Shown: in pieces, positions 1-64,000 of the stretch | How positions within the stretch are numbered: the first letter of the stretch is position 1 | How the letters are laid out: each line of letters opens with the position of its first letter | Virus record (IMG/VR): IMGVR_UViG_3300029305_011953 | Span: 9,990-73,989 of that record | Origin: a virus | Lineage: Duplodnaviria > Caudoviricetes | Reading direction: 5' to 3' (one strand) | DNA: 64,000 nt | Program-made: the position numbers and the translations under genes | Notes under the pieces: model-generated | Told to the model about the DNA's origin: nothing | What the model saw: the letters and a program-made list of their open reading frames with translations, nothing else | Databases searched by the model: none

Positions 1-1
1 T

Positions 2-622
2 GTAGAGGATGGATTTGAACTTACAACGGGTGTTTTTTATAATTTCTGCAGGAAAGCTGAAGCTGAACCCGCAAGCAAATTCTTCTTTATTATCGATGAA
101 ATTAACAGAGGTAACCTTAGCAAAATTTTCGGGGAGCTTATGATGCTTATAGAAAGCGATAAGCGTGGTGCGAACAACAAGTTAAAACTTGCGTATAAAA
201 ACGAACTCTTTAGTGTTCCCGAAAATCTCTATATCATTGGTATGATGAATACAGCTGATAGAAGTTTGGCTATGATGGACTATGCATTGAGAAGAAGATT
301 CTCTTTCTTTGATGTTGTTCCTGCTTTTGGCAACGAATCGTTCAAGCAATATCTTTTGAAAAACATAGGTGTTTCCGTTGTCAATAAAGTTATTAGCCGT
401 TTTAAGGAACTCAATGACAAAATTGCAGATGAAAGCACTTCAAATCTTGGTAAAGGCTATTGTATAGGTCATAGTTATTTTTGTATCGAACCCGTGGATG
501 GTCAATCGGACGAAGAATGGTATAGTTCTATTATTGAATACGAAATTGCTCCCTTGCTTTATGAGTATTGGTGGGATGATAAGGATAAAGCCGATGAGTG
601 CATTAAGGCATTAAAGGCATAA
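2..622 (+). CDS. mcrB: McrB-family AAA+ GTPase of a methylation-dependent restriction system, 5' truncated by the window edge
   Basis: Frame is open from base 2 (VEDGFELTTGVFYNFC...FIIDEINRGNLSKIFGE). It carries Walker B IIDEINR and the McrB signature MNTADRS and ALRRRF, and lies directly upstream of mcrC. Confidence 0.9.
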   Translation, partial: VEDGFELTTGVFYNFCRKAEAEPASKFFFIIDEINRGNLSKIFGELMMLIESDKRGANNKLKLAYKNELFSVPENLYIIGMMNTADRSLAMMDYALRRRFSFFDVVPAFGNESFKQYLLKNIGVSVVNKVISRFKELNDKIADESTSNLGKGYCIGHSYFCIEPVDGQSDEEWYSSIIEYEIAPLLYEYWWDDKDKADECIKALKA

Positions 623-629
623 AAGGAAG

Positions 630-1715
630 ATGGTTATGAGCAACATAAAGACACCAATTCCCATAAAGAATTTGTTTTATATGCTTTGCTATGCTTGGGA
701 TATTCTTGCTATTAAGGATGATATACTTGTAGATTCCGATGATTTTGATGATGCGTATAATCTTTTGGCACGTGTTTTTTCGCACGGCATTGGTAAGATA
801 ATTCGGTCTGGTTTTCATCGTTCATACATATCAAAGGAAGAAGAATTATCAACAGTTAGAGGAAAAATCAATATTCAAGAAAGCATTAACAGGCTTTCTA
901 TGCATCGAAAACAGTTGATGTGTTCATATGATGAGTATTCTACTGATGATATTTTCAACAAAATCCTAAATTATACTATCGCAGCATTAATTAAGAATCC
1001 AAATGTAGATATTTCTATTAAACGACAATTGAAAAAACAAAAAATGTTCTTTGTTGGGATTGGCGAAACACCGCCCACAAAAGCAAATAGGAAAAAGATT
1101 AGTTTTAATAGAAATAATGTCATTTATAAAATGCTTATACGTGTTGCTATAATGATATATGACAATACCACCGTAAGCGAAGAGGACGGCAAGGAAATAT
1201 TCAAAGACTTCTTTAGAGAAGAGCAAATGCAAAAAGTATATGAAACTTTTTTGCTAAATTTTTATGCGATGCACCTTGATAAAAATATATACCGTGTACA
1301 TGCCCCTAAATTTACCTGGATAAAATCAGAGGTTGAGGATATTTGGGATGAATATGAGGATGCCGATAGTTATATGCCAGAATTACGAAGTGATATTGTA
1401 ATAGAAAACAAACAAAAAGACATACAGTTTATCATTGATGCTAAATATTATAAAGAGGCTCTGGTTAAATCCCACCATAGCAATGCGAAAAAATTTAGAA
1501 GAGACCACATCTCTCAAGTAATGACTTATATGATTAATAGCACTTATTCAGGGACAAAGCGTGGTGCTCTGTTATATCCTACCGTTTGTGACGTGCTTGA
1601 TGGCAAACAAAATATTGCAACTGGTATGGTGTTTTTCAAGAGTGTAAATCTTGATACAGCTTGGCGAAATATAGAGAGTCAGTTGCTTGCTTTTGCAAGA
1701 ATAGCTGATCAATAA
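630..1715 (+). CDS. mcrC: McrC-family restriction endonuclease subunit
   Basis: N-terminal IPIKNLFYMLCYAW typical of McrC, PD-(D/E)xK core (RSDIVIE...IIDAKYY), operonic with mcrB. Confidence 0.88.
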   Translation: MVMSNIKTPIPIKNLFYMLCYAWDILAIKDDILVDSDDFDDAYNLLARVFSHGIGKIIRSGFHRSYISKEEELSTVRGKINIQESINRLSMHRKQLMCSYDEYSTDDIFNKILNYTIAALIKNPNVDISIKRQLKKQKMFFVGIGETPPTKANRKKISFNRNNVIYKMLIRVAIMIYDNTTVSEEDGKEIFKDFFREEQMQKVYETFLLNFYAMHLDKNIYRVHAPKFTWIKSEVEDIWDEYEDADSYMPELRSDIVIENKQKDIQFIIDAKYYKEALVKSHHSNAKKFRRDHISQVMTYMINSTYSGTKRGALLYPTVCDVLDGKQNIATGMVFFKSVNLDTAWRNIESQLLAFARIADQ

Positions 1716-1736
1716 TTTAATTAAGGGGGATAAGTT

Positions 1737-3638
1737 ATGGCTAAAAAATACAAGGACTTAAAGGCATACTTGAACGATGCTTATTATGACTTGTTATGCT
1801 CTGCCATAGAAAATGAAATACTGCGAAAGCAAAAAGCCTATAATATATCCTCTTACCGTATTCCGTTCCCTAATTATGAAGACACCTACATCGACAACGT
1901 TGCTATTACAAGCCTATATACCGAGGTTAAGCCCGACGATTATGTGCGTATTATTTGTAATGTTTCCAGCGAAGTCACTTTTAAGGGCTTTGCAAATGGC
2001 AGACGGCGCAACGATGTAGATGAGGACTCCAAGATTGTTTGGTTGCGAATAATTTTGGGTTGCAGATTTAACGAGGAATTTGAAGCACTCAAGGTTGTAA
2101 GCATAAAGCCTTTAGACGAAAAGGAAAAATTCGTGCTTAATCAATCGTCAACACCCACATTTATTCCCTATATGGAAGGGGACTCTCTCGACCAATATGC
2201 CACGGAATTCTTAAAAAAATATTGTCACGAAGCTCTTACCACTCCTATGCCTTTGCCAATAAAAAAGGTTATCAGGGCAATGGGGTTAAGGGTGATAGCA
2301 GGAACTCCAAAGGACGGCTCTTTCGGACGTTGTTATTTCGTTGATAAAAAAGCAAAAGACAAAGCTGGCAATGAAAAAATCATCCGCAAAGGCACAATAA
2401 TGTACAACCCTGAAGCTGTTTTCTTTAACGGTATTGGGTGCGCCAATAATACGATAATTCACGAATGCGTGCATTGGGAATATCATCGTAAGTTCTTTGC
2501 GTTGATGAAATTGCTCGACCCGTCCATATCAGCTATTCACTGTAAGATGATAGAGGATACAAGAGCCAATCGCGAAAATAGCGATGACTACCATTGGATG
2601 GAGTGGCAAGCAAACGCTTTAACACCTAGAATTTTGATGCCCGCCGATATGGTGAAACTCAAATACGAGGAAATCAAGGGTGAGATTATAGCTAGCGGAG
2701 TTAAGCACCTTCCCGAAGTATACAAGCAAACCATAAGCAGATTGGCGGACTTCTTCCAGGTAACCGTTACCTCCATAAAAATAAGGTTGTTAGAGCTTGG
2801 TTTTAACTATCTAAAAGGTATTTACGATTACGCTGGGCAAACCCCAACAAAGCCGTATTTATACAACCCCAAGAAAATCCAGGCAAACCAAACCTTTGCC
2901 GCTGGGTTGAGTGATGTAATAACAAGTGCCAACGATAACAATGACTTAAAAAATTGCTTGGCATTGAGAACCATCGTTTACGCAGGCGGTTTCTTTGTTA
3001 TTAACAACAAAAAATATACATACAAAGACCCTCTTACGGGTAGACAAGAGCTTACCGACTATGCTTTAGAGCATATGGACGAGTGCTGTCTTGTTTTTGA
3101 TTGTGAGCCGAAGAAAAAGGTGACTTTCGATGACAGATATTATTCGATGTGTTTCCTCTGCCGTGGGCAGCTGGGGAAAACCCCGTATGCAAAGACCGTA
3201 AAAAATAATGACCTCAACAATGGCATTATGCGCCGTTCTATTGAGTTGTGCGATGCTCTCGCAGAAAATGAAGAGGCTTTAGCTCTCGTTGCTCAATTTG
3301 AAGACGGCTTTGCCCACAACCTCGGTTTGCTTATGGAACGCTATGGTGTTAGTAATCGTGAATTGAAACGGACAAGCACCATTGATGACCATAAAATTGC
3401 TTCTTTCGTTGATGGCTCAAAAGAACCAAGCAGGACGGAGGTCTTGGCTATCATTGCTGCTTTGCAATTATACCCCGTTGTAGCGGAGGCTTTGTTTACG
3501 AAAGCAGGGTTCACTTTCAGAGCAACCAAACAAGATCAGGCATACAAATTCCTTATGAACCATTACTACGAAGAAGGGCTTGAAGTGTGGAATCAGAGTT
3601 TGCGAGACGAAGGGATGGTGGATTGGCAGCTCCCGTAA
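1737..3638 (+). CDS. ImmA/IrrE-family metallopeptidase fused to a C-terminal XRE-like HTH region, with an unknown N-terminal domain
   Basis: HExxH (IIHECVHW) followed by MEWQANALTPRILMP and LADFFQVTVTSIKIRL. The C-terminus (LGLLMERYGVSNRELKRTSTIDDHKIASF...EPSRTEVLAIIAAL) is HTH-like. RBS AAGGGGGA upstream. Confidence 0.8.
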   Translation: MAKKYKDLKAYLNDAYYDLLCSAIENEILRKQKAYNISSYRIPFPNYEDTYIDNVAITSLYTEVKPDDYVRIICNVSSEVTFKGFANGRRRNDVDEDSKIVWLRIILGCRFNEEFEALKVVSIKPLDEKEKFVLNQSSTPTFIPYMEGDSLDQYATEFLKKYCHEALTTPMPLPIKKVIRAMGLRVIAGTPKDGSFGRCYFVDKKAKDKAGNEKIIRKGTIMYNPEAVFFNGIGCANNTIIHECVHWEYHRKFFALMKLLDPSISAIHCKMIEDTRANRENSDDYHWMEWQANALTPRILMPADMVKLKYEEIKGEIIASGVKHLPEVYKQTISRLADFFQVTVTSIKIRLLELGFNYLKGIYDYAGQTPTKPYLYNPKKIQANQTFAAGLSDVITSANDNNDLKNCLALRTIVYAGGFFVINNKKYTYKDPLTGRQELTDYALEHMDECCLVFDCEPKKKVTFDDRYYSMCFLCRGQLGKTPYAKTVKNNDLNNGIMRRSIELCDALAENEEALALVAQFEDGFAHNLGLLMERYGVSNRELKRTSTIDDHKIASFVDGSKEPSRTEVLAIIAALQLYPVVAEALFTKAGFTFRATKQDQAYKFLMNHYYEEGLEVWNQSLRDEGMVDWQLP

Positions 3639-3692
3639 AAAAAAGTTGTGCGGAAATTTTTACGCATTTTTCAATTAAATAATTAACGAAAC

Positions 3693-3745
3693 AAGACTCT
3701 ATGTACTACTTAGAACGCTAAGTAAGTGCAAAGGGTCTTTTTTTA
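3693..3745 (+). terminator. Probable intrinsic terminator after the ImmA-like gene
   Basis: AAGACTCT...AGGGTCTT stem with inner CTTAG/CTAAG pairing, followed by a T run. Confidence 0.6.
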
Positions 3746-3800
3746 TGCCTTTTTGCAGAAAAAACGGTGCGTATTTTTTTACGCAGTCAAAAATTTCATT

Positions 3801-3855
3801 TTGTTATAATAAAGATGCAGTAAGGAATTGACAAATGCGAAATCTCTCATAAAAT
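3801..3855 (+). promoter_or_regulatory. Tandem sigma-A-type promoters for the early operon
   Basis: Extended -10 TGTTATAAT at 3802-3810, and TTGACA (3828-3833)-16 bp-TAAAAT (3850-3855). Confidence 0.55.
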
Positions 3856-4009
3856 ATAATTCCCTTTGAAAGGGAAGAAGTCGAATAATATATCTCGTCT
3901 CGATATGCATTAAGAGGCAAGCGGATATGACATAGCTCCATACCTCGGACAAGGGGTTAGAGGGTTATGTGTGTACCCTTGTTTTTTCACGCCATTTCGA
4001 GGCTGTCTG

Positions 4010-4045
4010 GGCTTGGGTACTCAACTGGGTGTCCAAGCCTTTTTT
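4010..4045 (+). terminator. Intrinsic terminator in the leader of the early operon
   Basis: GGCTTGGGTAC-loop-GTGTCCAAGCC stem followed by TTTTTT. Confidence 0.7.
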
Positions 4046-4094
4046 ATTTCCGCTTTCCGATTATTGCACTTCTTCGACGGGGAAGGAGTCAATT

Positions 4095-4502
4095 ATGAAA
4101 ATTAAATACAGATTTGCAAATGGCGAAGTCAGCGAAGTTGAAGTTGACGATGAACTCGGTGCTGTTATTACGGCATCCAGAAGGGAAGAGGAAAACTACG
4201 AACGCAAAATGCGATATCATTGCCCGTACTCGATAGACAAGCTCGTCTACGAAGGGGAAGATTACGCAGACAAAGAAACACCCTCGCCCGACACGCACGT
4301 GGAAAATAAGGAAGAAGGACAGGGTGTACAAGCCTTTCTGGAAACCTTAACGGAAGTGCAAAGACGTCGAGTACATATGCGAATGGATGGAATGACCATC
4401 ACCGAAATTGCAGAGGCAGAGGGGACAAGTTATATGTCCGTAAAAGAAACCTTTACGCAATTAAAAAAGAAATTTTCAAAATTTTTCAAAAAACACCCTT
4501 AA
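4095..4502 (+). CDS. Sigma-70 region-4-like HTH DNA-binding protein (phage sigma-like factor)
   Basis: RBS GGAAGGAG then ATG 4095. C-terminal FLETLTEVQRRRVHMRMDGMTITEIAEAEGTSYMSVKETFTQLKKK has a region-4 HTH pattern. Confidence 0.75.
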   Translation: MKIKYRFANGEVSEVEVDDELGAVITASRREEENYERKMRYHCPYSIDKLVYEGEDYADKETPSPDTHVENKEEGQGVQAFLETLTEVQRRRVHMRMDGMTITEIAEAEGTSYMSVKETFTQLKKKFSKFFKKHP

Positions 4503-4566
4503 AAACCCCCTTCCTTTTCTCCGTACATTGAAAGGCAACTGAAATGCCCGACAAAGGAGGTACGGA

Positions 4567-4773
4567 ATGGAACACAATCTCAAAATAAGTGTTTCAAAGG
4601 AACCAGAGCAAGACGGATTGGTTTCCTGCAAGACGATGTCCCTCAAAGAACGATTGTTCACAAAGCTGTTCGGCAAAAAGCGGAAGGTCGTGATCATTGT
4701 TCCTGGGGACTCGATACAGGAAATCAGTATCTGCGAAAAGGCAAGTGAAGGAGGTGATAGGGATGCCACCTAA
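4567..4773 (+). CDS. Small conserved phage hypothetical protein
   Basis: RBS AAGGAGG, first gene of the replication operon, overlaps the next start. Confidence 0.7.
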   Translation: MEHNLKISVSKEPEQDGLVSCKTMSLKERLFTKLFGKKRKVVIIVPGDSIQEISICEKASEGGDRDAT

Positions 4774-5902
4774 CAACCACGCTGTGCTTTCGGCATCATC
4801 TTCCCACCGTTGGTTGAACTGTAACCCTTCGGCTCGGCTTGAGTTAGAGTTCGAGGATAGGACAACGTCGGCGGCATCGGAAGGAACGGCAGCCCACGCT
4901 CTTTGCGAACACAAATTGAAACGGCGATTGAAACTGCGAAGTGAACGACCCGTTTCCGTTTGGGACAGCGATGAGATGGAGGCTTGCACGGACGATTATG
5001 CGGACTTCGTTATGGAAAACGTGGTGCGAGAACGAAGAAGAGACAAGGACACGCAAGTGTTAATCGAACAGAAACTTGACTTCTCGTGTTTCGTGCCGGA
5101 CGGGTTTGGAACGGGTGACTGCATTATCGTAAGCAAAGGTCGACTGCACATCATCGACTTCAAATACGGTCAAGGGGTTCTCGTCGAAGCGGAGGATAAT
5201 CCGCAGATGAAACTCTACGCACTCGGCGCACTTGGACTTTTTGAAGAGAAGTATCAAATCAAAAAGGTCAAGATGACCATCTTCCAACCCAGGCGGGAAA
5301 ACGTCAGTACGTGGGAGATTACGGTCAACCGCTTGAAGAAGTGGGCGGAAAAAGAACTTAAACCGAAGGCAGAAAAAGCCTTCAAAGGCGAAGGTCAATA
5401 CTGTCCAGGCGAGTGGTGCTTATTCTGCAAAGCAGCAATCAAATGCAGAGCGAGGGCGGAAGACAAGTTGAAGTTGGCACAAAGCGAGTTCAAACTCCCA
5501 CCGCTTTTGACCGATGCTGAAATTGAGGATGTGCTGATTAAACTGCCCGACATCAAAAAGTGGGCGGAAGAAATCCAAGCATATGCACTCGCACAGGCAC
5601 TCGGCGGAAAAGAGTGGGCGGGGTTCAAACTGGTGGAAGGTAGGTCGAACCGAAAGTACGCAAATGAACAGGAAGTAGCAAAGGCAGCAGAAAGGGCAGG
5701 ATACCACGACATCTACACGAAGTCCCTAATTAGCATCGGCGAAATGGAAAGGCTGATGGGTAAGAAGGAGTTCAATGAAATTCTCGGTGGACTGGTAGTC
5801 AAACCCCAAGGTAAACCCACGCTTGTTCCCGATACAGACAAGCGACCGGCACTCATTGTATCGAACGCAAAAAATGACTTTAACGAATTTATAGGAGATT
5901 AA
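4763..5902 (+). CDS. DUF2800-type PD-(D/E)xK (Cas4-like) phage exonuclease
   Basis: HAVLSASSSHRWLNC, EGTAAH, GFGTGDCII, HIIDFKYGQG, PGEWCLFCKA. RBS GGAGGTG before ATG 4763. Confidence 0.85.
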   Translation: MPPNNHAVLSASSSHRWLNCNPSARLELEFEDRTTSAASEGTAAHALCEHKLKRRLKLRSERPVSVWDSDEMEACTDDYADFVMENVVRERRRDKDTQVLIEQKLDFSCFVPDGFGTGDCIIVSKGRLHIIDFKYGQGVLVEAEDNPQMKLYALGALGLFEEKYQIKKVKMTIFQPRRENVSTWEITVNRLKKWAEKELKPKAEKAFKGEGQYCPGEWCLFCKAAIKCRARAEDKLKLAQSEFKLPPLLTDAEIEDVLIKLPDIKKWAEEIQAYALAQALGGKEWAGFKLVEGRSNRKYANEQEVAKAAERAGYHDIYTKSLISIGEMERLMGKKEFNEILGGLVVKPQGKPTLVPDTDKRPALIVSNAKNDFNEFIGD

Positions 5903-5907
5903 AAATT

Positions 5908-6456
5908 ATGGCAAATAGTAAGACAAAAGTGGTAACTGGTGTAGTAAGACTTTCTTATGCGAACGTATGGGAACCTAAAGCGGTAACCGAAGGCGCAAAG
6001 GAAAAATATAGCGTTTCTATCATTATCCCCAAATCGGATAAAGAAACGCTTGCAAAAATCAACGCAGCCATTGATGCGGCGATTGAAGAAGGTATCGGCA
6101 AGTTCGGCGGTAAGAAACCGAATAAAGCGGCGATTAAAATTCCTCTCCGCGACGGCGATATTGAAAGAGAAGACGACGAAGCGTATGCAAATTCGTACTT
6201 CATCAACGCAAACAGCACGACCGCACCCCAAATTGTTGACCTTAAGGTTCAGCCTATTTTGGAACGTAGCGAAGTGTATAGCGGCGTATATGCGAGGGTT
6301 TCCATTAACTTCTACGCATTCAATACGAACGGCAATAAGGGCGTAGCTTGCGGACTTGGCAACATCCAAAAGGTAAGAGACGGCGAACCTCTCGGTGGCA
6401 AGACCAACGCTGCGGACGAGTTCGAGGCAACGAGCGAAGACGATTTGCTTGGCTGA
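5908..6456 (+). CDS. DUF2815 phage single-stranded DNA-binding protein (T7 gp2.5-like)
   Basis: VRLSYANVWEP, EVYSGVYARVS, GNKGVACGLGNIQKVRDGEPLGG, acidic C-terminal tail. Confidence 0.88.
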   Translation: MANSKTKVVTGVVRLSYANVWEPKAVTEGAKEKYSVSIIIPKSDKETLAKINAAIDAAIEEGIGKFGGKKPNKAAIKIPLRDGDIEREDDEAYANSYFINANSTTAPQIVDLKVQPILERSEVYSGVYARVSINFYAFNTNGNKGVACGLGNIQKVRDGEPLGGKTNAADEFEATSEDDLLG

Positions 6457-6467
6457 TGAAATACACA

Positions 6468-6502
6468 CGGCAAGGGGTGGTAGCAATACCGCCCTCTTGC
6501 TG
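6468..6502 (+). other. Intergenic GC-rich RNA hairpin without U-tract (stability/processing element)
   Basis: CGGCAAGGGG-TGGTA-GCAA-TACC-GCCC-TCTTGCTG between ssb and the polymerase gene. Confidence 0.45.
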
Positions 6503-6516
6503 AAAGGATGGAAGGT

Positions 6517-8466
6517 ATGAAAACATTATCGATTGATATAGAAACTTATTCTTCCGTTGACCTGACAAAGGCTGGTGTTTACCGATACGCGGAGAGCGAT
6601 GATTTTGAAATCTTGCTCTTTGCGTATTCGGTGGACTACGGCGAAGTGGAAGTTGTCGACATTGCAATGGGCGAGAGGATTCCACTTGAAATAATCAATG
6701 CGTTGACGGATGAAAAAATTAAAAAATATGCGTTCAACGCACAGTTTGAGCGTGTTTGTATTTCACGGTTCTTGGGCTATCCAGTAGGGCAGTATTTGAA
6801 CCCCGATTCTTGGTATTGCACGATGGTTTGGGCGGCAACATTAGGATTGCCATTATCGCTTGAAAAGGTCGGCGAAGTTCTCGGTATTGAAAAGCAGAAG
6901 TTGACCGTTGGCAAGGAGCTGATTCGATATTTCTGCAAGCCTTGTGAACCGACTGCGACAAATCATTTCCGAACGAGAAACTTGCCTACGCACGCACTTG
7001 ATAAGTGGGAAACCTTCAAAGCGTATAACAAGCGTGACGTTGAGGCAGAAATGAATATTCAGCAACGAATGGTGGCGTTCCCCGTCTTGGAAAGTGAATG
7101 GGAAAATTACCATCTCGACCAACGCATCAACGATTATGGCATCGCTTTGGATATGGACTTCGTTGACCATGCGATTTTATGCGACGAAGTAAACACGGGC
7201 AAGGCGGAAGAGAAAGCAAAGGTGTTGACGGGAATTGATAACCCTAACTCGCCAGCGCAACTCAAAGCGTGGCTCGTAGAACAGGGGCAAGTGGTGGAAT
7301 CGTTGTCAAAGGCGGAAGTTGCTCGATTGTTGCAGGATGCGACGGGAAACGTGGAAGAAATCCTTCGACTTCGGCAGGAACTTGCAAAGTCAAGCGTTAA
7401 AAAATATATCGCAATGCGAAACGTGGCAGGAAAGGATAAACGCGCAAGGGGATTGATTCAATTCTACGGTGCAAACCGAACGGGACGGTATTCTGGACGG
7501 CTTATTCAAGTGCAAAATCTTCCACAAAACCATCTTGAAGATCTCACGGGAGCAAGGGAACTTGTAAGGAATGACAATTACCAAGGCATTGAAACCAAGC
7601 ATGGGAATATCTCGTCCGTTTTATCGGAACTTATCCGAACGGCTTTTATTCCCAAGGATGGAAGTCGATTTATCGTAGCGGACTTTTCCGCAATCGAGGC
7701 TCGTGTCATTGCTTGGTATGCAGGGGAGCAATGGAGATTGGATGTCTTTGAAAAGGGCGGCGATATTTACTGTGCTTCCGCAAGTCAAATGTTCAAAGTC
7801 CCCGTTGAAAAGAACGGTGTCAATGGTCATCTTCGGCAGAAAGGTAAGATTGCTGAACTTGCCCTTGGATATGGTGGTTCGGTTGGCGCTTTGAAAGCGA
7901 TGGGTGCGACCGCAATGGGAATACGTGAGGAAGAATTAAAACCGCTTGTGGATGCTTGGCGCAATTCTAACCCCGCTATAACCAAGTTCTGGTGGACGGT
8001 GGATAAGGCGGTCAAGTATGTCGTTTCTACCAAGCAACAGTATTCCTGCTACGGTGTTACATTTTCCTACGCAAAAGGGATTTTATTTGTGAAATTGCCG
8101 TCGGGCAGAAGTCTTGCGTATGTAAGACCGAGAATGGGTGTGAACAATTTCGGGAGCGAGTGCGTGACCTATGAAGGACTCGGCTCGTCGAAGAAATGGG
8201 AGCGTATTGAAAGCTACGGCCCCAAGTTCGTGGAAAACATCGTTCAGGCAACGGCAAGGGATATTTTAGCGGAATCAATGCAACGGCTGCATAACGCAGG
8301 GTTTGCAATTACAATGCACGTCCACGACGAAGTGGTGCTTGAAGTACCGAATGGTGTATCGAGCGTGGAACAGGTGTGCAGGATTATGGGGAAGGCCCCC
8401 CAATGGGCGGAAGGATTAAATCTTCGCGCCGACGGCTATGAATGCCAATTTTATAAAAAGGAGTGA
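6517..8466 (+). CDS. Phage family-A DNA polymerase
   Basis: Exonuclease motif IDIETYS, AFNAQFER, motif A ADFSAIEARV, motif B RQKGKIAELALGYG, motif C MHVHDEVV. Confidence 0.93.
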   Translation: MKTLSIDIETYSSVDLTKAGVYRYAESDDFEILLFAYSVDYGEVEVVDIAMGERIPLEIINALTDEKIKKYAFNAQFERVCISRFLGYPVGQYLNPDSWYCTMVWAATLGLPLSLEKVGEVLGIEKQKLTVGKELIRYFCKPCEPTATNHFRTRNLPTHALDKWETFKAYNKRDVEAEMNIQQRMVAFPVLESEWENYHLDQRINDYGIALDMDFVDHAILCDEVNTGKAEEKAKVLTGIDNPNSPAQLKAWLVEQGQVVESLSKAEVARLLQDATGNVEEILRLRQELAKSSVKKYIAMRNVAGKDKRARGLIQFYGANRTGRYSGRLIQVQNLPQNHLEDLTGARELVRNDNYQGIETKHGNISSVLSELIRTAFIPKDGSRFIVADFSAIEARVIAWYAGEQWRLDVFEKGGDIYCASASQMFKVPVEKNGVNGHLRQKGKIAELALGYGGSVGALKAMGATAMGIREEELKPLVDAWRNSNPAITKFWWTVDKAVKYVVSTKQQYSCYGVTFSYAKGILFVKLPSGRSLAYVRPRMGVNNFGSECVTYEGLGSSKKWERIESYGPKFVENIVQATARDILAESMQRLHNAGFAITMHVHDEVVLEVPNGVSSVEQVCRIMGKAPQWAEGLNLRADGYECQFYKKE

Positions 8467-8473
8467 GAGAGGA

Positions 8474-8914
8474 ATGAAAAATCCAAGTTTTTATAACAGC
8501 GAAGGCTATCCCGATCCCACTCACTATGCTGTGGAAATGAAGATGGCAAAGGAAGAACGGGAACGGAAAAGGATGTTGCACCAATTTCGACCTATCGTAT
8601 ACATCTGTTCCCCGTTTAGTGGTGACGTGAAGGAAAACAAGAAAAAGGCGAGAACGTATTCACGTTTTGCGGTCAAGAAAGGGTATCTGCCGATAACACC
8701 GCATTTACTCTTTCCACAGTTCTTGGACGATGAGAACCCAGACGAGCGAGAAATAGGTCTGCACATGGGTTTGGTATTGATGACCAAATGTGTGGAAGTT
8801 TGGGTGTTCGGCGAGAAAAGGTCGGAAGGGATGAAAAGGGAAATCCAAAAAGCAAAATGGCGCGGAAAGGTAGTCCGCTATTTTACAAGTGATATGGAGG
8901 AAATAAAACGATGA
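8474..8914 (+). CDS. DUF4406-like phage protein (nucleoside deoxyribosyltransferase-like fold)
   Basis: NSEGYPDPT N-terminus, VYICSPFSGD, PITPHLLFPQFL, SEGMKREI. Confidence 0.7.
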   Translation: MKNPSFYNSEGYPDPTHYAVEMKMAKEERERKRMLHQFRPIVYICSPFSGDVKENKKKARTYSRFAVKKGYLPITPHLLFPQFLDDENPDEREIGLHMGLVLMTKCVEVWVFGEKRSEGMKREIQKAKWRGKVVRYFTSDMEEIKR

Positions 8915-11028
8915 TTGTACCGTTTAGAGGATATGTAAAAACCAAGGATAAAAGCCCTTGTCAGAAGTTCGGAAACGGAGAGCCACTTTTGACATTGGAA
9001 GAAGTGGAAAATCTCGATGAATACGCAGGGATATTAAACGGTGAGTTTACGGTCAAAGACGTGGACGAAACTGGTGAGGCGGAAAGGGTTTATAGGTTCG
9101 TAACCGATATGAACTACAACTGCCGTGTATACAAAACGACCAGGGGTCTGCACTTTATGTTCAAAAGCAGTCCCTATTGCACGAAAGGCGTGGTTAAGGC
9201 TACCGATGCGCTCGGTTTTTCCTTCGACGTCCGCACGGGCAAGAATATGTACGTAGTCTTGAAAAGCAAGGGGAAAGTAAGAGAAATTATTCGAGATTTT
9301 GACGAGTCTCGACCGATTGACGAATTTCCTAAATGCCTTGCACCTGTCCGCAATGCCCAGAAGTTCACCGGTATGGGTGACGGTGATGGAAGAAACGGTG
9401 CATTGTTCAAGCATTCTGCTTTACTTTTGAAATGCGGATATACGCCTTCCGAGGTAAAGAGTATTCTGTATTTTATCAACAACTACGCATTCGACGAACG
9501 CCTCTCTGAAGAAGAGATGCAGAAGATAACCAGAAGAGAGGCATTAGAGAATTTCGTAGAGAGTAGCTCTGCGGCAGAAGACTTCGGTAACCCTCTTAAG
9601 CCGACTACGCAAAACGATATCGGTATGGCGGAATTGTTCGTGCAAGAATACCGAAATGAGGTGCGTTATAGCCCTGCAACGGGGTGGATTGTTTGGGATG
9701 GAACGAGATGGGAGCCTTCTGAACTGAAAGCGGAGCAGAAGTATATCGAGTTCGTGAAAAGAGCGCTGAAAGAGGCTCGAAAAGAGGTGCAGAACTCTTA
9801 TGGCACTCTTGGCGAAGTTGCTATGGGAGAGGGCGAAAAGAGTGCAAAAGAGGATGCGGAGAGAGCGATAAAAGAGGCGCTTGCTTATTTCAAATTCGTC
9901 AACAAGATGTGCGATAGCGGAAAAATAAAAGCCGTGATGAGCATTGCGAAGGGGTTTCTTGAAATAGGTGTTAGCGAATTGGACAGCAATCCGTTTGAAT
10001 TGAACACACCCTTTGGCATTGTGGATTTGAAAACGGGAGTAGTATATCCGCACCGTGCGGAGTCATATTGCACCAAAATAACCAAGGTGGCTGCGACGAT
10101 GGACGGTATGGATATGTGGCAAGAATGTCTTGACTTGGTTTCGCAGAACGACGAGGAGTTCAAGTCATATTTGCAAACCGCCGCCGGAGCGATTGCAATT
10201 GGTAAGGTCTATCAAGAGGCACTCATCATTGCCTTTGGGGACGGCGCAAACGGCAAAAGCACGGTTTTCAACACAATTTATGAAGTTTTAGGCGATTATG
10301 CGGGCAAAATCCCTGCGGAATCGCTGACTACGAAGGCGAGAAACACCAAAGTTGACCTTGCAGAACTGCTTGGAAAGCGGTTTGTCCTTGCAAGCGAAAC
10401 GGAAGAAGGTCAACGTCTTTCTACCAGTATGCTGAAACAGATTGCAAGCGTGGATACCATCACGGGCGAGAAAAAGTACCACGATCCGTTCACGTTCACA
10501 CCTACGCACACAACTGTGCTTTATACGAACCACCTGCCGAGAGTAGGTAGCAACGATAAAGGCACGTGGCGAAGACTGATAGTTGCACCGTTTAACGCAA
10601 ACATTAAGAACCCCAGAACCAACTATGGCGAAGAACTGCTGACGAAGGCAAGCGGTGCGGTTTTGAAGTGGATAATCGACGGCGCAAAGATGTTTATTGA
10701 CGGCGGGTTCAAGATACCGCATTGCAAAAAGGTGGACGATGCGATTGGCAAGTACCGTGAAGAGAACGATTGGCTTGCACATTTCCTTTCGGAGTGTTGC
10801 ATTGTCGGCGAAAAGGAGTCGGTCGGCGGGGGCGTGCTTTATAAGGCTTACCGCGCGTGGGCTACGGAAACGGGCGAGTATGTGCGCCGAAATAGGGATT
10901 TTGCGGATGCGTTGCGTGTCGCAGGTTTTGAAATGAAGAAAACAAGCAAAGAAAACGTATGGAAAGGGCTGACTTTGTCGGTTGACAGAGCATACGGTAC
11001 AACGGCAGAGGAGGATTTCCTGAAATAA
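8911..11028 (+). CDS. Phage primase-polymerase / D5-type SF3 helicase (P4 family)
   Basis: N-terminal prim-pol-like KTTRGLHF, D5_N-like NDIGMAELF and WIVWDGTRW, Walker A GDGANGKST, LASETEEG, HTTVLYTNHLP. Confidence 0.9.
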   Translation: MIVPFRGYVKTKDKSPCQKFGNGEPLLTLEEVENLDEYAGILNGEFTVKDVDETGEAERVYRFVTDMNYNCRVYKTTRGLHFMFKSSPYCTKGVVKATDALGFSFDVRTGKNMYVVLKSKGKVREIIRDFDESRPIDEFPKCLAPVRNAQKFTGMGDGDGRNGALFKHSALLLKCGYTPSEVKSILYFINNYAFDERLSEEEMQKITRREALENFVESSSAAEDFGNPLKPTTQNDIGMAELFVQEYRNEVRYSPATGWIVWDGTRWEPSELKAEQKYIEFVKRALKEARKEVQNSYGTLGEVAMGEGEKSAKEDAERAIKEALAYFKFVNKMCDSGKIKAVMSIAKGFLEIGVSELDSNPFELNTPFGIVDLKTGVVYPHRAESYCTKITKVAATMDGMDMWQECLDLVSQNDEEFKSYLQTAAGAIAIGKVYQEALIIAFGDGANGKSTVFNTIYEVLGDYAGKIPAESLTTKARNTKVDLAELLGKRFVLASETEEGQRLSTSMLKQIASVDTITGEKKYHDPFTFTPTHTTVLYTNHLPRVGSNDKGTWRRLIVAPFNANIKNPRTNYGEELLTKASGAVLKWIIDGAKMFIDGGFKIPHCKKVDDAIGKYREENDWLAHFLSECCIVGEKESVGGGVLYKAYRAWATETGEYVRRNRDFADALRVAGFEMKKTSKENVWKGLTLSVDRAYGTTAEEDFLK

Positions 11029-11033
11029 GGGTA

Positions 11034-11132
11034 GTGGAAGATAAATGGAGTATGAAACAGTAAATTTACTTAAAGAAATCAAAAAATTAAAAAATATAGA
11101 AATTTATGAATTTATACTCCATTATCCTCCAC
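11034..11132. repeat. Inverted repeat flanking an AT-rich core; putative phage replication origin
   Basis: GTGGAAGATAAATGGAGTAT (11034-11053) versus ATACTCCATTATCCTCCAC (11114-11132), with about 60 bp of AT-rich DNA between, directly after the primase gene. Confidence 0.55.
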
Positions 11133-11154
11133 AGCAATTCTCAAGGGTGGCTGT

Positions 11155-11436
11155 ATGGAAGAAAAGCGAATAGAAAGGAAACTTAAAAAGGCGGTCAAAA
11201 ATTGCGGAGGTATGTGCTTGAAATTCGTGTCCCCATCTTTTGATGGCGTTCCCGACAGGATTGTACTGCTACCGCAAGGACGCATTGCTTTTGTAGAAAC
11301 AAAGGCAACGGGAGAGGAAATGCGACCTCTCCAGAAATACAGAAAAAGGCAGTTGGAAAGACTCGGTTTTTTGGTTTTCTGCCTTGACAACGAAAACGAC
11401 ATAGGAGAGATTATCAATGAAATACGTACCGTATGA
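11155..11436 (+). CDS. VRR-NUC domain nuclease
   Basis: EKRIERKL, KFVSPSFDGVPDRIVL, FVETKA, RPLQKYR. Confidence 0.9.
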   Translation: MEEKRIERKLKKAVKNCGGMCLKFVSPSFDGVPDRIVLLPQGRIAFVETKATGEEMRPLQKYRKRQLERLGFLVFCLDNENDIGEIINEIRTV

Positions 11437-12763
11437 ATATCAGCAATACGCCACAAGGTTTATCGAAAAAAACGAGGTCGCAGCCATTTTCCTGGAATGC
11501 GGTCTTGGGAAGAGTGTGATAACCTTGACGGCAATCAAAAACTTAATAGCAAAGGGCGAAGTAAAAAAAGTGCTTGTCATTGCGCCTTTGCGTGTAGGGA
11601 AGACAACTTGGCCCGATGAAATTGAAAAGTGGGAACACCTGAAAGGCTTGACCTATTCGGTTGCAATCGGGACGGTAAAGGAAAGGGAGTCGGCGTTAAG
11701 AAAAAATGCAGATATCACGATCATTAACAGAGAAAACGTGGAATGGCTGATTGCGAAAAGCGGAGTTCCCTTTGACTACGATATGGTGGTTATAGACGAG
11801 CTTTCGTCCTTCAAATCCTATAAAGCAAAGCGTTTCAAATATCTTTTGAAAGCAAGACCTACGGTGGAAAGGATTGTCGGCTTGACGGGAACGCCTTCTT
11901 CCAACGGCTTGATGGATTTGTGGGCGCAGTTCCGATTGCTTGACCTTGGCGAAAGACTGGGGCGGTACATAACCAGATACCGTGAAGGCTACTTCACTCC
12001 CGATAAGCGGAATGCCCAAGTGGTATTTTCCTACAAACCCTTGCCTGGGGCGGAAGAGAAAATCTACGATAAAATCGGCGATATTACGATTTCGATGAAA
12101 GCAAAGGATTATTTGAAAATGCCAGACCTCGTGATGAATACCGTAAAGGTTAAAATGTCGGATAAAGATGGGGCAATTTACGAGCAGTTGAAGGATGATA
12201 TGTTCATCGATATTCGTGAAGAGGAAATCGACGTTGCAAATGCGGCGGCTCTGTCAAATAAACTTCAACAGTTGGCGAACGGTGCGATTTACGGCGTGGA
12301 CAAGAAGGTCATCCGTATCCACGACGGGAAGTTGGATGCTTTGGAGGATTTAATCGAGAGCGCCAACGGCAAACCAGTCCTTGTGGCGTATTGGTTCAAG
12401 CACGATTTGGAACGCATCAAGGAGCGTTTTCCTTTCGTTCGTGAAATCAAAACCCCCGACGATATAAAGGCTTGGAACAAGGGGGAAATCCTTGTGGGGA
12501 TTATTCATCCTGCATCCGCCGGACACGGCTTGAATTTACAACAGGGCGGTTCGACGATGATATGGTTTGGCTTAACGTGGAGCTTGGAACTTTATCAACA
12601 AACGATTGCAAGGTTGTACCGCCAAGGGCAAACGAAAACGGTTGTGGTACACCACATTGTAACCGAGGGGACGATTGACGAGTTGATGTTGGTTTCCCTT
12701 GACAGGAAAGAAAAAAGACAAGACGCATTGATTGATGCGGTAAAAGCACAGATAAGGAGGTAG
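11417..12763 (+). CDS. SNF2-family phage helicase
   Basis: FLECGLGKS, VIDELSSFK, LTGTPSSNG, HPASAGHGLNLQ, ARLYRQGQ. Confidence 0.92.
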   Translation: MKYVPYEYQQYATRFIEKNEVAAIFLECGLGKSVITLTAIKNLIAKGEVKKVLVIAPLRVGKTTWPDEIEKWEHLKGLTYSVAIGTVKERESALRKNADITIINRENVEWLIAKSGVPFDYDMVVIDELSSFKSYKAKRFKYLLKARPTVERIVGLTGTPSSNGLMDLWAQFRLLDLGERLGRYITRYREGYFTPDKRNAQVVFSYKPLPGAEEKIYDKIGDITISMKAKDYLKMPDLVMNTVKVKMSDKDGAIYEQLKDDMFIDIREEEIDVANAAALSNKLQQLANGAIYGVDKKVIRIHDGKLDALEDLIESANGKPVLVAYWFKHDLERIKERFPFVREIKTPDDIKAWNKGEILVGIIHPASAGHGLNLQQGGSTMIWFGLTWSLELYQQTIARLYRQGQTKTVVVHHIVTEGTIDELMLVSLDRKEKRQDALIDAVKAQIRR

Positions 12764-12766
12764 CGT

Positions 12767-12985
12767 ATGAAATCAGCAGAGTGGCAAGAAAACCTGGCAC
12801 ACGCCATTATATTGCAAGCGGTGAGGGATTACCGTGATGTGCGAAAAATCTTACGCAAGTATCCCGAACACGACTTGTCTTTGAAATTAAAAGCAGAAGT
12901 GGAGGAGTTCTTCCTTTCGAGTTGGTTCACGGTTTTAACGAACCTTGATGGGAAGGCACTCTTAAAAAAATTACAGGAGGAGTGA
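12767..12985 (+). CDS. Small conserved phage hypothetical protein
   Basis: RBS AGGAGG; ENLAHAIILQAVRDYR motif common in this gene position. Confidence 0.7.
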   Translation: MKSAEWQENLAHAIILQAVRDYRDVRKILRKYPEHDLSLKLKAEVEEFFLSSWFTVLTNLDGKALLKKLQEE

Positions 12986-12989
12986 GAAT

Positions 12990-13403
12990 ATGACAAAGAA
13001 GGAATATCTGAACCAAGCGTATTATTTGGATAAGCAAATCAAACGGGATTTGTTGCAATTGGAAAACTTAAAAAGCATAGCCGATTCCATTCCTTCGCCG
13101 TGCTTTGGGGAAAAGGTAAAGAGTACGAGAAACTTCGACCCGCCGTTCGTGAGAACGTTAGAAAAGATATGGCAAAAGGAGGAAGAAATCAACGTGGAGA
13201 TTGCAAAGCTACTGGATTTGAAGGACGAGATTCGTGCGGTCATTAATACGCTTGCAAATCAAGACGAGAGATTGGTTTTGGACTACCGCTACCTGCTTTT
13301 CCATAAGTTGGAGGAGATAGCGGCGGAAATGAACGTGAGTATGTCGAGCGTTAAGCGTTGGCACCAGAACGGAATAAAAAATTTGACGATTCCTAAAAGT
13401 TGA
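12990..13403 (+). CDS. RinA/ArpU-like (DUF1492) late transcriptional activator
   Basis: MTKKEYLNQAY N-terminus and C-terminal HTH (RLVLDYRYLLFHKLEEIAAEMNVSMSSVKRWHQNGI); last early gene before packaging. Confidence 0.82.
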   Translation: MTKKEYLNQAYYLDKQIKRDLLQLENLKSIADSIPSPCFGEKVKSTRNFDPPFVRTLEKIWQKEEEINVEIAKLLDLKDEIRAVINTLANQDERLVLDYRYLLFHKLEEIAAEMNVSMSSVKRWHQNGIKNLTIPKS

Positions 13404-13476
13404 ACCCTTTTGAGCCTTTTTTATCCAAATTGAGCCGAAATGAGCCTTGATGAGCCGTTGCCATTTGTGGTATGAT
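13401..13476 (+). promoter_or_regulatory. Late promoter with helically phased TGAGCC repeats
   Basis: TGAACC at 13401 and TGAGCC at 13411, 13431, 13441, 13451; extended -10 TGGTATGAT at 13468-13476. Confidence 0.65.
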
Positions 13477-13497
13477 ATACTTGTGAAAATATAACGT

Positions 13498-13528
13498 AAG
13501 CCTTTGAGAAATCAAGGGCTTATTTTTA
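13498..13528 (+). terminator. Hairpin/attenuator just downstream of the late promoter
   Basis: AAGCCTTTGA-GAAA-TCAAGGGCTT followed by ATTTTTAT. Confidence 0.5.
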
Positions 13529-13541
13529 TGGGGAAATAATT

Positions 13542-13922
13542 ATGCCAAGAAAACCGAAGAAACCGTGTGCGTTTCCTGGTTGTCCTAAATTAACTGACGG
13601 AAGATACTGTGAAGAGCATACCAAGGTGATGAACGACAGGTACAATAAATATGAACGCCCCTACGATTCTTCGGAAAGGTATGGAAGTCTGTGGCGGAAG
13701 ATAAGAAACCGCTACATCAAAAAGCATCCTTACTGTGAGGAGTGCTTGAAGAACAGAAAGCTGACGAAGGCAGAAGAAGTTCATCACATTCTTCCGTTGA
13801 ACCATGGAGGAACACACGCAGAAAATAATTTGATGTCTCTGTGCAAGCCATGTCACTCACGCATCACAGCATTGATGGGAGACCGCTGGGGCAAGCCAAC
13901 AGAGGATGGGTCTAAAAAGTAG
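13542..13922 (+). CDS. Terminase-associated HNH endonuclease
   Basis: MPRKPKKPCAFPGCP, HPYCEEC, EVHHILPL, HAENNLMSLCKPCHSRI; directly upstream of terS. Confidence 0.92.
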   Translation: MPRKPKKPCAFPGCPKLTDGRYCEEHTKVMNDRYNKYERPYDSSERYGSLWRKIRNRYIKKHPYCEECLKNRKLTKAEEVHHILPLNHGGTHAENNLMSLCKPCHSRITALMGDRWGKPTEDGSKK

Positions 13923-13969
13923 GCGCAACCTCCCGCGAGGATGGGTCTATTTTTTTTACGCAACCTCCC
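13902..13969 (+). repeat. Tandem 33-bp imperfect direct repeat GAGGATGGGTCTA-N9-CGCAACCTCCC
   Basis: Copies at 13902-13934 and 13937-13969; a third related copy lies at 45655-45683. Confidence 0.8.
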
Positions 13970-13974
13970 TTGGG

Positions 13975-14050
13975 GGCATCGGGGGTAGGGGAGGTCAAAT
14001 CTCTGGCTCTCCCTGCCGAACAGCGGGCGCGGGCTTTCGTGTGCAAAAAT
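13975..14050. other. Candidate cos/packaging site
   Basis: GC-rich GGGGAGGTCAAATCTCT...AGCGGGCGCGGGCTTTCGTGTGCAAAA between HNH and terS, the usual cos position in HNH/HK97-type phages. Confidence 0.5.
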
Positions 14051-14101
14051 TGCTTTTCAAACGTGGTATTAACCCCACCCCTAAAATGAAGGAGGAAAAC
14101 T

Positions 14102-14638
14102 GTGGCAAAAGACGGAACAATGCGAGGTGGCGCTCGTATCGGTGCAGGCAAGAAACCAAAGGCTCTGCACGAAAAAATCGCCGAGGGAAAAGACGATGGT
14201 GCAATGGTGCTGCCGAACCCTATTGATTTGGACGGAGTTGACGTTCCGCCCGTGAAAGAATATTTGAAAGCCACCCAGAAAAACGGAAAGGCGATGTGCG
14301 CCGAGGAAGTGTACAAGGAAATCTATCTGTGGCTGAAACAAAGACGGTGTGAAAAGCTCGTCAGCAAGCAACTCATCGAGCAGTACGCAATGAGCGTTTC
14401 TCGTTGGGTGCAATGTGAAGAAGCGATTTCCGAATATGGTTTCCTTGCGAAACACCCCACGACAGGGAACGCAATCGCAAGTCCGTATGTGGCGATGAGC
14501 CAACAGTATATGAAGCAGTCGAACCAAATCTGGTATCAAATCTTCCAGGTAGTAAAAGAGAACTGCTCGGTGGATTATGGTGGCAGTCCGCACGACGATA
14601 TGATGGAAAAATTACTCGCATCAAGGCGAGGAAAATAA
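14102..14638 (+). CDS. Terminase small subunit (P27 family)
   Basis: MAKDGTMRGGARIGAGKKPK, LIEQYAMSVSRWVQCEE, KHPTTGNAIASPYV; RBS GAAGGAGG. Confidence 0.88.
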   Translation: MAKDGTMRGGARIGAGKKPKALHEKIAEGKDDGAMVLPNPIDLDGVDVPPVKEYLKATQKNGKAMCAEEVYKEIYLWLKQRRCEKLVSKQLIEQYAMSVSRWVQCEEAISEYGFLAKHPTTGNAIASPYVAMSQQYMKQSNQIWYQIFQVVKENCSVDYGGSPHDDMMEKLLASRRGK

Positions 14639-14654
14639 AGGAGAGATACGAAAA

Positions 14655-15689
14655 ATGAGACTTTTTTCTACGGAACAAGTCAGCAAGTATCATCCCGATA
14701 AATATGCAGACCAAATTTCGGATGCGATTTTGACGGCTTGCTTGCGCCAAGACAAAGACAGCCATTGTGGAATTGAAACGATGGTCAAGGACAACACGGT
14801 CGTTCTCGGTGGCGAGATTACGACCAAGGCAAAAATCGACGTTGAGCAGATTGTAAAGCAAGTTGCTGCCAAGCTCGGCTATACGGTGGATAAGGTTATA
14901 AACCTTATCGGTCAGCAATCGCCGCAAATCAATAACGCGGTATCCTCGGTGGAAGAAATCGGTGCGGGAGACCAAGGCACGATGTTTGGGTATGCTACAG
15001 CAGAAACATCAAGCAGACTTCCGTTTGGTTTTGACCTTGCGAATAAAATCATCAAGGCGATTGAAACGGACGTGGAGACGAACCCCGATACGATTTTTAA
15101 GGGCGATGCAAAAACGCAGGTAGTCGTTGACCTTGACAAAGAGCCGACCTTTGAATCGGTAAAAAGTATCCTCGTTTCGGCTTGCCATAAAGAGGGAATT
15201 GCTCTTGATGTCGTAAAATGCCGAATTAGGGCGTTAATTGCCGAAATTTGGGACGATACCGAACTCCCCGAACTGATTATCAATCCGTCGGGAGCGTGGA
15301 CAATTGGCGGTGCTACGGCGGATTGCGGTTTGACGGGTAGAAAGATTGTTTGCGACCAATACGGTGGCTACTGTGCTGTCGGCGGCGGTGCTTTCTCTGG
15401 CAAAGACCCGACGAAGGTTGACCGTTCGGCGAGTTATATTGCGAGAAAAATTGCTGTTGACTTGCTCGAAGCGTATGACCTTAAGTGGTGCGAAGTACAG
15501 CTTGGTTATGCAATCGGCATCGCAGAACCCATTTCCGTTTGCGTAAAAAACGACAAAGGGTTTGACCTTTCCGACGAAGTAAGAAAATATTATTCGTTGA
15601 CCCCTCGTGGAATTATCGAAGAACTCGGTCTTTTAGAAAAGGACTACGAGAAGATTGCGGAAGGGTGTCATTATAGGGAAAAATTCTAA
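14655..15689 (+). CDS. metK: Phage-encoded S-adenosylmethionine synthetase (compact, divergent)
   Basis: HPDKYADQISDAI, GAGDQG, GDAKTQV, GLTGRKI, GGGAFSGKDPTKVDRS. Confidence 0.92.
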   Translation: MRLFSTEQVSKYHPDKYADQISDAILTACLRQDKDSHCGIETMVKDNTVVLGGEITTKAKIDVEQIVKQVAAKLGYTVDKVINLIGQQSPQINNAVSSVEEIGAGDQGTMFGYATAETSSRLPFGFDLANKIIKAIETDVETNPDTIFKGDAKTQVVVDLDKEPTFESVKSILVSACHKEGIALDVVKCRIRALIAEIWDDTELPELIINPSGAWTIGGATADCGLTGRKIVCDQYGGYCAVGGGAFSGKDPTKVDRSASYIARKIAVDLLEAYDLKWCEVQLGYAIGIAEPISVCVKNDKGFDLSDEVRKYYSLTPRGIIEELGLLEKDYEKIAEGCHYREKF

Positions 15690-15717
15690 ATTTTCCTAAA
15701 AATTTTATTAAAAACGT

Positions 15718-15746
15718 TTGACAAGATAAAAAAATGTGGATATAAT
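15718..15746 (+). promoter_or_regulatory. Perfect-consensus sigma-A promoter of the nucleotidyltransferase moron
   Basis: TTGACA (15718-15723)-17 bp-TATAAT (15741-15746). Confidence 0.9.
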
Positions 15747-15806
15747 ACTATGATTTAGTGCAGAAAGTGCTAAATGGGTGGCTTGGGAAACAAGGAGTTT
15801 TGTATT

Positions 15807-16457
15807 ATGTACCACTATATCGAAGACAAAGAATTTTTGAAGAGAATGCGTAGCCTGTGCGCCGACATTATTAACCAGTTGGTTCAAAAAATCAACAGGG
15901 AAGGAAAAATGACGGTTGAAGCTCACCTTGTTGGTAGCGGGGCGAGAAATATGGAAACGCAAAATGCCAATCAACCCGTTGACCTTGACTATAACCTTTG
16001 GGTCTATAAGTGCGATGATATAAATGATTGTCGTGCAATCAAAGAATACGTGAGAAAAACTTTCAATAAGGTGTTGAAAGCAAATGGTTGGTCTGACTGC
16101 GAGGATTCAACTTCTTCCTTAACGACGGAAAGAAGACACTTCACGAAAGGAAATCAAACGGAATTTAGTATCGACCTTGCTATTGTTGCAGAAGGGCGCA
16201 CAGACAACTGGTATCGACTTATCCATAAGAAGACGGGATATGTGCAGAGGGATGAATATTGGTGGCAAGAAGCACCACATTCCGATGGGCTGCGAGATAA
16301 GGTTGACGATTTAAAAGACAATGATTTGTGGCTTGAGGTTCGTCAAACCTATCTCGACAAGAAAAATATGTATTTGAGAAGGCAGGATAAAAACCATCCT
16401 TCTTTCAACGTGTACATAGAATCGGTAAATGAAGTTTACTATAAGCATTTTAGATAA
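15807..16457 (+). CDS. Stand-alone Pol-beta-superfamily nucleotidyltransferase (cGAS/DncV-like, SMODS-like)
   Basis: hGS-x13-DhD motif (HLVGSGARNMETQNANQPVDLDY) plus third acidic strand FSIDLAIV; RBS AAGGAG 9 nt before ATG 15807. Confidence 0.75.
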   Translation: MYHYIEDKEFLKRMRSLCADIINQLVQKINREGKMTVEAHLVGSGARNMETQNANQPVDLDYNLWVYKCDDINDCRAIKEYVRKTFNKVLKANGWSDCEDSTSSLTTERRHFTKGNQTEFSIDLAIVAEGRTDNWYRLIHKKTGYVQRDEYWWQEAPHSDGLRDKVDDLKDNDLWLEVRQTYLDKKNMYLRRQDKNHPSFNVYIESVNEVYYKHFR

Positions 16458-16474
16458 AAATAAATAATTGACGG

Positions 16475-16503
16475 AACCGTCCTGTAAAAGGGGCGGTTTT
16501 TTC
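16475..16503 (+). terminator. Intrinsic terminator closing the nucleotidyltransferase moron
   Basis: AACCGTCCT-GTAAA-AGGGGCGGTT followed by a T run. Confidence 0.75.
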
Positions 16504-16522
16504 ATGCCAAAAAGGAGGAATA

Positions 16523-17800
16523 ATGGCGAGAACAACGACAGAAATGCAACTGATCGAACTCTCGAAATTGGTCCCGTATGTCAATAACGCACGAACGCAC
16601 TCGGTGGAGCAGATAAACAAACTTCGGTCGAGTCTTCGTGAGTTTGGTTTTATTAACCCAGTCATTATTGACAAGGACTACGGCATCATCGCGGGACACG
16701 GTCGTGTGATTGCAGCGAGAGAAGAAGGTATTGAAAAAGTGCCTTGCGTGTTGGTGGATTATCTCACGGAGGCACAGAAGAAAGCGTACATTTTGGCTGA
16801 CAACCGTATGGCTTTGGATGCAGGATGGGATGAAGAACTTCTGCGTGTGGAAATCGAGGCTTTGCAAGGCGAGAACTTTGACGTTGGTTTGACGGGTTTT
16901 GATGAAAAGGAACTTGCAGACCTCTTCAAAGGGGAAGATAAGGAAATCGAAGATGACGATTTTGACTTAACCGCCGCCCTTGAAAAAGCATCGTTTGTAC
17001 AAAGGGGCGATGTTTGGACGGTGGGACGGCATAGGCTCGTGTGCGGTGATGCGACCAATGCCGACGACGTGAAAACCTTAATGGACGGCAAACGCGCCAA
17101 CCTCATTCTGACAGATCCGCCGTATGGCGTTTCCTTTAAGAGTAAGAGTGGCTTGACTATCCAAAACGACAGTATGAAGGACGATGAGTTCTATCAATTC
17201 TTATATAAAGCCTTCGTGAATATGGCGGAAAATTTAGAGCCAGGCGGTTCTGCTTATGTTTTCCACGCCGACACCGAAGGCTTAAAGTTTAGAAAGGCGT
17301 TTATTGATGCAGGTTTCCACCTTGCCGGTGTTTGCATTTGGGCGAAGAATAGCCTTGTCCTTGGCAGGTCGGATTATCAATGGCAACACGAACCCGTTTT
17401 ATACGGCTTTTTGCAGAACGGCAAGCATAAGTGGTATTCGGATAGAAAGCAGACGACCATTTGGAACTTTAACAAGCCTAAACGCAATGAAAATCATCCC
17501 ACGAGTAAGCCACTTGACTTGCTCGGCTATGCGTTGAAGAACTCTTCGCAGGAAAATGCTATTGTTGTGGATACGTTCGGCGGAAGTGGTTCTACGCTTA
17601 TGGCGTGCGAGGGGATGAATCGTATCTGCTATACCATTGAACTTGACGAAAAGTACGCATCCGTTATTCTTCGTCGATATGTCGAGGATACTGGCAATGC
17701 AGATGGAGTCTTCGTGGTGCGAGATGGTAAGCAAATCCCGTATGCCGACCTTGTAAAAGAAGTGCAAGGCAGAAACAGCAATGCGGATAGCGATAATTGA
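16523..17800 (+). CDS. ParB-N-terminal domain fused to an N4/N6 DNA methyltransferase
   Basis: LVPYVNNARTH and IIAGHGRV (ParB-like); LTDPPYG, HPTSKPLDL and VDTFGGSGST (beta-class amino-methyltransferase). Confidence 0.92.
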   Translation: MARTTTEMQLIELSKLVPYVNNARTHSVEQINKLRSSLREFGFINPVIIDKDYGIIAGHGRVIAAREEGIEKVPCVLVDYLTEAQKKAYILADNRMALDAGWDEELLRVEIEALQGENFDVGLTGFDEKELADLFKGEDKEIEDDDFDLTAALEKASFVQRGDVWTVGRHRLVCGDATNADDVKTLMDGKRANLILTDPPYGVSFKSKSGLTIQNDSMKDDEFYQFLYKAFVNMAENLEPGGSAYVFHADTEGLKFRKAFIDAGFHLAGVCIWAKNSLVLGRSDYQWQHEPVLYGFLQNGKHKWYSDRKQTTIWNFNKPKRNENHPTSKPLDLLGYALKNSSQENAIVVDTFGGSGSTLMACEGMNRICYTIELDEKYASVILRRYVEDTGNADGVFVVRDGKQIPYADLVKEVQGRNSNADSDN

Positions 17801-18872
17801 TGCGGATTTAATCGGTCGTAAAAAACATAGGTTTCCAAATTTGGCGTGTATGAAGATATCCGCTTTTCATAAAAATCAAGGGGACAGCGTAGAACTAAAA
17901 ACAGATTACAACGGTTTATCGGAGTACGACAAAATATATCTGTCAAAGGTATTCACGGACACGGTAGTCCCTAACGAGGTTTTAAGTTTGGAAAATCTTT
18001 CATTCGGCGGGACGGGTTTCTTTTATGATAAAGCACCTCCCTTGCCGGAGGAAGTGGAACATCAAAAGCCAGATTATCACTTGTATGATGCTTGGGTTGA
18101 TGAACAACTTCGTGCCGGTGGTAAAGAGCGCGATTTTTCCTATTACCGTGATTATTCGATAGGTTTCTTAACGAGAGGCTGTTTCCGCAAATGCGAGTTC
18201 TGCGTGAATAGAAATTATAAGCGGGTATTAAAGCACAGCCCCATAGAAGAATTCCTGGATGAAACACGACCGAAAATATGCTTGCTCGACGATAATTTCC
18301 TTGGGTATCCTTGTTGGAAAGAAATGTTGCTTGAATTACAAAGCAGAGGAAAGCCATTCCAGTTCAAACAAGGGTTGGATGAAAGGCTTTTGACCGATGA
18401 GTCGTGTTCCATTTTATTCTGTAGTAAATACGACGGCGATTATATTTTTGCATTCGATAACGTGGCGGACAAGGAAATCATCGAAAGAAAGATTAAACTT
18501 GCACGGAAGTACACGACCGCCGCCTTGAAATTTTATTGTTTCTGCGGTTTCGATCGTGAAGGAAAATGGGATGACGGTTTTTGGCGAGAAGATATTTTTG
18601 ACCTTTTCAAAAGAATAGAAATTCTCGCTTGTTATGGCTGCGTTCCATACGTGATGAGGTACGCTCGATATGTGGAAAGTCCGTATCGAGGGTTGTATAT
18701 TACGATTGCACGGTGGTGCAATCAACCGAATTTTTTCAAAAAGAAAAGTTTGCGTGAATTTGCGGAAGCGAATGGGCGAACAAGTGCTTGTTACAGGTAT
18801 ATGCGTGACTTCGAGAATGCTTTCCCAGAAGTCGCTTTTTATTTGGATATGAAATATTGTCCGTCCAAGTAA
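17781..18872 (+). CDS. Radical SAM protein
   Basis: CxxxCxxC in TRGCFRKCEFC; N-terminal IIDAD...FPNLACMKISAFHKNQGDSV; LLDDNFLG. Confidence 0.8.
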   Translation: MRIAIIDADLIGRKKHRFPNLACMKISAFHKNQGDSVELKTDYNGLSEYDKIYLSKVFTDTVVPNEVLSLENLSFGGTGFFYDKAPPLPEEVEHQKPDYHLYDAWVDEQLRAGGKERDFSYYRDYSIGFLTRGCFRKCEFCVNRNYKRVLKHSPIEEFLDETRPKICLLDDNFLGYPCWKEMLLELQSRGKPFQFKQGLDERLLTDESCSILFCSKYDGDYIFAFDNVADKEIIERKIKLARKYTTAALKFYCFCGFDREGKWDDGFWREDIFDLFKRIEILACYGCVPYVMRYARYVESPYRGLYITIARWCNQPNFFKKKSLREFAEANGRTSACYRYMRDFENAFPEVAFYLDMKYCPSK

Positions 18873-18919
18873 CGGGTTCATATAATTACGAAAGATAAAA
18901 ATTAAAGGATTTACGAAAG

Positions 18920-20926
18920 ATGAATAAAAAACTGACGTTGGGCAGTCTGTTCGACGGGTCGGGTGGATTCCCGTTAGGCGGTCTGCTTGCAGATATTTCT
19001 CCTTTGTGGGCATCCGAGGTCGAGCCTTTTGCTATAAGGGTTACGACCAAGCGGATGCCTTTTGTCAAACATTACGGCGATATTTCCCAAATGGACGGCG
19101 GGAAAATCGAACCCGTGGATATAATCACGTTTGGTAGCCCCTGTCAAGATATGAGCGTTGCGGGAAAGCGTAGCGGTCTTGACGGGAGTCGTTCGTGCTT
19201 GTTTTACGAAGCTGTCCGAATTATTAAAGAAATGAGGAGTGCAACGAATGGAAAATATCCAAGATATGTCGTTTGGGAAAATGTCCCAGGCGCATTCTCA
19301 AGCAACGGAGGCAAAGACTTCAAAGCGGTGCTTGACTCGCTCGTCAGCATCGTCGAAGAGACAGCCGAAGTGCCTTTTCCTGAAAAAGGGGAATGGGCAT
19401 ACGCCGACTGCTACATGGGAGACGGATGGAGCCTTGCTTACCGAGTTCTCGACGCTCAATATTGGGGAGTCCCCCAACGACGTCGTAGAATCTACCTTGT
19501 CGCAGATTTTGGAGGTAGGAGTGCCTGCGATGTATTATTTAAGTCCGAAGGCTTGTCAAGGTATTCTGCGGAGGGCTTCCGTGCGTGGCAAAGAACTGCC
19601 AATCATACTCAAGAACGCTTTGGAACGCCAGGCGTTGGGTTCGATGGATACAACGGAAGCGTAGACGAAAAGGCAGCAACGCTCGGTGTGAATTGCGGAA
19701 TGTCCACAGGCAGGAACGGAGTTGTCCTTAACGACCAAGGCGGAAACAGAATGGACGTAACGGAAGAAGTTACTTGCACCTTAAGAGCGCAAGCACATCA
19801 TCCGCCTGTGGTTATGGATGTCTTTGACAACCACGGAAAGGATGTCCGCTATACGGGGCCTATTGAAATTGCGCCTACGATTTCTGCAACCTATGGAACG
19901 GGAGGGAACAATCAACCGTTTGTCGTGGGTAAGAGTTGGGATGGCAGAGAAGTTTCGCCGACCTTAACCAAGCAAAATGCAGGTGGCAATCAACGAATGC
20001 CCGACAAGGACAATTTTAACTGCGTTCTTCAACCTTACGGTATTTCCGCAAAGGATAGTAATGCAATGAAATCAAGCAATCCCCATAGCGGTATTTACGC
20101 AGCAAAGACATCTCGAACTCTTGACGGCAATGGCGGAAATCCCGCTTGTAATCAAGGTGGTATCGCTGTGGTATGCGTCGACCAAGGTGGCGGAAAGTCC
20201 GCTTGCAACGTGACGGTTGAGAAAACACCAACACTCACTTGCACGCACGGGGGCGAGCCTGCGGTTTGCGTAGAAACTCCCAAAGAAGGTAAAGACCCTG
20301 TATATGCGATGACAACGGGAAGTTATCAACAGGTGGAAGAAGGGCGTTCGCCGACATTAATGGCAAGGGACTACAAAGACCCGAACGCTGTTTGTTACGG
20401 AATAGGCAGAGACACCTTTAACCAAGGAAAGAATGCCAAGTTCTCGCCGACCTTTGAAAAGGAACTTCAACCCACGATGGTCGCAAAGGGGCCTGGGGCA
20501 ATTGCGTATGGGTTCGACCAATGTGCGGACAGGGATGTTGGGGCGTTATTCCTTGAAGAGAAATCAAAAACGCTCACGAACGGCACTTGTCCTGGCTATC
20601 ACAACAGCGTATGCAAAACAGATTATACGGTACGAAGATTAACCCCCGTTGAATGCGCAAGATTGCAGGGTTTCCCCGATTGGTGGTGTCAAAACCTTGA
20701 AACGGAAAAACCGACGGACGAGGATGTATATTATTGGTATAAGGTTTTCGAGACGTATCGTAAACTGACTGGCGAAGGAAAGCCGAAGACCGATAAGCAA
20801 ATCCGCAAGTGGTTGAACTCGCCGCATTCCGATTCCGCAGAGTATAAACTTTGGGGGAACGGCGTGGCTTTACCGTGCGTATTTTTTGTACTTTCGGGCA
20901 TTGAATATTACGCAAAAAAATCTTAA
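18920..20926 (+). CDS. C5-cytosine DNA methyltransferase with a long modular variable region
   Basis: Motif I LFDGSGG, IV FGSPCQD, VI ENVPG, VIII QRRRRI, IX RRLTPVECARLQGFP, X YKLWGNGV. Confidence 0.95.
   Translation: MNKKLTLGSLFDGSGGFPLGGLLADISPLWASEVEPFAIRVTTKRMPFVKHYGDISQMDGGKIEPVDIITFGSPCQDMSVAGKRSGLDGSRSCLFYEAVRIIKEMRSATNGKYPRYVVWENVPGAFSSNGGKDFKAVLDSLVSIVEETAEVPFPEKGEWAYADCYMGDGWSLAYRVLDAQYWGVPQRRRRIYLVADFGGRSACDVLFKSEGLSRYSAEGFRAWQRTANHTQERFGTPGVGFDGYNGSVDEKAATLGVNCGMSTGRNGVVLNDQGGNRMDVTEEVTCTLRAQAHHPPVVMDVFDNHGKDVRYTGPIEIAPTISATYGTGGNNQPFVVGKSWDGREVSPTLTKQNAGGNQRMPDKDNFNCVLQPYGISAKDSNAMKSSNPHSGIYAAKTSRTLDGNGGNPACNQGGIAVVCVDQGGGKSACNVTVEKTPTLTCTHGGEPAVCVETPKEGKDPVYAMTTGSYQQVEEGRSPTLMARDYKDPNAVCYGIGRDTFNQGKNAKFSPTFEKELQPTMVAKGPGAIAYGFDQCADRDVGALFLEEKSKTLTNGTCPGYHNSVCKTDYTVRRLTPVECARLQGFPDWWCQNLETEKPTDEDVYYWYKVFETYRKLTGEGKPKTDKQIRKWLNSPHSDSAEYKLWGNGVALPCVFFVLSGIEYYAKKS
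19248..19664 (+). CDS. Overprinted +1-frame ORF inside the C5 methylase (M.EcoHK31I beta-polypeptide-like)
   Basis: GAGGAG (19234-19239) 8 nt before ATG 19248; 138 codons without a stop; contains STLSQILE...YYLSPKACQGILRRASVRGKELPIILKNALERQA. Confidence 0.65.
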   Translation: MENIQDMSFGKMSQAHSQATEAKTSKRCLTRSSASSKRQPKCLFLKKGNGHTPTATWETDGALLTEFSTLNIGESPNDVVESTLSQILEVGVPAMYYLSPKACQGILRRASVRGKELPIILKNALERQALGSMDTTEA

Positions 20927-20932
20927 AAAAGT

Positions 20933-21030
20933 GTATCAAAATTAAATAAAAAATTATCAAATTATCGCCCAAATTCGCTGGATATAATTCCGTTTTAGAG
21001 GTAATATACCCATACAAAAATCAAAGGAGG
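20933..21030 (+). promoter_or_regulatory. Conserved moron promoter/leader, copy 1 of 3
   Basis: GTATCAAA...ATCGCCCAAATTCGCTGGATA...TTTTAGAGGTAATATAC.CATAC followed by an RBS; near-identical at 22335-22430, core repeated at 42748-42805. Confidence 0.75.
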
Positions 21031-21040
21031 GCGATTGCCT

Positions 21041-21952
21041 ATGAAGATTCATTTCAATATAAGCAGACAGAGCGAAAGAGAACGCTTTGTCGAAGAAATA
21101 ACCAGATGGCTTGGTTATGAGAGAGAAGTAACGGAAGACGGTTTTCTCGTTATTGGTAAGGTTCAAATCGACAAAGAAAACAACCTTATTATTGCCGACG
21201 AGATGGAAGACGAAACGGTGGAGCGTTTACTTCAATTTTTGTACGACGAGGGGTTCGAGAGCGATTTGAGTTATAAATTCGACGATGAACCCCAAGCGGA
21301 CGAAAGTAACGAAGACCCCACCTACGCATTTGAGGATTTCAACTTTGAAGATGTTGATATTACGAAGAATGCAGCCGTGGAAAGAAAGCCTTATGAAAAA
21401 AAGCAAAAGGCAAAAGAAACGGAGGAGCCTACCCAGCCCAAGGCGGTCATAGAACCACCGCAAGAAATAGGATATAGCCTTCCGCCGATCAAAAATGAAA
21501 GCGAGTTTACGAAAAACGAAATAAATCGCAGAAAGGTCTGTGAGTTAAGTGTAACGGAAGCGATATTGCTTGACCTTCGGAACAGGTATAAGGAGGGGAC
21601 GAGAGTGGAGCTTATCAAAATGGACGATAAGCAAGCACCTCCCCTTAAAACGCACGGAACGGTTCGGCACGTAGACGACATAGGAACGATTCATGTTTCT
21701 TGGGACAGCGGTTCATCGCTTGGGGTGGTTTTTGGCGAGGATGATTGCAGACCCCTTGTGACGATGAACGACAGAATTAAAGAACAGATTTTGAAAATCC
21801 GTGCGACGGGTATTACAAATATGTTCGACACCAAGTATGTTCAATGGCTTGCCAACTTCTGCGGATATTTTGAATTGGTTTGTTTTATCGAGGATAATGT
21901 CAGCGATTACGTGAAGTTTATTTGCGAAGGGAGGGTTGGAGATTATGCTTGA
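21041..21952 (+). CDS. Fusion protein: N-terminal phage domain + DUF4314 + DUF5049-like
   Basis: YKEGTRVELIKMDD..APP..GTV.HVDDIGTIHVSWDSGSSL (DUF4314-like) then IKEQILKIRATGITNMFD (DUF5049-like). Confidence 0.75.
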   Translation: MKIHFNISRQSERERFVEEITRWLGYEREVTEDGFLVIGKVQIDKENNLIIADEMEDETVERLLQFLYDEGFESDLSYKFDDEPQADESNEDPTYAFEDFNFEDVDITKNAAVERKPYEKKQKAKETEEPTQPKAVIEPPQEIGYSLPPIKNESEFTKNEINRRKVCELSVTEAILLDLRNRYKEGTRVELIKMDDKQAPPLKTHGTVRHVDDIGTIHVSWDSGSSLGVVFGEDDCRPLVTMNDRIKEQILKIRATGITNMFDTKYVQWLANFCGYFELVCFIEDNVSDYVKFICEGRVGDYA

Positions 21953-22238
21953 GTGGATTACGGTAAAGCTGATGCCCAAGGCTGATGTCATAATTTATCC
22001 CAACGGACGATTTTACTTCACGGGACACGCACAAAAACGGTTAGAATTATATAAAAGTCATTGGCAAATTGTGGAAGATGTGCAAAAGAAACGGCTTGCT
22101 ATGCTTTTCGCTGAATCGGGAAGAGATGCGAGCTTTGGATATACCTGTATTCCGTGCGTTGTAGCAAGGGATTACTTGGGGAAATTTAGATTGCTCCCTC
22201 TGGGGGACAAAGGCTATATTTTAGAGCCGATCGAGTAA
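21945..22238 (+). CDS. Hypothetical protein (moron)
   Basis: Overlaps the previous stop with an RBS; no recognised motif. Confidence 0.55.
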   Translation: MLEWITVKLMPKADVIIYPNGRFYFTGHAQKRLELYKSHWQIVEDVQKKRLAMLFAESGRDASFGYTCIPCVVARDYLGKFRLLPLGDKGYILEPIE

Positions 22239-22334
22239 AAAACGCTTACAGATAGCGGATTCCCAACCGCTAAAACCCCTTTATGGAACAGGGCTGAAAG
22301 GCTCTGTTCCTCGTTATGAAAAAGCGTGATTTTT

Positions 22335-22430
22335 GTATCAAAATTAAATAAATTAATTATCGAATTATCGCCCAAAATCGCTGGATATATATTCGTTTTA
22401 GAGGTAATATACACATACAAAAAACGAAGG
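22335..22430 (+). promoter_or_regulatory. Conserved moron promoter/leader, copy 2 of 3
   Basis: Near-identical to 20933-21030. Confidence 0.75.
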
Positions 22431-22441
22431 AGCGAACAGCT

Positions 22442-22765
22442 ATGAAAAGAAAAATCAAAGTAACAATGGTAAGCAAAGCGGCAAGCGTTATGGATTACAA
22501 CGCACGAGTTGCAAGGGGCGAAGGTACGCAGGTTGAGGTGGTTATCGAAAAGACCATTCGCCTTTCCTTCACGAACTACACGATTTTCGGGGCGAGATTG
22601 CTTGACGAACAGAACTTCATCAGAAACAACCAAGACCTTATGAAAGTGGACGAAGACGGCGTTTGGCACGTAATCAGGGTTACTTGCAAGGACTCGAACC
22701 TTTCGATTTTGGTAAATGCGGAAGGCTACGATTACGCAAGATACTCGGCAACGATTAGAAAGTAA
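22442..22765 (+). CDS. DUF6329-like hypothetical protein
   Basis: LLDEQNFIRNN.DLM.VDEDGVWH..RV....SILVNAEGYDYARYSA pattern. Confidence 0.7.
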   Translation: MKRKIKVTMVSKAASVMDYNARVARGEGTQVEVVIEKTIRLSFTNYTIFGARLLDEQNFIRNNQDLMKVDEDGVWHVIRVTCKDSNLSILVNAEGYDYARYSATIRK

Positions 22766-22776
22766 GGGGGTAGGCT

Positions 22777-23262
22777 ATGAACAGAGAAGAATTGATTACC
22801 TTTATGCTTGGGACAGGCGAATATTCCACGGTCAAGGAAGCGGACAGAGCCATTATGAATAAAATGGCGGAGTTGAAAAGGTCGGGGATGAGCCAAAAGA
22901 ACGCTTGGGAAAGTATGGTTGAATTTATGGAGCTGACCCTTACGCCAAAGACGGATTTGTTTGAAACGAGAGAGCAAGCAATGCAAGGCTGCCTTGCGGA
23001 GAGCGATGTTTGCGCTCGGTTTTCCGAAAAGGCAATAGAACTTTTCCGCCAAGGGAAAATCAAGGAAGGGTTTGAGTGGTACGAGCTTGCGAAAACGGCA
23101 AGCGTATGTGCAATGCAAGCGCACGAAGCCTTGTGGAAAATGGCAAAAGGTGAGTTGACCGAAGACGAGCAGAGAGCCTTTGAAACGGTAGAAAATGCGG
23201 TCGGGAAACTTTTCACGGCAAGGTTCGTTTTGAAAGAAGAATCGAAAAAGGTAGGGTTTTGA
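22777..23262 (+). CDS. Hypothetical helical protein (moron)
   Basis: RBS AAGGGGGT, operonic; no motif recognised. Confidence 0.65.
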   Translation: MNREELITFMLGTGEYSTVKEADRAIMNKMAELKRSGMSQKNAWESMVEFMELTLTPKTDLFETREQAMQGCLAESDVCARFSEKAIELFRQGKIKEGFEWYELAKTASVCAMQAHEALWKMAKGELTEDEQRAFETVENAVGKLFTARFVLKEESKKVGF

Positions 23263-23264
23263 GT

Positions 23265-23489
23265 ATGTGGCTTAACGGAAATCTTACGGTGGACGGAATC
23301 GAATACGAGTATTGGATTAAGGTATACGAAGAACCTTCTTCATTTGGGATTAACGACGGTCGCATTTCAAAACTTTCCCTTTATCGCGGTAAGGTGGAAG
23401 TAGCGAGTTATGACCGTGGTTGGGACAGACGAGCGAAAGACCCCACGGACAAAAAAGCACTCAAACAGATTTTGAATGACAAAAATTGA
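23265..23489 (+). CDS. Small conserved phage protein
   Basis: YEYWIKVYEEPSSFGINDGRISKL...ASYDRGWD pattern seen in clostridial phage morons. Confidence 0.7.
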   Translation: MWLNGNLTVDGIEYEYWIKVYEEPSSFGINDGRISKLSLYRGKVEVASYDRGWDRRAKDPTDKKALKQILNDKN

Positions 23490-23506
23490 CAAAGGAGAGA
23501 AAAACA

Positions 23507-23998
23507 ATGGCAAAAATTTATGGGTTTACTTTGAAAGGGATAGTTAGTTATCCCGACACGGACGGTATAACCGTTCACGCAAACATTTATTACGGCGCAA
23601 AGCGTGTAGGCACGTACACGGATCGAGGTGACGGTTCATATTTCCCCATTATCGATTTTGATGGGGATTTCCAAAAGCGGAAGGAAATGGAAGAACTGCT
23701 TGCGGAAAAGGCAAAGCAATTTTACGAGAGATTCCCTGAAAAACGGGAACTTAAAGAACTTTATTCAGAAGACCAGGAGCTTTTGAATTATCTCGTCGAC
23801 CTTGTGGAAGATGAAAAGGCATATAAAAAGGGAGCGAAAGACGGCTACGGATTTATGTTTTCCTTTGTGAACGAGCAAGGTTATCTGTGCTACATCGGCT
23901 ACCGCACCGAAGAAGAAATGAATAAAGGGTTGGAAAGGCATAAGAACGACCAAATCGTAAAGGTCTACAAAAGCATTTCTGAATTTACGATAGAATAA
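23507..23998 (+). CDS. Hypothetical protein (moron)
   Basis: RBS AAGGAG; followed by a terminator. Confidence 0.65.
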   Translation: MAKIYGFTLKGIVSYPDTDGITVHANIYYGAKRVGTYTDRGDGSYFPIIDFDGDFQKRKEMEELLAEKAKQFYERFPEKRELKELYSEDQELLNYLVDLVEDEKAYKKGAKDGYGFMFSFVNEQGYLCYIGYRTEEEMNKGLERHKNDQIVKVYKSISEFTIE

Positions 23999-24020
23999 AG
24001 GCAAGAAAACAGAATAAGCC

Positions 24021-24054
24021 AAAGGCAGGTATCAAACGATGCTTGCCTTTTTTG
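24021..24054 (+). terminator. Intrinsic terminator ending the moron block
   Basis: AAGGCAGGTATC-AAAC-GATGCTTGCCTT followed by a T run. Confidence 0.7.
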
Positions 24055-24078
24055 TTACAAAAAAAGGGGGGTGGTGTC

Positions 24079-25680
24079 TTGCGAAAGTTGAAAAAATATA
24101 TGCCGACGAAGTTTAAGGCAAAGGACTCCATCTACGATAAAGGGGCGGCGGATTACGCCGTCAATTTTATTGAATGCCTATGCCATACAAAAGGCACATG
24201 GGCAGGGAAGAAGTTTGAACTGATTGATTGGCAAGAGCAGATTATAAGGGATGTGTTTGGTACGCTTAAGCCGAATGGATACCGTCAGTTCAATACGGCG
24301 TATATTGAAATTCCTAAAAAACAAGGGAAGTCCGAACTTGCCGCCGCCGTTGCACTTTTGCTTACGTGCGGTGATGGCGAAGAGAGGGCGGAAGTTTACG
24401 GCTGTGCGGCGGATCGACAGCAAGCATCCATTGTTTTTGAAGTGGCGGCGGATATGGTTCGTATGTGTCCAGCGTTGAACAAGCGAGTAAAAATTCTTAC
24501 GGCAACCAAGCGTATTATTTATCTTCCAACGAACAGCTTTTATCAAGTTCTTTCTGCGGAAGCGTATAGCAAGCACGGTTTTAACATTCACGGTGTTGTT
24601 TTCGACGAGTTGCACACGCAACCAAATCGAAAGCTGTTTGATGTAATGACCAAGGGGTCGGGTGATGCCCGTATGCAACCGTTATACTTTCTGATTACTA
24701 CGGCGGGAACGGACACGCATTCGATTTGCTATGAAACCCACCAAAAGGCAAAGGATATCTTGGAAGGGCGTAAGATAGACCCGACCTTTTATCCTGTGAT
24801 TTATGGTGCGGAGCAAGACGACGATTGGACTGACCCAAAGGTATGGAAAAAAGCAAATCCGTCTCTTGGGATAACGGTAGGGCTTGATAAGGTAAAAGCG
24901 GCGTGTGAATCGGCAAAGCAAAACCCTGCGGAAGAGAACTCTTTCCGTCAACTGCGCCTTAATCAATGGGTTAAGCAAGCGGTGCGTTGGATGCCGATGG
25001 AAAAGTGGGATAAATGTGAAGTGGTTTTTCACGAGGAAGATTTGGAGGGGCGCGTTTGTTACGGTGGTCTTGACTTGTCTTCCACAACCGACATTACGGC
25101 GTTTGTTTTGGTTTTCCCTCCTACGGCGGATGATGAAAAATATTATATTTTGCCGTATTTTTGGATTCCCGAAGAAAATATCCCTTTGCGTGTTAATCGT
25201 GACCATGTCCCGTATGACTTATGGCAAAGGCAGGGAATTTTGGAAACGACCGAGGGCAACGTTGTCCATTACGCCTATATTGAAAAGTTCATCGAAAAAT
25301 TAGGAGAAAGGTTTAATATTCGTGAAATCGCCTTTGACCGATGGGGTGCTGTGCAAATGGTACAGAACCTTGAAGGAATGGGATTCACGGTTGTTCCGTT
25401 TGGGCAGGGATTTAAGGATATGAGTCCGCCGACCAAAGAGTTGATGAAACTCGTACTTGAAGGAAAGCTCGCTCACAGCGGGCATCCTGTTCTTCGGTGG
25501 ATGATGGACAATGTCTGTGCGAGAACTGACCCAGCAGGGAACGTGAAGATGGACAAAGAAAAGTCCACGGAAAAAATCGACGGCGCAGTTGCAACCGTTA
25601 TGGCGTTGGATAGAGCAATACGCTGTGGAAACGATAATTCGGAATCGGTCTACGACAATCGTGGACTGATTTTTATTTAA
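24079..25680 (+). CDS. Terminase large subunit
   Basis: Walker A IPKKQGKSE, Walker B VVFDELH, ITTAG, nuclease GGLDLSSTTD and KIDGAVATVMA; TTG start inferred. Confidence 0.95.
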   Translation: MRKLKKYMPTKFKAKDSIYDKGAADYAVNFIECLCHTKGTWAGKKFELIDWQEQIIRDVFGTLKPNGYRQFNTAYIEIPKKQGKSELAAAVALLLTCGDGEERAEVYGCAADRQQASIVFEVAADMVRMCPALNKRVKILTATKRIIYLPTNSFYQVLSAEAYSKHGFNIHGVVFDELHTQPNRKLFDVMTKGSGDARMQPLYFLITTAGTDTHSICYETHQKAKDILEGRKIDPTFYPVIYGAEQDDDWTDPKVWKKANPSLGITVGLDKVKAACESAKQNPAEENSFRQLRLNQWVKQAVRWMPMEKWDKCEVVFHEEDLEGRVCYGGLDLSSTTDITAFVLVFPPTADDEKYYILPYFWIPEENIPLRVNRDHVPYDLWQRQGILETTEGNVVHYAYIEKFIEKLGERFNIREIAFDRWGAVQMVQNLEGMGFTVVPFGQGFKDMSPPTKELMKLVLEGKLAHSGHPVLRWMMDNVCARTDPAGNVKMDKEKSTEKIDGAVATVMALDRAIRCGNDNSESVYDNRGLIFI

Positions 25681-25690
25681 GGAGGTAAAA

Positions 25691-27016
25691 ATGGGGTGGT
25701 TTACAAGCCTATTTCGGTCAAGGGATAAACCCAAGGTTGAAAATCGAACGGCGGGTAGCAGTTATACCTTTATGCTTGGCGGTTCAACAAGTGGCAAACC
25801 TGTAACCGAGCGTTCGGCAATGCAAATGACGGCGGTGTATTCGTGCGTTAGAATTTTGGCGGAAGCGGTGGCAGGTTTGCCGTTGCACTTATATCGATAT
25901 AAAGACGGCGGCGGTAAAGAAAAAGCAACCGACCATTCGTTATATCACCTTTTGCACGACGAGCCGAACCCAGAAATGAGTTCCTTTGTTTTTAGGGAAA
26001 CGTTGATGACACACCTTTTGCTTTGGGGGAATGCGTATGCGCAAATCATCCGCAACGGCAAGGGCGAGGTTGTGGCGTTGTACCCTTTGATGGCAAACAA
26101 AATGACCGTTGACAGGGATGAAAACGGGAAGATTATTTACAAGTATCAGCACACGAGCGAAGAAGCAAGCACGATGAAAAATACCATTGTAACGCTTGCC
26201 CCGAAGGATGTTCTTCACGTACCTGGTCTTGGGTTCGATGGTTTGGTGGGGTATTCGCCGATTGCAATGGCAAAGAATGCAATTGGTATGGCGATTGCCT
26301 GCGAAGAATACGGCGCAAAGTTCTTTGCGAACGGTGCTGCGCCGAGTGGAGTTTTGGAACATCCAGGCGTAATCAAAGACCCCAGTCGAGTGCGTGATGC
26401 TTGGCAGAGCCAGTTTGGTGGTTCGGCAAACGCAAATAAAGTGGCGGTTTTGGAAGAAGGGATGAAATATACGCCTATTTCCATTTCGCCAGAACAAGCA
26501 CAATTTCTTGAAACAAGAAAGTTTCAAATCAATGAAATTGCTCGAATTTTCCGAGTGCCTCCACATATGGTTGGCGATTTGGAAAAATCGAGCTTTTCTA
26601 ATATTGAACAGCAGAGCTTGGAGTTCGTAAAGTATACGCTTGAACCGTGGCTTGTGCGGTGGGAACAATCGCTTGCAAGGGCGTTATTTTCCATCGACGA
26701 AAAAACGGAGTTGTTCGTTAAATTCAACGTGGAAGGGTTGCTTCGTGGCGATTATAAAAGCCGAATGGAAGGTTATGCAACGGCTCGTCAAAACGGTTGG
26801 ATGAGCGCAAACGATATACGAGAACTCGAAAATATGGAACGAATTCCCGAAGAAAAAGGCGGGGATTTGTATTTGGTAAACGGCAATATGCTACCGCTTG
26901 GTATGGCGGGGGCTTATGCAAATTCAAAAAAAGAGGAGGACAATAGTGAAGAAGTTTTGGAAGTGGAAGAACCAGTCTCCAACCGCAGACGAAAGCGGAC
27001 ACGAGAAACCGACTGA
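25691..27016 (+). CDS. HK97-family portal protein
   Basis: AVYSCVRILAEAVAGLP, LLLWGNAYA, GLVGYSPI, QFLETRKFQINEIARIFRVPPHMVGDLEKSSFSNIEQQ. Confidence 0.95.
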   Translation: MGWFTSLFRSRDKPKVENRTAGSSYTFMLGGSTSGKPVTERSAMQMTAVYSCVRILAEAVAGLPLHLYRYKDGGGKEKATDHSLYHLLHDEPNPEMSSFVFRETLMTHLLLWGNAYAQIIRNGKGEVVALYPLMANKMTVDRDENGKIIYKYQHTSEEASTMKNTIVTLAPKDVLHVPGLGFDGLVGYSPIAMAKNAIGMAIACEEYGAKFFANGAAPSGVLEHPGVIKDPSRVRDAWQSQFGGSANANKVAVLEEGMKYTPISISPEQAQFLETRKFQINEIARIFRVPPHMVGDLEKSSFSNIEQQSLEFVKYTLEPWLVRWEQSLARALFSIDEKTELFVKFNVEGLLRGDYKSRMEGYATARQNGWMSANDIRELENMERIPEEKGGDLYLVNGNMLPLGMAGAYANSKKEEDNSEEVLEVEEPVSNRRRKRTRETD

Positions 27017-27689
27017 ACGTGTACTTGAACTTTACGGTACGATTGCAGAGGAAAGTTGGTTTGACGACGAAGTAACCCCGCGAATGTTCAAAGATGAGTT
27101 ATTCGCAGGGAACGGCCCCATCACGATTTGGATTAACTCGCCTGGCGGGGATTGTGTTGCGGCGAGTCAAATCTATTCGATGTTGATGGACTATAAAGAC
27201 AATGTCACGGTCAAGATTGACGGTATCGCTGCATCCGCCGCATCGGTAATTGCGATGGCTGGTACGAAGGTTCTAATGGCACCCACGGCAATGATGATGA
27301 TTCACAATCCACTCACGGCGGTTTTCGGCAATTACGAAGATATGCAGAAAGCCATTGAGATGTTGGACGAAGTCAAGGAATCCATTATCAACGCCTACGA
27401 AATCAAGACGGGGCAATCGAGAGCGAAACTTTCCCACCTTATGGATGCGGAAACGTGGATGAACGCCAATAAAGCACTTGAACTTGGTTTCTGTGATGGT
27501 CTCTTGGAAGACGAGAAAAAGGGCGGATTGAACGTTGGTTTCGCCTTCTCTCGGAAAGAGGTCAATAACGCATTTATCAACAAGGTCGTAGCGAAAATAC
27601 CCAAAGCGCCTGAACCTCAAATTGAGGAAACAGGGCGTTCCGTTGACGATCTTAAAAAGGCAATCAAACAAATTAAAGAGGTCATTTAA
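26946..27689 (+). CDS. ClpP-like prohead protease
   Basis: INSPGGD, DGIAASAASVIAMAG, MMIHNP, ETWMNANKALELGFCD; GTG start overlapping the portal end. Confidence 0.92.
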   Translation: MKKFWKWKNQSPTADESGHEKPTERVLELYGTIAEESWFDDEVTPRMFKDELFAGNGPITIWINSPGGDCVAASQIYSMLMDYKDNVTVKIDGIAASAASVIAMAGTKVLMAPTAMMMIHNPLTAVFGNYEDMQKAIEMLDEVKESIINAYEIKTGQSRAKLSHLMDAETWMNANKALELGFCDGLLEDEKKGGLNVGFAFSRKEVNNAFINKVVAKIPKAPEPQIEETGRSVDDLKKAIKQIKEVI

Positions 27690-27702
27690 GGAGGAAAAAA
27701 TT

Positions 27703-28935
27703 ATGACTTTAAACGCAATGATTGAAAAACGCAAGAAACTTTTGAACACGATGGATGGATTCCTTGATACCCATAAGGGCGTTAATGGTGTCCTTTCCAA
27801 AGAAGACGACGCGGTATACGCAGAAATGGAACAGGAATTCAAAGACCTGACGACCGAAATTCAGCGTATGCAACGCCGTGAAGAAATGGAGCGTGAGATG
27901 AATAAACCCATCAATACGCCCATTACAGAAAAGCCTATGAACGTACCTTCCACGGAAGCGGAAGAAAAAAAGGGCAGAGCATCCAAAGCCTACAACAAGG
28001 CGTTCTGGAAGAAGACGAGAGAAAGAACGGGTTTTGATACCCTTTCCGTTGAAATGAAGAACGCATTGCAAGAAGGCACGGATTCCGAAGGTGGCTACCT
28101 TGTACCCGACGAGTTTGAAAATACGCTCGTTCAATCCCTTGAAGAAGAGAATATCGTCAGAAAGTTGGCGCATACGTTCACGACTTCCGCAGGTGATAGA
28201 AAAATTCCTATCGTTACGACGAAGGGTACGGCAGCGTGGACGGGTGAGGAACAAGCCTACCACGAAAGCGATGACACGTTCGGTCAACAGAGTATCGGTG
28301 CGCATAAGGTAACGACCCTTATTAAAGTATCCGAAGAACTTCTTAACGACTCGGCGTTTGACCTTGAAGGTTATTTCTCGACCGAGTTTGCCCGTCGTAT
28401 CGGCAACAAGGAAGAAGAGGCGTTCCTTTTGGGTGATGGCGATAATAAGCCCTTGGGTATTCTCTCTGAAACGGGCGGTGCGGAAATCGGCGTAACGACC
28501 GCATCTGCAACGGCGATTACGGCAGACGAACTCATCGACTTGTTCTACAGCCTTAATTCTGCATACAGAAAGAACGCAGTATGGCTTTTGAACGACAGCA
28601 CGATGAAGGTTATCCGTAAGTTGAAGGACAGCAGCGGTCAGTATTTGTGGCAACCCGCACTTCACGAAGGCGGTCACGAGACCTTGCTTGGCAAGCGTAT
28701 CTACACCTCGCCTTACTTCCCTGAAGTGGCATCGGGCAACAAAACGGTCGCATTCGGCGATTTCTCGTTCTATTGGATTGGTGACCGCCAAGGCATCAAT
28801 TTCCGCAGATTGAACGAACTTTACGCTACCACGGGGCAGGTTGGGTTCATTGCCTCCAAACGTTTGGACGGTAAACTCATTCTTCCCGAAGCGGTCAAGG
28901 TTCTTCAACAGAAAGGTGGCACGACTACCGCCTAA
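27703..28935 (+). CDS. HK97-family major capsid protein
   Basis: Coiled-coil delta domain, LQEGTDSEGGYLVPDEF, VSEELLNDSAFDLEGY, YLWQPAL, AFGDFSFYWIGDR. Confidence 0.95.
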   Translation: MTLNAMIEKRKKLLNTMDGFLDTHKGVNGVLSKEDDAVYAEMEQEFKDLTTEIQRMQRREEMEREMNKPINTPITEKPMNVPSTEAEEKKGRASKAYNKAFWKKTRERTGFDTLSVEMKNALQEGTDSEGGYLVPDEFENTLVQSLEEENIVRKLAHTFTTSAGDRKIPIVTTKGTAAWTGEEQAYHESDDTFGQQSIGAHKVTTLIKVSEELLNDSAFDLEGYFSTEFARRIGNKEEEAFLLGDGDNKPLGILSETGGAEIGVTTASATAITADELIDLFYSLNSAYRKNAVWLLNDSTMKVIRKLKDSSGQYLWQPALHEGGHETLLGKRIYTSPYFPEVASGNKTVAFGDFSFYWIGDRQGINFRRLNELYATTGQVGFIASKRLDGKLILPEAVKVLQQKGGTTTA

Positions 28936-28952
28936 CACAAGGAGGATAAGCT

Positions 28953-29243
28953 ATGCTCGAACTTAAGGAAACGAAAGAGTTCTTGCGAATAGATGGGGAT
29001 GAGGAAGATAACCTCATCTCCACGCTTATTCTCACAGCCCAAACGTTGACCGAGGACGTAATACGCCAAAAATTATCGGAATTCGAGGAAGTACCTGAAC
29101 CTATCCACCAAGCAATGTTGATTTTGGTTGGAACGCTCTACGAAGAAAGGCAAATCTCGAAAGAAAAGTCGGGTGTTGATATCAAAGAAACACTCGATTT
29201 AGTTCGTCGGATGTTGTTTGCGTATAGGAGGACAATGTTTTGA
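28953..29243 (+). CDS. Head-tail connector protein (gp6-like)
   Basis: KEFLRIDGDEEDNLISTLI...AMLILVGTLYEER. Confidence 0.88.
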   Translation: MLELKETKEFLRIDGDEEDNLISTLILTAQTLTEDVIRQKLSEFEEVPEPIHQAMLILVGTLYEERQISKEKSGVDIKETLDLVRRMLFAYRRTMF

Positions 29244-29590
29244 AAATCGGTAGACTAAATCGGCGGATAGATGTTTTGGAATATAAAACCAAGCGCGACG
29301 AGTATGGCGGCGAGGAAGGCAAGTGGGAAATAACGGACACACTCTGGGCGAGTATCGAACCCGTAAGTGGAACAGAATTTTTCCAAGCCCAAACCGTCAA
29401 TGCGGAAACCGTTGTAAAGATTACCGTGCGGTATAATCCCAAGATTACCGTGTTGAACAGAATCCAATATCAAGGCACCGTGTACGAGATTATTGGCGTA
29501 ATTGATAGTCATACGGCGCACAGGGCTACGGTATTAAATTGCAAGGAGAGAGTGAACGATGGGTTATGCAGCAAAGCAGAAGAAGGTTAA
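29240..29590 (+). CDS. Head closure / head-tail adaptor protein
   Basis: GRLNRRI, LWASIEPVSGTEFFQA, ITVRY, YEIIGVID. Confidence 0.88.
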   Translation: MKIGRLNRRIDVLEYKTKRDEYGGEEGKWEITDTLWASIEPVSGTEFFQAQTVNAETVVKITVRYNPKITVLNRIQYQGTVYEIIGVIDSHTAHRATVLNCKERVNDGLCSKAEEG

Positions 29591-29954
29591 GGTTGGTATT
29601 GAAGGTGCGGATAAAATCGTGAAGGAATTAAAAGCGATGGAAGAGAACGCATCCGACGTGCTTATGCAGGGGGCAAAGGCAGGTGGGAAGATAGCACTTG
29701 CTGATGCTCGGCAGAATTGCCCTGTGGATACAGGCGCATTAAAAGCAAGCCTTGATTTGACGGAAATGAAAGCAACGGCAACGAAGGCAACTGTAAAAGT
29801 TGACTACGATAAATCGCTCCAATATGGAACGCATGTCGAACTTGGTGCAAGGGGCAGACCAGGCAATCCTTTTTTGCGTAATGCGGTGGATAAAAATATC
29901 GACCAAATTAACAGAGAAATTGTCAACGTGATTTCCAAGGCGGTGGGGAGGTAA
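29559..29954 (+). CDS. HK97 gp10-like tail completion protein
   Basis: PVDTGALKASL, HVELGARGRPGNPFLRNA. Confidence 0.85.
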   Translation: MGYAAKQKKVKVGIEGADKIVKELKAMEENASDVLMQGAKAGGKIALADARQNCPVDTGALKASLDLTEMKATATKATVKVDYDKSLQYGTHVELGARGRPGNPFLRNAVDKNIDQINREIVNVISKAVGR

Positions 29955-29956
29955 GA

Positions 29957-30367
29957 ATGAAGGATATTTGTCAAGCGCTCTACGAGTATTTGAGTGGAAT
30001 AACGGAAATCCAAGACCGAGTGCAAGGACGAGTTTATCCCATTCTTCTTCCGCAAGATAAACCCCTTCCAGCAATTGTTTATTCGCCTGTTATAGCGAAT
30101 TACGATTCCGCTTTGCAAGGGGATACGGGTTTCGTCAAGCAAACGATTCAGTTTGTTTGCCATGACACGACCTATAAACGAACGAGGGAATTATCCCGAA
30201 TGCTGAAACGAGCATTCCAGGATTTCCACGGAGATATGTGCGGGTTGTTTATTCAAGCCGTATTTATCAAAAGTGATTACGAGTACAACGCAAATACGTC
30301 TCTTAAATTTGATATGGGAGAGTATATGTCAAGTCTCGAATTTGAATTCTTTTTCAATGAAAAATAA
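29957..30367 (+). CDS. Tail terminator protein (DUF3168-like)
   Basis: GRVYPILLPQDKPLPAIVY; expected position. Confidence 0.8.
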   Translation: MKDICQALYEYLSGITEIQDRVQGRVYPILLPQDKPLPAIVYSPVIANYDSALQGDTGFVKQTIQFVCHDTTYKRTRELSRMLKRAFQDFHGDMCGLFIQAVFIKSDYEYNANTSLKFDMGEYMSSLEFEFFFNEK

Positions 30368-30381
30368 TAGGAGGAACAATT

Positions 30382-30780
30382 ATGGCTATTGCAGGTAAGA
30401 ACGGTAAAGTCGTGATCGGCGGAAGTTCTGAAAAGGTAGTTGGTATTAAGAACTGGTCGTTGGAGCTTTCGTTGGAAACGCTTGAAACTACCGCCCTTGG
30501 TGATGATTGGAAAAATTATATCACGGGCTTGAAAGAATGGACGGCAAGTTCCGAAGGCGATTATAACGTACCGTCGGATACGGCTGGTCAAGAAGCGTTA
30601 CAGACGGCATTCCTGAACGGCGAAACCGTAACGGTCAAACTGTACGTGGACGGAAAGAACTATTACCAAGGCGAGGCTTATATTTCGAGCCTTTCCATTG
30701 AAGACCCTGTGGACGACGTCGTAACAATTAGCATTGAGTTCACGGGTTCGGGCGCACTTTCCTTTGAAAAGGGCGTATAA
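30382..30780 (+). CDS. Major tail tube protein
   Basis: MAIAGKNGKV, WSLELS.ETLETTALGDDWKNYITGLKEW, YQGEAYISSLSI. Confidence 0.88.
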   Translation: MAIAGKNGKVVIGGSSEKVVGIKNWSLELSLETLETTALGDDWKNYITGLKEWTASSEGDYNVPSDTAGQEALQTAFLNGETVTVKLYVDGKNYYQGEAYISSLSIEDPVDDVVTISIEFTGSGALSFEKGV

Positions 30781-30797
30781 ACAAAAAGGAGTAAATT

Positions 30798-31115
30798 ATG
30801 AAGAAAGGTGTAACGATTCAACTTGATAAACCCAGAACCCTTCGCTACGGCATCAATGCTCTTGCGAAAATCGAAGATATCATCGGCAGACCTATTATGG
30901 GTCTTGACCTTGAAAAGCTCGGCATCAAAGAACTGCTTGCGATTGTTTACGCAGGTCTTTATCACGAAGATAAAAACCTCACGGTTTCCAAGGTCGGCGA
31001 TTTGATTGATGATTATTCCGACTTAAACGAAATTGCTGAAAAACTCGGCGAAGCGTTGACGGAGGCATTCGGTAAACCCAAGACGGAAACGGCGGAGGAT
31101 ACCACGGGGGAATAA
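30798..31115 (+). CDS. Tail assembly chaperone (gpG-like)
   Basis: LRYGINALAKIE; between tube and tape measure; ends at slippery G GGG GAA TAA. Confidence 0.8.
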   Translation: MKKGVTIQLDKPRTLRYGINALAKIEDIIGRPIMGLDLEKLGIKELLAIVYAGLYHEDKNLTVSKVGDLIDDYSDLNEIAEKLGEALTEAFGKPKTETAEDTTGE

Positions 31116-31429
31116 ACGCCGCCACTTTTGACTTATCTAACTTCTGTGATAGGGCTGTCGTGCAACTTGGTATTGACCCGTTGATAATTGGCGAATATAC
31201 GCCTTACGAGTTAGTGCTTTTAGCCAAGCAAAAGAGGGAACGTGAGCAACAGCAGTTTGAAAACGACCTTGTTTTGGCTTGGCATATCGAGGCTTTCGGT
31301 AGGCAAAAACGTCTGCCGAAACTTGAAAAAATATTAAAAGATGCACGGCGAAAGCCCAAGAAAACAGACAGTCGGAGTGATGCCATTTTGAAAGCAATGG
31401 CGGCGGAAAAAGGAGTAATTATCGAATAG
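31106..31429 (+). CDS. Tail assembly chaperone extension (gpT-like), probably made by -1 frameshift
   Basis: The -1 frame is open from 31106 (GGINAATFDLSNFCDRAVVQLGIDP...) to 31429. Confidence 0.65.
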   Translation, partial: GGINAATFDLSNFCDRAVVQLGIDPLIIGEYTPYELVLLAKQKREREQQQFENDLVLAWHIEAFGRQKRLPKLEKILKDARRKPKKTDSRSDAILKAMAAEKGVIIE

Positions 31430-31440
31430 GAGGGGAATAG

Positions 31441-34128
31441 ATGGCAGTAATAAGAAACCTTGTTGTGAAGATTGCAGCCGACATCTCTTCGCTATCGAAA
31501 GGACTACAAAACGCGCAAAAGCAAATCCAGAAAGTTTCGGCGGGTTTTACAAAGGCAGGTACGAAGTTAACGGCAGGAATAACTGCGCCTTTATTGGCGT
31601 TAGGGGGAACTGCTATTAAAATTTCAAAGGATTTCGAGCAATCAATGGCAAACGCCGCATCTGTTTCGGGTGCGACGGGCGAAGAACTCCAAGAAATGAC
31701 AGACCTTGCTCGTCGAATGGGTGCAAAAACGGTCTTCTCGGCATCCGAGGCGGCAGACGCACTTTATTATATGGCATCGGCGGGTTATAAAGTCGACCAG
31801 ATGTCAAGCTCTATCGAGGCAACGCTGAACCTTGCATCTGCAACCCAAAGTGACCTTGCATTTACAACCGATACCGTTATTTCGGCTCTCAACCAGTTCG
31901 GGTTGGAGGCGAGTTCAGCAGAGCGTGTAACGAACGTTTATGCCGCCGCTATCGGTGCATCAATGGCGAGTATGGATAAACTATCCACATCAATGGGGTA
32001 TATTGGCCCCGTGGCGCATAGCCTTGGATGGGAAATTGAAGAAGTCACGGGTGCGCTTTCGGTTTTGTATAATGCAGGTTATGACGGCTCAACGGCAGGT
32101 ACTTCGTTAAGACAGGCGCTTGTGGCATTGATGAACCCGACTTCATCGGCAATTAAGGTTTTTGATGAGTTGGGTATCAATTTGGAACAACTTGACCCGA
32201 CATCAAACGACCTTGCCTCAATTTTGGATACGCTTTCTGCGGCTGGAATGACAACTGCCCAAGCAATGGAAGTTTTCGGCGCAAGGGCAGGTCCTGGTAT
32301 GTTGGCATTGATGAGCGCCGGTGGTGATGCCGTTCGTGATATGACGGCGGCGGTCACGGGGACAAACAAAGCCAACGAAATGGCTGCACAACAATTGGAT
32401 ACCTTGGAAGGGCAATGGGCGGAATTAACCTCCCAATTGGAAGAAATCGCCATTATGTTCGGTGACGTTTTAATTCCAATTATAAGGCAATTAATAACGA
32501 AATACATCACGCCACTCACAACTAAATTAATGGGAATGAGTATGGGGACAAGAAAAAACGTCGTTGTTATTGCTTTGTTGGCGGCGGCGATTGGCCCCTT
32601 GTTGCTTGTGATGGGGAAACTTATATCAAGCGTAGGGATGATTGCGAAGGTTGCTTCTGTTCTCTTCTCGAAGGTTGGCTTAATTATTATGATTATTGCC
32701 GCCGTTATCGGGGTGTTGATTTATCTTTGGAAAACGAATGAGGATTTCCGAAACTTCGTCAAAAAGGTATGGGATCAGATAAAGAAATTTATTCTTTCTG
32801 CGGTTGAAAAAGTCAAGTCGTGGTGGGATAAAAACGGCGAGAAAATAATCAATGAAGCAAAGAAAGCCTTGCAAGCGTTGTGGAATACGGTCAAGTATAT
32901 TTTCTCGCTTATTTGGAAAATCGTCGTTGAAGTTTTCGGTATCGTCAAGGATATAGTTTTAGACGTTTTGTCTTTAATTGCACAGTTCTGGCAACAGTAT
33001 GGTGCGAAGATATGGGCAACGGTAAAAAATCTGTTCACGCAGATTTGGAGTATCGTCAAAACCTGCCTTGATATTATCGTGGATGCGGTATTGAAATTTT
33101 TAACGTATGTACGACCGATATGGGAAAATATCAAGTCCTTATTTGCCTCGCTTTGGGATACAATCGTTCAACTTTACGAAACGTTAAAGCCGATTTTTGA
33201 ACTTATCGGTGGGGTGGTCTTGTCGCTTTTAGGCGTTGTCGTTGGCGTGGTTGACGGCATTATTTCTGCACTTGGCCCCTTAATCCAAGCGGTGATAGAC
33301 GTTGGTAAGGCGGTGTTTGACATTGTCAAGATGGTTTGTGCCTTACTTCGTGGTGACTGGGCAGAGGCTTGGGAATATATGAAGAGCTTTGCCCTTAATA
33401 TCTGGTCAGCAATAAAGAATATTTTCCTTGGAATTTGGGAGTTCATACAAGGATTCTGCGACGGAATTGGAAAATTTTTCGGGAATCTTGGCGATACAAT
33501 TGTCAATATTTTTAAGGCTGCCTGGGAAGGCATATCCTCGTTCTTCGTAAATCTCTGGGACGGTATCTGTTCCGTTTGCGGTTGGATTTGGGATAAAATT
33601 ACGGGGTTGTTTTCAAGTATTGGCGATTTCTTTGCGGATATTATTGCCGATGCGTTCAATTGGGGTAAGAACCTAATTCAAAACATAGGTGACGGTATCG
33701 AGGCTGCTTGGGATTGGGTTGTTGACGGTGTAAAGGACATAGGTGGAGCTATCAAGGACTTCCTTGGGTTCGGTTCACCGACAAAGAAAGGACCAGGACA
33801 TACCGCCGACGAATGGATTCCAAACCTAATGGAAATGATGGCGATGGATATGTATGCAAATATCCCGCTTATCCAAAGAGCAGCAATTCAAGTGGCATCT
33901 GCCTTGAACCCGACTTCGCCAAATAAGGCGGTGGTTGGAACAGGCAGCAGTCCTTATGGAGACCTTTTGAACGGTTTATTGCAAGGTATGGTTGCAACCA
34001 ATAATCCAGGAGGCGAAGAGAAAAACGAAATCGTTATGGAACTTGATGGTCAGACGTTTGCGCGTTTGATTGTTCCAAAATTAACGAGAGAATATAAACG
34101 AAATGGTGTCTTTTTGAAGGAGGTATAG
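31441..34128 (+). CDS. Tape measure protein (TP901 family)
   Basis: FEQSMANAASVSGAT, AADALYYMASAG, TM segment, and W/F-periodic helical repeats. Confidence 0.93.
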   Translation: MAVIRNLVVKIAADISSLSKGLQNAQKQIQKVSAGFTKAGTKLTAGITAPLLALGGTAIKISKDFEQSMANAASVSGATGEELQEMTDLARRMGAKTVFSASEAADALYYMASAGYKVDQMSSSIEATLNLASATQSDLAFTTDTVISALNQFGLEASSAERVTNVYAAAIGASMASMDKLSTSMGYIGPVAHSLGWEIEEVTGALSVLYNAGYDGSTAGTSLRQALVALMNPTSSAIKVFDELGINLEQLDPTSNDLASILDTLSAAGMTTAQAMEVFGARAGPGMLALMSAGGDAVRDMTAAVTGTNKANEMAAQQLDTLEGQWAELTSQLEEIAIMFGDVLIPIIRQLITKYITPLTTKLMGMSMGTRKNVVVIALLAAAIGPLLLVMGKLISSVGMIAKVASVLFSKVGLIIMIIAAVIGVLIYLWKTNEDFRNFVKKVWDQIKKFILSAVEKVKSWWDKNGEKIINEAKKALQALWNTVKYIFSLIWKIVVEVFGIVKDIVLDVLSLIAQFWQQYGAKIWATVKNLFTQIWSIVKTCLDIIVDAVLKFLTYVRPIWENIKSLFASLWDTIVQLYETLKPIFELIGGVVLSLLGVVVGVVDGIISALGPLIQAVIDVGKAVFDIVKMVCALLRGDWAEAWEYMKSFALNIWSAIKNIFLGIWEFIQGFCDGIGKFFGNLGDTIVNIFKAAWEGISSFFVNLWDGICSVCGWIWDKITGLFSSIGDFFADIIADAFNWGKNLIQNIGDGIEAAWDWVVDGVKDIGGAIKDFLGFGSPTKKGPGHTADEWIPNLMEMMAMDMYANIPLIQRAAIQVASALNPTSPNKAVVGTGSSPYGDLLNGLLQGMVATNNPGGEEKNEIVMELDGQTFARLIVPKLTREYKRNGVFLKEV

Positions 34129-34129
34129 G

Positions 34130-34486
34130 GTGGAATTTTTAAGATTAAACGGTAAAGCCATCAAAGCGCCGAAAGAAATCACAATCTCGCCTGAAAACCT
34201 TGATAAGGCGGAAAGAACAATGGACGGAACGATGGTGGTTGACATCATCGGTACGAAAAGGAAGATTGATGCCTCTTGGGAATACCTCTCGAAAGAAGAT
34301 ATGGCGATTTTGGCAAATGCAACACGGAAAGAAACTTTTACGCAGGTAACCTTCCACGACAAAACTACGGCAGAACTTATTACGATAACCGCAAGAGCAG
34401 AGGGGCTTACGTATAGCCCTTTCTACGACTGGGCGAAGGATAAACTTCTGTGGAAAGGTGTGGCGGTTACCTTTAAGGAAAAGTAA
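34130..34486 (+). CDS. Distal tail (Dit-like, DUF6711-like) protein
   Basis: Follows the TMP; KAERTMDGTMVVDIIGTKRKI. Confidence 0.7.
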   Translation: MEFLRLNGKAIKAPKEITISPENLDKAERTMDGTMVVDIIGTKRKIDASWEYLSKEDMAILANATRKETFTQVTFHDKTTAELITITARAEGLTYSPFYDWAKDKLLWKGVAVTFKEK

Positions 34487-34496
34487 GGAGGGGAGT

Positions 34497-36272
34497 ATGG
34501 AATATTCAGACAATCCTCGCAAAATTTACGGAAAAGTCGAAATCGTCTATTCGGATGCGGATATCAGTAAAGACCTTGAAACGACCGAAAGCGGAAATTC
34601 TGAAATCAGCCATCCGCAGGAAATTTATCGTGGGTATGCAACGCCCACAGTACGTGCTTGCACGATGGACGGGAACTGTACTATGGACGGGTCTTGGTTT
34701 ATGATAGACGATTCGTGCAAATGTGGGTGGTGGAGTGGCTCACTTTCCGATGGGAATGGTGTGTTTGCAACGCCACCTTTTATTGAGCTTGCGTTCGTTC
34801 AACGACCTATTATTTCTTGGAAAATTAAAGGAGATAGCAAGCTCGAACAGTACCCTGTTGATTTTAGAATTGATTATAAAAGGAACGGAACAATAGTACG
34901 GAGCGAAAACATAGTCGGGAATGACTTGTTGGAAGTTTTGTTGACTCCAAAAATTGAGGACATTACGTCTGTTCGGATGACTATAACGAAGTGGAGCAAG
35001 GGCAATGCGTGTGCAAAAATAATGCAGTTTTATGAAACCTTGTTTGAAACGTATGAAGGCGATGCGATGCAGATGTTTGAGGTCAACGAGGAACTCGGTG
35101 CAGCAGACGGCAATTACAATATTAACTCTGATACGATGACCGTCTCGATTTATAACGAAGAGCGAAAATTCGACAAGGGATACTTGCGTTCCTTAACGGT
35201 GCTTGACCGAAAGGTGATGCCGTATTTGGGAATAGAAAAGGATGGGAAAATCGAGTATACGGCACTTGGCACATTTTATTCCGACGAATGGCAAGTCAGC
35301 CAAGATAGTCAATGGGTCAAATGCAACGCCGTCGATAAGTTGATGCGATTGCAGACAAAGACCTATGTGGGTTTTCCTTTGACAAATAACGCTACCATGT
35401 ACGAGATTACGGAGGATATTTTGCAGAAGGGTGGGTTAACACCAAGCCAATACATTATATCCGAAGAATTAAAGAATATGGTAGTCCCGATGGCGTTTAT
35501 TCCAAAAATTTCTGTTTGGGATGCTTTACAGGAAATCGCAAACGCGGGACTTTGTAAAATTTATATGGATAGGCAAGATAGAACGATTGTCAGGGCGGAG
35601 AGTGAAGTACCGATTGAGGAAACGGTTCGTATTTCTCCGAGCAATATGTTCACTTACACGAGCAATATCACGCTGACGGAATTCGCAAACAGCGTAAATG
35701 TGGAATACTGCGAAATTACATTGTCGGATGATTTAGTGGATACGGCAGAAATCGAAGTTGTTTTGAATCCATATGAAAGCAAAGTTGTTGAATGCGATTA
35801 TACTTCCGATATTGCGTATGCCTCTGCGGTTTCTGATAATTCAAAGGTGCGAATCAGTAATTTTACAAGTGGCGTTAATGCAGGGACTATGACGGTAAGC
35901 AACACATCGGGCGAGTACGCAACGGCAATTATTACAATATCCGGCAACGCAATAGAGGTAAACTCCAAGAAGATAAATAAGCAAGATGCCGAAAGTGTGG
36001 ACAATTTCGGTGTAATAGAATATACGCACCCCGCAAGCGAGTTGGTTCAAAGTAGCGAACACGCTGTCCATATCGCAAATATTTTACTTGGAAAAATGAA
36101 AGCAAATCAAGGAAACATCACTACGACGTGGCGTGGTAATCCTGCGTTGCAATTGGGTGATAGTTATGAGTGCGAGGATCGTTTCGGCGATACAAATAAA
36201 TTGATTTGCGAGTATAACAAATTTAGCTTTGACGGGGGATTGAAACAAGAAACCCGTGGAAGGAAGGTATAG
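34497..36272 (+). CDS. Baseplate hub / tail-associated (Tal-like) protein
   Basis: LGTFYSDEW, DALQEIANAG..YMDRQ, WRGNPALQLGD C-terminus. Confidence 0.75.
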   Translation: MEYSDNPRKIYGKVEIVYSDADISKDLETTESGNSEISHPQEIYRGYATPTVRACTMDGNCTMDGSWFMIDDSCKCGWWSGSLSDGNGVFATPPFIELAFVQRPIISWKIKGDSKLEQYPVDFRIDYKRNGTIVRSENIVGNDLLEVLLTPKIEDITSVRMTITKWSKGNACAKIMQFYETLFETYEGDAMQMFEVNEELGAADGNYNINSDTMTVSIYNEERKFDKGYLRSLTVLDRKVMPYLGIEKDGKIEYTALGTFYSDEWQVSQDSQWVKCNAVDKLMRLQTKTYVGFPLTNNATMYEITEDILQKGGLTPSQYIISEELKNMVVPMAFIPKISVWDALQEIANAGLCKIYMDRQDRTIVRAESEVPIEETVRISPSNMFTYTSNITLTEFANSVNVEYCEITLSDDLVDTAEIEVVLNPYESKVVECDYTSDIAYASAVSDNSKVRISNFTSGVNAGTMTVSNTSGEYATAIITISGNAIEVNSKKINKQDAESVDNFGVIEYTHPASELVQSSEHAVHIANILLGKMKANQGNITTTWRGNPALQLGDSYECEDRFGDTNKLICEYNKFSFDGGLKQETRGRKV

Positions 36273-36282
36273 GAGGTAGAGA

Positions 36283-37347
36283 ATGGCAACTTGGAAAACT
36301 CCAAACACGAGTCATACGGTTGAAGACCAGGTTACGCCAGATATTTTTAACACGCTGGCGGAAAATGAAATTTATTTGAAAGACACTAAAATCGTCAGTT
36401 CGCAGGTTCAAGATGGTGCGGTTACGAGTACGGAGAGTACGACCCGTGCAAACATCTCAAGCGGTGATACTGTTAAGGTTGCGTTTGGAAAACTGCGGAA
36501 ATGGTTCTCTGATTTTGGTGTTCTTTGCTTTTTAGATAAGGTTGACACCGACCAAATCGAGGCAACTTCGGTAACAATGGGTAAAATTGCAAGCAATGCT
36601 GTCTCTACGGGTAAATTAGACGGACTTGCAGTTACGACGGCGAAAATTGCAAATGCCGCCGTAACGGATGTAAAACTTGCGGTAAACTCCGTCATAACAG
36701 AAAAAATACTCGATTTGGCAGTAACAACATCGAAACTTGCCGACCTTGCAGTAACGAGTGCAAAGCTCGCAACAAGTGCGGTTACAACGGCTAAAATTGC
36801 CGATTTAAACGTGACAACGGCAAAGTTGGCGAATGGTTCGGTGACCACGGCGAAACTCGCTGATGGGGCTGTTACCGATGTAAAAGTGAGCGATGTTGCA
36901 GCAAGTAAAATAACGGGGCTTGCCGCAGTTGCTACGAGTGGGAAGTATAGCGATTTAACAGGTACTCCTTCCTTTAGCTCGTTCACTTTAACAAGAGGAA
37001 CTTATACCGTAGATAAGCAATACAACATTCCTGCGACGGGTTTGTATTTGCCTTTTATCAAATTCACAAACAATGCAGGTTATGTAAGTGTTTCTTGTAT
37101 GGGTACGTTTTCAAATAAAACAGGGCAAGTCAATCCAAGTTATAGCTCGATTTCGTCAATATACTATAGCGGACAAAAGCAGATTCAGTTGAGATGTGTT
37201 TACGTAAGCTCGACGGCGCTACGATATGAAGTATACATTTCAAGTAATGCTACCACAGCTCCAAGCACGCTTTGGACGGATTATTCCGATAGCGGGACTT
37301 TAGAGTTGATTATGTATAAAATCGACAACTTCTCGGCGATTTGGTAA
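36283..37347 (+). CDS. Tail fibre / receptor-binding protein with VTxxK(I/L)A repeats
   Basis: About 11 ten-residue repeats (e.g. VTTAKIADLN) at roughly 36571-36915, then a unique C-terminal domain. Confidence 0.75.
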   Translation: MATWKTPNTSHTVEDQVTPDIFNTLAENEIYLKDTKIVSSQVQDGAVTSTESTTRANISSGDTVKVAFGKLRKWFSDFGVLCFLDKVDTDQIEATSVTMGKIASNAVSTGKLDGLAVTTAKIANAAVTDVKLAVNSVITEKILDLAVTTSKLADLAVTSAKLATSAVTTAKIADLNVTTAKLANGSVTTAKLADGAVTDVKVSDVAASKITGLAAVATSGKYSDLTGTPSFSSFTLTRGTYTVDKQYNIPATGLYLPFIKFTNNAGYVSVSCMGTFSNKTGQVNPSYSSISSIYYSGQKQIQLRCVYVSSTALRYEVYISSNATTAPSTLWTDYSDSGTLELIMYKIDNFSAIW

Positions 37348-37365
37348 GTTATAAGGGGTGGAAGA

Positions 37366-37653
37366 ATGCTGACGGTAGTAAAAGGCGATATTTTTGAATT
37401 CTGCGTTGCGATGTGCAATGTCGACCCCTATGCGGTAAAGAAAGTTGAGTTTTCCAGCCGTGATTTGGGCGTAATCCACGAAGCGTTTTATGACGATGGT
37501 GTGTACCGTGTACGCATTCATGGTGAGGTTACAAAGAATTTCCCCGTTGGATTTGCAAAATACGATGTTACGGTCACGTTAATCGATGATGAGCGTTTGA
37601 CCGTGAAAGTGAACGAGAGAGTTCAAGTCTTGGAAAAACGAAACGAGGTGTGA
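37366..37653 (+). CDS. Small tail/baseplate protein
   Basis: Position and beta-rich composition (VVKGDIFEF, YDVTVTL). Confidence 0.6.
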   Translation: MLTVVKGDIFEFCVAMCNVDPYAVKKVEFSSRDLGVIHEAFYDDGVYRVRIHGEVTKNFPVGFAKYDVTVTLIDDERLTVKVNERVQVLEKRNEV

Positions 37654-37654
37654 A

Positions 37655-37999
37655 ATGAATAAAGAACACGGAATTATGATTTGTCCAGGCGTAACGGTCT
37701 CGGACAATTATATTCGGCTTACGAACAAGCCAAAAATAAACGGGATTGAGTTATGTGGAAATAAAACTTCTACGCAACTCAATCTTTTATCTAACCAAAT
37801 CGGCGAATATAGCGAGATAGACCTTGCGACAGCAGGCAACGACTCCTATATGCTCGTATTCCCTCAAGCGGGTCAGCCGAGTAAAGTACGGGTGGGGGAT
37901 ATCAAGTCGGGAATGTTTTCCACAACGGAAGCGGTAACCGAAGAAACAGTAGAAACGATGGAAGTCGGTGAATTTATATTCAAAAAATTGGAGGATTAA
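37655..37999 (+). CDS. Tail-associated hypothetical protein
   Basis: LTNKPKINGIELCGNKTS motif typical of tail-fibre N-termini. Confidence 0.6.
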   Translation: MNKEHGIMICPGVTVSDNYIRLTNKPKINGIELCGNKTSTQLNLLSNQIGEYSEIDLATAGNDSYMLVFPQAGQPSKVRVGDIKSGMFSTTEAVTEETVETMEVGEFIFKKLED

Positions 38000-38002
38000 A
38001 AA

Positions 38003-39106
38003 ATGGCACAAACGACTAACAAATTTCAAATTATTCAGAAGGTAAGCGAAACAGACACGATGGTTCTTCATCCAGAAACGGATGCGAGTATCGTAAAATA
38101 TGACGGTACAACGTCGGGGTTGAGTGCAACCGATGCAAAAGCGGCAATTGACGAGCTTGCAAGTCAAATTGATGATATCACGGGTGGCGGTGTTGTTACT
38201 GGTATCAAGGGTAATACGGAAAGCACTTATCGAAAAGGTCAAGTAAATCTTACCGCTGCAAATATCGGAGCAGAAACGGCGGGGACTGTAGCAACACACA
38301 ATAGCAATACTTCTGCGCATACGGATATCCGCAATTTAATTACGGCGGCACAGAATAAGGCAAATCAAGCCTACACGCTGGCAGAAGGTAGGGCAAGAGC
38401 TGTGGCGTTTGATACGCTTGATTCGGTAAAAACGAACTTGAAATCGGCATCGAATTCGGCTTATAAGGTTGGCGATCACATTCTTATCAAGGCAACAAAT
38501 ACGCCTGATTATTGGATTTCCGCAATCCTTACGAGCAACACGGGCGATTATGGTTATTACGAGTTGACCGCATTGGAAACCCCGAAGGTTGACCTTTCTG
38601 GGTATCAGACCAAAACGGACAGCTCTTTAACGACCACGGCAAAAACTGTCGTTGGGGCGATTGGCGAAGTCAAAACGACAGCGGATTCCGCATTGAGTAA
38701 GGCAACGACCAATGCCACGAATATTACTAATATTATCAACGGCACGACGGTTGTGTCGAAGGCTACGTCAGCGACTTCGGCAACGAGTGCAACTACTGCA
38801 ACGAGTGCGGGGAAGTGGACAACTGCAAGAACAATTGGTGTAACGGTCGGTTCTGGTACGAAGAGTGATGGTAGCACGGCAATTACAGCAACGGGGTCTC
38901 AATCGGTTGACGGTTCGGCAAATAAGACCATTTCCGTCACGCTCGGCGATAGCGGTGTTGCTGCAGGTGTGTATAGTGCGATTCAGGTCAACTCGAAGGG
39001 TATCGCTACGGCGGGTGGACAAATCATAGAAATTGGTTCTGCAAGCCAAACTTCGCCGAGTGCTGACCTTGCAACAGGCGGAATTTTCTTCAAAATGATT
39101 TCTTAA
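38003..39106 (+). CDS. Tail fibre protein
   Basis: Thr/Ala/Ser-rich; VLHPETDAS, VTGIKG..E..YRKGQVNLT, SGVAAGVYSAIQVNSKG. Confidence 0.72.
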   Translation: MAQTTNKFQIIQKVSETDTMVLHPETDASIVKYDGTTSGLSATDAKAAIDELASQIDDITGGGVVTGIKGNTESTYRKGQVNLTAANIGAETAGTVATHNSNTSAHTDIRNLITAAQNKANQAYTLAEGRARAVAFDTLDSVKTNLKSASNSAYKVGDHILIKATNTPDYWISAILTSNTGDYGYYELTALETPKVDLSGYQTKTDSSLTTTAKTVVGAIGEVKTTADSALSKATTNATNITNIINGTTVVSKATSATSATSATTATSAGKWTTARTIGVTVGSGTKSDGSTAITATGSQSVDGSANKTISVTLGDSGVAAGVYSAIQVNSKGIATAGGQIIEIGSASQTSPSADLATGGIFFKMIS

Positions 39107-39118
39107 TAGGAGGTAGTT

Positions 39119-40012
39119 ATGCCATACAGACCGACAATTAAAAATAGTGACGGCACGTTAACGGATTTGCCTTTAGAAGCTGAAACGGCTGTAAAGTTGA
39201 AAACGGCAAGAAGTATTTCGTTGTCTGGCGTAACGGCAACCGCACAGTCTTTCAATGGTGGTTCAAATATAACTATTCCTATTACGGCAGTACCAGGTAC
39301 GCTTTTAACGGGTTCAACGACAATCAGCACTTCGGGTAATGCAGGAACGGCTACGAAACTTGCTACCGCGCGGACAATTGGGTTAAGTGGAGTAACTGCC
39401 ACCGCCCAGTCGTTCAACGGCTCGGCAAATATTACAATCCCGATAACAGCTGTTCCCGCAAGTCTTTTGACAGGAACGGCATCGATAAGCACAACGGGCA
39501 ATGCGGCAACGGCTACGAAAGCGACAAACGCAGATGCGATTTTTAAGAATTCGAGTGGAAGTTACTTGACTGCAACCATTGATTCAAGCGGTTATGCCCA
39601 GTTGAGCGATGGCTCTACGGTAAGACGAAAAAAGCCTTTGTATGTGTCAACCATAGGCACGTATTATGATGATTATCAGATTTTATCGGGGGATACCTTT
39701 CCAACTGGCGGTAAACTCTATGAAATCATCTATGAAGATAACGGGATAAGTCAATATTTTAGGTATAGATTTCCTACGACAACAAGTGGGACTCTTACTA
39801 TTTATTTCTCGTTGCTTTTCAATGTTCATAAGAGTACCTATGATTTTAGGATACAAGAGGCAGGCAGTAGCACGACCTATAAGTCTATGAAGTGGGTTAT
39901 TGACTTTACAAATAAAACAGTAAAGCAAACGAAATATTCGGGTGGTTCGTGTGCGGCAACAACGGTGTACTTTAAGGGAATATATGAATTGATTGAACAA
40001 GGAGGAGCGTAA
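39119..40012 (+). CDS. Tail fibre protein with two 54-aa repeats
   Basis: KLxTARxIxLSGVTATAQSFNGxxNITIPITAVP repeated at about 39191-39514. Confidence 0.72.
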   Translation: MPYRPTIKNSDGTLTDLPLEAETAVKLKTARSISLSGVTATAQSFNGGSNITIPITAVPGTLLTGSTTISTSGNAGTATKLATARTIGLSGVTATAQSFNGSANITIPITAVPASLLTGTASISTTGNAATATKATNADAIFKNSSGSYLTATIDSSGYAQLSDGSTVRRKKPLYVSTIGTYYDDYQILSGDTFPTGGKLYEIIYEDNGISQYFRYRFPTTTSGTLTIYFSLLFNVHKSTYDFRIQEAGSSTTYKSMKWVIDFTNKTVKQTKYSGGSCAATTVYFKGIYELIEQGGA

Positions 40013-40014
40013 GA

Positions 40015-40389
40015 ATGAAGATAGTACCTATCAGTAAACACGAATATCGGGTTTTTCCGATAAGGGAAGACGAACCGTATCTTGAAATTACGGAAAAAGA
40101 ATATCAAGGATTGGAAATGCAAACGCATTGTTTCAACGATGACTTGTCTGCTGTGATTGAATACGTGAAATCGACAGAAGAATTGGAGCTTGAAAGGGTG
40201 CAGGAGCGTAATTTTCAAATTCGCATAAGAATTAGCGAATTAAAGAGTCAGTTGGCGCAGACCGACTACAAGACCTTGAAGTTGTTTGAAGGATTGATTA
40301 CGGAAGAAGAGTATCTGGAAACTCGTGTACTTCGTGAAAGCCTTCGAGCGCAAATTAATGACCTTGAAAGCCAAATCGTGGAGGTGTAA
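40015..40389 (+). CDS. Tail fibre assembly-like protein
   Basis: RISELKSQLAQTDYKTLK...LRAQINDLE; follows the fibre gene. Confidence 0.6.
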   Translation: MKIVPISKHEYRVFPIREDEPYLEITEKEYQGLEMQTHCFNDDLSAVIEYVKSTEELELERVQERNFQIRIRISELKSQLAQTDYKTLKLFEGLITEEEYLETRVLRESLRAQINDLESQIVEV

Positions 40390-40390
40390 A

Positions 40391-40687
40391 GTGGTTGCAA
40401 TCATTATCAGTATTACGGGAAGCATTGTCAGCGGGATGGTGCTTTTTTTCTTGCAGAGATTTTTCAAGAAAAAGGCAAAGACGGATGAGGAAAGGGATGA
40501 GGCGAAGAGAAAAGAGAATATTCTCATCCTTAAAAGTATCGATGCGGTGGGGAAACTCACCTATGCTGATGCCATTGCAATTCGTGATGGCAAGACGAAC
40601 GGGGAAATGAAGACCGCAATTGAGGCATATAAAAAAGCCGACGAAGAACTTTATAATTTCCTACTCGAACAGAATGCAATGAAATAA
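40391..40687 (+). CDS. Single-TM coiled-coil lysis-module protein (holin/XhlA-like)
   Basis: N-terminal TM (IIISITGSIVSGMVLFFL) then a charged coiled coil; GTG start after GAGGTG. Confidence 0.6.
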   Translation: MVAIIISITGSIVSGMVLFFLQRFFKKKAKTDEERDEAKRKENILILKSIDAVGKLTYADAIAIRDGKTNGEMKTAIEAYKKADEELYNFLLEQNAMK

Positions 40688-40697
40688 GGAGGACAAT

Positions 40698-41129
40698 ATG
40701 AAGAAAATTAATGGTGTTTTATTTTGGATTTTATCCTTAACCTGGGGACTTCCTATGACCCTCGTAGGCGCTTTGGTGGCGCTTGCATTGCTCATAACGG
40801 GGCATAAACTGAAACGTTTCCAGCACTTCATTTATTTTGAAGTTGGGTATAATTGGGGCGGATTTGAGGTCGGCGGATTCTTCGTTGTGGATAAATACGC
40901 AAGCGAACGCACAAAACGCCACGAGGCTGGACACGGCATACAGAATATTATCCTGGGGCCGTTAATGCCGTTCTTGGTGAGTATCCCTTCGGCAACGAGA
41001 TATTGGTATCGTGAGTATCTTGTTAGGAAGAAAAAGAAACTTCGTAGTGAATTGCCCCCGTATGATTCCATCTGGTTTGAAGGGTGGGCAACGAAACTTG
41101 GAGATAAATATTACAAGGAGGCAGTATAA
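40698..41129 (+). CDS. Membrane protein with HExxH motif (putative zinc metallopeptidase)
   Basis: TM (WILSLTWGLPMTLVGALVALALL), HEAGHGIQN, second hydrophobic stretch, WFEGWATKLG. Confidence 0.7.
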   Translation: MKKINGVLFWILSLTWGLPMTLVGALVALALLITGHKLKRFQHFIYFEVGYNWGGFEVGGFFVVDKYASERTKRHEAGHGIQNIILGPLMPFLVSIPSATRYWYREYLVRKKKKLRSELPPYDSIWFEGWATKLGDKYYKEAV

Positions 41130-41425
41130 TGGAACAATACTTAGAATTGATTTCCGTCCCTGCGATTGCAGCGGTGGTCTATTGGATTATCAACATCATC
41201 AAAACTGCTGTTAAAAGCGAGAAGTTCAACCGATTTATTCCTTTGATTGCGGCGGTTCTTGGTGTGATTAGTGGGGTCGTTTGTTTTTATGCGATTCCGT
41301 CTATCATTCCGGCACAGAACGTGATTGTTGCAATCATTATCGGTGGCGCAAGTGGTTTGACGGCAACTGGTACGAACCAAATCATCAAGCAATTGACGAA
41401 GTCCGACACCGAAAATAAAGAATAA
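41129..41425 (+). CDS. Phage holin
   Basis: Three hydrophobic segments, FIPLIAAVLG, GGASGLTATGTNQIIKQ, charged C-terminus. Confidence 0.85.
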   Translation: MEQYLELISVPAIAAVVYWIINIIKTAVKSEKFNRFIPLIAAVLGVISGVVCFYAIPSIIPAQNVIVAIIIGGASGLTATGTNQIIKQLTKSDTENKE

Positions 41426-41442
41426 TTGAATAAAGCAAATAA

Positions 41443-41483
41443 AGCCTATCTGGAACTTCTTCTTGGTAGGCTTTATTTTTTTT
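41443..41483 (+). terminator. Intrinsic terminator after the holin (copy 1 of a duplicated terminator)
   Basis: AGCCTATC...GGTAGGCT stem plus T tract; 40-bp near-identical copy at 42120-42160. Confidence 0.75.
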
Positions 41484-41566
41484 ATCTGCGCATATGATTG
41501 TAATTGAATAATTTGTAAATCTATGTTATAATTAACTCACCGATAAATAAGAATTTGCAGGTGCGA

Positions 41567-42064
41567 ATGATGAAAACTTTATATATGATTGGTGGCACTA
41601 TGGGAATTGGAAAAACAACTGTGTGCCAACAGCTTAAACAGGATTTGCCGAATAGCGTATTTCTTGACGGAGATTGGTGCTGGGATGCAAGTCCGTTCCA
41701 AGTAACCGATGAAACAAAAGCAATGGTGACAAATAATATTTGTTATGTACTCAATAATTTTCTGAAGTGTTCTGCATACGAGAATATCATTTTTTGTTGG
41801 GTGATGCACGAGCAGAGTATTATCAATTCCATACTTGAGAAGCTGGATACACAGAACTGTGAGGTGAAATGCGTCTCGCTTGTAGCGGATGAAAAGACTC
41901 TGTGTGAAAGATTGGCAATGGATGTAGAAAGAGGTATCCGTTCAGAAGATATAATTGAGCGAAGCATAGCAAGAATACCGATGTATCAAGCACTCAATAC
42001 CATTAAAATTGATACCAACGCCAAAACCGTGGCTATGATTGCCAATGAGATAAAGCTGTTGTAA
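41567..42064 (+). CDS. P-loop nucleotide kinase-like protein (AAA_33 type), moron
   Basis: Walker A GGTMGIGKTT, FLDGDWCW, CWVMH; own extended -10 TGTTATAAT at 41524-41532. Confidence 0.82.
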   Translation: MMKTLYMIGGTMGIGKTTVCQQLKQDLPNSVFLDGDWCWDASPFQVTDETKAMVTNNICYVLNNFLKCSAYENIIFCWVMHEQSIINSILEKLDTQNCEVKCVSLVADEKTLCERLAMDVERGIRSEDIIERSIARIPMYQALNTIKIDTNAKTVAMIANEIKLL

Positions 42065-42119
42065 TACCGTCAAATTCCAATTTATCGAGTTTAATCAAAA
42101 TTGAATATTTGCGTAAGGT

Positions 42120-42160
42120 AGCCTATCTGGAACTTTTTCTGGGTAGGCTTTATTTTTTTG
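42120..42160 (+). terminator. Intrinsic terminator (copy 2) closing the kinase moron
   Basis: Two mismatches to 41443-41483. Confidence 0.75.
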
Positions 42161-42221
42161 CCTAATATACCCTTAAAAAATGGTTCTTTTTTCTCCGTAT
42201 CTTGAAGGAGCGTGAAATAAT

Positions 42222-42596
42222 ATGACGAACGAAGAAAAAAATAAAATCATTGAACTGTCCCAACAGGGGCTTGGATACACAAAAATTGCAACGCAGGTGG
42301 GTTTGTCCCCAAACAGCGTAAAAACATTTTTAAGAAGGCAGAAGGAACATACTTCGTGCCGGTGTTTACAATGTGGGACGGAAATTACGAGTATGCCGCA
42401 TAAAAAGGAAAAGAAGTTCTGCTCGGCTGTTTGCCGTATGCGTTGGTGGAACGAGCACCAAAAGCAAGTGAACAGAAAGGCATACTATACCTTGACGTGC
42501 GAATGCTGTGGCTCTACCTTTGTCACGTATGGGAATGCAAAGCAAAAATTCTGTTCTCGTAAGTGTTTTGCTAATTATCGGAGGAAAGAAAAATGA
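42222..42596 (+). CDS. HTH plus double zinc-finger protein (recombinase-associated regulator)
   Basis: GLGYTKIATQVGLSPNSVKTFLRR HTH; CLQCG...FCSAVCRMRWW; CECCG...FCSRKC. Confidence 0.82.
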   Translation: MTNEEKNKIIELSQQGLGYTKIATQVGLSPNSVKTFLRRQKEHTSCRCLQCGTEITSMPHKKEKKFCSAVCRMRWWNEHQKQVNRKAYYTLTCECCGSTFVTYGNAKQKFCSRKCFANYRRKEK

Positions 42597-42763
42597 TGGA
42601 AAATCAAGAGAATATTTTAAGATATACCTTGGCGGTAACAATGGCAGAATCGATGCTTGAAAAGGGTATTATTTCCAAGGACGATTATAATAAAATTGAA
42701 CAGAAATTTTGCGAAAAATATTGTATCAATTTATCGTCTATATTCCGCAAAATCGCTGGATAA
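42593..42763 (+). CDS. 56-aa SHOCT-like protein upstream of the recombinases (below the ORF-track cutoff)
   Basis: My translation: MMENQENILRYTLAVTMAESMLEKGIISKDDYNKIEQKFCEKYCINLSSIFRKIAG; ATGA overlap with the upstream stop; MLEKGIIS.DDY is SHOCT-like. Confidence 0.75.
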   Translation: MMENQENILRYTLAVTMAESMLEKGIISKDDYNKIEQKFCEKYCINLSSIFRKIAG

Positions 42764-42805
42764 TATTCTCTTTTAGAGGTAATATACACATACCAAAAAA
42801 GGAGG
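42748..42805 (+). promoter_or_regulatory. Conserved promoter core, copy 3 of 3, upstream of recombinase 1
   Basis: CAAAATCGCTGGATA...TTTTAGAGGTAATATACACATAC followed by AAGGAGG. Confidence 0.7.
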
Positions 42806-42810
42806 GTATT

Positions 42811-44091
42811 ATGGCAAGAATTGTTCAAGTAATTCAACCTACGAAAAACATAGGAATTGAATATTTGAATGTTTGTGCGTATGCGAGAGTTTCAAGTGGA
42901 AAAGATGCAATGATGCATTCGCTTTCCGCGCAAATCAGCTATTACCAAACATACATTCAAAGAAAGCAAAACTGGCGTTTCCGTGGGGTATATGCGGACG
43001 AGGCAATTTCGGGGACGAAAGACAACCGTGAATGCTTTAATGCAATGCTTGAAGAGTGCCGAAAGGGGCATATTGATTTAATTGTTACGAAGTCAATTTC
43101 AAGATTTGCAAGAAACACGATTACGCTTTTGGAAACGATACGAGAGTTAAAGGATATAGGTGTTAACGTTTACTTTGAAGAACAGAACATCAACACCCTT
43201 TCGGCGGAAGGGGAAGTGCTTTTGACTTTGTTGGCATCCTACGCACAGGAAGAAGCTCGTTCGGCAAGCGAAAATCAAAAATGGAGAGTGCTGTTGAATT
43301 TCAAACAAGGTAAACCTTGGTGTTGCACTATGTTTGGATATCGTCACGAAAAGGGGAAGTTTTATATCGTCGAGCGTGAGGCAGAAATCATTCGATGGAT
43401 TTATAAATCTTACCTTGAAGGGCGTGGAACGACAGCAATCTCTAATGACCTCGCCGCTTATGGGGAAGTTGGTAGGAAGGGGCATTTATTTTCAAAAGGT
43501 TCAGTTATGAAAATTCTTCGGAATTATGCTTATACGGGAAACTTGATACTTCAAACGACCTATCGAGAAAACTATATGACAAAGGTTCGTAAAAAGAATG
43601 AAGGTCAACTTCCAATGTACCAGGCAGAAGATACGCACGAGCCGATTATAGACCTTGCTACTTTTAAGGAAGTACAAGCAGAAATTGCTCGGCGGAAAGA
43701 AGAGTTTGCGCCAAAAAAAGAAAAGGGCAGGTATGCGTTCACGGGGTTAATCAAGTGCGAAAACTGCGGAAAGGGATTTAGGCGCAAGACGACGGCAACC
43801 AGAGTTGTTTGGATATGCTCGACCTTCAATACAAGGGGAAAGATGTATTGCCATGCAAAACAAATCCCCGAAGAAACGCTTGAGAAATTAACGGCGGATT
43901 TAGACCTTTCGACCGTAAAAGAAATCAGGGCGGCGGAAGGGAATAAACTAACCTTTGTTTTTAAAGACGGAAAGGAAGAAATACGGTATTGGAAAGACCG
44001 TTCGAGAAGTGAGTCTTGGACGGAAGAAAAACGGAAAAAAGCAAGTGAAGACGCATATAGGAGGGAATATAAATGCCGAAAGTTACAATAA
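42811..44091 (+). CDS. Large serine recombinase 1
   Basis: YARVSS catalytic motif, TKSISRFARN, recombinase domain, zinc ribbon CENCG...WIC...C. Confidence 0.92.
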   Translation: MARIVQVIQPTKNIGIEYLNVCAYARVSSGKDAMMHSLSAQISYYQTYIQRKQNWRFRGVYADEAISGTKDNRECFNAMLEECRKGHIDLIVTKSISRFARNTITLLETIRELKDIGVNVYFEEQNINTLSAEGEVLLTLLASYAQEEARSASENQKWRVLLNFKQGKPWCCTMFGYRHEKGKFYIVEREAEIIRWIYKSYLEGRGTTAISNDLAAYGEVGRKGHLFSKGSVMKILRNYAYTGNLILQTTYRENYMTKVRKKNEGQLPMYQAEDTHEPIIDLATFKEVQAEIARRKEEFAPKKEKGRYAFTGLIKCENCGKGFRRKTTATRVVWICSTFNTRGKMYCHAKQIPEETLEKLTADLDLSTVKEIRAAEGNKLTFVFKDGKEEIRYWKDRSRSESWTEEKRKKASEDAYRREYKCRKLQ

Positions 44092-45656
44092 TACCAGCAA
44101 CAAGAGATTTCCATACAGGAAACCTTAAAAACGATTTGAGAAAAAAGCGAGTGGCTGCCTATGCTCGTGTTTCCACGAATAGCGAAGAACAACAGACTTC
44201 CTATGAGGCGCAAGTAGATTATTATACCAAATACATCAAAAGCAGACCCGATTGGGAGTTTGTTGATGTTTATACAGATGAAGGTATAACCGCAACCAAC
44301 ACAAAAAAGCGTGAAGGCTTTAAGGAAATGGTGGAAAACGCCCTTGCGGGAAACATAGACCTAATCATCACAAAATCGGTCAGTCGATTTGCGAGAAATA
44401 CGGTTGACAGCTTAACGACGATCCGTAAGTTGAAAGACAAGGGTATTGAAGTTTTCTTTGAAAAGGAAAATATTTATACCTTGGATAGCAAGGGGGAGTT
44501 GGTATTAACAATTATGAGTTCCCTTGCCCAGGAAGAAAGCAGAAGTATTTCGGAAAACGTAACTTGGGGCAGAAGAAAGCAATTCGCCGACGGGAATGTC
44601 TGCTTGCCCTATAAACATTTCCTTGGATATAAAAAGGGCGAAGACGGCAAACCAGAAGTTGTTCCTGCAGAGGCGGCGATTATACGATTGATTTATATGC
44701 TTTTCCTTGAAGGGAAAACGCCAGGGGCGATTGCGGATTACTTAACGGAACAAGGCTTTCCCACGCCGACAAATAAAAGTAAGGTGTGGCACTTGAAAAC
44801 GGTAGAGAGTATTCTCACGAACGAAAAATACAAAGGTTCGGCAATTCTGCAAAAGAAGTACACCGTCAATTATTTGGAAAAGAAAATGGCGGTAAACGAC
44901 GGGCAAGTTCCTAAATATTACATTGAAGAAAGCCACGAGGCGATTATCCCCCCTGGCGAGTTTGAAATGGTACAAGAAGAAATGAAACGCCGCAAAAGTT
45001 TATCGAGAAAATATAGTGGTTCAACCTTGTTTGCATCAAAGATTATTTGTGGAGATTGCGGTTCGTATTTTGGCGCAAAGGTGTGGCATTCAAATACAGA
45101 ATACCGTCGAGTGATTTATCGATGTAATGAAAAATACGAGAAGAAAGGCGCACCCAGGTGTTCGACGAGCCATCTTTCCGAAGACGAAATTAAGAACGGT
45201 TTTGTACGAGCGTTGAATATTTTGATTAACGAAAAGCAAGTAGTGTTGGATGATTGCAGATTACTATTTGATACGCTGACGGAAACAACGGAATTGGATG
45301 CACAAATTGAAATGCAAATGGCAGAGCGAGAATATGCTATGGAAATTTTGAAGAAATGCGTTGAGGATAATGCGATAAAAGAGCAGAGTCAATTAGAATA
45401 TTGGAAACGCTACGATGCCCTTGCGGAACGTTACGAGGCGGAAAAGAATAAACTTGAAAAACTCCTTGCTTTAAAAGAAGAACGCAAGCACAAGGCGGAA
45501 TTGATAGGCGCGTTTATGTTTGAGTTAAGCGAAATGGACGGAATAATTGAGAATTTCGATGCTCGGCTTTGGTTTTTCACGGTTGAAAGAGTGGTTGTTA
45601 CCGAAGGCAAGAAAATGACATTTGAAATGAGAAACGGTGCAAAAATTGCCGTGTGA
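44073..45656 (+). CDS. Large serine recombinase 2
   Basis: YARVST, TKSVSRFARN, LAQEESRSISEN, CGDCG zinc ribbon, coiled coil. Confidence 0.94.
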   Translation: MPKVTIIPATRDFHTGNLKNDLRKKRVAAYARVSTNSEEQQTSYEAQVDYYTKYIKSRPDWEFVDVYTDEGITATNTKKREGFKEMVENALAGNIDLIITKSVSRFARNTVDSLTTIRKLKDKGIEVFFEKENIYTLDSKGELVLTIMSSLAQEESRSISENVTWGRRKQFADGNVCLPYKHFLGYKKGEDGKPEVVPAEAAIIRLIYMLFLEGKTPGAIADYLTEQGFPTPTNKSKVWHLKTVESILTNEKYKGSAILQKKYTVNYLEKKMAVNDGQVPKYYIEESHEAIIPPGEFEMVQEEMKRRKSLSRKYSGSTLFASKIICGDCGSYFGAKVWHSNTEYRRVIYRCNEKYEKKGAPRCSTSHLSEDEIKNGFVRALNILINEKQVVLDDCRLLFDTLTETTELDAQIEMQMAEREYAMEILKKCVEDNAIKEQSQLEYWKRYDALAERYEAEKNKLEKLLALKEERKHKAELIGAFMFELSEMDGIIENFDARLWFFTVERVVVTEGKKMTFEMRNGAKIAV

Positions 45657-45689
45657 GGATGCGTAAAAAAAGTAGGCGCAACCAAAAAT

Positions 45690-45725
45690 AGAGAAAACTC
45701 CTGTTAAACGCAGGAGTCTTTTCTT
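45690..45725. terminator. Probable bidirectional terminator between convergent modules
   Basis: ACTCCTG-TTAAACG-CAGGAGT with A-rich and T-rich flanks. Confidence 0.65.
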
Positions 45726-46721
45726 TTATAAATCGTCAATAGAACTTTGGAACGGAAAGGAAGGTTCGATTGCATCCGTATCATCTTCGTCGTCTTCATC
45801 TGCATCGCCTTCATCGATTTCGTCAACATCTTCTGTGGTAATATCTTCCTTTTCCGTGTCATCATCGGGGTTGAAAGAGGGCGAATAGTGGTTTTCTTCG
45901 TCTTCATCATCCAAACCTTCTGCATCGTAGCCTTTTGCGTAGAGCATACCAATAGGTAATCGGAATAAGTCGCTTTTCTTCTTTCCGTTATAAATTATTA
46001 CCATTGCTTCTGCATATCCAAGGGTGCCAGAACGTCTTTCCTTGGCGGTTCGCGCAATGGTTTTTATGGATACTGCGCCTAATTTTTCCTTAAAAATCTC
46101 GTCATCCAAACGGTCTCGGTAGGTATTGACAAGTTTTGCAACCGCCCTTAAAACATTTGCAGAAAGGGAATTAGAATCGCCTTCCCACGCCGCAATAACC
46201 AAACGAAGCGTGCGATTAAGGGTTTGATAACCATATTTAGTATAAATGGATTCCAATGATGAGATTGCACAAATAACGCCAGGAGCCTTTGTTAAACCGA
46301 TGGTAAGGTTGTAAGATTCGACCAAATCTCGTATTAAGAGCTGTTGGTGGTTTCCCGCCTCAAGGTGCGCCATGAAGATTTCATAAGGGAGCAGGGGTTT
46401 AACGAATTTCTGCTGATTGGCAAAGATGTCGGCTTCGTTTTGATATTCGAGATCGTCATAAACCATGCACCATACAGGGGTTTCGCGAGAACCCGAAACA
46501 CGTGCAATAATCTCGATGGTATGCTGTCCGTTGAAAACATAGTTAATTCCGTCACGCTTACTAACTTTTACGGGATTGATTTGGTTAAGGTCGAAGTTTT
46601 CTGCGGCCTTTTCAATATGAGCAATCGAAAGATTTCTTTGATAATCTTGGTTCGATACAAGGTCTTTAATGGGAATAAGTTCAAAATGAACTTGTGGCAC
46701 GTACATACTATAATCACTCAT
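45726..46721 (-). CDS. DUF6551-like ParB/DGQHR-fold protein with acidic tail
   Basis: QDYQR...NPVKVS.RDG.NYVFNGQHT; very acidic C-terminus. Confidence 0.75.
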   Translation of the reverse strand: MSDYSMYVPQVHFELIPIKDLVSNQDYQRNLSIAHIEKAAENFDLNQINPVKVSKRDGINYVFNGQHTIEIIARVSGSRETPVWCMVYDDLEYQNEADIFANQQKFVKPLLPYEIFMAHLEAGNHQQLLIRDLVESYNLTIGLTKAPGVICAISSLESIYTKYGYQTLNRTLRLVIAAWEGDSNSLSANVLRAVAKLVNTYRDRLDDEIFKEKLGAVSIKTIARTAKERRSGTLGYAEAMVIIYNGKKKSDLFRLPIGMLYAKGYDAEGLDDEDEENHYSPSFNPDDDTEKEDITTEDVDEIDEGDADEDDEDDTDAIEPSFPFQSSIDDL

Positions 46722-47683
46722 TTTCTACTCTCCGATGCAAGGAAGTAAAGCACTTCCACTATTTTATTTTCTAATTCTTGTAAAACTCTCATCAATTTTG
46801 CCCTTGCCTCTGTGGACGTGAGGTCAATTTTTGTATTTGTTTTCATACGATTAATTGAACTTATCCACATAGGTATCGTTAAGGATAACTCGTTAAGAGA
46901 GGCGTCTGGGTCGAATTTAGGCATATCCTTGATGGAAGGCTTACTGACAACTGGTTGCGGGTTTGGCTGTGCGGAAGTTTCATCAAGCAGATACCTTGTC
47001 CGCTTATATTGGACGAAAGGAACGCTGTTCTCTTTGATACGTTGGTGTATTTTTTTCATTTCCGCAGGGGAGAGCTTTGAAATTGCGATAATGTTTTCGT
47101 GGGAAATTTTATATCTTCCTGACAAAATTTTATGGGCAAGGTCTGGCTCATGTGATTTGATAATATCGATTGCTTTCGTGAAAGTGGAATACTTATGTAC
47201 CGTAGCGTGGGTGATATGGTTTTCATTGGCGATACGTTGTGCGGTTTTATGCCGAGAGGCACTTTCTACAACGTTGAAATCGGCAGGTAAATCATCTTCT
47301 GGGGGAATGGTATATTGATTGTTCCCCGTTGGGTTTTTGGATGCGTTGACGATTTTTTCCGACTCATACTGTCGACCGATTAAGTATCGACGGCTTTCAT
47401 CTGACAAATTCCTGCGGCCGAGTTGATTTTTGCATATCCAAGCAATGGCTTCTTCTCGGCAAGAAAAGTCCATTTCCATCACTTCAAAAGGGATAGCGTT
47501 TTTGGAGCAGATTTCATAACGATTATGCCCGTCAACGATAATTCCATTCCAAGTAATGATAGGGTCTCGGCAACCATCTGCTTTAATATTTTCTTCTAAT
47601 TGCACAAATTCCTTCCGTTTAAGTGGACGAATAATTGTTTTAAATTCCTCGTCGATTTTAAGAAGGCGGAGTTTCTTTTCCAT
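46718..47683 (-). CDS. ParB-like protein (N-terminal ParB domain plus HTH)
   Basis: QLEENIKADGCRDPIITWNGIIVDGHNRYEIC, KNQLGRRNL, TAQRIANENHITHATV. Confidence 0.8.
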   Translation of the reverse strand: MEKKLRLLKIDEEFKTIIRPLKRKEFVQLEENIKADGCRDPIITWNGIIVDGHNRYEICSKNAIPFEVMEMDFSCREEAIAWICKNQLGRRNLSDESRRYLIGRQYESEKIVNASKNPTGNNQYTIPPEDDLPADFNVVESASRHKTAQRIANENHITHATVHKYSTFTKAIDIIKSHEPDLAHKILSGRYKISHENIIAISKLSPAEMKKIHQRIKENSVPFVQYKRTRYLLDETSAQPNPQPVVSKPSIKDMPKFDPDASLNELSLTIPMWISSINRMKTNTKIDLTSTEARAKLMRVLQELENKIVEVLYFLASESRK

Positions 47684-47689
47684 CGGTCT

Positions 47690-48046
47690 TTAAGCCTCCA
47701 ACTCGACTTTTTCGACGTTGTCAAACGCAAAAAGTGCGACTTTTTTTGCCTGATTTACTTCGCCTCGCAAACGATAACAAGTTGTTCTGTCTGTCCAACC
47801 CAAAGCCTTGAATAGCTGTTGGGTTAATGCAAAGCTGTAAATTTCATAGCTATTGTCTTTGCAAACGTGGCTATTGATGGTGATGCACCCAGGCTCTTCG
47901 TTGGGGATGCTGCGAACAGCAAGCATTCTGGTGTCGGGGTTGACAAGCAAATGAATATACTTGGGCGAACCGAGTTCCTGTAATAACGTTTTATAAAAAC
48001 GCATTCTGTATTTTCGTGGGTCGATAGAAATAATTGCAGTAGACAT
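47690..48046 (-). CDS. Accessory protein; stand-alone copy of the recombinase C-terminal domain
   Basis: YIHLLVNPDTRMLAVR...LFKALGW..CYRLRG pattern shared with 48062-48847 and the recombinase C-terminus. Confidence 0.7.
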   Translation of the reverse strand: MSTAIISIDPRKYRMRFYKTLLQELGSPKYIHLLVNPDTRMLAVRSIPNEEPGCITINSHVCKDNSYEIYSFALTQQLFKALGWTDRTTCYRLRGEVNQAKKVALFAFDNVEKVELEA

Positions 48047-48061
48047 AAAATGTCCTCCTTA

Positions 48062-48847
48062 TTAAACAATGGATTGTTGAACCACCGCAGGAACGTTATC
48101 GGACGGTTGTTCGGAAGGCGGTTCGGGCGGAGGTGTAGCGGGTTTATTGGCTTCTTTAATAGAATAAACGGCGTAGCCTTCAAAAATGTTTATACGCATG
48201 GTTTGTTTATGCTCGTTCAAAGTCATACCGAACTGATTCTGCCAATTAGCAGGATAAATTGCGGTACGAGATGTTTTCGGCTTTTCGCCTTCTCTGACTG
48301 TGCGTTGATAAACTTCCGTAGCGGTTAAATCGAATACGAGTAAATATTCGCCGTTTGCGTGGATGAGTTTGCCGAGGATTTTATACTTATAATGCGGATT
48401 CCATCCCATCAAATCTACGATTTTTGCGAAGAAAATCTTGCAAGTAATAGAACGAGTTTTGCGCTTTCCGTTGGAAGGATTACACCAAGGGAAAGAGTCT
48501 CTTGCGCCTTCTTCGCAGGGGCGCAGAGCAAGAATTTTCTTTTCACGATTCACGAGAACCTGGGCGTAGTTTGCATTCGGGAATTTAGACAAACACGCTG
48601 CGTTCGCAAAGAATTTACATTCATTAAAGGTAATAGAGGGTTCTTTAAGGTGGGCGAAGAATTCACGTCTTACGACTTGGAAGTCGTCGAAGTCAAAGTC
48701 TTCACTCATATCAAGTAATTCATCCGTTTCCTTTAATTTAGGCGTTTGCTCGTCCGAAGACGGGGTAGGCAGATCGGCAGGGGAATCGTCCTGCACCTTT
48801 TCTAATAATCCTGCTAAAACATCTTTTTTTTCATTCATCTCATCCAT
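48062..48847 (-). CDS. Recombinase accessory protein; homologous to the recombinase C-terminal domain
   Basis: FQVVRREFF...PSITF...YAQVLVNREKKILALR...LMGWN...YKILG. Confidence 0.75.
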   Translation of the reverse strand: MDEMNEKKDVLAGLLEKVQDDSPADLPTPSSDEQTPKLKETDELLDMSEDFDFDDFQVVRREFFAHLKEPSITFNECKFFANAACLSKFPNANYAQVLVNREKKILALRPCEEGARDSFPWCNPSNGKRKTRSITCKIFFAKIVDLMGWNPHYKYKILGKLIHANGEYLLVFDLTATEVYQRTVREGEKPKTSRTAIYPANWQNQFGMTLNEHKQTMRINIFEGYAVYSIKEANKPATPPPEPPSEQPSDNVPAVVQQSIV

Positions 48848-48853
48848 TTCGTT

Positions 48854-50746
48854 TTACTCCTGTAATGAAACACCGCTTAATTCGGCGTGTATGTATTTTT
48901 TAAGTACGTCAAAGCCAGTCACATTGATACGTTTTCCCGTTTCATAGAGTTGACCTTGTAAGCGTAAATTCCAGTCTTGCTCGTTCTGGGTATCGAGCGT
49001 GTCAAGTGTTAATTCGTGCAAATAATAGTCCTTCCCAAATGAACTCGTCCACTCTTGAGGGATAGCTCGTATTCTTTTGCCAGCCGTGGTTAGCGGTTTG
49101 GCTTGTTCGCTCTGTTCGTCTGGCGTAGCTCGTTCAAGCATATGTGGATTAAGGAAAGCCTCCGAGTTCTGGGCATCGAAAATATAAACGAGTTCGTCGT
49201 CTTTTTCATAGATAGACCCGATTATTTTATAGCGACAGTCCGTATTCCAAGAAAACAATTCAAATAGTGTATCGTTGAACGCTGCCGAAGAGATATCTTT
49301 GGGAACATACTTCTTCATTGAGAGCTTGGAGCAATGAACGCCGTGGCGGTTATTTGCATCTGTGGCGCGAATTGCAAACTTCTTCTCAATAGGGTGGATA
49401 AGCAATTCAATATAATTTTTTGCGCCGAATTTACGGATGATTTCCGTGCTGAACTTGATTTTCTTACTGCCGAATGAAACAGAAGGTTTGCGGAAAGTAT
49501 CGAAAAATTCCGAACGGGTAACTTCAAAACCACGCATATCAAAATCACCGGCAGAGAACTCGATTTTCAAATCTTCGTCTTTGCTTTGGGTAGGAACGCT
49601 TTCCGTGCCGTCAGCTTCGGTTATATAAACGCTTTGAGATGCGTTGATATAGTCGGTAAATTTGAAACCAGCCCAGCGTGGATTGATGGATACAAAACCT
49701 TTCAATTTACCTTCTTCGATTACTCGAAGTTCAGGCAAAAAAGCCTTATTCCTAAACTTTGCGTTGTCGAGCATATGCTGAACGGCGATAAAGTCATCTC
49801 TGGACACGATAGCCTCGTGGTGATTAAAATATCGGCTTTGCGGTCTTTTTCCGTAATTCTTTTTAGACTTGTGATCGTGGTAATCGGGGGTGTAGGTTTT
49901 TCTTGTCAATACATCCCCACAATGACGTTCATTTCTTAATATTTGAACCACGCCGTTTGCCGTCCATTTCACGTTTCCAAGATAGGACTTTCGTTCGAGG
50001 GCGTTCAATGCCTCGGCGATATGCTTTGTGGAATAGCCGTATAAATACATATAAAAGACCAGTTTAACGGTGGGGGCTTCGTCCTCATTAATGACGAGAT
50101 TGCCTTCGGCATCGTGCGTGTAACCGAGCAGTTTCGGAGTAAGAGGGATACCGTTATCCAAACGCATACGAAGGGATGTTTCCATACTTCGACTGCGGGT
50201 ATGAGATTCTTCTTCCGCCATTGTTGCTTGGAAGGTGAGAGCCAATTGCGCATCGTCATTCAAAGAGAAGATTGCTTCGGATTCAAAGAAAACGCCTACC
50301 CGACGTTTAAGGTGCGCAAGGCTACGGACAACGCCAATGAAGTCTTCCAGGTTTCTGGCGAAACGAGAGACGCTTTTCGTGATAATCATATCGAACTTAC
50401 TTGCTTTGGCATCTTCAATCATCTGCATGAACTCTTGACGGTGTTCCTTATTCGTACCGCTTTTTCCTTCGTCGGCATAAATTTTTACAAGTGTCCAGTT
50501 AGGGTGCTGACGGACGAAATCTTCATAATACTTCTTCTGTAATTCAAAGGATGTTGTTTGGCGAATATCGTCAGTTGAAACACGAACGTAAATAGCAACA
50601 CGCTGATGGATGTCATTATCATAGTAATCCGTTTCCTTTTCGGCGGGTATGTATTCGTAATTATCGGGGTCAATCCGTACTTGCATACGTTGACGGGTCT
50701 TCGCCTTCTTTTGGGCGAGGAGTTCTCTTTTTTCTATATCAATCAT
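48854..50746 (-). CDS. Large serine recombinase 3 with extra C-terminal domain
   Basis: YVRVST, TKSVSRFARN, MAEEESHTRS, LGY, ILRNERHCGD; lacks the zinc ribbon but has an extra C-terminal domain of about 200 aa. Confidence 0.92.
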   Translation of the reverse strand: MIDIEKRELLAQKKAKTRQRMQVRIDPDNYEYIPAEKETDYYDNDIHQRVAIYVRVSTDDIRQTTSFELQKKYYEDFVRQHPNWTLVKIYADEGKSGTNKEHRQEFMQMIEDAKASKFDMIITKSVSRFARNLEDFIGVVRSLAHLKRRVGVFFESEAIFSLNDDAQLALTFQATMAEEESHTRSRSMETSLRMRLDNGIPLTPKLLGYTHDAEGNLVINEDEAPTVKLVFYMYLYGYSTKHIAEALNALERKSYLGNVKWTANGVVQILRNERHCGDVLTRKTYTPDYHDHKSKKNYGKRPQSRYFNHHEAIVSRDDFIAVQHMLDNAKFRNKAFLPELRVIEEGKLKGFVSINPRWAGFKFTDYINASQSVYITEADGTESVPTQSKDEDLKIEFSAGDFDMRGFEVTRSEFFDTFRKPSVSFGSKKIKFSTEIIRKFGAKNYIELLIHPIEKKFAIRATDANNRHGVHCSKLSMKKYVPKDISSAAFNDTLFELFSWNTDCRYKIIGSIYEKDDELVYIFDAQNSEAFLNPHMLERATPDEQSEQAKPLTTAGKRIRAIPQEWTSSFGKDYYLHELTLDTLDTQNEQDWNLRLQGQLYETGKRINVTGFDVLKKYIHAELSGVSLQE

Positions 50747-51407
50747 TTTGCGCTATTCCTTTTAGGGGTTCTTCGTTATCGTCGGGAAGGAGTTTCCAGT
50801 TCTCGGACGGGAAGAAGAAATCTTTGTCCGAAGTGTCACTACGATAATAGGTGGCAAGCGTGAAGATGTCTTCTGATGCGAAGTACATTCCAATAGGGTG
50901 GGGCAACGCTGCGAAATATCGTGCGAGTAAAGTGAGTTCCATCATATCCTTGGAAACGTTAGATACCTTTTGCGTAATGATAAGGTCAACCTTGCCTTCC
51001 ATACAGTCGTTCAACAATCGACTCCATTCGGGGGCGGATTCCATATAGGGAGCAGTAGCACCTTCGTCGATATAAAATCCAACGAACGTCCACTTGGGAT
51101 ATTGTGCGAGGACATCCTCGTATTGCTTTTTATGGTAGTCGAGATAATTCTCGTACTTGGTTTGATTGAAGTAGCGAATATAAACTCCGACTTTGAATGG
51201 TTTTGCTGGGTTCGGCGTTTCGTGTCGAATCGTTTTTAACCACGCAGAATGTTTGGCAACTTTCTCACCGTGTTTTGTCGTTGGGATAAAAGACGAGCCT
51301 AACTGCGCCAACGGCGTGATCTCCGTTGTATGGGCGCAAGAAACCAAGCTGGTGTCATCCGCCTGCATTAATTCCGTTGAATTCTCTGTATTTTTACTCT
51401 CTTGCAT
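50739..51407 (-). CDS. Resolvase-domain-only protein, catalytic serine absent
   Basis: VGVYIRYFN replaces YxRVS(T); FYIDEG and GKVDLIITQKVSN retained; RBS GGAGG before ATG 51407. Confidence 0.7.
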   Translation of the reverse strand: MQESKNTENSTELMQADDTSLVSCAHTTEITPLAQLGSSFIPTTKHGEKVAKHSAWLKTIRHETPNPAKPFKVGVYIRYFNQTKYENYLDYHKKQYEDVLAQYPKWTFVGFYIDEGATAPYMESAPEWSRLLNDCMEGKVDLIITQKVSNVSKDMMELTLLARYFAALPHPIGMYFASEDIFTLATYYRSDTSDKDFFFPSENWKLLPDDNEEPLKGIAQND

Positions 51408-51523
51408 ATCTGCCTCCATTACATTTATATCAAGTATAAGGCATTTGGAAGAAATTGGAAATCGACCATAGGTTAAATCGTAAACCACGAGTTTATGTTT
51501 TTGGAAAAATTTTACAAAAAATA

Positions 51524-51552
51524 AGAGACAGCAGCGAACTGCTATCTCTTTT
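51524..51552. terminator. Hairpin after the minus-strand XRE gene
   Basis: AGAGACAGCAG-CGAA-CTGCTATCTCT with flanking A/T runs. Confidence 0.55.
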
Positions 51553-51571
51553 TGTCGTTTATTGGGATAAT

Positions 51572-51919
51572 TTAATTGTTAGCTCGAAGGGTTTCTTTTA
51601 GATTTTTTACGAATTTAAGGATTGTTTCCATCTCTGTGGGGGAGCAATCGGATAATAAAGAAGCGAACTCTGTTTGATAAATGTCGTTTACCTGCGGAAG
51701 ATCGGGACGGATGAGGCTGTCTGAGGAAATTTCCAAGGCTGTGCATATAGCGATGAGTGAGGTAACACGGAAATTTGCTTTACCGCGTTCAATATCGCTT
51801 ATATTCGACACTCCAATTTTTGTTTCAAAGGCGAGGTCTTCTTGACTCATATTTTTTTCAAGACGAGCCGAACGAATGCGCTGACCTATAGCCTCCAAAA
51901 TAATTTTTACATTGTCCAT
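51572..51919 (-). CDS. XRE-family HTH regulator
   Basis: IGQRIRSARLEKNMSQEDLA...ISDIERGK. Confidence 0.9.
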   Translation of the reverse strand: MDNVKIILEAIGQRIRSARLEKNMSQEDLAFETKIGVSNISDIERGKANFRVTSLIAICTALEISSDSLIRPDLPQVNDIYQTEFASLLSDCSPTEMETILKFVKNLKETLRANN

Positions 51920-52060
51920 GGAATTGTCTCCTTTGCCTTTTGACTATGTTCTTGCATAAATTTTATCACTTTTTGACAAAGTAGTGAAATGCCAAATGAC
52001 GAAACTTGGTCTTTTGGCTATAATATAAGTAAGAAAATTTTTAGTTTGGAGGACTAAATT

Positions 52061-52420
52061 ATGATTTTTAACTATTTAACTATCGGTCAACGAGTGAGAG
52101 ATGCGAGACGGAAGAAGCGTTTCTCACAGGCGGAACTTGCCCATCGGGTAGGCGTAACAACGTGCTACATAAGCTACATTGAAAGTGGCTATAAGTGTAT
52201 GAGCTTGGAAACTCTGATTCGCGTTGCAAATGCATTAGAAGTAACAGCCGACGTTTTTTTGGCGGATTGTTTGGATAAGCATTTGGTTGCAAGCGAGGCA
52301 GAGTTTTCTTTGATTTTAGAGGACTGTTCCTTGTATGAAAGCCGTGTTATTCTCGATAATGCGCGAGAGTTAAAACGAATTTTGCGAGAAAATCTATTTA
52401 CAAAATCAAACCGTGAATAA
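52061..52420 (+). CDS. XRE-family HTH regulator (divergent partner)
   Basis: IGQRVRDARRKKRFSQAELA...ISYIESG..SLETLIRVANAL. Confidence 0.9.
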   Translation: MIFNYLTIGQRVRDARRKKRFSQAELAHRVGVTTCYISYIESGYKCMSLETLIRVANALEVTADVFLADCLDKHLVASEAEFSLILEDCSLYESRVILDNARELKRILRENLFTKSNRE

Positions 52421-52486
52421 ATTATAAACGCATTTTTTCATAACGGCAATCGACCGAAAGTTAAAATTTAGACCAACGGTAGAATT

Positions 52487-52661
52487 GGTTGCGTATATAA
52501 TTTTTGGTTTCGATTATATGAAATTCCTTTTTTTGGTAAAAAGGGATTATTTTGTGCTACAATTTTTTTCCGCTTGAAGAGGGAGGTTGCGTATATGATT
52601 TTGGTTTTCGTTTATATGAAAATTACGGACGTGAAAAAACCCTCTTTTTTTATGCTATAAT
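52487..52661 (+). promoter_or_regulatory. Tandem duplicated promoter unit (about 99-bp period)
   Basis: GGTTGCGTATAT.ATTTT.G.TTTCG.TTATATGAAA at 52487 and 52586, each followed by an extended -10 (TGCTACAAT 52555, TGCTATAAT 52653). Confidence 0.55.
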
Positions 52662-52685
52662 GTTTTGACCTTTGGAGGGATTAAT

Positions 52686-53468
52686 ATGAAATACTACGTA
52701 GTTGCGGATATCCATAGCTTTTATTCCGAACTGGAAACCGCTTTAAAAGAGAAGGGATTTTTTGAGGATACCGAGCCTCACAAGTTGATTATTTGCGGAG
52801 ATCTGTTTGACCGTGGGGATGAGTCACTTAAGGTGCAGCAGTTTGTTATTGACCTTATGGAAAAGGATGAAGTCATTTTAATCAAAGGCAACCACGAGGA
52901 TATGCTTTTGGAAATGGTGCGGAACGCAAATAGATGGTTTAATTTACCAGATATCGAGTATTCCCATCATTGGCATAACAGGGCTGTAAAGACGGTCTTG
53001 GATTTGACGGGACTTAACTATTTTGACCTTGATAACCCTACAAAAGTGGCAAAGGCAATAAAGGATACTCCTCTCTTTAAAAAGATTATTCCCGCAATGA
53101 AGGATTATTATGAGACCGAGCATTATATTTTTGTCCACGGATGGATTCCGTGCTATGAAATCGATACGCACGTGTTTCCTAAAGTTCTCGGCTATATGGA
53201 CGACTGGCGAGAGGCGGCGGTTATGGAGTGGGACTATGCTCGTGGTTATAACGGTATGCTTGCGTGGTCGCAGGGGATTAAAGAGCCAAATAAAACCATT
53301 GTATGTGGGCATTGGCATTGTTCGTGGGGGCATTGCAATATTGACGGAAAAGGTACGGAATTTGGTAAAGATGCTGATTTTACACCGTTTTACGGGGAAG
53401 GTATAATTGCGATTGACACCTGCACAACGCTTTCACGAAAAGTAAACTGTATTGTTCTGGAGGATTGA
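52686..53468 (+). CDS. Calcineurin-like metallophosphoesterase (Ser/Thr phosphatase-like)
   Basis: ADIHS, GDLFDRG, GNHED, FVHG, VCGHWH, IAIDTC. Confidence 0.9.
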   Translation: MKYYVVADIHSFYSELETALKEKGFFEDTEPHKLIICGDLFDRGDESLKVQQFVIDLMEKDEVILIKGNHEDMLLEMVRNANRWFNLPDIEYSHHWHNRAVKTVLDLTGLNYFDLDNPTKVAKAIKDTPLFKKIIPAMKDYYETEHYIFVHGWIPCYEIDTHVFPKVLGYMDDWREAAVMEWDYARGYNGMLAWSQGIKEPNKTIVCGHWHCSWGHCNIDGKGTEFGKDADFTPFYGEGIIAIDTCTTLSRKVNCIVLED

Positions 53469-53469
53469 A

Positions 53470-54177
53470 ATGAGTGCGGATTTTGAACCGTTTGAAGAAG
53501 TGGACGGAGATGAAGAATATAAAAACCGTTGCCTATTTTCGGACATTTACTACGATAAATTTAATCAAGATGATGATGAATACGTTTTAACAAGAAGGGT
53601 GGCCGCATTTTTCGCCTCAAAGGAGAGAACTCGCTATCTGGGAATAATAAGCTATTTGTATTTCGCCAGCGTTTATGTCCCGTATTGCGATGACGGTAAA
53701 ATCGCCACAGCGGATTTTAATGGAAAGGTGGGCGTTTGTTTTTATACTGTCCCCGACATAATTCCCGTTGATGTTGCAATGGAGTATCGGTGGGAACGCA
53801 AAGAGTTTAGAAAGTTTTTCCACTCGACGGATGCAACGTTATTTTTAATAAATTATGCGAGTGATTGCGTTGCGTTACCGTGCGATATTGTTAAGAAAAT
53901 GTTTGCTATGATGGCATCCTTCACGGGGCGATATGACGTTGAAGGGTATTATGCGGAGTTATCCACAATAAAGCAAATGGTTATGCCAAGCGAGTATTTT
54001 AAGAAGAGACAGGAATACCGCATACTCCGTGAAAAGCAAATAGGCATTCCAAACTATACGTATGTTCGGCAAGGGTGGCGGTGGCTTTCTATTACAAAGG
54101 ATGATGGAAGCAAAGACAAGGTTTCTATAACAGCGGTGGATAAAATTATACAATTGGAGGATGAAAAAAGTGACTAA
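53470..54177 (+). CDS. SseB-like domain protein, paralogue 1
   Basis: IISYLYFASVYVPY...GKVGVCFYT..IP...LINYASD; aligns by eye with the next two ORFs. Confidence 0.6.
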   Translation: MSADFEPFEEVDGDEEYKNRCLFSDIYYDKFNQDDDEYVLTRRVAAFFASKERTRYLGIISYLYFASVYVPYCDDGKIATADFNGKVGVCFYTVPDIIPVDVAMEYRWERKEFRKFFHSTDATLFLINYASDCVALPCDIVKKMFAMMASFTGRYDVEGYYAELSTIKQMVMPSEYFKKRQEYRILREKQIGIPNYTYVRQGWRWLSITKDDGSKDKVSITAVDKIIQLEDEKSD

Positions 54178-54928
54178 CAAATATAGTACGGAAGAAGTGG
54201 AAGTAGCAAGAAGCCTTTTTGCAGACCTTGATGAAGATAACGGGTATCACAGAAGGGATTTTATTGAGTTGGAAAAAAGGATTGACGCATTTATTGCGAG
54301 TCAAAGCAAAGCAGATTTAATAAGAATAATAAGTTGTTTAAAATATTCATCTGCATACATGGCTTATAAAGTGAGCATAAAGGACAAGGGGAAGTGGGAT
54401 GTAAACATCACGACTTATAAAGGAAAAAAGGCGATGGCTTTACATACCTCATATCGAAGAATTCCTTCGTATATTGCGATGAGATTTAATTGGTATTTTT
54501 CGCCACATGAATATTTGTATAATGATTATTATGGGACGGCGGAATGCATTATTCTTAACCCTGCATCAGATTATGTGGTTTTACAACGTTCGTTGATTGA
54601 GCAGGTTTTCGGTGTATTGAATGAAATGGAAAAAGAGTATGATGAAAAAGATGAATGCGAAGATAAAACGGAACAACTGCTTGAAATTATGGCAAGCATT
54701 GATTTAGAAATGACAAAGCCGATAGTCTTTAATTATAAGCTGAAAAATGAAGAAACACACAATCTTTTCTTTGTTTGCGGATTGCCCGCAAAAGATGAAA
54801 AATCACTTCTATTTAAGGAACAAGGCAAAGGGTATGTTGAAATTCCGTTTATAGATGCTGTTCATATTCCAGAATTAACGGATTATTTTAATAATAATGA
54901 TGGGCATTTTTTCTACGATAACATATAA
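54161..54928 (+). CDS. SseB-like domain protein, paralogue 2
   Basis: IISCLKYSSAYMAY...GKKAMALHT..IP...ILNPASD. Confidence 0.62.
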   Translation: MKKVTNKYSTEEVEVARSLFADLDEDNGYHRRDFIELEKRIDAFIASQSKADLIRIISCLKYSSAYMAYKVSIKDKGKWDVNITTYKGKKAMALHTSYRRIPSYIAMRFNWYFSPHEYLYNDYYGTAECIILNPASDYVVLQRSLIEQVFGVLNEMEKEYDEKDECEDKTEQLLEIMASIDLEMTKPIVFNYKLKNEETHNLFFVCGLPAKDEKSLLFKEQGKGYVEIPFIDAVHIPELTDYFNNNDGHFFYDNI

Positions 54929-54938
54929 AGGAGTTTCG

Positions 54939-55649
54939 ATGATGAAAAAATATACGAAAGAAGAAATCAAAATAGCACAGGAAATTCTTGATGAAATCTT
55001 CGAGAATATTGAAGGTGGCCCCTTATTGGCGATTTTAGGGCAGAGAATTGCCAAGTACAAAGCAACGAAAGGGAATAAAGAATACTTGATGCTGATTAGT
55101 TGGCTGCGTTACGCTAAAGTTTTTTTGCCCTATCGTGATGTTTACATAAACGACAAAGGGGATTTTAGAAGAGAGCTGATGACAAATCATCACGGAGGTA
55201 AAATATCAGTATATGTTTTCTCTGGTACGGACGATATTCCCATAGATTATGCAATTGATAACAGTTGGTTTAGAAACTGTTCGGTTTCGCAGTTGATTAC
55301 GGAAATTGAAGGCGCTGACTCCATTGTTTTGAATCCAACGTCTGATTATATAGAGTTTCCTATCGAGCTGTTGAGTCGAGTTTTCCCGTTGATGCAGCAG
55401 TTGGAAGAAAATATCGAGGTGGAAAAAAATAGGGAAGAGTTAAATTCTTTGATTAGTGGTGCAAATTTTGCAATCGGCGAGGCCCCCAAGTTTCGTATAA
55501 GATTAAAAGATGGAAGGGAATTCAAAGGAAGAATGTTGTATCTTTGTTTCAAAGAAGATGTCGAAATGATGGTAATCGAGGATGAGGAAAAGGGACGGAT
55601 CGAAGTTCCCTTGTCTTTATATCGTACAAGAGAGGAAATAAAGGAATAA
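54939..55649 (+). CDS. SseB-like domain protein, paralogue 3
   Basis: LISWLRYAKVFLPY...GKISVYVFS..IP...IVLNPTSD. Confidence 0.65.
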   Translation: MMKKYTKEEIKIAQEILDEIFENIEGGPLLAILGQRIAKYKATKGNKEYLMLISWLRYAKVFLPYRDVYINDKGDFRRELMTNHHGGKISVYVFSGTDDIPIDYAIDNSWFRNCSVSQLITEIEGADSIVLNPTSDYIEFPIELLSRVFPLMQQLEENIEVEKNREELNSLISGANFAIGEAPKFRIRLKDGREFKGRMLYLCFKEDVEMMVIEDEEKGRIEVPLSLYRTREEIKE

Positions 55650-55650
55650 A

Positions 55651-56268
55651 ATGAAAGTATTTTTTACGAGCGATTTGCATTTTGGACACGCAAACGTAAT
55701 CCGTTTTGACGGACGTCCGTTTGAAACGGTGGAAGAGATGAATGAGGAACTTATTCGGCGGTGGAATGCAAAGGTTGACAAAGGCGATTTAGTTTATGTC
55801 CTTGGGGATATGATTTGGCGTATGCAAGACTGTGCCTCGGTCATTAGACGATTGAACGGGCAGATTATTCTTATCAAAGGTAATCACGATCGCTTTATTA
55901 AAAATGCGGGCGTTAAAAATATGCTGGCAGCGGTTAAGGATTACGATGATATTTGCGTTACGCTTGACGACGGAAGAAAAAAGCGGTGTATTTTATCACA
56001 CTATTTTATTCCGATGTATATTGGGCATAGGTATAATGCTGTCCATTTGCACGGACATTCGCATAATACGGAAGAAGCTCGTGAGGAAGAACGTATTACG
56101 CAAGACTTAATCGAAAAAGGGTATACCTTACGAATTTATAACGTTGGGTGTATGCATTGGGATTATGCGCCTGTAACCCTTGACGAGATTTTAAGGCGGT
56201 ATGGAGAGTATGAAGACAAGCGACAACAGAATAATGAGGAAGGAATTGACGAAGAATACGAAGGATAA
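55651..56268 (+). CDS. Calcineurin-like metallophosphoesterase (phage-type)
   Basis: TSDLHFGH, VLGD, KGNHD, LSHY, HLHGHSH, NVG. Confidence 0.9.
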   Translation: MKVFFTSDLHFGHANVIRFDGRPFETVEEMNEELIRRWNAKVDKGDLVYVLGDMIWRMQDCASVIRRLNGQIILIKGNHDRFIKNAGVKNMLAAVKDYDDICVTLDDGRKKRCILSHYFIPMYIGHRYNAVHLHGHSHNTEEAREEERITQDLIEKGYTLRIYNVGCMHWDYAPVTLDEILRRYGEYEDKRQQNNEEGIDEEYEG

Positions 56269-56875
56269 ATATTACGCTTTTTTCCTTGATGATTATGCTA
56301 CAGTTTCTTTTGTGTCTGGGGGCAAGGTGTATTTTGGGACGATGGACGATTTCGCGCGGTTGTTGAAGGATAAGCGAAATGAGAAATTTATCGAGCCTTA
56401 TGAAGAGTTCAAAAAGGGAAATCGAACAGTTGAGTGTGCTGTGGCGTATGGGAAATATAGATTTGCATACCCAGTCCACTTGCTTGACACCGCGACGGAA
56501 ACGGTAGGTGCGGAAAGGTACGAACATACTAACATTTATGGGTTTCCTTATTACATTTTGTACGATAAAAAGGTCGAGACCAGGTATTTGATTAAGTATA
56601 AAAATATGTACTACGTGGCTTATCGGTTGCAGCTTGAAAATATGCGTTGTGAAGATACTTTGTCTAAATTAGGAGAGTGGAAAATAAGGTCGTTTTGGGG
56701 CTTTCCAAGTATGATTCAAAATATATCCAATAATCCCAAGAAGAGTATCCACGAAAATGTATTATTGGAGCTGACAGAGGCGTATCCCACGGAGGAAGAA
56801 GCGCGGGCGGTCTTTTCAATACAAAGGTCGCTTAATTATGAAGAATTTTATAATGATATTTTTGGAGACGGTTGA
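56201..56875 (+). CDS. Hypothetical protein
   Basis: Long ORF in the operon; no motif recognised; start uncertain. Confidence 0.6.
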   Translation: MESMKTSDNRIMRKELTKNTKDKYYAFFLDDYATVSFVSGGKVYFGTMDDFARLLKDKRNEKFIEPYEEFKKGNRTVECAVAYGKYRFAYPVHLLDTATETVGAERYEHTNIYGFPYYILYDKKVETRYLIKYKNMYYVAYRLQLENMRCEDTLSKLGEWKIRSFWGFPSMIQNISNNPKKSIHENVLLELTEAYPTEEEARAVFSIQRSLNYEEFYNDIFGDG

Positions 56876-57714
56876 TTATGGCAAGAGCGAAGTATTATAC
56901 AAGGGAAAAATATAAATGGAAGAGTAAGGAAGGCTATCAAAGGGAAACGCTTCCAGATGGGCGGTTGTATGCCAACGGCACATATGCAAGCAAGATGACA
57001 GAGGAAAAACTGCCGAAGAGTTTTGTGTCTGTTTATTATTATAGGCAATGGTCGTTTATGCAAGCGAAGGGTGTTGTTGACGTTCGTTATTGCCCTGCGT
57101 ATTGGAGTGGAAATCACATGTATAAAGACGATTATCTGCTCATCTCGTATAAGGAAAAGATAACCTGCAGAATGCCCGAAGCACGACGTATTCCCATTGA
57201 TGAGTATCAGGGCTACGACATAATATTATTTGGTCGTTCAATTATAGATTTTATTGACGGCGTTGAGAAATATTCGCATTTGGATGTTTCCGCAATACGA
57301 AAAGAAATGCGTAGAAAAAGAATATGGTACGTGAGGAAGAACCCGTCGCACCAGGAATTATCCAATGACGAGATTGATTTTGAAACAAAGGTTTATTTCC
57401 TTGCCCGCGAGTTTGAAAGTTCGGATTTTTCTTTGGAACTTCAAAAAGAAGAATTTCTTAAATATTGCCACAACAAAAAGCTAACGCCTATGAATGACGA
57501 GTTCGTTTGCGGTAAAAATGCATTTGAGGTTGACGTGGTTTTGAATAAAATTAAGGAATGCAAGGAAAGCAGTCCCGATGATTATTTCATTGTCATATTT
57601 CCGTTAACGGAAGAGGACAGAGATGATTATAACAGGCGTAATAGTATTGAAATTGGTCTGGGAAGGCTCGGTATTGTAACCGAAACAATTTACATATGGA
57701 GACGAGAAAAATGA
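56872..57714 (+). CDS. Two-domain hypothetical protein
   Basis: Operonic overlaps at both ends; the C-terminal part weakly resembles a degenerate resolvase N-terminus. Confidence 0.6.
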   Translation: MIMARAKYYTREKYKWKSKEGYQRETLPDGRLYANGTYASKMTEEKLPKSFVSVYYYRQWSFMQAKGVVDVRYCPAYWSGNHMYKDDYLLISYKEKITCRMPEARRIPIDEYQGYDIILFGRSIIDFIDGVEKYSHLDVSAIRKEMRRKRIWYVRKNPSHQELSNDEIDFETKVYFLAREFESSDFSLELQKEEFLKYCHNKKLTPMNDEFVCGKNAFEVDVVLNKIKECKESSPDDYFIVIFPLTEEDRDDYNRRNSIEIGLGRLGIVTETIYIWRREK

Positions 57715-58169
57715 AGGAAAGTTTTGAAATTATTGCAAAAAAGTATAAAAAAATAGAAGAACTCCCGCGAGTTACAAGGCAGGAGTTTTGCGACAATATG
57801 GATGAGATTCTTGGAAAGGTTGACAAGGAAAAGGTGGCGTATTTAATAACCGATGAAGAACACGGTAATCTTGCTGTCTGTCCCGCCGAGTGGTTTGATA
57901 TTCGTTTAGATGACGATTTTCAATTGATATTGATAAGCGCGGTTCGTTATTGTTTCCGTCGGGAAACTTATATGCCTTCCACGACGGTTGATTTTGTCCA
58001 TCGGCATATCGATTGCGTTGACGATAAAACGCTCGTGGTTATGATCCGTGATATAGAGACGGAATTTTCTCATCAGCCTTTGTTTGGCACAATGCCAGAA
58101 AAGCCTCTGTGGGAAGGTTTTCTTAAATATTTGAAACAAGTGCAAGAAGAACGAAAAACAAAAGGTTAA
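57711..58169 (+). CDS. Hypothetical protein with Phd/YefM-like N-terminus
   Basis: VTRQEFCDNMDEILGKVDKEKVAYLITDEEHGNLAVCPAEWF; C-terminal AVRYC..RETYMPS motif. Confidence 0.55.
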   Translation: MKESFEIIAKKYKKIEELPRVTRQEFCDNMDEILGKVDKEKVAYLITDEEHGNLAVCPAEWFDIRLDDDFQLILISAVRYCFRRETYMPSTTVDFVHRHIDCVDDKTLVVMIRDIETEFSHQPLFGTMPEKPLWEGFLKYLKQVQEERKTKG

Positions 58170-58180
58170 ACGGGGCAGGT

Positions 58181-58663
58181 ATGCAATTAACAAAAGATGA
58201 AAACAGAAAATTGGTGGAAAAATATCCTTTCCTTAAACCCAAGAGTAGGTGGACGGGGAAGGTCCGTGAGGATTATGACTACGAAAGAACGGAATTAGAC
58301 AATATGCCCGACGGGTGGCGTATTGCGTTTGGCGAAGAAATGTGCGCCGAATTAAAGGTGATAATCGAAAAGCACGGCGCAATGGAGGAGTATGCCATTC
58401 TTGATATAAAGGAAAAGTATGGCGAGCTTTGTTGGTATGATTACGGCTTGGCATCGGTTCAGGAATATTTTGATTGGGAGCATAAGTATCGCTTGAAATC
58501 AAGACGTACTTGCATACGCTGCGGAAATAAAGCCACAAAGATTTCAACGGGATGGATTAGTCCTTATTGCGACGAATGCGCCACCCATTTGAAGAGTATT
58601 CAATTTGTCGATTTGGAAGAGTTCTACAGCGTGAAAGACCATAAAATCGCAGAGGAACAATAA
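58181..58663 (+). CDS. Phage-like hypothetical protein with C-terminal zinc ribbon
   Basis: LDNMPDGWR, IKEKYGELCWY, CIRCG...YCDEC. Confidence 0.7.
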   Translation: MQLTKDENRKLVEKYPFLKPKSRWTGKVREDYDYERTELDNMPDGWRIAFGEEMCAELKVIIEKHGAMEEYAILDIKEKYGELCWYDYGLASVQEYFDWEHKYRLKSRRTCIRCGNKATKISTGWISPYCDECATHLKSIQFVDLEEFYSVKDHKIAEEQ

Positions 58664-59307
58664 TGAGTACAAGTTATTATTTTTACGTAGAAGTTAAAAA
58701 TAACGGGAAATGGGTGTGTATAAATCCCATAGTAAAAGCCCCCAACGGCGAATATCAAATGGAGCCTTTGCTTTGGGGACAGTCGTATTTAAGAGAAACT
58801 TATGAAGATATGATTGAAACTTCGGGTTGCCATTGCGGAGTGCCGGAAGACGCATCCCAAGAAATTGTAGGAAGATTTCGACCGTTAGACGAAACGACCA
58901 AGGATTTTATTGGGAAAGAAATGACGTGGCGTGAGTATTATAAGCATTTCGTTCACGTTGTTAATTACGATGAAGCCGTCCGTAGCAGAATAAAAAAAGA
59001 CCGTCCTTTCAAGTACCAAGGCTACGTCTATAAGCATCTAATTGCGGCGTTTGAGGTAGGTGAGGAGGACATCCATTATTGGTTGAGCAGGGACGAGTAT
59101 GAGGCGATGTCTGAACAAGAACAGAAAGAATATGCTTGGTATGAATGGAACGATTATGACGGTGAGTATGGAATTTTATACGATATTTACACGATGGTTG
59201 AGAACCTGCTTGGGTGGTATCGACAAAATGCTCTGTTCAAGTCAAAGCAATATAATTACGAAGATTTTATTGCAAGTAATGTCCGTTTGATAATTTATAT
59301 GTCGTGA
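58663..59307 (+). CDS. Hypothetical protein
   Basis: MSTSYYFYVEVK N-terminus; operonic. Confidence 0.65.
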   Translation: MSTSYYFYVEVKNNGKWVCINPIVKAPNGEYQMEPLLWGQSYLRETYEDMIETSGCHCGVPEDASQEIVGRFRPLDETTKDFIGKEMTWREYYKHFVHVVNYDEAVRSRIKKDRPFKYQGYVYKHLIAAFEVGEEDIHYWLSRDEYEAMSEQEQKEYAWYEWNDYDGEYGILYDIYTMVENLLGWYRQNALFKSKQYNYEDFIASNVRLIIYMS

Positions 59308-59312
59308 GAATC

Positions 59313-59684
59313 ATGGAAGAGATAGAAAAGAAGGAATTGCCAGAAATAGTAGAAAGCCACTATTGCTTATTGGAGTCAGCTGAATCGACGGGTGTTAAAA
59401 ATAAGTTTGAATGGATGTGGCGTAAATATTATGTGGGGATGTATGGAACTCTCACAGTTTATAAATGCAAGGATTACCCCGATAAGCACATCTGCCTTCT
59501 TCAAGATTGGCAAGGTGAGTATTTGCGAACGGGACGAGGGGACTTAACCCACATAGACAATAAAATTATTATCCATACAAAAAATAGCATTTACACTTTC
59601 GTGATTTGTGAAAGAAAAACTCGCCGACCGAAGCCGACGAGCGATGTTCAATCTGTTGGTTCACAGGATAAATCCACAACGTAA
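59313..59684 (+). CDS. Hypothetical protein
   Basis: Operonic; HTKNSIYTF motif. Confidence 0.55.
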   Translation: MEEIEKKELPEIVESHYCLLESAESTGVKNKFEWMWRKYYVGMYGTLTVYKCKDYPDKHICLLQDWQGEYLRTGRGDLTHIDNKIIIHTKNSIYTFVICERKTRRPKPTSDVQSVGSQDKSTT

Positions 59685-60061
59685 TCAATAGGTATTCGTG
59701 TTCCGTCCGAAAGGATGAGAGTTCTTTCGTAGGTATCGATTTTTTTGACAACGCAATCAATAGTTTTATACGAGCCACCTTCTTTTCGTTCATCCTTAAT
59801 AAAGTAAGTAATGGAAACGACGGGCGAAAGATGTAGGTTGGCGGTTAGCTCTTGGAACGCAAGGTCGAGTTCGGCTTTGCGGTCTTCATCCATATCAATC
59901 CAAGCCTCGGTTCGGCGTATGGATTCATCTATGGATGCCTCAAAGCCTGTCAATGCGGCGAAAGGCGAGAATTGTGCTGCTCGGTCGTGCATTGACATTT
60001 GCGACCTTGTTTTAGAGACATGATGAGGTGAGTGGAGGATGCTTGCGTATTTTTCGTTCAT
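59648..60061 (-). CDS. YolD-like protein (UmuD functional analogue)
   Basis: HHVSKTRSQMSMHDRAAQFSPFAALTGF, ITYF..D..KEGGSY; downstream of the Y-family polymerase. Confidence 0.88.
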   Translation of the reverse strand: MNEKYASILHSPHHVSKTRSQMSMHDRAAQFSPFAALTGFEASIDESIRRTEAWIDMDEDRKAELDLAFQELTANLHLSPVVSITYFIKDERKEGGSYKTIDCVVKKIDTYERTLILSDGTRIPIDYVVDLSCEPTD

Positions 60062-61590
60062 GCTTTATGTCCTCCTATTTGGTGATTGCGTTCCTTGGTG
60101 GTTGCGCCATCTTCAAAGTTCATACCTTTGAGCATTGAATTTTTCCCGTATTTCTTTTGAATGGCAATTACGGTTTCTTGGCGTTTTCTTTCCTTCGCAA
60201 GAGCTGCTTGTTCTTCTTTCCGTTGAGCGCGTTCTGCTGCGTAGTCGGTAAAAAGGTCAAGTTGCTCGTATCCGCCACAAAGTTCTTCTTCTGCAACATC
60301 CTCATTTTTTATATGAGTGAAAGTGATATTAATTCTGCGTATCAGAAGGTCTTTGTCGATAATTCGGTCGTATAACCGAACGACGGCATCCATAAGTTGT
60401 TTGGTAGAAGAAGTGGGGCGTTTGAGGTTTTCCGTTCCGTGGGCATGTTTGGGGGTTTCCCTGCCGTAGCGGTCGATAGTCACTTCGCCATAATAATTCC
60501 TGCGGATTTTTTCATTTTTGAGATTATCCACATCATAGCCTATGGTCAGCACGACTTGGTTGGTGACCAGTTTTTTATCCACTAAATCAAGGACAAGAAG
60601 GTCTGTCATTTCACGAACGATAAGCCGTGCTTTTTCCGCCGTATAGGGGCAATGCAAAACCTGTCCAGACGAAATGCTGTTTGCGGAAGGAACGTAAGAT
60701 TTAATGTCGGGTATTCCGCAAGGCTCCCAGCCCCAAGCGTGGTCAATAATGAGTTCAGCATTAATCCCAAATATTTTATAGAGTAAATCTTCGTTATATG
60801 AACCGCCGAGCTTGCCTTCGGAGCATAAGCAAACATCGCCTAAAGTATAAAGACCGTAGGCTTCGAGTTTATTTGCTATACCATTTCCAATGCGCCAAAA
60901 GTCAGTAAGGGGACGATGATCCCACAGCTTTTGACGGAAAGACATCTCGTCAAGTTCTGCAATACGCACGCCATTTTCGTCGGGGGGAATGTGTTTAGCT
61001 GTTATATCCATTGCAACTTTCGCCAAGAAAAGGTTTGTACCTATTCCGGCGGTGGCTGTTATTCCCGTTGTGTTTAGAACATCAAGAATAATTTTCATAG
61101 CAAGTTGCTGTGCGGTAAGTTTATAGGTGGAAAGGTAATCCGTTACATCCATAAAGACTTCGTCGATAGAATAGACGACGATGTCTTCTTCTGATACGTA
61201 TTTTCGGTAAACCTCATTGACTTTTGTGCTTACTTGCATATATTTCGCCATTTGCGGCGGAGCAACTATGTAATCAAGTTGAAGGGAGGGGTTTGCCTTA
61301 ATGTCGGGGTCGTGGAAGGATTTTCCTGTGAACGTGCGATTTGGCGCTTTGCGTTTACGGTCGTAGTTCACTTCACGGACTTTTTGTATGACTTCAAAAA
61401 GTCTTGACCTTCCGCCTATGCCATAAGATTTGAGCGAGGGGGAAACTGCCAAGCAAATCGTTTTTTCGGTATGGGATGCATCAGCAACGACCAAATTTGT
61501 CGTCAGCGGGTCAAGACCACGTTCGACGCATTCCACGGAGGCGTAAAAGGATTTAAGGTCAATAGCGATATAAATTCGTTGTTTTTCCAT
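60058..61590 (-). CDS. Y-family error-prone DNA polymerase (UmuC/UvrX-like)
   Basis: IAIDLKSFYASVEC, PPQMAKY, YSIDEVFMD, GIGTNLFLAKVA. Confidence 0.93.
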   Translation of the reverse strand: MEKQRIYIAIDLKSFYASVECVERGLDPLTTNLVVADASHTEKTICLAVSPSLKSYGIGGRSRLFEVIQKVREVNYDRKRKAPNRTFTGKSFHDPDIKANPSLQLDYIVAPPQMAKYMQVSTKVNEVYRKYVSEEDIVVYSIDEVFMDVTDYLSTYKLTAQQLAMKIILDVLNTTGITATAGIGTNLFLAKVAMDITAKHIPPDENGVRIAELDEMSFRQKLWDHRPLTDFWRIGNGIANKLEAYGLYTLGDVCLCSEGKLGGSYNEDLLYKIFGINAELIIDHAWGWEPCGIPDIKSYVPSANSISSGQVLHCPYTAEKARLIVREMTDLLVLDLVDKKLVTNQVVLTIGYDVDNLKNEKIRRNYYGEVTIDRYGRETPKHAHGTENLKRPTSSTKQLMDAVVRLYDRIIDKDLLIRRINITFTHIKNEDVAEEELCGGYEQLDLFTDYAAERAQRKEEQAALAKERKRQETVIAIQKKYGKNSMLKGMNFEDGATTKERNHQIGGHKA

Positions 61591-61616
61591 TGCAAGCCTC
61601 CTGTTTTAGTTTCATT

Positions 61617-61666
61617 ATTATATCATAACAAAATTTATTCGTCAATCAATTACAAACAAATGTTCG
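61617..61666 (-). promoter_or_regulatory. SOS promoter with LexA (Cheo) box
   Basis: Minus strand TTGACG (61645-61640)-17 bp-TATAAT (61622-61617) with extended TG; CGAACATTTGTTTG at 61666-61653 fits CGAACRNRYGTTYG apart from one spacer base. Confidence 0.8.
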
Positions 61667-61700
61667 CAAATAGAATTGCAAAAATCAAAAAAAGGGGTAA

Positions 61701-61733
61701 TCGACAAAAGTAGTGTTTATTCGACAAAAGTAG
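61701..61733. repeat. 13-bp direct repeat TCGACAAAAGTAG, 20-bp period
   Basis: Exact copies at 61701-61713 and 61721-61733. Confidence 0.75.
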
Positions 61734-61813
61734 ACAGGGAAATGGTTGCACAAAACCAAGACAGCAACGGTGGTTTTATGGTAAAATATTCTTGTAAACA
61801 AAAGAACCGACGA

Positions 61814-62260
61814 TTAACGGTCGTCAGTTCTGCCAAGAATATAATCGAGTGAAACATCAAAATAATCAGAAAGGATTTCGAGAAGTTCAAGCGAAGGGAA
61901 GTAGCCTTTATGTATCCATCGGGAGATGTAACTTTTATCAAAAAAGCAATCTTGACTGACACGATAAAAGGTGACCGCTTTTTCATCGCATAACGCAATG
62001 AAACGGTCTTTGAAGGTAGTGGGTTCTTTTGCTTTGAAGAATGTTTCATCATCCGACGAGCCAAGAAGGTAGGCAAGTGAGATGTTGAAGAAGTCCGCAA
62101 TTCTGATTAAGATGCGCGGAGTTGGAATAATTCCGTAGTTCAAAGCGTTTGACAAGGAGCTGTAATCAATGCCTATGAGTTTAGGCAGGTCAGACCGTTT
62201 ATGGTCAGATTCAGCAACAAGGTCTGTAATCCGTGTTTGAAACTCGTTAGAAACAGCCAT
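61814..62260 (-). CDS. Tandem double-XRE HTH regulator
   Basis: Two HTH units: FQTRITDL...PTPRILIRIADFFNISLAYLLG and FKDRFIAL...PSLELLEILSDYFDVSLDYILG. Confidence 0.88.
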   Translation of the reverse strand: MAVSNEFQTRITDLVAESDHKRSDLPKLIGIDYSSLSNALNYGIIPTPRILIRIADFFNISLAYLLGSSDDETFFKAKEPTTFKDRFIALCDEKAVTFYRVSQDCFFDKSYISRWIHKGYFPSLELLEILSDYFDVSLDYILGRTDDR

Positions 62261-62388
62261 AAATTCCTCCTATAAGTTAGGTGCAGTTAAGCAAAACGCT
62301 ACCTAATAATTATAGGATTTATTTAGGCGAAAACCGTTGCAGTAAACCTAAACACCAACGACTAAAAACCCCAGGAGGATTATTTAAT

Positions 62389-63495
62389 ATGAAACGATTA
62401 ACTAAAGAATGGCACAATCAATATTTACAGGTATTGGTTTGCGAATCTGTCCAGCAGCATTATGGGATGGAGGACATCAATGAAGAAACCTACGCAAAGC
62501 TCTATAAGAAAGCGAAGAAACGTTTTATAGAGCAAGAAAGTCAAAATCCCATTTATTATGATGCAAAAGCAGATTTGCGTAGATTGGACAGGGCGATATC
62601 GAGTAAAACGACAAGCCCTGATGAAAAGGAGCGTAAAAAGAAAGAACGCCTTACATTTATATATAACCACAAAGACGAACTTGAAAACGGTCCCAAGTGT
62701 GTATTTAACGAAGAAGAAGTAGGTAGAAGGTTTAACAGAAAACTGAAATCTATCGAATCGATTATTCGCACAATGCCTGAACCGTTCCTTGCAAAACGCT
62801 CCGATCCTAAGTATCTCGCTTTGGGTTACGGCACAAGAAAAGATATAACAGCAATGAAAAAATTCGCCGAAGTAACGATGGAAGTTTTATTGCAGGAGAG
62901 CGACGTTAACCGTTGCAAAAATGAAAGGGCAGCGGAACATCTTCCTGAAGAAGTAGAATTTGATTTGTTTACGGAAGCTATTCTTCTTTCTATGACGAAA
63001 GACGGGGACGACATTGTTTTGAAGTTCTTTGACAGAACAATGCGATTACATAAAGCAAAAATCATTGAGCAGGAAAAGGAAGAGATTCTTCCGTATGATG
63101 ATGACAACCCTTGTACGACGTGGACTCGTGTTTTGGCTATTGAGCTTGAATGTGATGAATTAACCACGAAATTCCAGTTAAGTTTCTTGATGGAAAATAG
63201 AAACGAATACGAGGAAGAAGAAACGTGGTATTTGACCTTCGAGTGCAATAATATCACAGCCACGATGTCCAAAGAAGAGCTTGAAGAGCTTAGAAAGGCG
63301 GCGGAACTTGAAACGAAACTGAAAGAAATTACTGACGGAATGATGTTTGAATTGAACCACGGGGACGATGCGGAAACGATGGAATTTGTAATGGGTAAAA
63401 AAGTCGTGAGCGTTCCCATCAATGAGATTTCTTATAATTTTCTGTTCGAGCATTTTGAAAAATTGCTTATTGAACTTCAGGAATATTACAAGTAA
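62389..63495 (+). CDS. DUF4085-like hypothetical protein
   Basis: MKRLTKEWH N-terminus, PFLAKRSDPKYLALG; RBS AGGAGG. Confidence 0.6.
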   Translation: MKRLTKEWHNQYLQVLVCESVQQHYGMEDINEETYAKLYKKAKKRFIEQESQNPIYYDAKADLRRLDRAISSKTTSPDEKERKKKERLTFIYNHKDELENGPKCVFNEEEVGRRFNRKLKSIESIIRTMPEPFLAKRSDPKYLALGYGTRKDITAMKKFAEVTMEVLLQESDVNRCKNERAAEHLPEEVEFDLFTEAILLSMTKDGDDIVLKFFDRTMRLHKAKIIEQEKEEILPYDDDNPCTTWTRVLAIELECDELTTKFQLSFLMENRNEYEEEETWYLTFECNNITATMSKEELEELRKAAELETKLKEITDGMMFELNHGDDAETMEFVMGKKVVSVPINEISYNFLFEHFEKLLIELQEYYK

Positions 63496-63497
63496 AA

Positions 63498-63791
63498 ATG
63501 ATAGAAAAAATAAAGGGATTGATTGAAAGTACGCAGGGCATAGTTGAGCTTGCGTGGGTTCAATACAAACCACAAATAGAAGGAATCGTAAGCGCCTTAA
63601 AGGAAAGAAAAAACGCCCCAGAAAGGGACATTGAACGCTTGCTTGATGGTATTCTCGATTTCTGTTTTGATGAGCGTTTTCGGGCAAAATTCGACGAGAT
63701 TTGTTTGCTTTCGGAAACGCTCTATCCGCAGCTCTCTCAATCATATAAAAGCTATGTGGTGGACTTGTGGGACAAAGAGCTTGAGGAATAA
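63498..63791 (+). CDS. Small helical hypothetical protein
   Basis: IERLLDGILDFCFDE motif; operonic. Confidence 0.65.
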   Translation: MIEKIKGLIESTQGIVELAWVQYKPQIEGIVSALKERKNAPERDIERLLDGILDFCFDERFRAKFDEICLLSETLYPQLSQSYKSYVVDLWDKELEE

Positions 63792-63808
63792 ATAATGGAG
63801 GCAATGAG

Positions 63809-64000
63809 ATGAAAGTAAAGGATTTTTCCAAGATGGAAACGGTAGGGCTTGTTCGTGCAATTGATGACCTTGGTCGAGTTTCAATTCCAGTTGAAGCAAG
63901 AAAAGTTATGGGTTTGAAAGAGCGTGATTTGCTTGAACAGAAACTTTATAGGGACGAAAAAGGGGACATCGTCATTGTGATGAAAAAGTATTCTTCGTGA
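63809..64000 (+). CDS. AbrB/SpoVT-family swapped-hairpin regulator
   Basis: GLVRAIDDLGRVSIPVEARKVMGL; ends with TGA at 63998-64000. Confidence 0.85.
   Translation: MKVKDFSKMETVGLVRAIDDLGRVSIPVEARKVMGLKERDLLEQKLYRDEKGDIVIVMKKYSS

Follow-up and report, generated by a model that had tools for sequence, protein, structure and literature searches.

A mobile one-gene cassette with a conserved structured leader and a predicted minimal cGAS/DncV-type nucleotidyltransferase in a temperate gut phage

CD-NTases are the bacterial ancestors of cGAS and, to our knowledge, every characterised CD-NTase acts together with a linked effector. In the 64,000-nt stretch of viral DNA analysed here (the window), a gene for a putative nucleotidyltransferase (NTase) of this kind stands alone between metK and a methylase gene, and the question arose of how such a gene is expressed, what its product does and whom it serves. 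A preliminary description made from the letters alone had proposed a self-contained unit comprising a perfect promoter, a ribosome-binding site (RBS), a cGAS/DncV-like NTase gene and a terminator, inserted between the two neighbours and expressed in the silent lysogen.

The inserted cassette and its expression signals

The source record is an IMG/VR provirus and the carrier is a temperate phage of a gut Clostridia bacterium. The gene encoding the 216-aa protein (P0001) is located at 15807-16457 on the plus strand, as are all features given below. It is preceded by a consensus promoter of the sigma-70/sigma-A type, TTGACA-17-TATAAT (15718-15746), which scored 12 out of 12 matches, as had been stated, and is the sole 12/12 site within 14000-18000. 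In nearly all homologue loci, the same -35/-10 pair stands at an equal distance from the ATG. The proposed RBS, AAGGAG (15792-15797), was read directly, is conserved in the alignment and lies 9 nt before the ATG at 15807. An intrinsic-terminator-like hairpin followed by a T-run was indeed present downstream of the gene (16469-16504; -18.4 kcal/mol, z -3.2); it was missed by a simple terminator scan and recovered by folding. Only 23 of 82 distinct regions downstream of homologues passed a crude hairpin-plus-T-run test, and the terminator does not belong to the constant elements of the cassette in this family.

The cassette is located between terS and terL, amid MetK and two DNA methylases confirmed with Pfam. 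Its direct neighbours are a MetK with all three Pfam S-AdoMet synthetase domains and a protein with ParB_N and N6_N4_Mtase domains, which agrees with the position given before. The claim of an insertion as a unit was corroborated by a contig of a sibling phage (public RNA run X15, 8,915 nt), which aligned to 11000-15679 and 16521-19479 of the window with 98.6% identity (108 differences in 7.6 kb). Exactly the 841 nt from 15680 to 16520 were absent from this contig and seven other letters were found there instead. Since a near-identical phage lacks exactly this stretch, 15680-16520 constitutes a discrete expression cassette, horizontally mobile, which has been inserted in the metK-methylase operon. 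It comprises the promoter, a leader, the NTase gene, the terminator and a new RBS which serves the downstream methylase, and its GC content is 38.2% versus 47% in the flanking metK and methylase genes. The arrangement is beyond chance because the sibling contig skips precisely this segment and because promoter and leader precede the homologue in 78 of 90 other loci; they also precede a sister family with 30% identity.

Expression in the silent lysogen was only weakly supported. Three contigs from a bovine-gut metatranscriptome, with 0, 0 and 2 differences, covered only 15767-16290, that is leader and NTase, and would be compatible with transcription, with DNA carry-over or with a cassette in another context; neither transcription nor a silent prophage as their source is provable from contigs. 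The cover of run X15 was even across the whole phage and, therefore, gave no evidence of selective expression.

The catalytic core and predicted fold of P0001

According to its AF2 model (pLDDT 82.5), P0001 is a reduced version of the cGAS/DncV-like (CD-NTase) fold. The GS motif typical of Pol-beta folds is encoded at 15933-15938 (G43 in all of 45 diverse relatives; S44 in 40/45, replaced by Thr in three more), the metal-binding DxD, D59-L60-D61, at 15981-15989 (D59 in 40/45, D61 in 44/45) and the third catalytic Asp, D123 in SIDLAI, at 16173-16175 (40/45); in the model, D123 sits on beta strand E118-129. The catalytic residues are thus kept in 89-100% of the 45 relatives, and five of the 45 miss one of them. 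The catalytic set had been described correctly in its three elements, but the spacing from S44 to D59 is 14 residues and not 13. Further conserved positions are K186, N187, S199, E205 and N208 in the C-terminal lobe, whose helices bear a KKN...HPSF...Y.E..N pattern. The N-terminal Met-Tyr is nearly invariant as well (Tyr2 in 39/45, Phe in 5), on a tip that is flexible and of low confidence in the model.

The model retains the spine helix and the catalytic beta-sheet on which GS, DxD and D are located; of the C-lobe, three helices are kept (H162-171, H175-191 and H199-215), which are all that follow the sheet. In a Foldseek search against the PDB, CD-NTases took all top ranks (DwCdnB, CdnE, CdnC; E 1e-5). 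A wide VIA search gave CdnB (7ljo; Z 11.4, rmsd 3.0, 129 residues), followed by CdnD, CdnE, CdnG, cGLR and OAS2, and a second look with VIA gave DncV (Z 12.1, rmsd 5.3, 181 residues) and cGAS (Z 12.0, 190 residues), with residues 1-216 of the model mapping onto residues 152-433 of mouse cGAS and 21-316 of DncV. The fold comparison thus bears out the proposed cGAS/DncV-like fold. HalB was not among the fold matches listed. The structural targets aligned are 272-375 aa long; P0001 is, as had been noted, smaller than typical and, with 216 aa, below any solved CD-NTase. Judged from the model, about the last third of a normal CD-NTase (C-terminal lobe) is missing.

Profile searches gave a sparser picture. 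The sole profile matches of P0001 were PADLOC models of CBASS cyclases, with PDLC00795 at E 7e-8 (residues 13-172 on profile positions 25-174 of 340), and these recurred in 12 of the 45 relatives and in distant branches. In Pfam no NTase family was matched at E up to 10, neither SMODS (PF18144) nor NTP_transf_2; NCBIfam gave 0 families at E up to 10, PHROGs gave no match, and sequence searches of the PDB yielded chance matches only, whether run with P0001 itself or with a profile of 45 members. From the ESM Atlas only clusters without a name were retrieved, the nearest with a name (SMODS/NTP_transf_2) scoring 0.86, a mere lead, and the viral fold library BFVD returned one uncharacterised giant-virus protein (E 2e-5), which was uninformative.

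A shortened and open C-lobe could also belong to an enzyme that adds nucleotides to a macromolecule or to small molecules, for instance antibiotics, with the 3' end of tRNA or another RNA, a protein side chain or the enzyme itself as primer among the conceivable substrates. This explanation, which we consider rather unlikely, would agree with the TUTases, poly(A) polymerases, TENT2 and FAM46C that follow the CD-NTases at Z 7-9 in the wide VIA search, with the median pI of the family of 8.7, and with a PIN_7 (NYN-like) nuclease domain in one distant branch, which links the family to the RNA world. The near-invariant Tyr2 recalls HalB, for which a review describes oligo-dA synthesis with a tyrosine of the enzyme itself as primer (PMC13434031). 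Against a target-directed enzyme speaks that the best structural matches are dinucleotide and oligonucleotide cyclases, and that MenT/AbiEii, kanamycin and lincosamide NTases, with which a comparison had been suggested in part, were absent among the matches listed (the best 50 per fold search). NCBIfam includes NCBI's resistance-enzyme models, and the missing NCBIfam match argues in the same direction, as does the finding that an antitoxin-like conserved neighbour was sought in 100 homologue loci and none was found.

The structured 5' leader

The one constant companion of the family is a cis-acting, conserved, structured 5' leader that the preliminary description had missed. It spans about 55 nt and consists of a covarying hairpin and a conserved G-rich tail. 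The hairpin P1 (15753-15775) has nine pairs and the loop AGAAA in the copy of the window and is predicted to lie at or adjoining the 5' end of the mRNA. On 71 leaders, the seven pairs of the alignment consensus were 93% paired, as compared to 26-41% for slid partners; covariation amounted to 102 double-change cells, a value reached by 0 of 500 shuffles. RNAalifold gave the same helix, which is also present in the minimum-energy fold of the window's own leader. The folding energies of single leaders were not unusual (z -0.6 to -2.6).

P1 is followed by a single-stranded tail (15775-15787) with the consensus UGG-R-Y-GG-Y-W-UGGG, whose columns are the best conserved of the leader (71-85 loci). 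The tail is non-coding because its internal ATG is in frame here and out of frame in another homologue locus (L001). A covarying pairing partner of the tail was sought and none was found. A helix burying the Shine-Dalgarno (SD) sequence was rejected, since RNAalifold on the leader plus 45 nt of coding sequence yielded only P1, and a GGUGG/CCACU helix seen in the window's own fold was rejected as well, since leaders with GGRCGG in the tail and loci with UAU-CAU codons do not keep it. A G-quadruplex or a T-box-like UGGN/NCCA pairing would be conceivable for the tail. A permissive Rfam 15 scan of 15600-16600 gave matches at chance level only and none on the plus strand of the leader.

OAS, cGLRs and some CdnE enzymes bind structured RNA. 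Likewise, the main task of P0001 might be RNA binding or regulation, with a catalytic activity that is secondary or has been lost; the protein would bind its own leader for autoregulation or another hairpin RNA. Hairpin and G-rich tail stay with the gene down to 30% protein identity, which is tighter than a generic expression signal requires. However, selection clearly acts on the catalytic triad, an RNA-binding domain could not be detected, and the leader might just as well stabilise the 5' end or sense a ligand; we regard a mainly RNA-binding role as the least probable of the explanations considered.

Distribution of the family, its possible role and related systems

The family comprises 674 clusters at 50% identity and carries no annotation; its members are nearly all 215-230 aa long. 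They are scattered among gut Bacillota and Mollicutes, where phages, integrative elements and chromosomal islets carry them, with hosts including Clostridia, Mollicutes, Erysipelotrichaceae and a Melainabacteria MAG, and their occurrence is sporadic (11 of 400 Clostridia species genomes). Insertion sites include terL-to-portal gaps, genes of integrative and conjugative elements (ICEs), rplM-rpsI, guaA and spoVAD as well as a tail-to-recombinase gap, an integrase/relaxase element and a Druantia-like/AAA_14 island, and some copies are chromosomal islets with no mobile-element genes nearby. One copy lies among housekeeping genes of an 807-kb Metamycoplasma genome and has five TGA=Trp codons at conserved Trp positions. 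By tblastn, 72,556 plasmids gave no match and 50,697 phage records gave two metagenomic matches with 42% and 28% identity. No paper on the family was found in the literature on minimal, orphan or stand-alone CD-NTases or in that on PIN7 plus NTase or Hailong/HalB.

No Cap effector or regulator was found next to the gene, neither in the window, where MetK and the ParB-methylase flank the gene, nor in the 100 homologue loci of the neighbourhood survey that had been suggested; the commonest neighbour cluster occurred in 13 of these 100. The earlier statement that an adjacent Cap effector is missing thus holds well beyond this phage. Minor exceptions were four Ruminococcus loci, which show an overlap between the gene and the beginning of a Zn-ribbon membrane protein, and one distant branch with the PIN_7 domain fused or following (two loci, L104 and L106). 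Only the island of the homologue P0089 has a 66-aa HTH_3 gene ahead of the NTase. Proteins longer than 414 aa were limited to five singletons, joined to HSDR_N, a recombinase, peptidase M24 or Eco57I; they were read as gene-call or frameshift artefacts of neighbouring genes and rejected as true architectures. DruA, type I restriction-modification (R-M; HSDR_N, T1R_D3) and Eco57I are among the neighbours or accidental fusions.

The enzyme could also be an ordinary CBASS-type cyclase that acts in trans, with its cyclic nucleotide addressed to an effector whose gene lies elsewhere in the host genome. Both the fold and the weak HMM matches do point to CBASS cyclases, and the Zn-ribbon and PIN_7 cases indicate that effector-like partners exist in minor lineages. 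However, the gene moves alone between unrelated hosts, which makes a fixed distant partner implausible, it persists in the 807-kb mycoplasma genome, and the genomes of five carriers had no SMODS match; we consider such a partnership very improbable. A search of the same five genomes for SAVED gave no match, nor did its control, which makes this search uninformative.

The enzyme could also serve counter-defence, a role which we regard as unlikely to the same degree as a target-directed transferase. A mobile element (phage, ICE or IME) would use it to blunt host immunity: the enzyme could supply a nucleotide that acts as competitor or antagonist, inactivate a signal or sensor of the immune system by nucleotidylation, or mend damaged RNA ends. 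Between terS and terL, MetK and the two DNA methylases form a typical anti-restriction cluster, and many copies reside on phages and conjugative or integrative elements. On the other hand, the gene has its own constitutive-type promoter and is not part of an early operon, islets next to rpsI, guaA, spoVAD and mycoplasma housekeeping genes offer no obvious use for counter-defence, and the matches in plasmids (0) and phage records (two) given above are few. Moreover, the five carrier genomes contained no SMODS-type cyclase to antagonise, and by the same finding the suggested decoy against host CBASS was left unsupported.

As a best guess, held tentatively, we favour an active, autonomous synthase of a nucleotide product which serves as defence-type cargo. 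The cassette would be transcribed on its own, independent of the phage programme and possibly in the lysogen, with its output tuned by the leader. We infer that the enzyme is catalytically active and would condense NTPs to a small nucleotide or oligonucleotide product, and that it would be defence-type conflict cargo for any element on which it resides. No dedicated Cap effector would be involved and, if so, the product must have a target that all hosts share or must hit the invader itself. The leaning towards defence comes from the DruA, R-M and Eco57I neighbours, the sporadic occurrence and the islets without mobile-element genes. Several points count against this autonomous synthase: the C-lobe is truncated and an open cleft would equally suit a macromolecular substrate, the position within an anti-restriction-type gene cluster suits a counter-defence role, and an effector-less CD-NTase is without known precedent among characterised systems. 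The missing matches in Pfam, NCBIfam and PHROGs, the ambiguous origin of the metatranscriptome contigs and the five of 45 relatives with one catalytic residue missing count against it as well.

A more far-reaching and improbable version would make enzyme and leader RNA a complete effector-less immune or conflict module, in which the leader gates translation by a nucleotide and the product acts via housekeeping nucleotide signalling. The leader would then be a new small riboswitch-like or protein-binding element that senses the product of the enzyme or an infection cue. The c-di-AMP network is common to Bacillota and Mollicutes and would be a candidate target; a product acting via a network present in every host would need no Cap effector.

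The family keeps the catalytic heart of the CD-NTase fold in about 215 residues and without an effector. Working out its product and beneficiary would reveal either a class of target-directed NTases that is new or a new use of cGAS-like chemistry, be it for defence without an effector, for counter-defence or for manipulating the signalling of the host. It would also define the smallest functional CD-NTase scaffold and add a new cis-regulatory RNA. The pair of empty-site and occupied phages and the cultured carriers, which include the isolates of the loci L050, L063, L067 and L071 (the last one Metamycoplasma faucium UMCG-MFM1), make the question of function directly testable.

Among known systems, P0001 resembles in its predicted fold the CBASS CD-NTases (CdnB, CdnC, CdnD, CdnE, CdnG and DncV) and animal cGAS/cGLRs, with which it shares the GS/DxD/D catalytic set and a GSxxxNxxT-type motif after the first strand. 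Unlike these relatives of 270-380 aa and full-size CD-NTases of about 270-450 aa in general, it has 216 aa, misses about a third of the C-terminal helical lobe according to the model and gives no Pfam SMODS match. Unlike CBASS genes, it has no Cap effector or regulator beside it in 100 loci and is a one-gene cassette with its own constitutive-type promoter and a dedicated structured leader.

Constitutive "guard-signal" synthases are known from Panoptes (mCpol; PMC12657218, PMC12657230), Hailong (HalB; PMC13434031) and minimal diadenylate cyclases (PMC13640721). They are miniature nucleotide-polymerising enzymes which are constitutively expressed and each paired with an adjacent membrane effector held in check (PMC12657218, PMC12657230, PMC13434031, PMC13640721). 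Their "always on, small, mobile" logic may fit the perfect promoter found here, a resemblance of logic only, since they belong to other folds or families (Cas10 Palm domain, DAC domain, HalB) and the P0001 family has no conserved membrane-effector partner.

NTase toxin-antitoxin modules (MenT/MenA, AbiEii/AbiEi, MNT/HEPN) differ from the P0001 family, which has no conserved adjacent antitoxin or partner, and antibiotic nucleotidyltransferases (ANT, Lnu) differ from P0001 in that the latter has no NCBIfam or NTP_transf_2 match. The leader, with a short covarying hairpin at the mRNA 5' end and a conserved single strand just upstream of the SD, is similar to small translational riboswitches or 5'-terminal stabiliser stem-loops of Firmicute mRNAs; it differs in that neither an Rfam match nor a covarying SD-sequestering helix or pseudoknot was found.

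Phage morons are self-contained promoter-gene-terminator inserts in late operons of temperate phages. Like these, the cassette has its own promoter and terminator, is placed within an operon between two co-oriented phage genes, has an atypical GC content below that of its surroundings and is missing from a sibling phage. Unlike phage morons, the same cassette is also found on integrative and conjugative elements and at bare chromosomal sites, and the unit retains its promoter and leader as conserved parts in different hosts.

Cassette layout and insertion site

The 216 codons of the nucleotidyltransferase (NTase) P0001 were read by translation on the + strand, from the ATG at 15807 to 16457. 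A signal scan revealed the promoter TTGACA-17-TATAAT (15718-15746, +), the only 12/12 match within 14000-18000, and reading of the sequence from 15500 to 16700 gave the RBS AAGGAG (15792-15797, +); a strong hairpin with a T-run follows the gene (16469-16504, +; -18.4 kcal/mol, z -3.2). All parts of the self-contained unit that the preliminary description had placed between metK and the methylase gene are, indeed, present in the sequence. On the left, Pfam identified an HNH endonuclease (13542), the small terminase (14102) and MetK with all three domains (14655-15689), and on the right a ParB_N + N6/N4 DNA methylase (16523-17800), a C5 methylase (18920), the large terminase (24043) and the portal (25691). 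Between the two methylases lies the gene of a 363-aa protein (17781-18872), which shares its first 20 nt with the 3' end of the ParB-methylase gene; the protein had been called a radical SAM enzyme, but no Pfam match was found at E 0.001. A 305-aa protein with the domains DUF4314 and DUF5049 (21035-21952) is encoded after the methylases, ahead of the large terminase. The window is one part of a provirus record in IMG/VR (73,989 bases), and a Eubacteriales MAG (locus L015) contains the same phage, with a 100% identical NTase.

Four RNA-library runs were compared with window positions 11000-23000. A contig of 8,915 nt from run X15 was ~98.6% identical to the phage over 11000-15679 and 16521-19479; the 841 nt in between (15680-16520) were absent and replaced by seven other letters. 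At this joint, metK of the sibling phage would run on for six more codons (...HYREAI) and its stop would overlap the start of the methylase gene (TAATG), which argues for a tight ancestral metK-methylase operon; judged from the sequence, the two genes were presumably translationally coupled originally. A contig from a second study (X18) matched metK perfectly up to 15679 and was then unlike the window, giving the same left boundary. The GC content of the cassette is 38%, versus 47% in both flanking genes. Since it has its own promoter and terminator and a deviant GC content and is missing from a sibling phage, 15680-16520 is a moron in the strict sense, as had been proposed. Many MAG contigs break off shortly before the NTase gene (L016, L037, L053, L055, L056, L063 and L085; match start 180-370 nt from the contig end), which points to a repeat or to variation between strains at the left junction of the cassette. 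Elsewhere, RNA-library contigs of several studies pile up at 19400-19800, where the C5 methylase has its conserved motifs (36 deep in X15), with odd joints at 19515/20060, 19516/19682 and 19600/19733; most likely, these are methylases of other organisms and no feature of the window phage.

Fold and catalytic residues of P0001

P0001 had no match in Pfam, NCBIfam or PHROGs. The PADLOC CBASS cyclase model PDLC00795 matched residues 13-172 (E 7e-8), and weak matches to cyclase models were found in 12 of 45 relatives, also in distant branches. The AlphaFold2 model (pLDDT 82.5, pTM 0.79) has an N-terminal helix of 25 residues; GS, DLD and D123 lie on a mixed sheet, and three helices follow towards the C terminus. 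Foldseek against the PDB returned cGAS/DncV-like nucleotidyltransferases (CD-NTases) alone at the top (DwCdnB, CdnE, CdnC; E 1e-5), and the independent fold search VIA gave CdnB as best match (Z 11.4, rmsd 3.0, 129 residues), followed by CdnD, CdnE, CdnG, a cGLR and OAS2; both searches thus bear out the CD-NTase architecture claimed before. TUTases and poly(A) polymerases formed the next tier (Z 7-9). A target-directed transferase is considered unlikely. In a second look with VIA, DncV (Z 12.1 over 181 residues) and cGAS (Z 12.0 over 190 residues) were aligned to model residues 1-216, equivalent to mouse cGAS 152-433; of the cGAS fold, the model therefore has the catalytic core and the first helices of the C-lobe but not the remainder.

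The Pol-beta catalytic set described as intact is present and was conserved among the 45 diverse relatives (29-73% identity): G43 was kept in 45/45, D61 in 44/45 and S44, D59 and D123 each in 40/45. The C-lobe residues K186, N187, S199, E205 and N208 were nearly invariant. In enzymes of the cGAS/OAS/PAP type, the donor triphosphate and base are bound by a lysine on a helix and, further downstream, a Ser-aromatic pair; by likeness, we take KKN...HPSF of P0001 to be rightly positioned for putative donor binding of this kind. That the protein has mainly an RNA-binding role is very improbable.

Leader RNA and expression

The 130 nt upstream of every homologue were compared. Near-universally, the order was TTGACA-17-TAtAaT, AAYGA, a 6-9-bp hairpin (window 15753-15775), a UGG-R-Y-GG-Y-W-UGGG tract (G-rich tail, 15775-15787), SD and ATG. 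The stem sequence differs between lineages and the tract is conserved across the leaders; an ATG inside it is in frame in the window and out of frame in locus L001, and therefore the tract is non-coding. In 71 aligned leaders the seven-pair hairpin was 93% paired, versus 26-41% with slid partners, and the covariation (102 double-change cells) was reached by 0/500 shuffles. The leader covariance model R1 gave 78 matches in 1.06 Mb of 90 loci, all directly upstream of the NTase start, and one match in the provirus record. In five whole carrier genomes it found the expected copy in each and two weaker matches, located upstream of NTase genes of a sister family (209-217 aa; 30% identity to P0001, E 6e-20, same motifs, no Pfam match). 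The same promoter and leader are recognisable at these genes (L113:853-1503, -; L114:1571-2197, +), and the two genomes have one gene of each family apiece. Since the leader also precedes so distant a family, promoter, leader and gene were kept together over deep divergence. Rfam gave no match to the leader, and a search for a second helix, a pseudoknot or an SD-burying pairing with covariation found none. The hairpin may serve to stabilise the 5' end, but for the conserved G-rich tail some specific reader is needed, with a ligand, a protein or the ribosome as candidates.

Three contigs of a single bovine-gut metatranscriptome (X17), with 0, 0 and 2 differences, covered 15767-16290 only, a stretch that begins within the leader and reaches two thirds into the NTase gene; in the flanking phage genes, the only cover came from short, divergent fragments at conserved motifs of metK and the methylase. 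This fits a transcript start between the -10 box and 15767 in a silent phage, as the preliminary description had predicted for the lysogen, but contigs alone do not prove transcription and the cassette could lie in a different context in this sample.

Distribution, neighbourhoods and comparison with known systems

A word-indexed search gave 1,831 family clusters at 90% identity, and an exhaustive search 674 representatives at 50% identity (384 with E below 1e-10, 91 with E below 1e-30), nearly all of 215-230 aa and annotated in every source as at most "hypothetical protein". Judged by record titles, the hosts are Clostridia of gut and rumen (Lachnospiraceae, Oscillospiraceae, Acutalibacteraceae, Ruminococcus), Acholeplasmatales, Anaeroplasma and further Mollicutes, Erysipelotrichaceae and one Melainabacteria MAG; in an even sample, 11 of 400 Clostridia species genomes were carriers. 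Metamycoplasma faucium is a cultured carrier. Its copy (L071:8001-8651) is intact, with TGA coding for Trp at five conserved Trp positions, and lies amid housekeeping genes (dUTPase, P30-like protein, metK and secA) in an 807-kb genome, which argues that the NTase is resident and read in a minimal genome.

ORFs were called and clustered in 103 homologue loci. The NTase cluster occurred in 100 and the next most widespread neighbour cluster in 13, in agreement with the claimed absence of an adjacent Cap effector. Recurrent sites were the large terminase-portal gap (terminase directly upstream in 7 loci), positions adjoining Replic_Relax, DUF5688 and BspA-LRR genes of conjugative elements (6 loci) and, in chromosomes, those after rplM-rpsI, after guaA and next to spoVAD; others were the gap between tail and recombinase genes, an element with integrase and relaxase and, behind a 66-aa HTH gene, the border of a DruA/AAA_14 island. 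Family proteins >414 aa were five singleton fusions only, to the adjoining gene (type I R-M HSDR_N, recombinase, Eco57I, peptidase M24). One distant branch is a minor exception, with a PIN_7 NYN-like nuclease domain (PMC5499597) fused to the NTase (P0238) or following it (L106); the PIN_7 parts at L104:482-1537 and L106:408-1495 are 53-58% identical by tblastn. The other minor exception is a group of four Ruminococcus loci (L080, L085, L086, L091), in which a gene for a Zn-ribbon membrane protein starts in an overlap with the NTase stop. This gene encodes 233 aa with a weak DUF4153 match, downstream of rplM-rpsI (e.g. L091:8651-9352). The pair may be a two-gene form specific to this lineage, akin to systems that combine an NTase with a membrane effector.

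Taken together, the analysis establishes P0001 as an autonomous, mobile, self-promoted minimal CD-NTase-fold enzyme that looks catalytically competent, the competence being predicted. The sporadic distribution, the neighbourhoods (Druantia-like and R-M genes, prophage ends, integration hot spots) and copies as bare chromosomal islets lean to defence-type cargo, and we tentatively regard P0001 as an active nucleotide-product synthase in this role. In the window phage the cassette stands amid MetK and methylases, as would suit a counter-defence role, which we nevertheless hold to be unlikely. No SMODS-type cyclase was found in the five carrier genomes, which argues against the suggested decoy for a resident CBASS; that the enzyme serves CBASS in trans is quite improbable.

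Within the literature library searched, no paper describing this NTase family was found. P0001 resembles CD-NTases in fold and predicted chemistry but, in the three features tested, has no full C-lobe, no match to a curated family HMM and no linked effector, which sets it outside CBASS; it belongs with the CD-NTases yet is no CBASS member. Panoptes mCpol (PMC12657218, PMC12657230), Hailong HalB (PMC13434031) and minimal diadenylate cyclases (PMC13640721) share with P0001 the logic of a tiny constitutive nucleotide synthase, a likeness of logic only, since they have other folds and, unlike P0001, always an adjacent effector.

Follow-up and report, generated by a model that had tools for sequence, protein, structure and literature searches.

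A conserved +1-frame gene inside a phage C5 cytosine methylase gene, and the segment that its product may supply to the enzyme

Does the gene for a C5 cytosine methylase in a virus of the Caudoviricetes hide a second gene in its +1 frame and, if so, what could the second product add to an enzyme whose main frame already carries all ten motifs? The stretch of DNA analysed, a 64,000-nucleotide portion of a 74-kb provirus record (hereafter the window), holds the methylase gene at 18920..20926 on the plus strand. Its 668-aa product belongs to the C5 cytosine DNA methyltransferases (Pfam PF00145 at E 7e-41), and motifs I (FxGxG), IV (PCQ), VI (ENV, 19274-19291), VII–VIII (19427-19504, with the QRR of motif VIII), IX (20633-20680) and X follow one another in order; against M.HhaI, the main-frame profile aligned over motifs I–VI, VII–VIII and IX. 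Wholly inside this gene, at 19248..19664 on the same strand, lies a +1-frame open reading frame (ORF) of 138 codons plus stop, whose product we call the small chain (P0001, also labelled N-dom).

The methylase gene sits between terS (14102..14638) and terL (24043..25680) in a block spanning 14102..25680, with the order terS, MetK, an unknown gene, a ParB-N6/N4 methylase, an unknown gene, the C5 methylase, a DUF4314/DUF5049 protein and terL. The phage MetK lies at 14655..15689 and the ParB-N6/N4 methylase at 16523..17800, and two genes of the block, at 15774..16457 and at 17781..18872 (363 aa with a CxxCxxC-type cysteine cluster), had no match in Pfam.

The earlier note had reported a 138-codon +1 ORF over motifs VI–VIII with GAGGAG 8 nt before an ATG at 19248, and these coordinates were confirmed. 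Upstream, the +1 frame is closed by a TGA at 19233..19235, which is made by the conserved main-frame codons for Met105–Arg106 (ATG AGG), and from there it stays open as far as the TAG at 19662-19664, extending 160 nt beyond the motifs (53 main-frame codons past motif VIII). The Shine–Dalgarno-like GAGGAG occupies 19234..19239 and the start codon 19248..19250, both on the plus strand, the ATG being made by main-frame Asn110–Gly111 (AAT GGn). When the codons of the window sequence were reshuffled synonymously, the +1 frame remained open in 5.1% of the trials. The +2 frame contains five stops over the same stretch, and five stops are also found in the equivalent +1 stretch of E. coli dcm.

The frequent +1-frame stops in close homologues that the earlier note had named as grounds for abandoning the gene were not seen: of 79 viral homologues (54–72% protein identity), 78 have an open stretch of 134-146 codons at the corresponding position, and so have 78 of 80 loci from GTDB genomes representing species of Clostridia, Bacilli and a small number of other groups, the latter loci being taken from a listing with at least 600 matching stretches. 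The locus search used an alignment (A2) narrower than the broad A1, in which no stretch is conserved. For codon statistics, we retained 39 nonredundant homologues, each below 90% identity. All 39 were open in the +1 frame, the mean chance per sequence being 0.15 by codon reshuffling, and all 39 were also open over the upstream 95 codons of that frame, where the chance was about 0.3 each.

The synonymous sites of the methylase are constrained in the overlap and only there, a check that the earlier note had proposed. At identical residues of the 39 homologues, codon identity was 0.36-0.47 outside the overlap, rose to 0.58-0.85 within residues 101-240 and was 0.43 past residue 260. The diversity of main-frame third positions, normally 0.5-0.65, fell to 0.16-0.18 at residues 201-240, where the most variable position is the first one, that is, the wobble position of the +1 frame, and not the third position as is usual elsewhere. 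The periodicity thus switches to the +1 frame at the place where the main-frame protein is least conserved. In an OLGenie-style count, the alternative-frame dNN/dNS of the C-terminal half of the small chain was 0.26 [0.17-0.39] in comparison with 0.76-0.94 in three control regions, while that of the N-terminal half, 0.67, was not clearly lower than the controls. The rate of changes synonymous in the main frame and nonsynonymous in the +1 frame (dSN) was 0.35 in the C-terminal half and 0.92 in the N-terminal half, against 2.1–2.8 in the two control regions yielding a value. As the dNN/dNS of the N-terminal half does not separate clearly from the controls, the evidence for that half consists of its open frame, its start site and its reduced dSN. 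The most conserved part, the YYLS...GILRRA motif followed by two helices (residues ~96-135, pLDDT 92-96), is encoded at 19533..19652 on the plus strand, and the main-frame third positions are least variable across this interval.

The start site shows a similar signal. ATG is found at the start position in 35 of the 39 homologues and GTG in one more; the Asn110 codon that contributes to the start is AAT in 33 of 33 cases against a 43% background, and the Arg106 codon within the Shine–Dalgarno sequence is AGG in 37 of 39 homologues, whereas only 13% of the arginine codons elsewhere in the same genes are AGG. Both the ATG and the Shine–Dalgarno AGG are kept through synonymous codon choice. With an open frame, a lowered synonymous rate, purifying selection and a conserved start all found, the ORF has the marks of a functional same-strand overlapping gene, and the codon comparison identifies it as a protein-coding gene under purifying selection, strong at residues ~80-130 and moderate on the N-terminal half. 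The central claim of the earlier note, an overprinted gene with its own start, is thereby upheld on the conserved open frame, the synonymous constraint and the choice of start codons.

An explanation in which the ORF is untranslated, and its conservation stems from constraint on the main-frame protein or from a nucleic-acid signal, could appeal to the high conservation that motifs VI–VIII have in themselves and to the open frame being just a 1-in-20 event for a single sequence. We consider it very improbable: the periodicity moves to the +1 frame precisely where the main-frame protein has the least conservation to offer, the alternative-frame dNN/dNS is below the controls in the C-terminal half, the stops of E. 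coli dcm fall at the same place and, as described below, hundreds of relatives read on from the +1 frame into motifs IX–X.

What does the small chain resemble? Neither its sequence nor its profile gave a Pfam family or, by sequence, a relative in the PDB, and the ESM Atlas returned only clusters of "hypothetical protein". Among 1.8 billion cluster representatives, we found 3352 relatives at E<1e-3, many of them ~130-150 aa long and named just "hypothetical protein". A profile comparison with E. coli Dcm was more informative. Using hhalign and the A1 profile, small-chain residues 55-100/112 paired with Dcm 282-326/338 with a score of 30.8 (E 1e-3), a score that none of 300 column-shuffled profiles reached (best shuffle 27.1); the alignment is short, at 45–55 columns and an HH probability of 9–22%, and its score is modest yet above all 300 shuffles. 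Dcm 282-338 is the segment right after motif VIII, and the corresponding residues 55-112 of the small chain are encoded at 19410..19583 on the plus strand. The main-frame profile aligned to Dcm 88-283 and 396-446 with nothing between, and the small-chain match takes over precisely at the end of the main-frame one. The small-chain profile is thus similar to the post-motif-VIII segment, and the main frame is without that segment. A point against reading the small chain as a subunit is that this post-VIII-like segment is encoded on the same nucleotides as motifs VII–VIII. Two other origins were tried and rejected: as a displaced motif IX, the small chain aligned over just six residues (E 0.77), and as an internal duplicate of the main-frame protein it showed no similarity.

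The impression of the earlier note that the product looks folded stood in part. Modeled alone, the small chain was confident only at residues ~95-135, which form two helices, and the remainder was not, the N-terminal half being disordered. The model of a beta-type relative, P0007, had a mean pLDDT of 69, and a wide structural search with it gave no row above Z 5; the best match, itself weak, was to a Dcm-like chain (Z 4.9, rmsd 9.1, 131 aligned), and a weak match to a Dnmt2 (Z 4.3, rmsd 3.3, 80 aligned) was also listed. These matches of a predicted model are consistent with the reading as a methylase segment and too weak to serve as proof.

The relatives indicate how the small chain is placed with respect to the rest of the enzyme. 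In hundreds of longer relatives, the small chain is N-terminal, and a target recognition domain (TRD) and motifs IX and X come after it in the same frame. At one such locus, L082, motifs I–VIII occupy one frame, inside which the +1 frame starts and codes for the small chain joined to the TRD-IX-X module. At L084, a phage locus, and at L083 and L081, the first frame is limited to motifs IV–VIII, and the +1 product runs from the small chain through TRD, IX and X to motifs I–II; by their motif order, these are split and circularly permuted enzymes. Among 160 further viral loci, almost every one with a detected small chain has it in the +1 frame over motif VIII, and the TRD-IX-X module is found on either frame, in permuted and unpermuted genes alike. 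The window has the form in which everything except the small chain is in the main frame, and the small chain stands alone there because the TRD and motifs IX–X are joined to the main frame.

Several features of these relatives merit separate description. The permuted order IV-VI-VIII-TRD-IX-X-I-II, seen at L084 1373..2801, at L083 and L081 and at about 45 of the loci L166–L325, places the new ends between motifs II and IV. A 2018 survey described natural permuted C5 methylases as permuted in the variable region only (PMC5944983), and the II/IV permutation therefore looks like a different natural type. A 721-aa methylase with a 135-codon +1 ORF recurs at identical coordinates at L092–L094, L098, L099, L101, L113, L121–L123 and others, in Heyndrickxia, Robertmurraya, Lysinibacillus, Clostridium, Tissierella and Dehalobacter among many genera, a sequence pattern that suggests one widely transferred element. 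Longer small chains, such as the N-termini of P0018, P0053, P0060 and P0105 and 1845..2321 of L330, start further upstream and open with a conserved Q-x-S/D-L-F peptide, which resembles the tags that bind sliding clamps; the window ORF, its frame closed by the TGA at 19233, is without it.

Two single database proteins, P0093 and P0003, join both frames, and one of them runs from motifs I–VI straight into the C-terminal half of the small chain and then TRD-IX-X, without VII–VIII; these may be genuine variants or may result from errors of assembly or frameshift. Such proteins would be expected if a programmed frameshift after motif VIII fused motifs I–VIII to the helical hairpin and the small chain had no start of its own. 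A shift past motif VIII does give a canonical-looking order, motif VIII and then the YYLS block, and in the split relatives it would produce a complete single chain. We nevertheless judge this mechanism improbable: in the window, the fusion would end at 19664 without TRD, IX or X, the position of the main-frame stop varies among the split relatives, the upstream 95 codons, whose openness a frameshift would not explain, are open in every one of the nonredundant homologues, and the ATG and its Shine–Dalgarno sequence are preserved by codon choice.

Joint modeling of the two chains, another of the checks proposed in the earlier note, predicted a complex with a score of 0.72 (0.74, 0.72 and 0.72 in separate runs), the best of three controls scoring 0.00. 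Of 80 solved complexes, 58 attain the mark used for this score, as do 2 of 110 mismatched pairs; these rates apply only roughly here, since we used our own alignments. The runs had at least 59% of their contacts in common, with a partner pLDDT of at least 60. On the small-chain side, the predicted interface comprises residues 37-47, 55-63, 70-98 and 103-128, and on the main-chain side residues 142-185 and 203-217, corresponding to the VII–VIII hairpin and the tail beyond it, 568-582 in motif IX and 652/656 in motif X. Main-frame residues 142-217 (pre-VII insert, VII–VIII and tail) are encoded at 19343..19570 on the plus strand, so the contact region is largely made of the very nucleotides that encode the small chain; residues 568-582, predicted to contact small-chain residues 86-98, are encoded at 20621..20665 on the same strand. 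The prediction supports binding of the small chain to the methylase, and, if the chain stands in for a canonical segment, the score may come in part from the model filling in a single-chain fold that it already knows.

Taken as a whole, we infer that the small chain is probably a translated and obligatory subunit that gives the methylase its post-motif-VIII segment in trans. Its synthesis would start from its own Shine–Dalgarno sequence and ATG on the methylase mRNA. Residues ~37-98 would then rest on the VII/VIII hairpin in the catalytic domain and extend as far as motif IX. The hairpin of two helices at the C-terminus would pack alongside the main-chain tail beyond motif VIII, and the segment so supplied would stand at the start of the variable region. 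One enzyme fold would in this way be encoded by one piece of DNA read in two frames. The main-chain tail and the small-chain C-terminus would adjoin each other where the TRD begins, so that the TRD could be attached to either chain, and the frame swaps among the relatives fit such a mechanism. On the other hand, a main frame with all ten motifs might work alone, and the translated product could be an accessory factor that regulates, inhibits or times the methylase, or that serves as an adaptor to DNA or the clamp, instead of a structural part of the active enzyme. The completeness of the main frame, the basic C-terminal helices, the weak constraint on the N-terminal half and the clamp-tag-like Q-x-S-L-F peptide at the start of longer relatives are what such a factor would lead one to expect. 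We regard it as unlikely, given that the chain is covalently joined to the sole TRD-IX-X module in the split relatives, matches a segment of canonical methylases that is lacking from the main frame and has its predicted interface on the catalytic core and motif IX. Among the roles offered by the earlier note, a stabilising subunit comes closest to the subunit that we propose; regulatory and inhibitory roles fit poorly because many relatives fuse the chain to the enzyme's only copy of the TRD and IX–X.

Two-chain C5 methylases are already known, including M.EcoHK31I with its alternative-frame beta chain and the split M.AquI. M.EcoHK31I of E. coli, which recognises YGGCCR, is an alpha/beta enzyme in which beta is encoded in another frame inside alpha and carries motif IX, alpha being without it (PMC2836561, PMC3404938). 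The window shares with it a second polypeptide, here a predicted one, from an alternative frame wholly inside the large gene, and two chains thought to make one enzyme. Compared by description, the content differs: the main chain of the window enzyme includes motif IX, and what the small chain resembles is the post-motif-VIII segment. The earlier note had compared the ORF with M.EcoHK31I, and of this likeness the alternative-frame principle holds and the motif IX content does not. Its observation that the second chain is not the source of motif IX was right, as both IX and X are in the main frame. Judging by content, a similarity of the small chain to EcoHK31I beta is unlikely; in principle, the window enzyme is probably two-chain like M.EcoHK31I. 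The latter is also one characterised enzyme, whereas the arrangement of the window type occurs in thousands of genes across several phyla.

M.AquI is a two-subunit C5 methylase naturally split between motif VIII and the distal variable region (PMC3404938, PMC5944983). The window relatives L082 and L084 are split at about the same place, and in both of these relatives motifs I–VIII and IX–X fall on different chains; the window enzyme is unsplit there, its extra chain is a third, small piece, and the small-chain gene overlaps motifs VI–VIII by more than 100 codons. The single-chain enzymes Dcm and M.HhaI match the window main frame in motifs I–VIII and IX–X, and E. coli Dcm matches the small chain at the segment described above, but these enzymes carry that segment in frame after motif VIII, and their +1 frame is full of stops, as counted in dcm. 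Outside methylases, the mammalian dual-coding pair XL-alpha-s/ALEX makes two proteins from the same nucleotides, and its products bind each other (PMC1186735); the interaction in the window is only predicted, and the mammalian proteins are an unrelated pair, whereas the window products would complete one enzyme fold. Our literature searches found no description of the overlap reported here, which is weak evidence of absence. The present analysis adds the stand-alone small chain alongside a main frame with all ten motifs, the post-motif-VIII alignment, the selection statistics, the complex prediction and the case of phage P1.

The distribution of the ORF extends well beyond the window. A tblastn search with the small chain matched 125 phage records together with 525 plasmids (442 of them from E. 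coli), and in the E. coli plasmid rows sampled the match lies inside a methylase gene like dmt of P1. In phage P1 itself, dmt, which has the C5 domain first and the Dam domain second, contains a 162-codon +1 ORF with the same conserved C-terminal motif (L329 2201..2689, equal to NC_005856.1 66713..67201), which the record does not list among its annotated features there. The same +1 relation was found in Mycobacterium phage Dallas, Pasteurella Pm86, Vibrio K459, Pseudomonas TC7, Roseobacter CRP-822 and Streptococcus Javan105. The Dallas locus (L330 1673..2792) looks like a three-piece layout, with a 280-aa chain carrying motifs I–VIII, a stand-alone +1 ORF and a separate downstream 66-aa "DNA methylase" gene. 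The ORF was listed in none of the six records whose annotation we examined, in agreement with the expectation of the earlier note that standard annotation would miss it. In thousands of methylase genes, including P1 dmt and those of Streptococcus Javan phages and many Bacillota prophages, annotation omits a conserved gene of ~135-160 codons.

Recoded methylases serve in studies of phage anti-restriction and in the premethylation of DNA for transformation. If the small chain is needed, codon-optimised or otherwise recoded methylases would fail, since recoding destroys the hidden frame. As P1 carries the ORF, direct testing is possible in a standard laboratory system. It is about an even bet that an ancient clade of phage and mobile-element C5 methylases, P1 Dmt included, is obligately two-frame, such that the +1 chain must bind the part of the enzyme encoded by the overlapping motifs VI–VIII, and that the TRD-IX-X module has moved repeatedly between the frames and the genes have been permuted while the overlap was never lost; were this obligate two-frame reading true, recoded synthetic genes of the whole clade would be inactive. 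The locus presents a rare, long and deeply conserved same-strand overlap in double-stranded DNA phages, the products of which, according to the complex prediction, probably bind each other, and it would be an example of an enzyme fold shared by two reading frames and rejoined in different ways.

Follow-up and report, generated by a model that had tools for sequence, protein, structure and literature searches.

Large serine recombinases are major tools of genome engineering, and their zinc-ribbon/coiled-coil region houses both site recognition and one-way control of the reaction. phiC31, Bxb1, A118/LI, SPbeta SprA, CcrA/B and TnpX all carry an N-terminal catalytic Resolvase domain with a Ser/Arg set, followed by a Recombinase domain. 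Here, we analyse a 64,000-nucleotide stretch of a Caudoviricetes record (IMGVR_UViG_3300029305_011953; hereafter the window) that encodes a recombinase of the same general plan, Rec630. Like the serine integrases, it is encoded next to the immunity region of a temperate phage and comes with small accessory genes. Beyond the shared domains, an unrelated, predicted ~120-aa barrel and a ~100-aa extension take the place of the zinc ribbon and coiled coil. Unlike in the serine integrases, two separate genes encode the barrel by itself, and the operon additionally holds a dead paralogue of the catalytic domain together with two proteins of ParB fold. Cassettes of this kind occur in Ca. Heliusvirales, which count among the most widespread temperate phages in the human gut (PMC11283538). 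The module presumed to establish lysogeny in these phages has so far been unstudied, and our literature search found no paper describing the cassette.

Results

The cassette and its flank comprise the following features of the window:

50739-51407, minus strand: dead resolvase-domain protein, 222 aa (PF00239, E 3.4e-5)
48854-50746, minus strand: Rec630, serine recombinase with Resolvase, Recombinase, domain X (residues ~401-530, 49157-49546) and a C-terminal extension, no zinc ribbon
48062-48847, minus strand: P261, free copy of X (residues ~50-180, 48308-48700); N-terminus acidic, X flanked by the motifs also seen in the Rec630 tail
47690-48046, minus strand: P118, minimal free copy of X (BLASTP and hhalign)
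46718-47683, minus strand: ParB-like protein, 321 aa (PHROG 21315, E 1.4e-11, and weak ParB-like PHROG matches)
45726-46721, minus strand: DUF6551 protein (PF20188; ParB/Srx-fold family), tail acidic
45657-45725, no strand: hairpin in the gap between the DUF6551 and Rec527 genes, which converge (sequence read directly)
42222-45656, plus strand: convergent module of an HTH/zinc protein (42222-42596), Rec426 (42811-44091) and Rec527 (44073-45656) (Pfam)

The first-pass annotation, working from a by-eye alignment, had claimed that one unknown domain is present three times here, on the recombinase and as two stand-alone genes, and had named profile comparison as one way to check it. All three reading frames lie on the minus strand at the coordinates it gave, its motifs align as claimed, and the claim holds. 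A domain of ~120 aa, which we call X, is common to the 630-aa Rec630, the 261-aa P261 and the 118-aa P118. By BLASTP, Rec630 residues 379-581 match P261 residues 21-217 (27% identity, E 2e-20), Rec630 429-524 matches P118 14-109 (E 1e-8), and P261 matches P118 (E 8e-4). Profile comparison of the P118 family (49 sequences) with the P261-family domain (102 sequences) by hhalign gives 99.2% probability (E 7.3e-20) over 104 columns, and together these scores rule out chance similarity. Rec630 and P261 further share an N-terminal DFDxxxFxVxRxEFF and a C-terminal PxxWxxxFG motif that are absent from P118, and a three-copy profile run against the whole 74-kb record recovers exactly these three copies. 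There is no model for X in Pfam, NCBIfam or PHROG.

X is genuine and widespread, has no name, and is predicted to form a beta-barrel. In a library of 1.84 billion proteins, 1,975 clusters match it at E<=1e-3, and recombinases form the majority of those longer matches scanned that bear a Pfam domain. P261 itself belongs to a family of 1,878 clusters at 90% identity, none of them named; the ESM Atlas returned just unnamed or automatically named phage clusters, and a single-protein viral scan gave no matches. One Pfam match joined X to a tyrosine recombinase (P0236); since the barrel of this protein is cut short and an integrase tail follows, we read it as a chimera.

AlphaFold models of P261 (pLDDT 84, core >90) and P118 (pLDDT 91, pTM 0.82) predict that X folds as two beta-beta-alpha-beta-beta halves forming one barrel, and profile comparison reveals no internal repeat by sequence. 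This predicted two-half topology would resemble that of MraZ (PF02381), the swapped-hairpin barrels of AbrB/MazE/SpoVT and the pseudobarrels of plant B3 domains. For both models MraZ ranks first among the structural matches and B3 domains come next, with all of these matches below significance; Foldseek against the PDB returned nothing at E<=0.001 for either. At the sequence level no link to MraZ or AbrB was found: neither PF02381 nor PF04014 matches any of 102 X-family members at E<=1, and hhalign of X against a five-sequence MraZ profile reaches a probability of at most 1.1%. Because the fold matches lie below significance and profile similarity to MraZ and AbrB is absent, the suggestion that X may bind DNA draws on a weak fold resemblance and on the position of X within the recombinase.

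Rec630 retains the Resolvase and Recombinase domains (PF00239, E 3.3e-25; PF07508, residues 221-327, E 5e-21) and its catalytic residues, with Y53, R55, S57, D92, R128 and R131 invariant in 43 sequences. Judged from domain order, X stands where large serine recombinases normally carry the zinc ribbon and coiled coil. The replacement of the zinc-ribbon region had been noticed in the first-pass annotation and is borne out here: PF13408 finds no match in Rec630 at E<=0.1, whereas the neighbouring Rec426 and Rec527 match at about 1e-10, and no Cys beyond C276 is conserved among the 43 sequences. The adjacent 222-aa protein has lost the catalytic machinery that Rec630 retains. Among 50 orthologues the catalytic Ser is missing in all 50, as are R128 (N in 50/50) and K124 (Q in 50/50), and its helix-E region is unconserved. 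Its start is probably the ATG at 51407, which is preceded by a GGAGG ribosome-binding site, rather than the GTG at 51488 at which the listed reading frame begins. The match of the DUF6551 protein to PF20188 (E 9.1e-31, 107.7 bits) exceeds the curated cut-off of 26.8.

Gene order in the cassette is nearly invariant across 80 Clostridia loci and Ca. Heliusvirales phages. Rec630 is found in 70/70 loci, P118 in 78/79, the ParB-like protein in 72/73, the DUF6551 protein in 67/68 and the dead resolvase in 67/69, so the six genes co-occur elsewhere almost without exception. P118 is the fastest evolving of them, with orthologues only 31-42% identical. A second cassette type, represented by 75 IMG/VR loci, contains the recombinase and P261-like genes, with a P118-like gene detected in about a third, and is without the dead resolvase, ParB-like and DUF6551 genes. 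The earlier description of a six-gene recombination machine thus stands as to co-occurrence and fails as to the minimal unit, since this second type consists of the recombinase and two free copies only. The trio of recombinase, P261 and P118 is the conserved core.

In the window's record, the cassette lies mid-provirus, away from the ends. The second type sits at a prophage end, and its insertions lie at many host sites. Across eight contigs, the common sequence breaks off at a single position, ~0.9 kb beyond the P261-like gene, where unrelated host genes take over. Second-type sequence, which stops short of the far prophage end, holds no inverted copy of the near end. Between close relatives, homology breaks just past the equivalent of the hairpin at 45657-45725, +12 to +80 nt after the DUF6551 stop codon. 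We considered and rejected an att site at this position, because a break directly after a terminator hairpin, with variable cargo in the flank, indicates a module boundary. Our searches found no attP, attB or other recombination site for Rec630; the ends of the window's provirus gave no useful matches, and the record ends of the NatCom phages were discarded as att sites because their positions disagree between records. In most loci, a pair or triplet of zinc-ribbon recombinase genes lies at variable distance beyond the cassette; in the window these are the canonical Rec426 and Rec527. Such recombinases adjoin both cassette types and could be the true integrases.

Upstream of the cassette lies the immunity region:

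51433-51461, minus strand: P_A, promoter-like element TTTCCA-17-TATACT, abutting site A and reading into the cassette
51461-51496, no strand: site A, 36-bp quasi-palindrome (PWM score 21.6)
51523-51550, minus strand: intrinsic terminator after XRE115, 12-bp stem then a T run
51572-51919, minus strand: XRE115, putative CI-like HTH gene divergent from XRE119 (ORF; promoter-like site 51988-51960)
52061-52420, plus strand: XRE119, putative Cro-like HTH gene, first of the rightward early operon (ORF; promoter-like site 51996-52024)
52421-52449, minus strand: P_B, promoter-like element TTGCCG-17-TATAAT, abutting site B and running antisense through XRE119 towards XRE115
52449-52484, no strand: site B, 36-bp quasi-palindrome directly 3' of XRE119 (PWM score 19.2)

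XRE115, present in 58/65 loci, probably plays a CI-like role, and XRE119 (60/63 loci) is likely the Cro-like partner, as suggested by its position and its similarity to XRE115. P_A, P_B and the XRE promoters are consensus matches only. Site A was found in 63/66 loci with the family consensus ATAAACC-N3-GGTCAA-N4-TTGACC-N3-GGTTTAT. An equivalent of site B is present in 43/66, and the same number of loci have A and B together, mostly 960-1013 bp apart (~975 bp in the window). A PWM scan of the 64-kb window returned A and B as the only two matches, while none of 20 shuffled sequences reached a score of 10. Both sites hold a fixed relation to a promoter: at 21-22 nt downstream, and always in the same direction, a -10 hexamer (at least 5/6 matches) follows 52 of the 54 unique A sites, where the -35 is poor, and at 20-22 nt one follows 39 of 44 unique B sites. 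The terminator, a hairpin at whose position is kept in related loci, is predicted to insulate the cassette from the repressor transcript.

Discussion

We tentatively favour, with confidence a little short of even, a reading in which X serves as a targeting module in Rec630, the free copies act as accessory subunits, and the operon is tied to the establishment of lysogeny. One clade of large serine recombinases has X in place of the zinc-ribbon/coiled-coil region, most likely as a second DNA-targeting module beside the Recombinase domain. Derivatives of recombinases and transposases that retain just the DNA-binding domain usually act as accessory subunits, and P261 and P118 may do the same: by binding to the recombinase, or to DNA motifs identical or akin to those it reads, they would influence site choice, assembly or reaction direction. 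In the window's type (type 1), the trio is joined by the catalytically dead paralogue and the two ParB-fold proteins. The operon would be transcribed from a dedicated promoter that has a poor -35 and the palindrome directly upstream, free of read-through from the repressor gene, while the twin palindrome and promoter would drive transcription antisense to the Cro-like gene and on into the CI-like gene. With the palindrome shared by both promoters, one regulator would activate both repressor synthesis and the recombinase operon, and such co-activation would place the cassette in lysogeny establishment, through integration or a linked DNA rearrangement. As read from the arrangement of sites and genes, this would point to an uncharacterised kind of lysogeny or integration machine.

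The same sites could be read differently. Like MraZ and AbrB, P261 and P118 might chiefly be transcription factors; they would bind A and B, control P_A and P_B and establish or lock lysogeny, with the X of Rec630 tethering or autoregulating at the same operators in the manner of Tn3/gamma-delta resolvase at res. The palindrome is built of four conserved motifs (AAACC, GTCAA, TTGAC, GGTTT) with centres 9 bp apart, hence on one DNA face, which suits two pseudo-dimeric barrels. The sites also accompany the cassette, including upstream of the recombinase in Blautia phage PV036437, which is without the dead resolvase, and are absent elsewhere in five host genomes. The best fold match, MraZ, is itself a promoter-binding regulator (PMC12957436), and SPbeta MrpR is a precedent for a recombinase-fold prophage repressor (PMC10516654). 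We nevertheless regard this account as unlikely. The second cassette type has the trio but lacks the 36-bp palindrome, and comparison of site variants with residues of eight proteins gave no clean covariation signal, no residue of P261, P118 or any other cassette protein included. Moreover, an activator encoded in its own target operon cannot initiate expression alone, and MraZ, as we read PMC12957436, binds direct repeats rather than palindromes.

X might alternatively be a protein-protein module without DNA binding that replaces the synapsis-controlling coiled coil, the free copies being decoys or directionality factors that act on the recombinase tail to turn the reaction on, off or into reverse. 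P261 does repeat the barrel and flanking motifs of that tail, as a mimic would; the rapid divergence of P118 is frequent in antagonists, and the dead paralogue, with its Ser lost throughout, also resembles a regulator of subunit assembly. In addition, known directionality factors target the zinc-ribbon/coiled-coil region that X replaces (PMC5814800, PMC11722253). This too seems improbable to us, as DNA recognition would fall to the Recombinase domain alone, little for a site-specific recombinase of this class, and the nearest folds of X are DNA binders.

It is extremely improbable that A and B are crossover sites and that Rec630 operates a genetic switch by inverting or deleting the ~1 kb of immunity DNA (XRE119 and XRE115) between them: they flank the switch at conserved spacing, resemble serine-recombinase sites in size and layout (36 bp, an inner and an outer motif per half), and in one locus (L041) the XRE119 segment is inverted, but their central dinucleotides differ in every locus read (TC against AT in the window), so that canonical serine-recombinase exchange would yield mismatched products and we reject them as partners, and they keep an operator-like fixed distance to -10 boxes, the segment is unflipped in all other type-1 loci with both genes, and the L041 break points carry no such site, for which reason that inversion was rejected as site-specific.

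Returning to X as a targeting module, a bolder version of the idea would make the trio a new class of serine recombinase, in which an MraZ-like barrel targets DNA, free barrels programme or relax site choice, and private 36-bp operators wire the machine to the lysis-lysogeny switch. We consider this distinctly improbable; if true, barrel-programmed or relaxed site choice would explain why second-type prophages lie at many unrelated chromosomal places. These multi-site insertions raise relaxed or programmable target choice as a question in any case. A natural clade in which the control region is swapped, and the domain re-encoded separately beside a dead catalytic subunit, would represent a different solution to targeting and control, and the twin operators offer a direct handle on how repressor synthesis may be coupled to DNA rearrangement.

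The proposed circuit has partial parallels in described systems. In the lambda CII regulon (P_RE and P_I), as apparently in the cassette, one operator type is set against the poor -35 of two promoters, and one promoter would run across the cro-like gene in antisense before entering the repressor gene while the other reads into the recombinase operon. The operators themselves differ, being TTGC-N6-TTGC direct repeats for CII and a 36-bp palindrome here. As with Tn3/gamma-delta resolvase at res, a recombinase-family protein of the cassette could bind the palindrome at its own promoter, with the difference that the cassette has one site, placed upstream of the -35, instead of three sites covering the promoters. 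Finally, SPbeta MrpR offers a precedent for a catalytically dead recombinase-family protein in prophage control (PMC10516654); MrpR is tyrosine-recombinase-like, whereas the dead protein of the cassette is a bare serine-recombinase catalytic domain without a DNA-binding domain.

Gene row and shared domain

The window makes up the final 64 kb of an IMG/VR provirus record 74 kb long. Its ORF listing shows a minus-strand gene row that separates the late/lysis genes from the early genes, with these features:

42811-45656 (+): two canonical serine recombinase genes, converging on the row from its left side
45726-46721 (-): DUF6551 protein
46718-47683 (-): ParB-like protein (ParB321)
47690-48046 (-): 118-aa ORF (P118)
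48062-48847 (-): 261-aa ORF (P261)
48854-50746 (-): 630-aa recombinase (Rec630)
50739-51407 (-): resolvase-domain protein
51572-51919 (-): XRE115, CI-like
52061-52420 (+): XRE119, Cro-like, divergent from the row on its right side

The first-pass annotation proposed that one unknown domain, here X, is present three times, on the Rec630 tail and in P261 and P118, and both parts of this claim hold. Pairwise BLASTP of the three segments gives E values of 2e-20, 1e-8 and 8e-4, and a P118 profile (49 orthologues) matches a P261 profile (102 relatives) at 99.2% probability (E 7e-20); by sequence, the three are homologous beyond doubt. The whole 74-kb record contains exactly three copies, no model in Pfam, NCBIfam or PHROG covers X, and X matches no solved structure by sequence. 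N-terminal DFDxxxFxVxRxEFF and C-terminal PxxWxxxFG motifs are common to the Rec630 tail and P261 and absent from P118. Among 1.84 billion representatives, the three-copy X profile matches 1,975 clusters (E<=1e-3), mostly proteins of 120-300 aa and some recombinases of about 620-800 aa. One representative, P0236 (279 aa), was rejected as a fusion of X to a tyrosine recombinase; it begins as a P261-like barrel, gives way within the domain to the C-terminus of a tyrosine recombinase (HSLRH...) and is probably an insertion or assembly chimera. Within its barrel, the P261 family also carries cysteines at four (nearly) invariant positions (C85, C111, C122 and C136); the Rec630 and P118 copies lack them, and they might provide a paralogue-specific metal or redox site.

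An AbrB/MraZ-like fold was also suggested at first pass. Confident alignment-based AlphaFold models of P261 (pLDDT 84, core >90) and P118 (pLDDT 91, pTM 0.82) each give two predicted beta-beta-alpha-beta-beta halves. However, X does not match a profile of five MraZ proteins from host genomes (probability <=1.1%), the two halves of the barrel show no sequence match to one another, and the MraZ and AbrB Pfam models match 0/102 X family members scanned. Because these checks lend no support, the fold is a reasonable lead and no more.

Recombinase and pseudo-enzyme partner

Rec630 comprises Resolvase and Recombinase domains and, unlike its two neighbouring recombinases, lacks a zinc ribbon, in whose place X stands, as originally proposed. 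Catalytic R55, S57, R128 and R131 are invariant among 43 relatives, which share no conserved Cys beyond C276. The upstream resolvase-domain protein, already suspected of being dead, retains the catalytic-domain fold residues Y53, R55, D92, G94, F154 and E157. The catalytic Ser is missing in 50/50 orthologues, all of which also carry R128N and K124Q, and the helix-E region is lost; judged from these residues, it is a conserved pseudo-enzyme.

Conservation and flanking genes

Scanning one genome per species yielded 256 cassette loci, mostly in Clostridia. The cassette genes co-occur in the 80 loci kept, each counted only where the flank was long enough: Rec630 in 70/70, P118 in 78/79, ParB321 in 72/73, DUF6551 in 67/68 and the dead resolvase in 67/69, with XRE119 in 60/63 and XRE115 in 58/65. 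The cassette is also present in deposited phages of Ca. Heliusvirales, whose hosts include Blautia, Coprococcus and Agathobacter, with every gene of it annotated hypothetical. The paper defining that order does not mention recombinases, and we found no description of the cassette in the literature.

A terminator hairpin lies 3′ of the DUF6551 gene, and what comes next is either variable cargo or genes for zinc-ribbon recombinases. The interval separating the cassette from the convergent recombinases is a cargo hotspot (3′ of DUF6551 in loci L014, L016, L029, L030 and L070; past the junction in L119), holding an SNF2 helicase with a SLOG domain, ATPase/DUF234, Fic, a CoiA-like protein, T5orf172 with ResIII, RNase III and a Thoeris ThsA Macro-domain protein, which look like defence or moron genes; host NRPS genes follow in one case. 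A Y-family DNA polymerase gene (IMS + IMS_C; 60058-61590, -) is located close to where the provirus record ends on the right; contigs of uncultured gut phages carry similar genes.

A second cassette type

Following one divergent branch of the P261 family gives 75 IMG/VR loci of a second type. Most pair a P261-like gene with a recombinase of Rec630 architecture (37-40% identical). A P118-like gene can be detected in roughly one locus in three. Dead resolvase or ParB-fold genes occur in one locus only (L179), itself a type-1 cassette. Upstream, and in the same orientation, are two genes for zinc-ribbon recombinases; the type-1 palindrome is absent. Instead of the dead resolvase, a conserved ORF ending ...SYRKMRQWYW stands before the recombinase, nearly overlapping it (~330 nt upstream of the recombinase start, e.g. 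4840-5170 in L119).

In eight contigs the common sequence ends at one point, about 0.9 kb past the P261-like gene, and beyond lie unrelated host genes (galactokinase, nucleotidyl transferase, pilin-like protein, polysaccharide flippase, ABC transporter, IS). Because one shared end abuts unrelated host genes, the type-2 trio of X proteins is located at a prophage end, which implies prophages inserted at many different sites. The sharp end reads ...CCTGAAAGCACCGAGGGAGTTTCCGA, at about locus position 8600 (L146, L147, L149, L150, L154, L126, L136, L171), and a search of four records revealed no inverted copy of it. Each type-2 phage record has two copies of a ~54-nt sequence, tens of kb apart (L186:15544-15597 and a second place in records G010-G014).

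Palindromes, promoters and the role of the trio

In nearly every locus, the XRE115 terminator and the dead-resolvase gene flank a 36-bp quasi-palindrome (consensus ATAAACC-N3-GGTCAA-N4-TTGACC-N3-GGTTTAT). A weight matrix made from the sites of related loci matches the window twice only, and none of 20 control shuffles:

51461-51496: site A
52449-52484: site B, directly 3′ of the XRE119 stop codon

Site A is found in 63/66 loci and both sites in 43/66, mostly 960-1013 bp apart. Five whole host genomes hold no further occurrence, and a covariation screen of eight neighbouring proteins found no residues tracking palindrome variants. The 9-bp spacing of the four motifs would fit two pseudo-dimeric barrels, and just as well a dimeric recombinase that employs both its Recombinase domain and X. 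A 37-nt element (GGTTGCGTATATAATTTTTGGTTTCGATTATATGAAA) is present twice (52487-52523 and 52585-52621; 89% identical, 98 bp apart) in the interval from site B to the first metallophosphoesterase gene; each copy has a TATAAT-like box, and the pair might represent a duplicated promoter or operator for early genes.

We read the trio as the conserved core, on the lysogeny/integration side of these phages. Our preferred reading, tentative but close to an even chance, is that X in the recombinase would read DNA as its second module and that the free copies would be accessory subunits helping to set site choice, assembly or direction.

A -10 hexamer (at least 5/6 matches) lies 21-22 nt past the palindrome, in the same direction, at 52/54 unique A sites and 39/44 unique B sites; the match at -35 is poor. 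This fixed, same-direction spacing predicts a promoter, P_A, directed into the cassette, and another, P_B, antisense across the Cro-like gene into the CI-like gene. That the free X copies chiefly regulate P_A and P_B seems unlikely to us, and we are similarly doubtful that X is a protein-protein module whose free copies act as decoys or directionality factors.

It is highly improbable that the immunity segment bounded by A and B is inverted or deleted, since the two sites have different central dinucleotides (in the window, TC and AT), making recombination between them unlikely, and the one inversion known lacks the palindrome at its break points. This is in locus L041 (Anaerotignum neopropionicum DSM 3847), where a 590-bp segment with the XRE119 homologue and site B (3922-4511) is inverted relative to L037:1046-1633 and L021:4433-4982; with palindrome-free break points and NRPS genes after DUF6551, L041 looks like a decayed or rearranged element.

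In lambda, P_I and P_RE are under CII. The layout of P_A and P_B, known here from a sequence pattern, has the same logic as that regulon, and by analogy the cassette would be activated jointly with repressor synthesis, that is, during lysogeny set-up.
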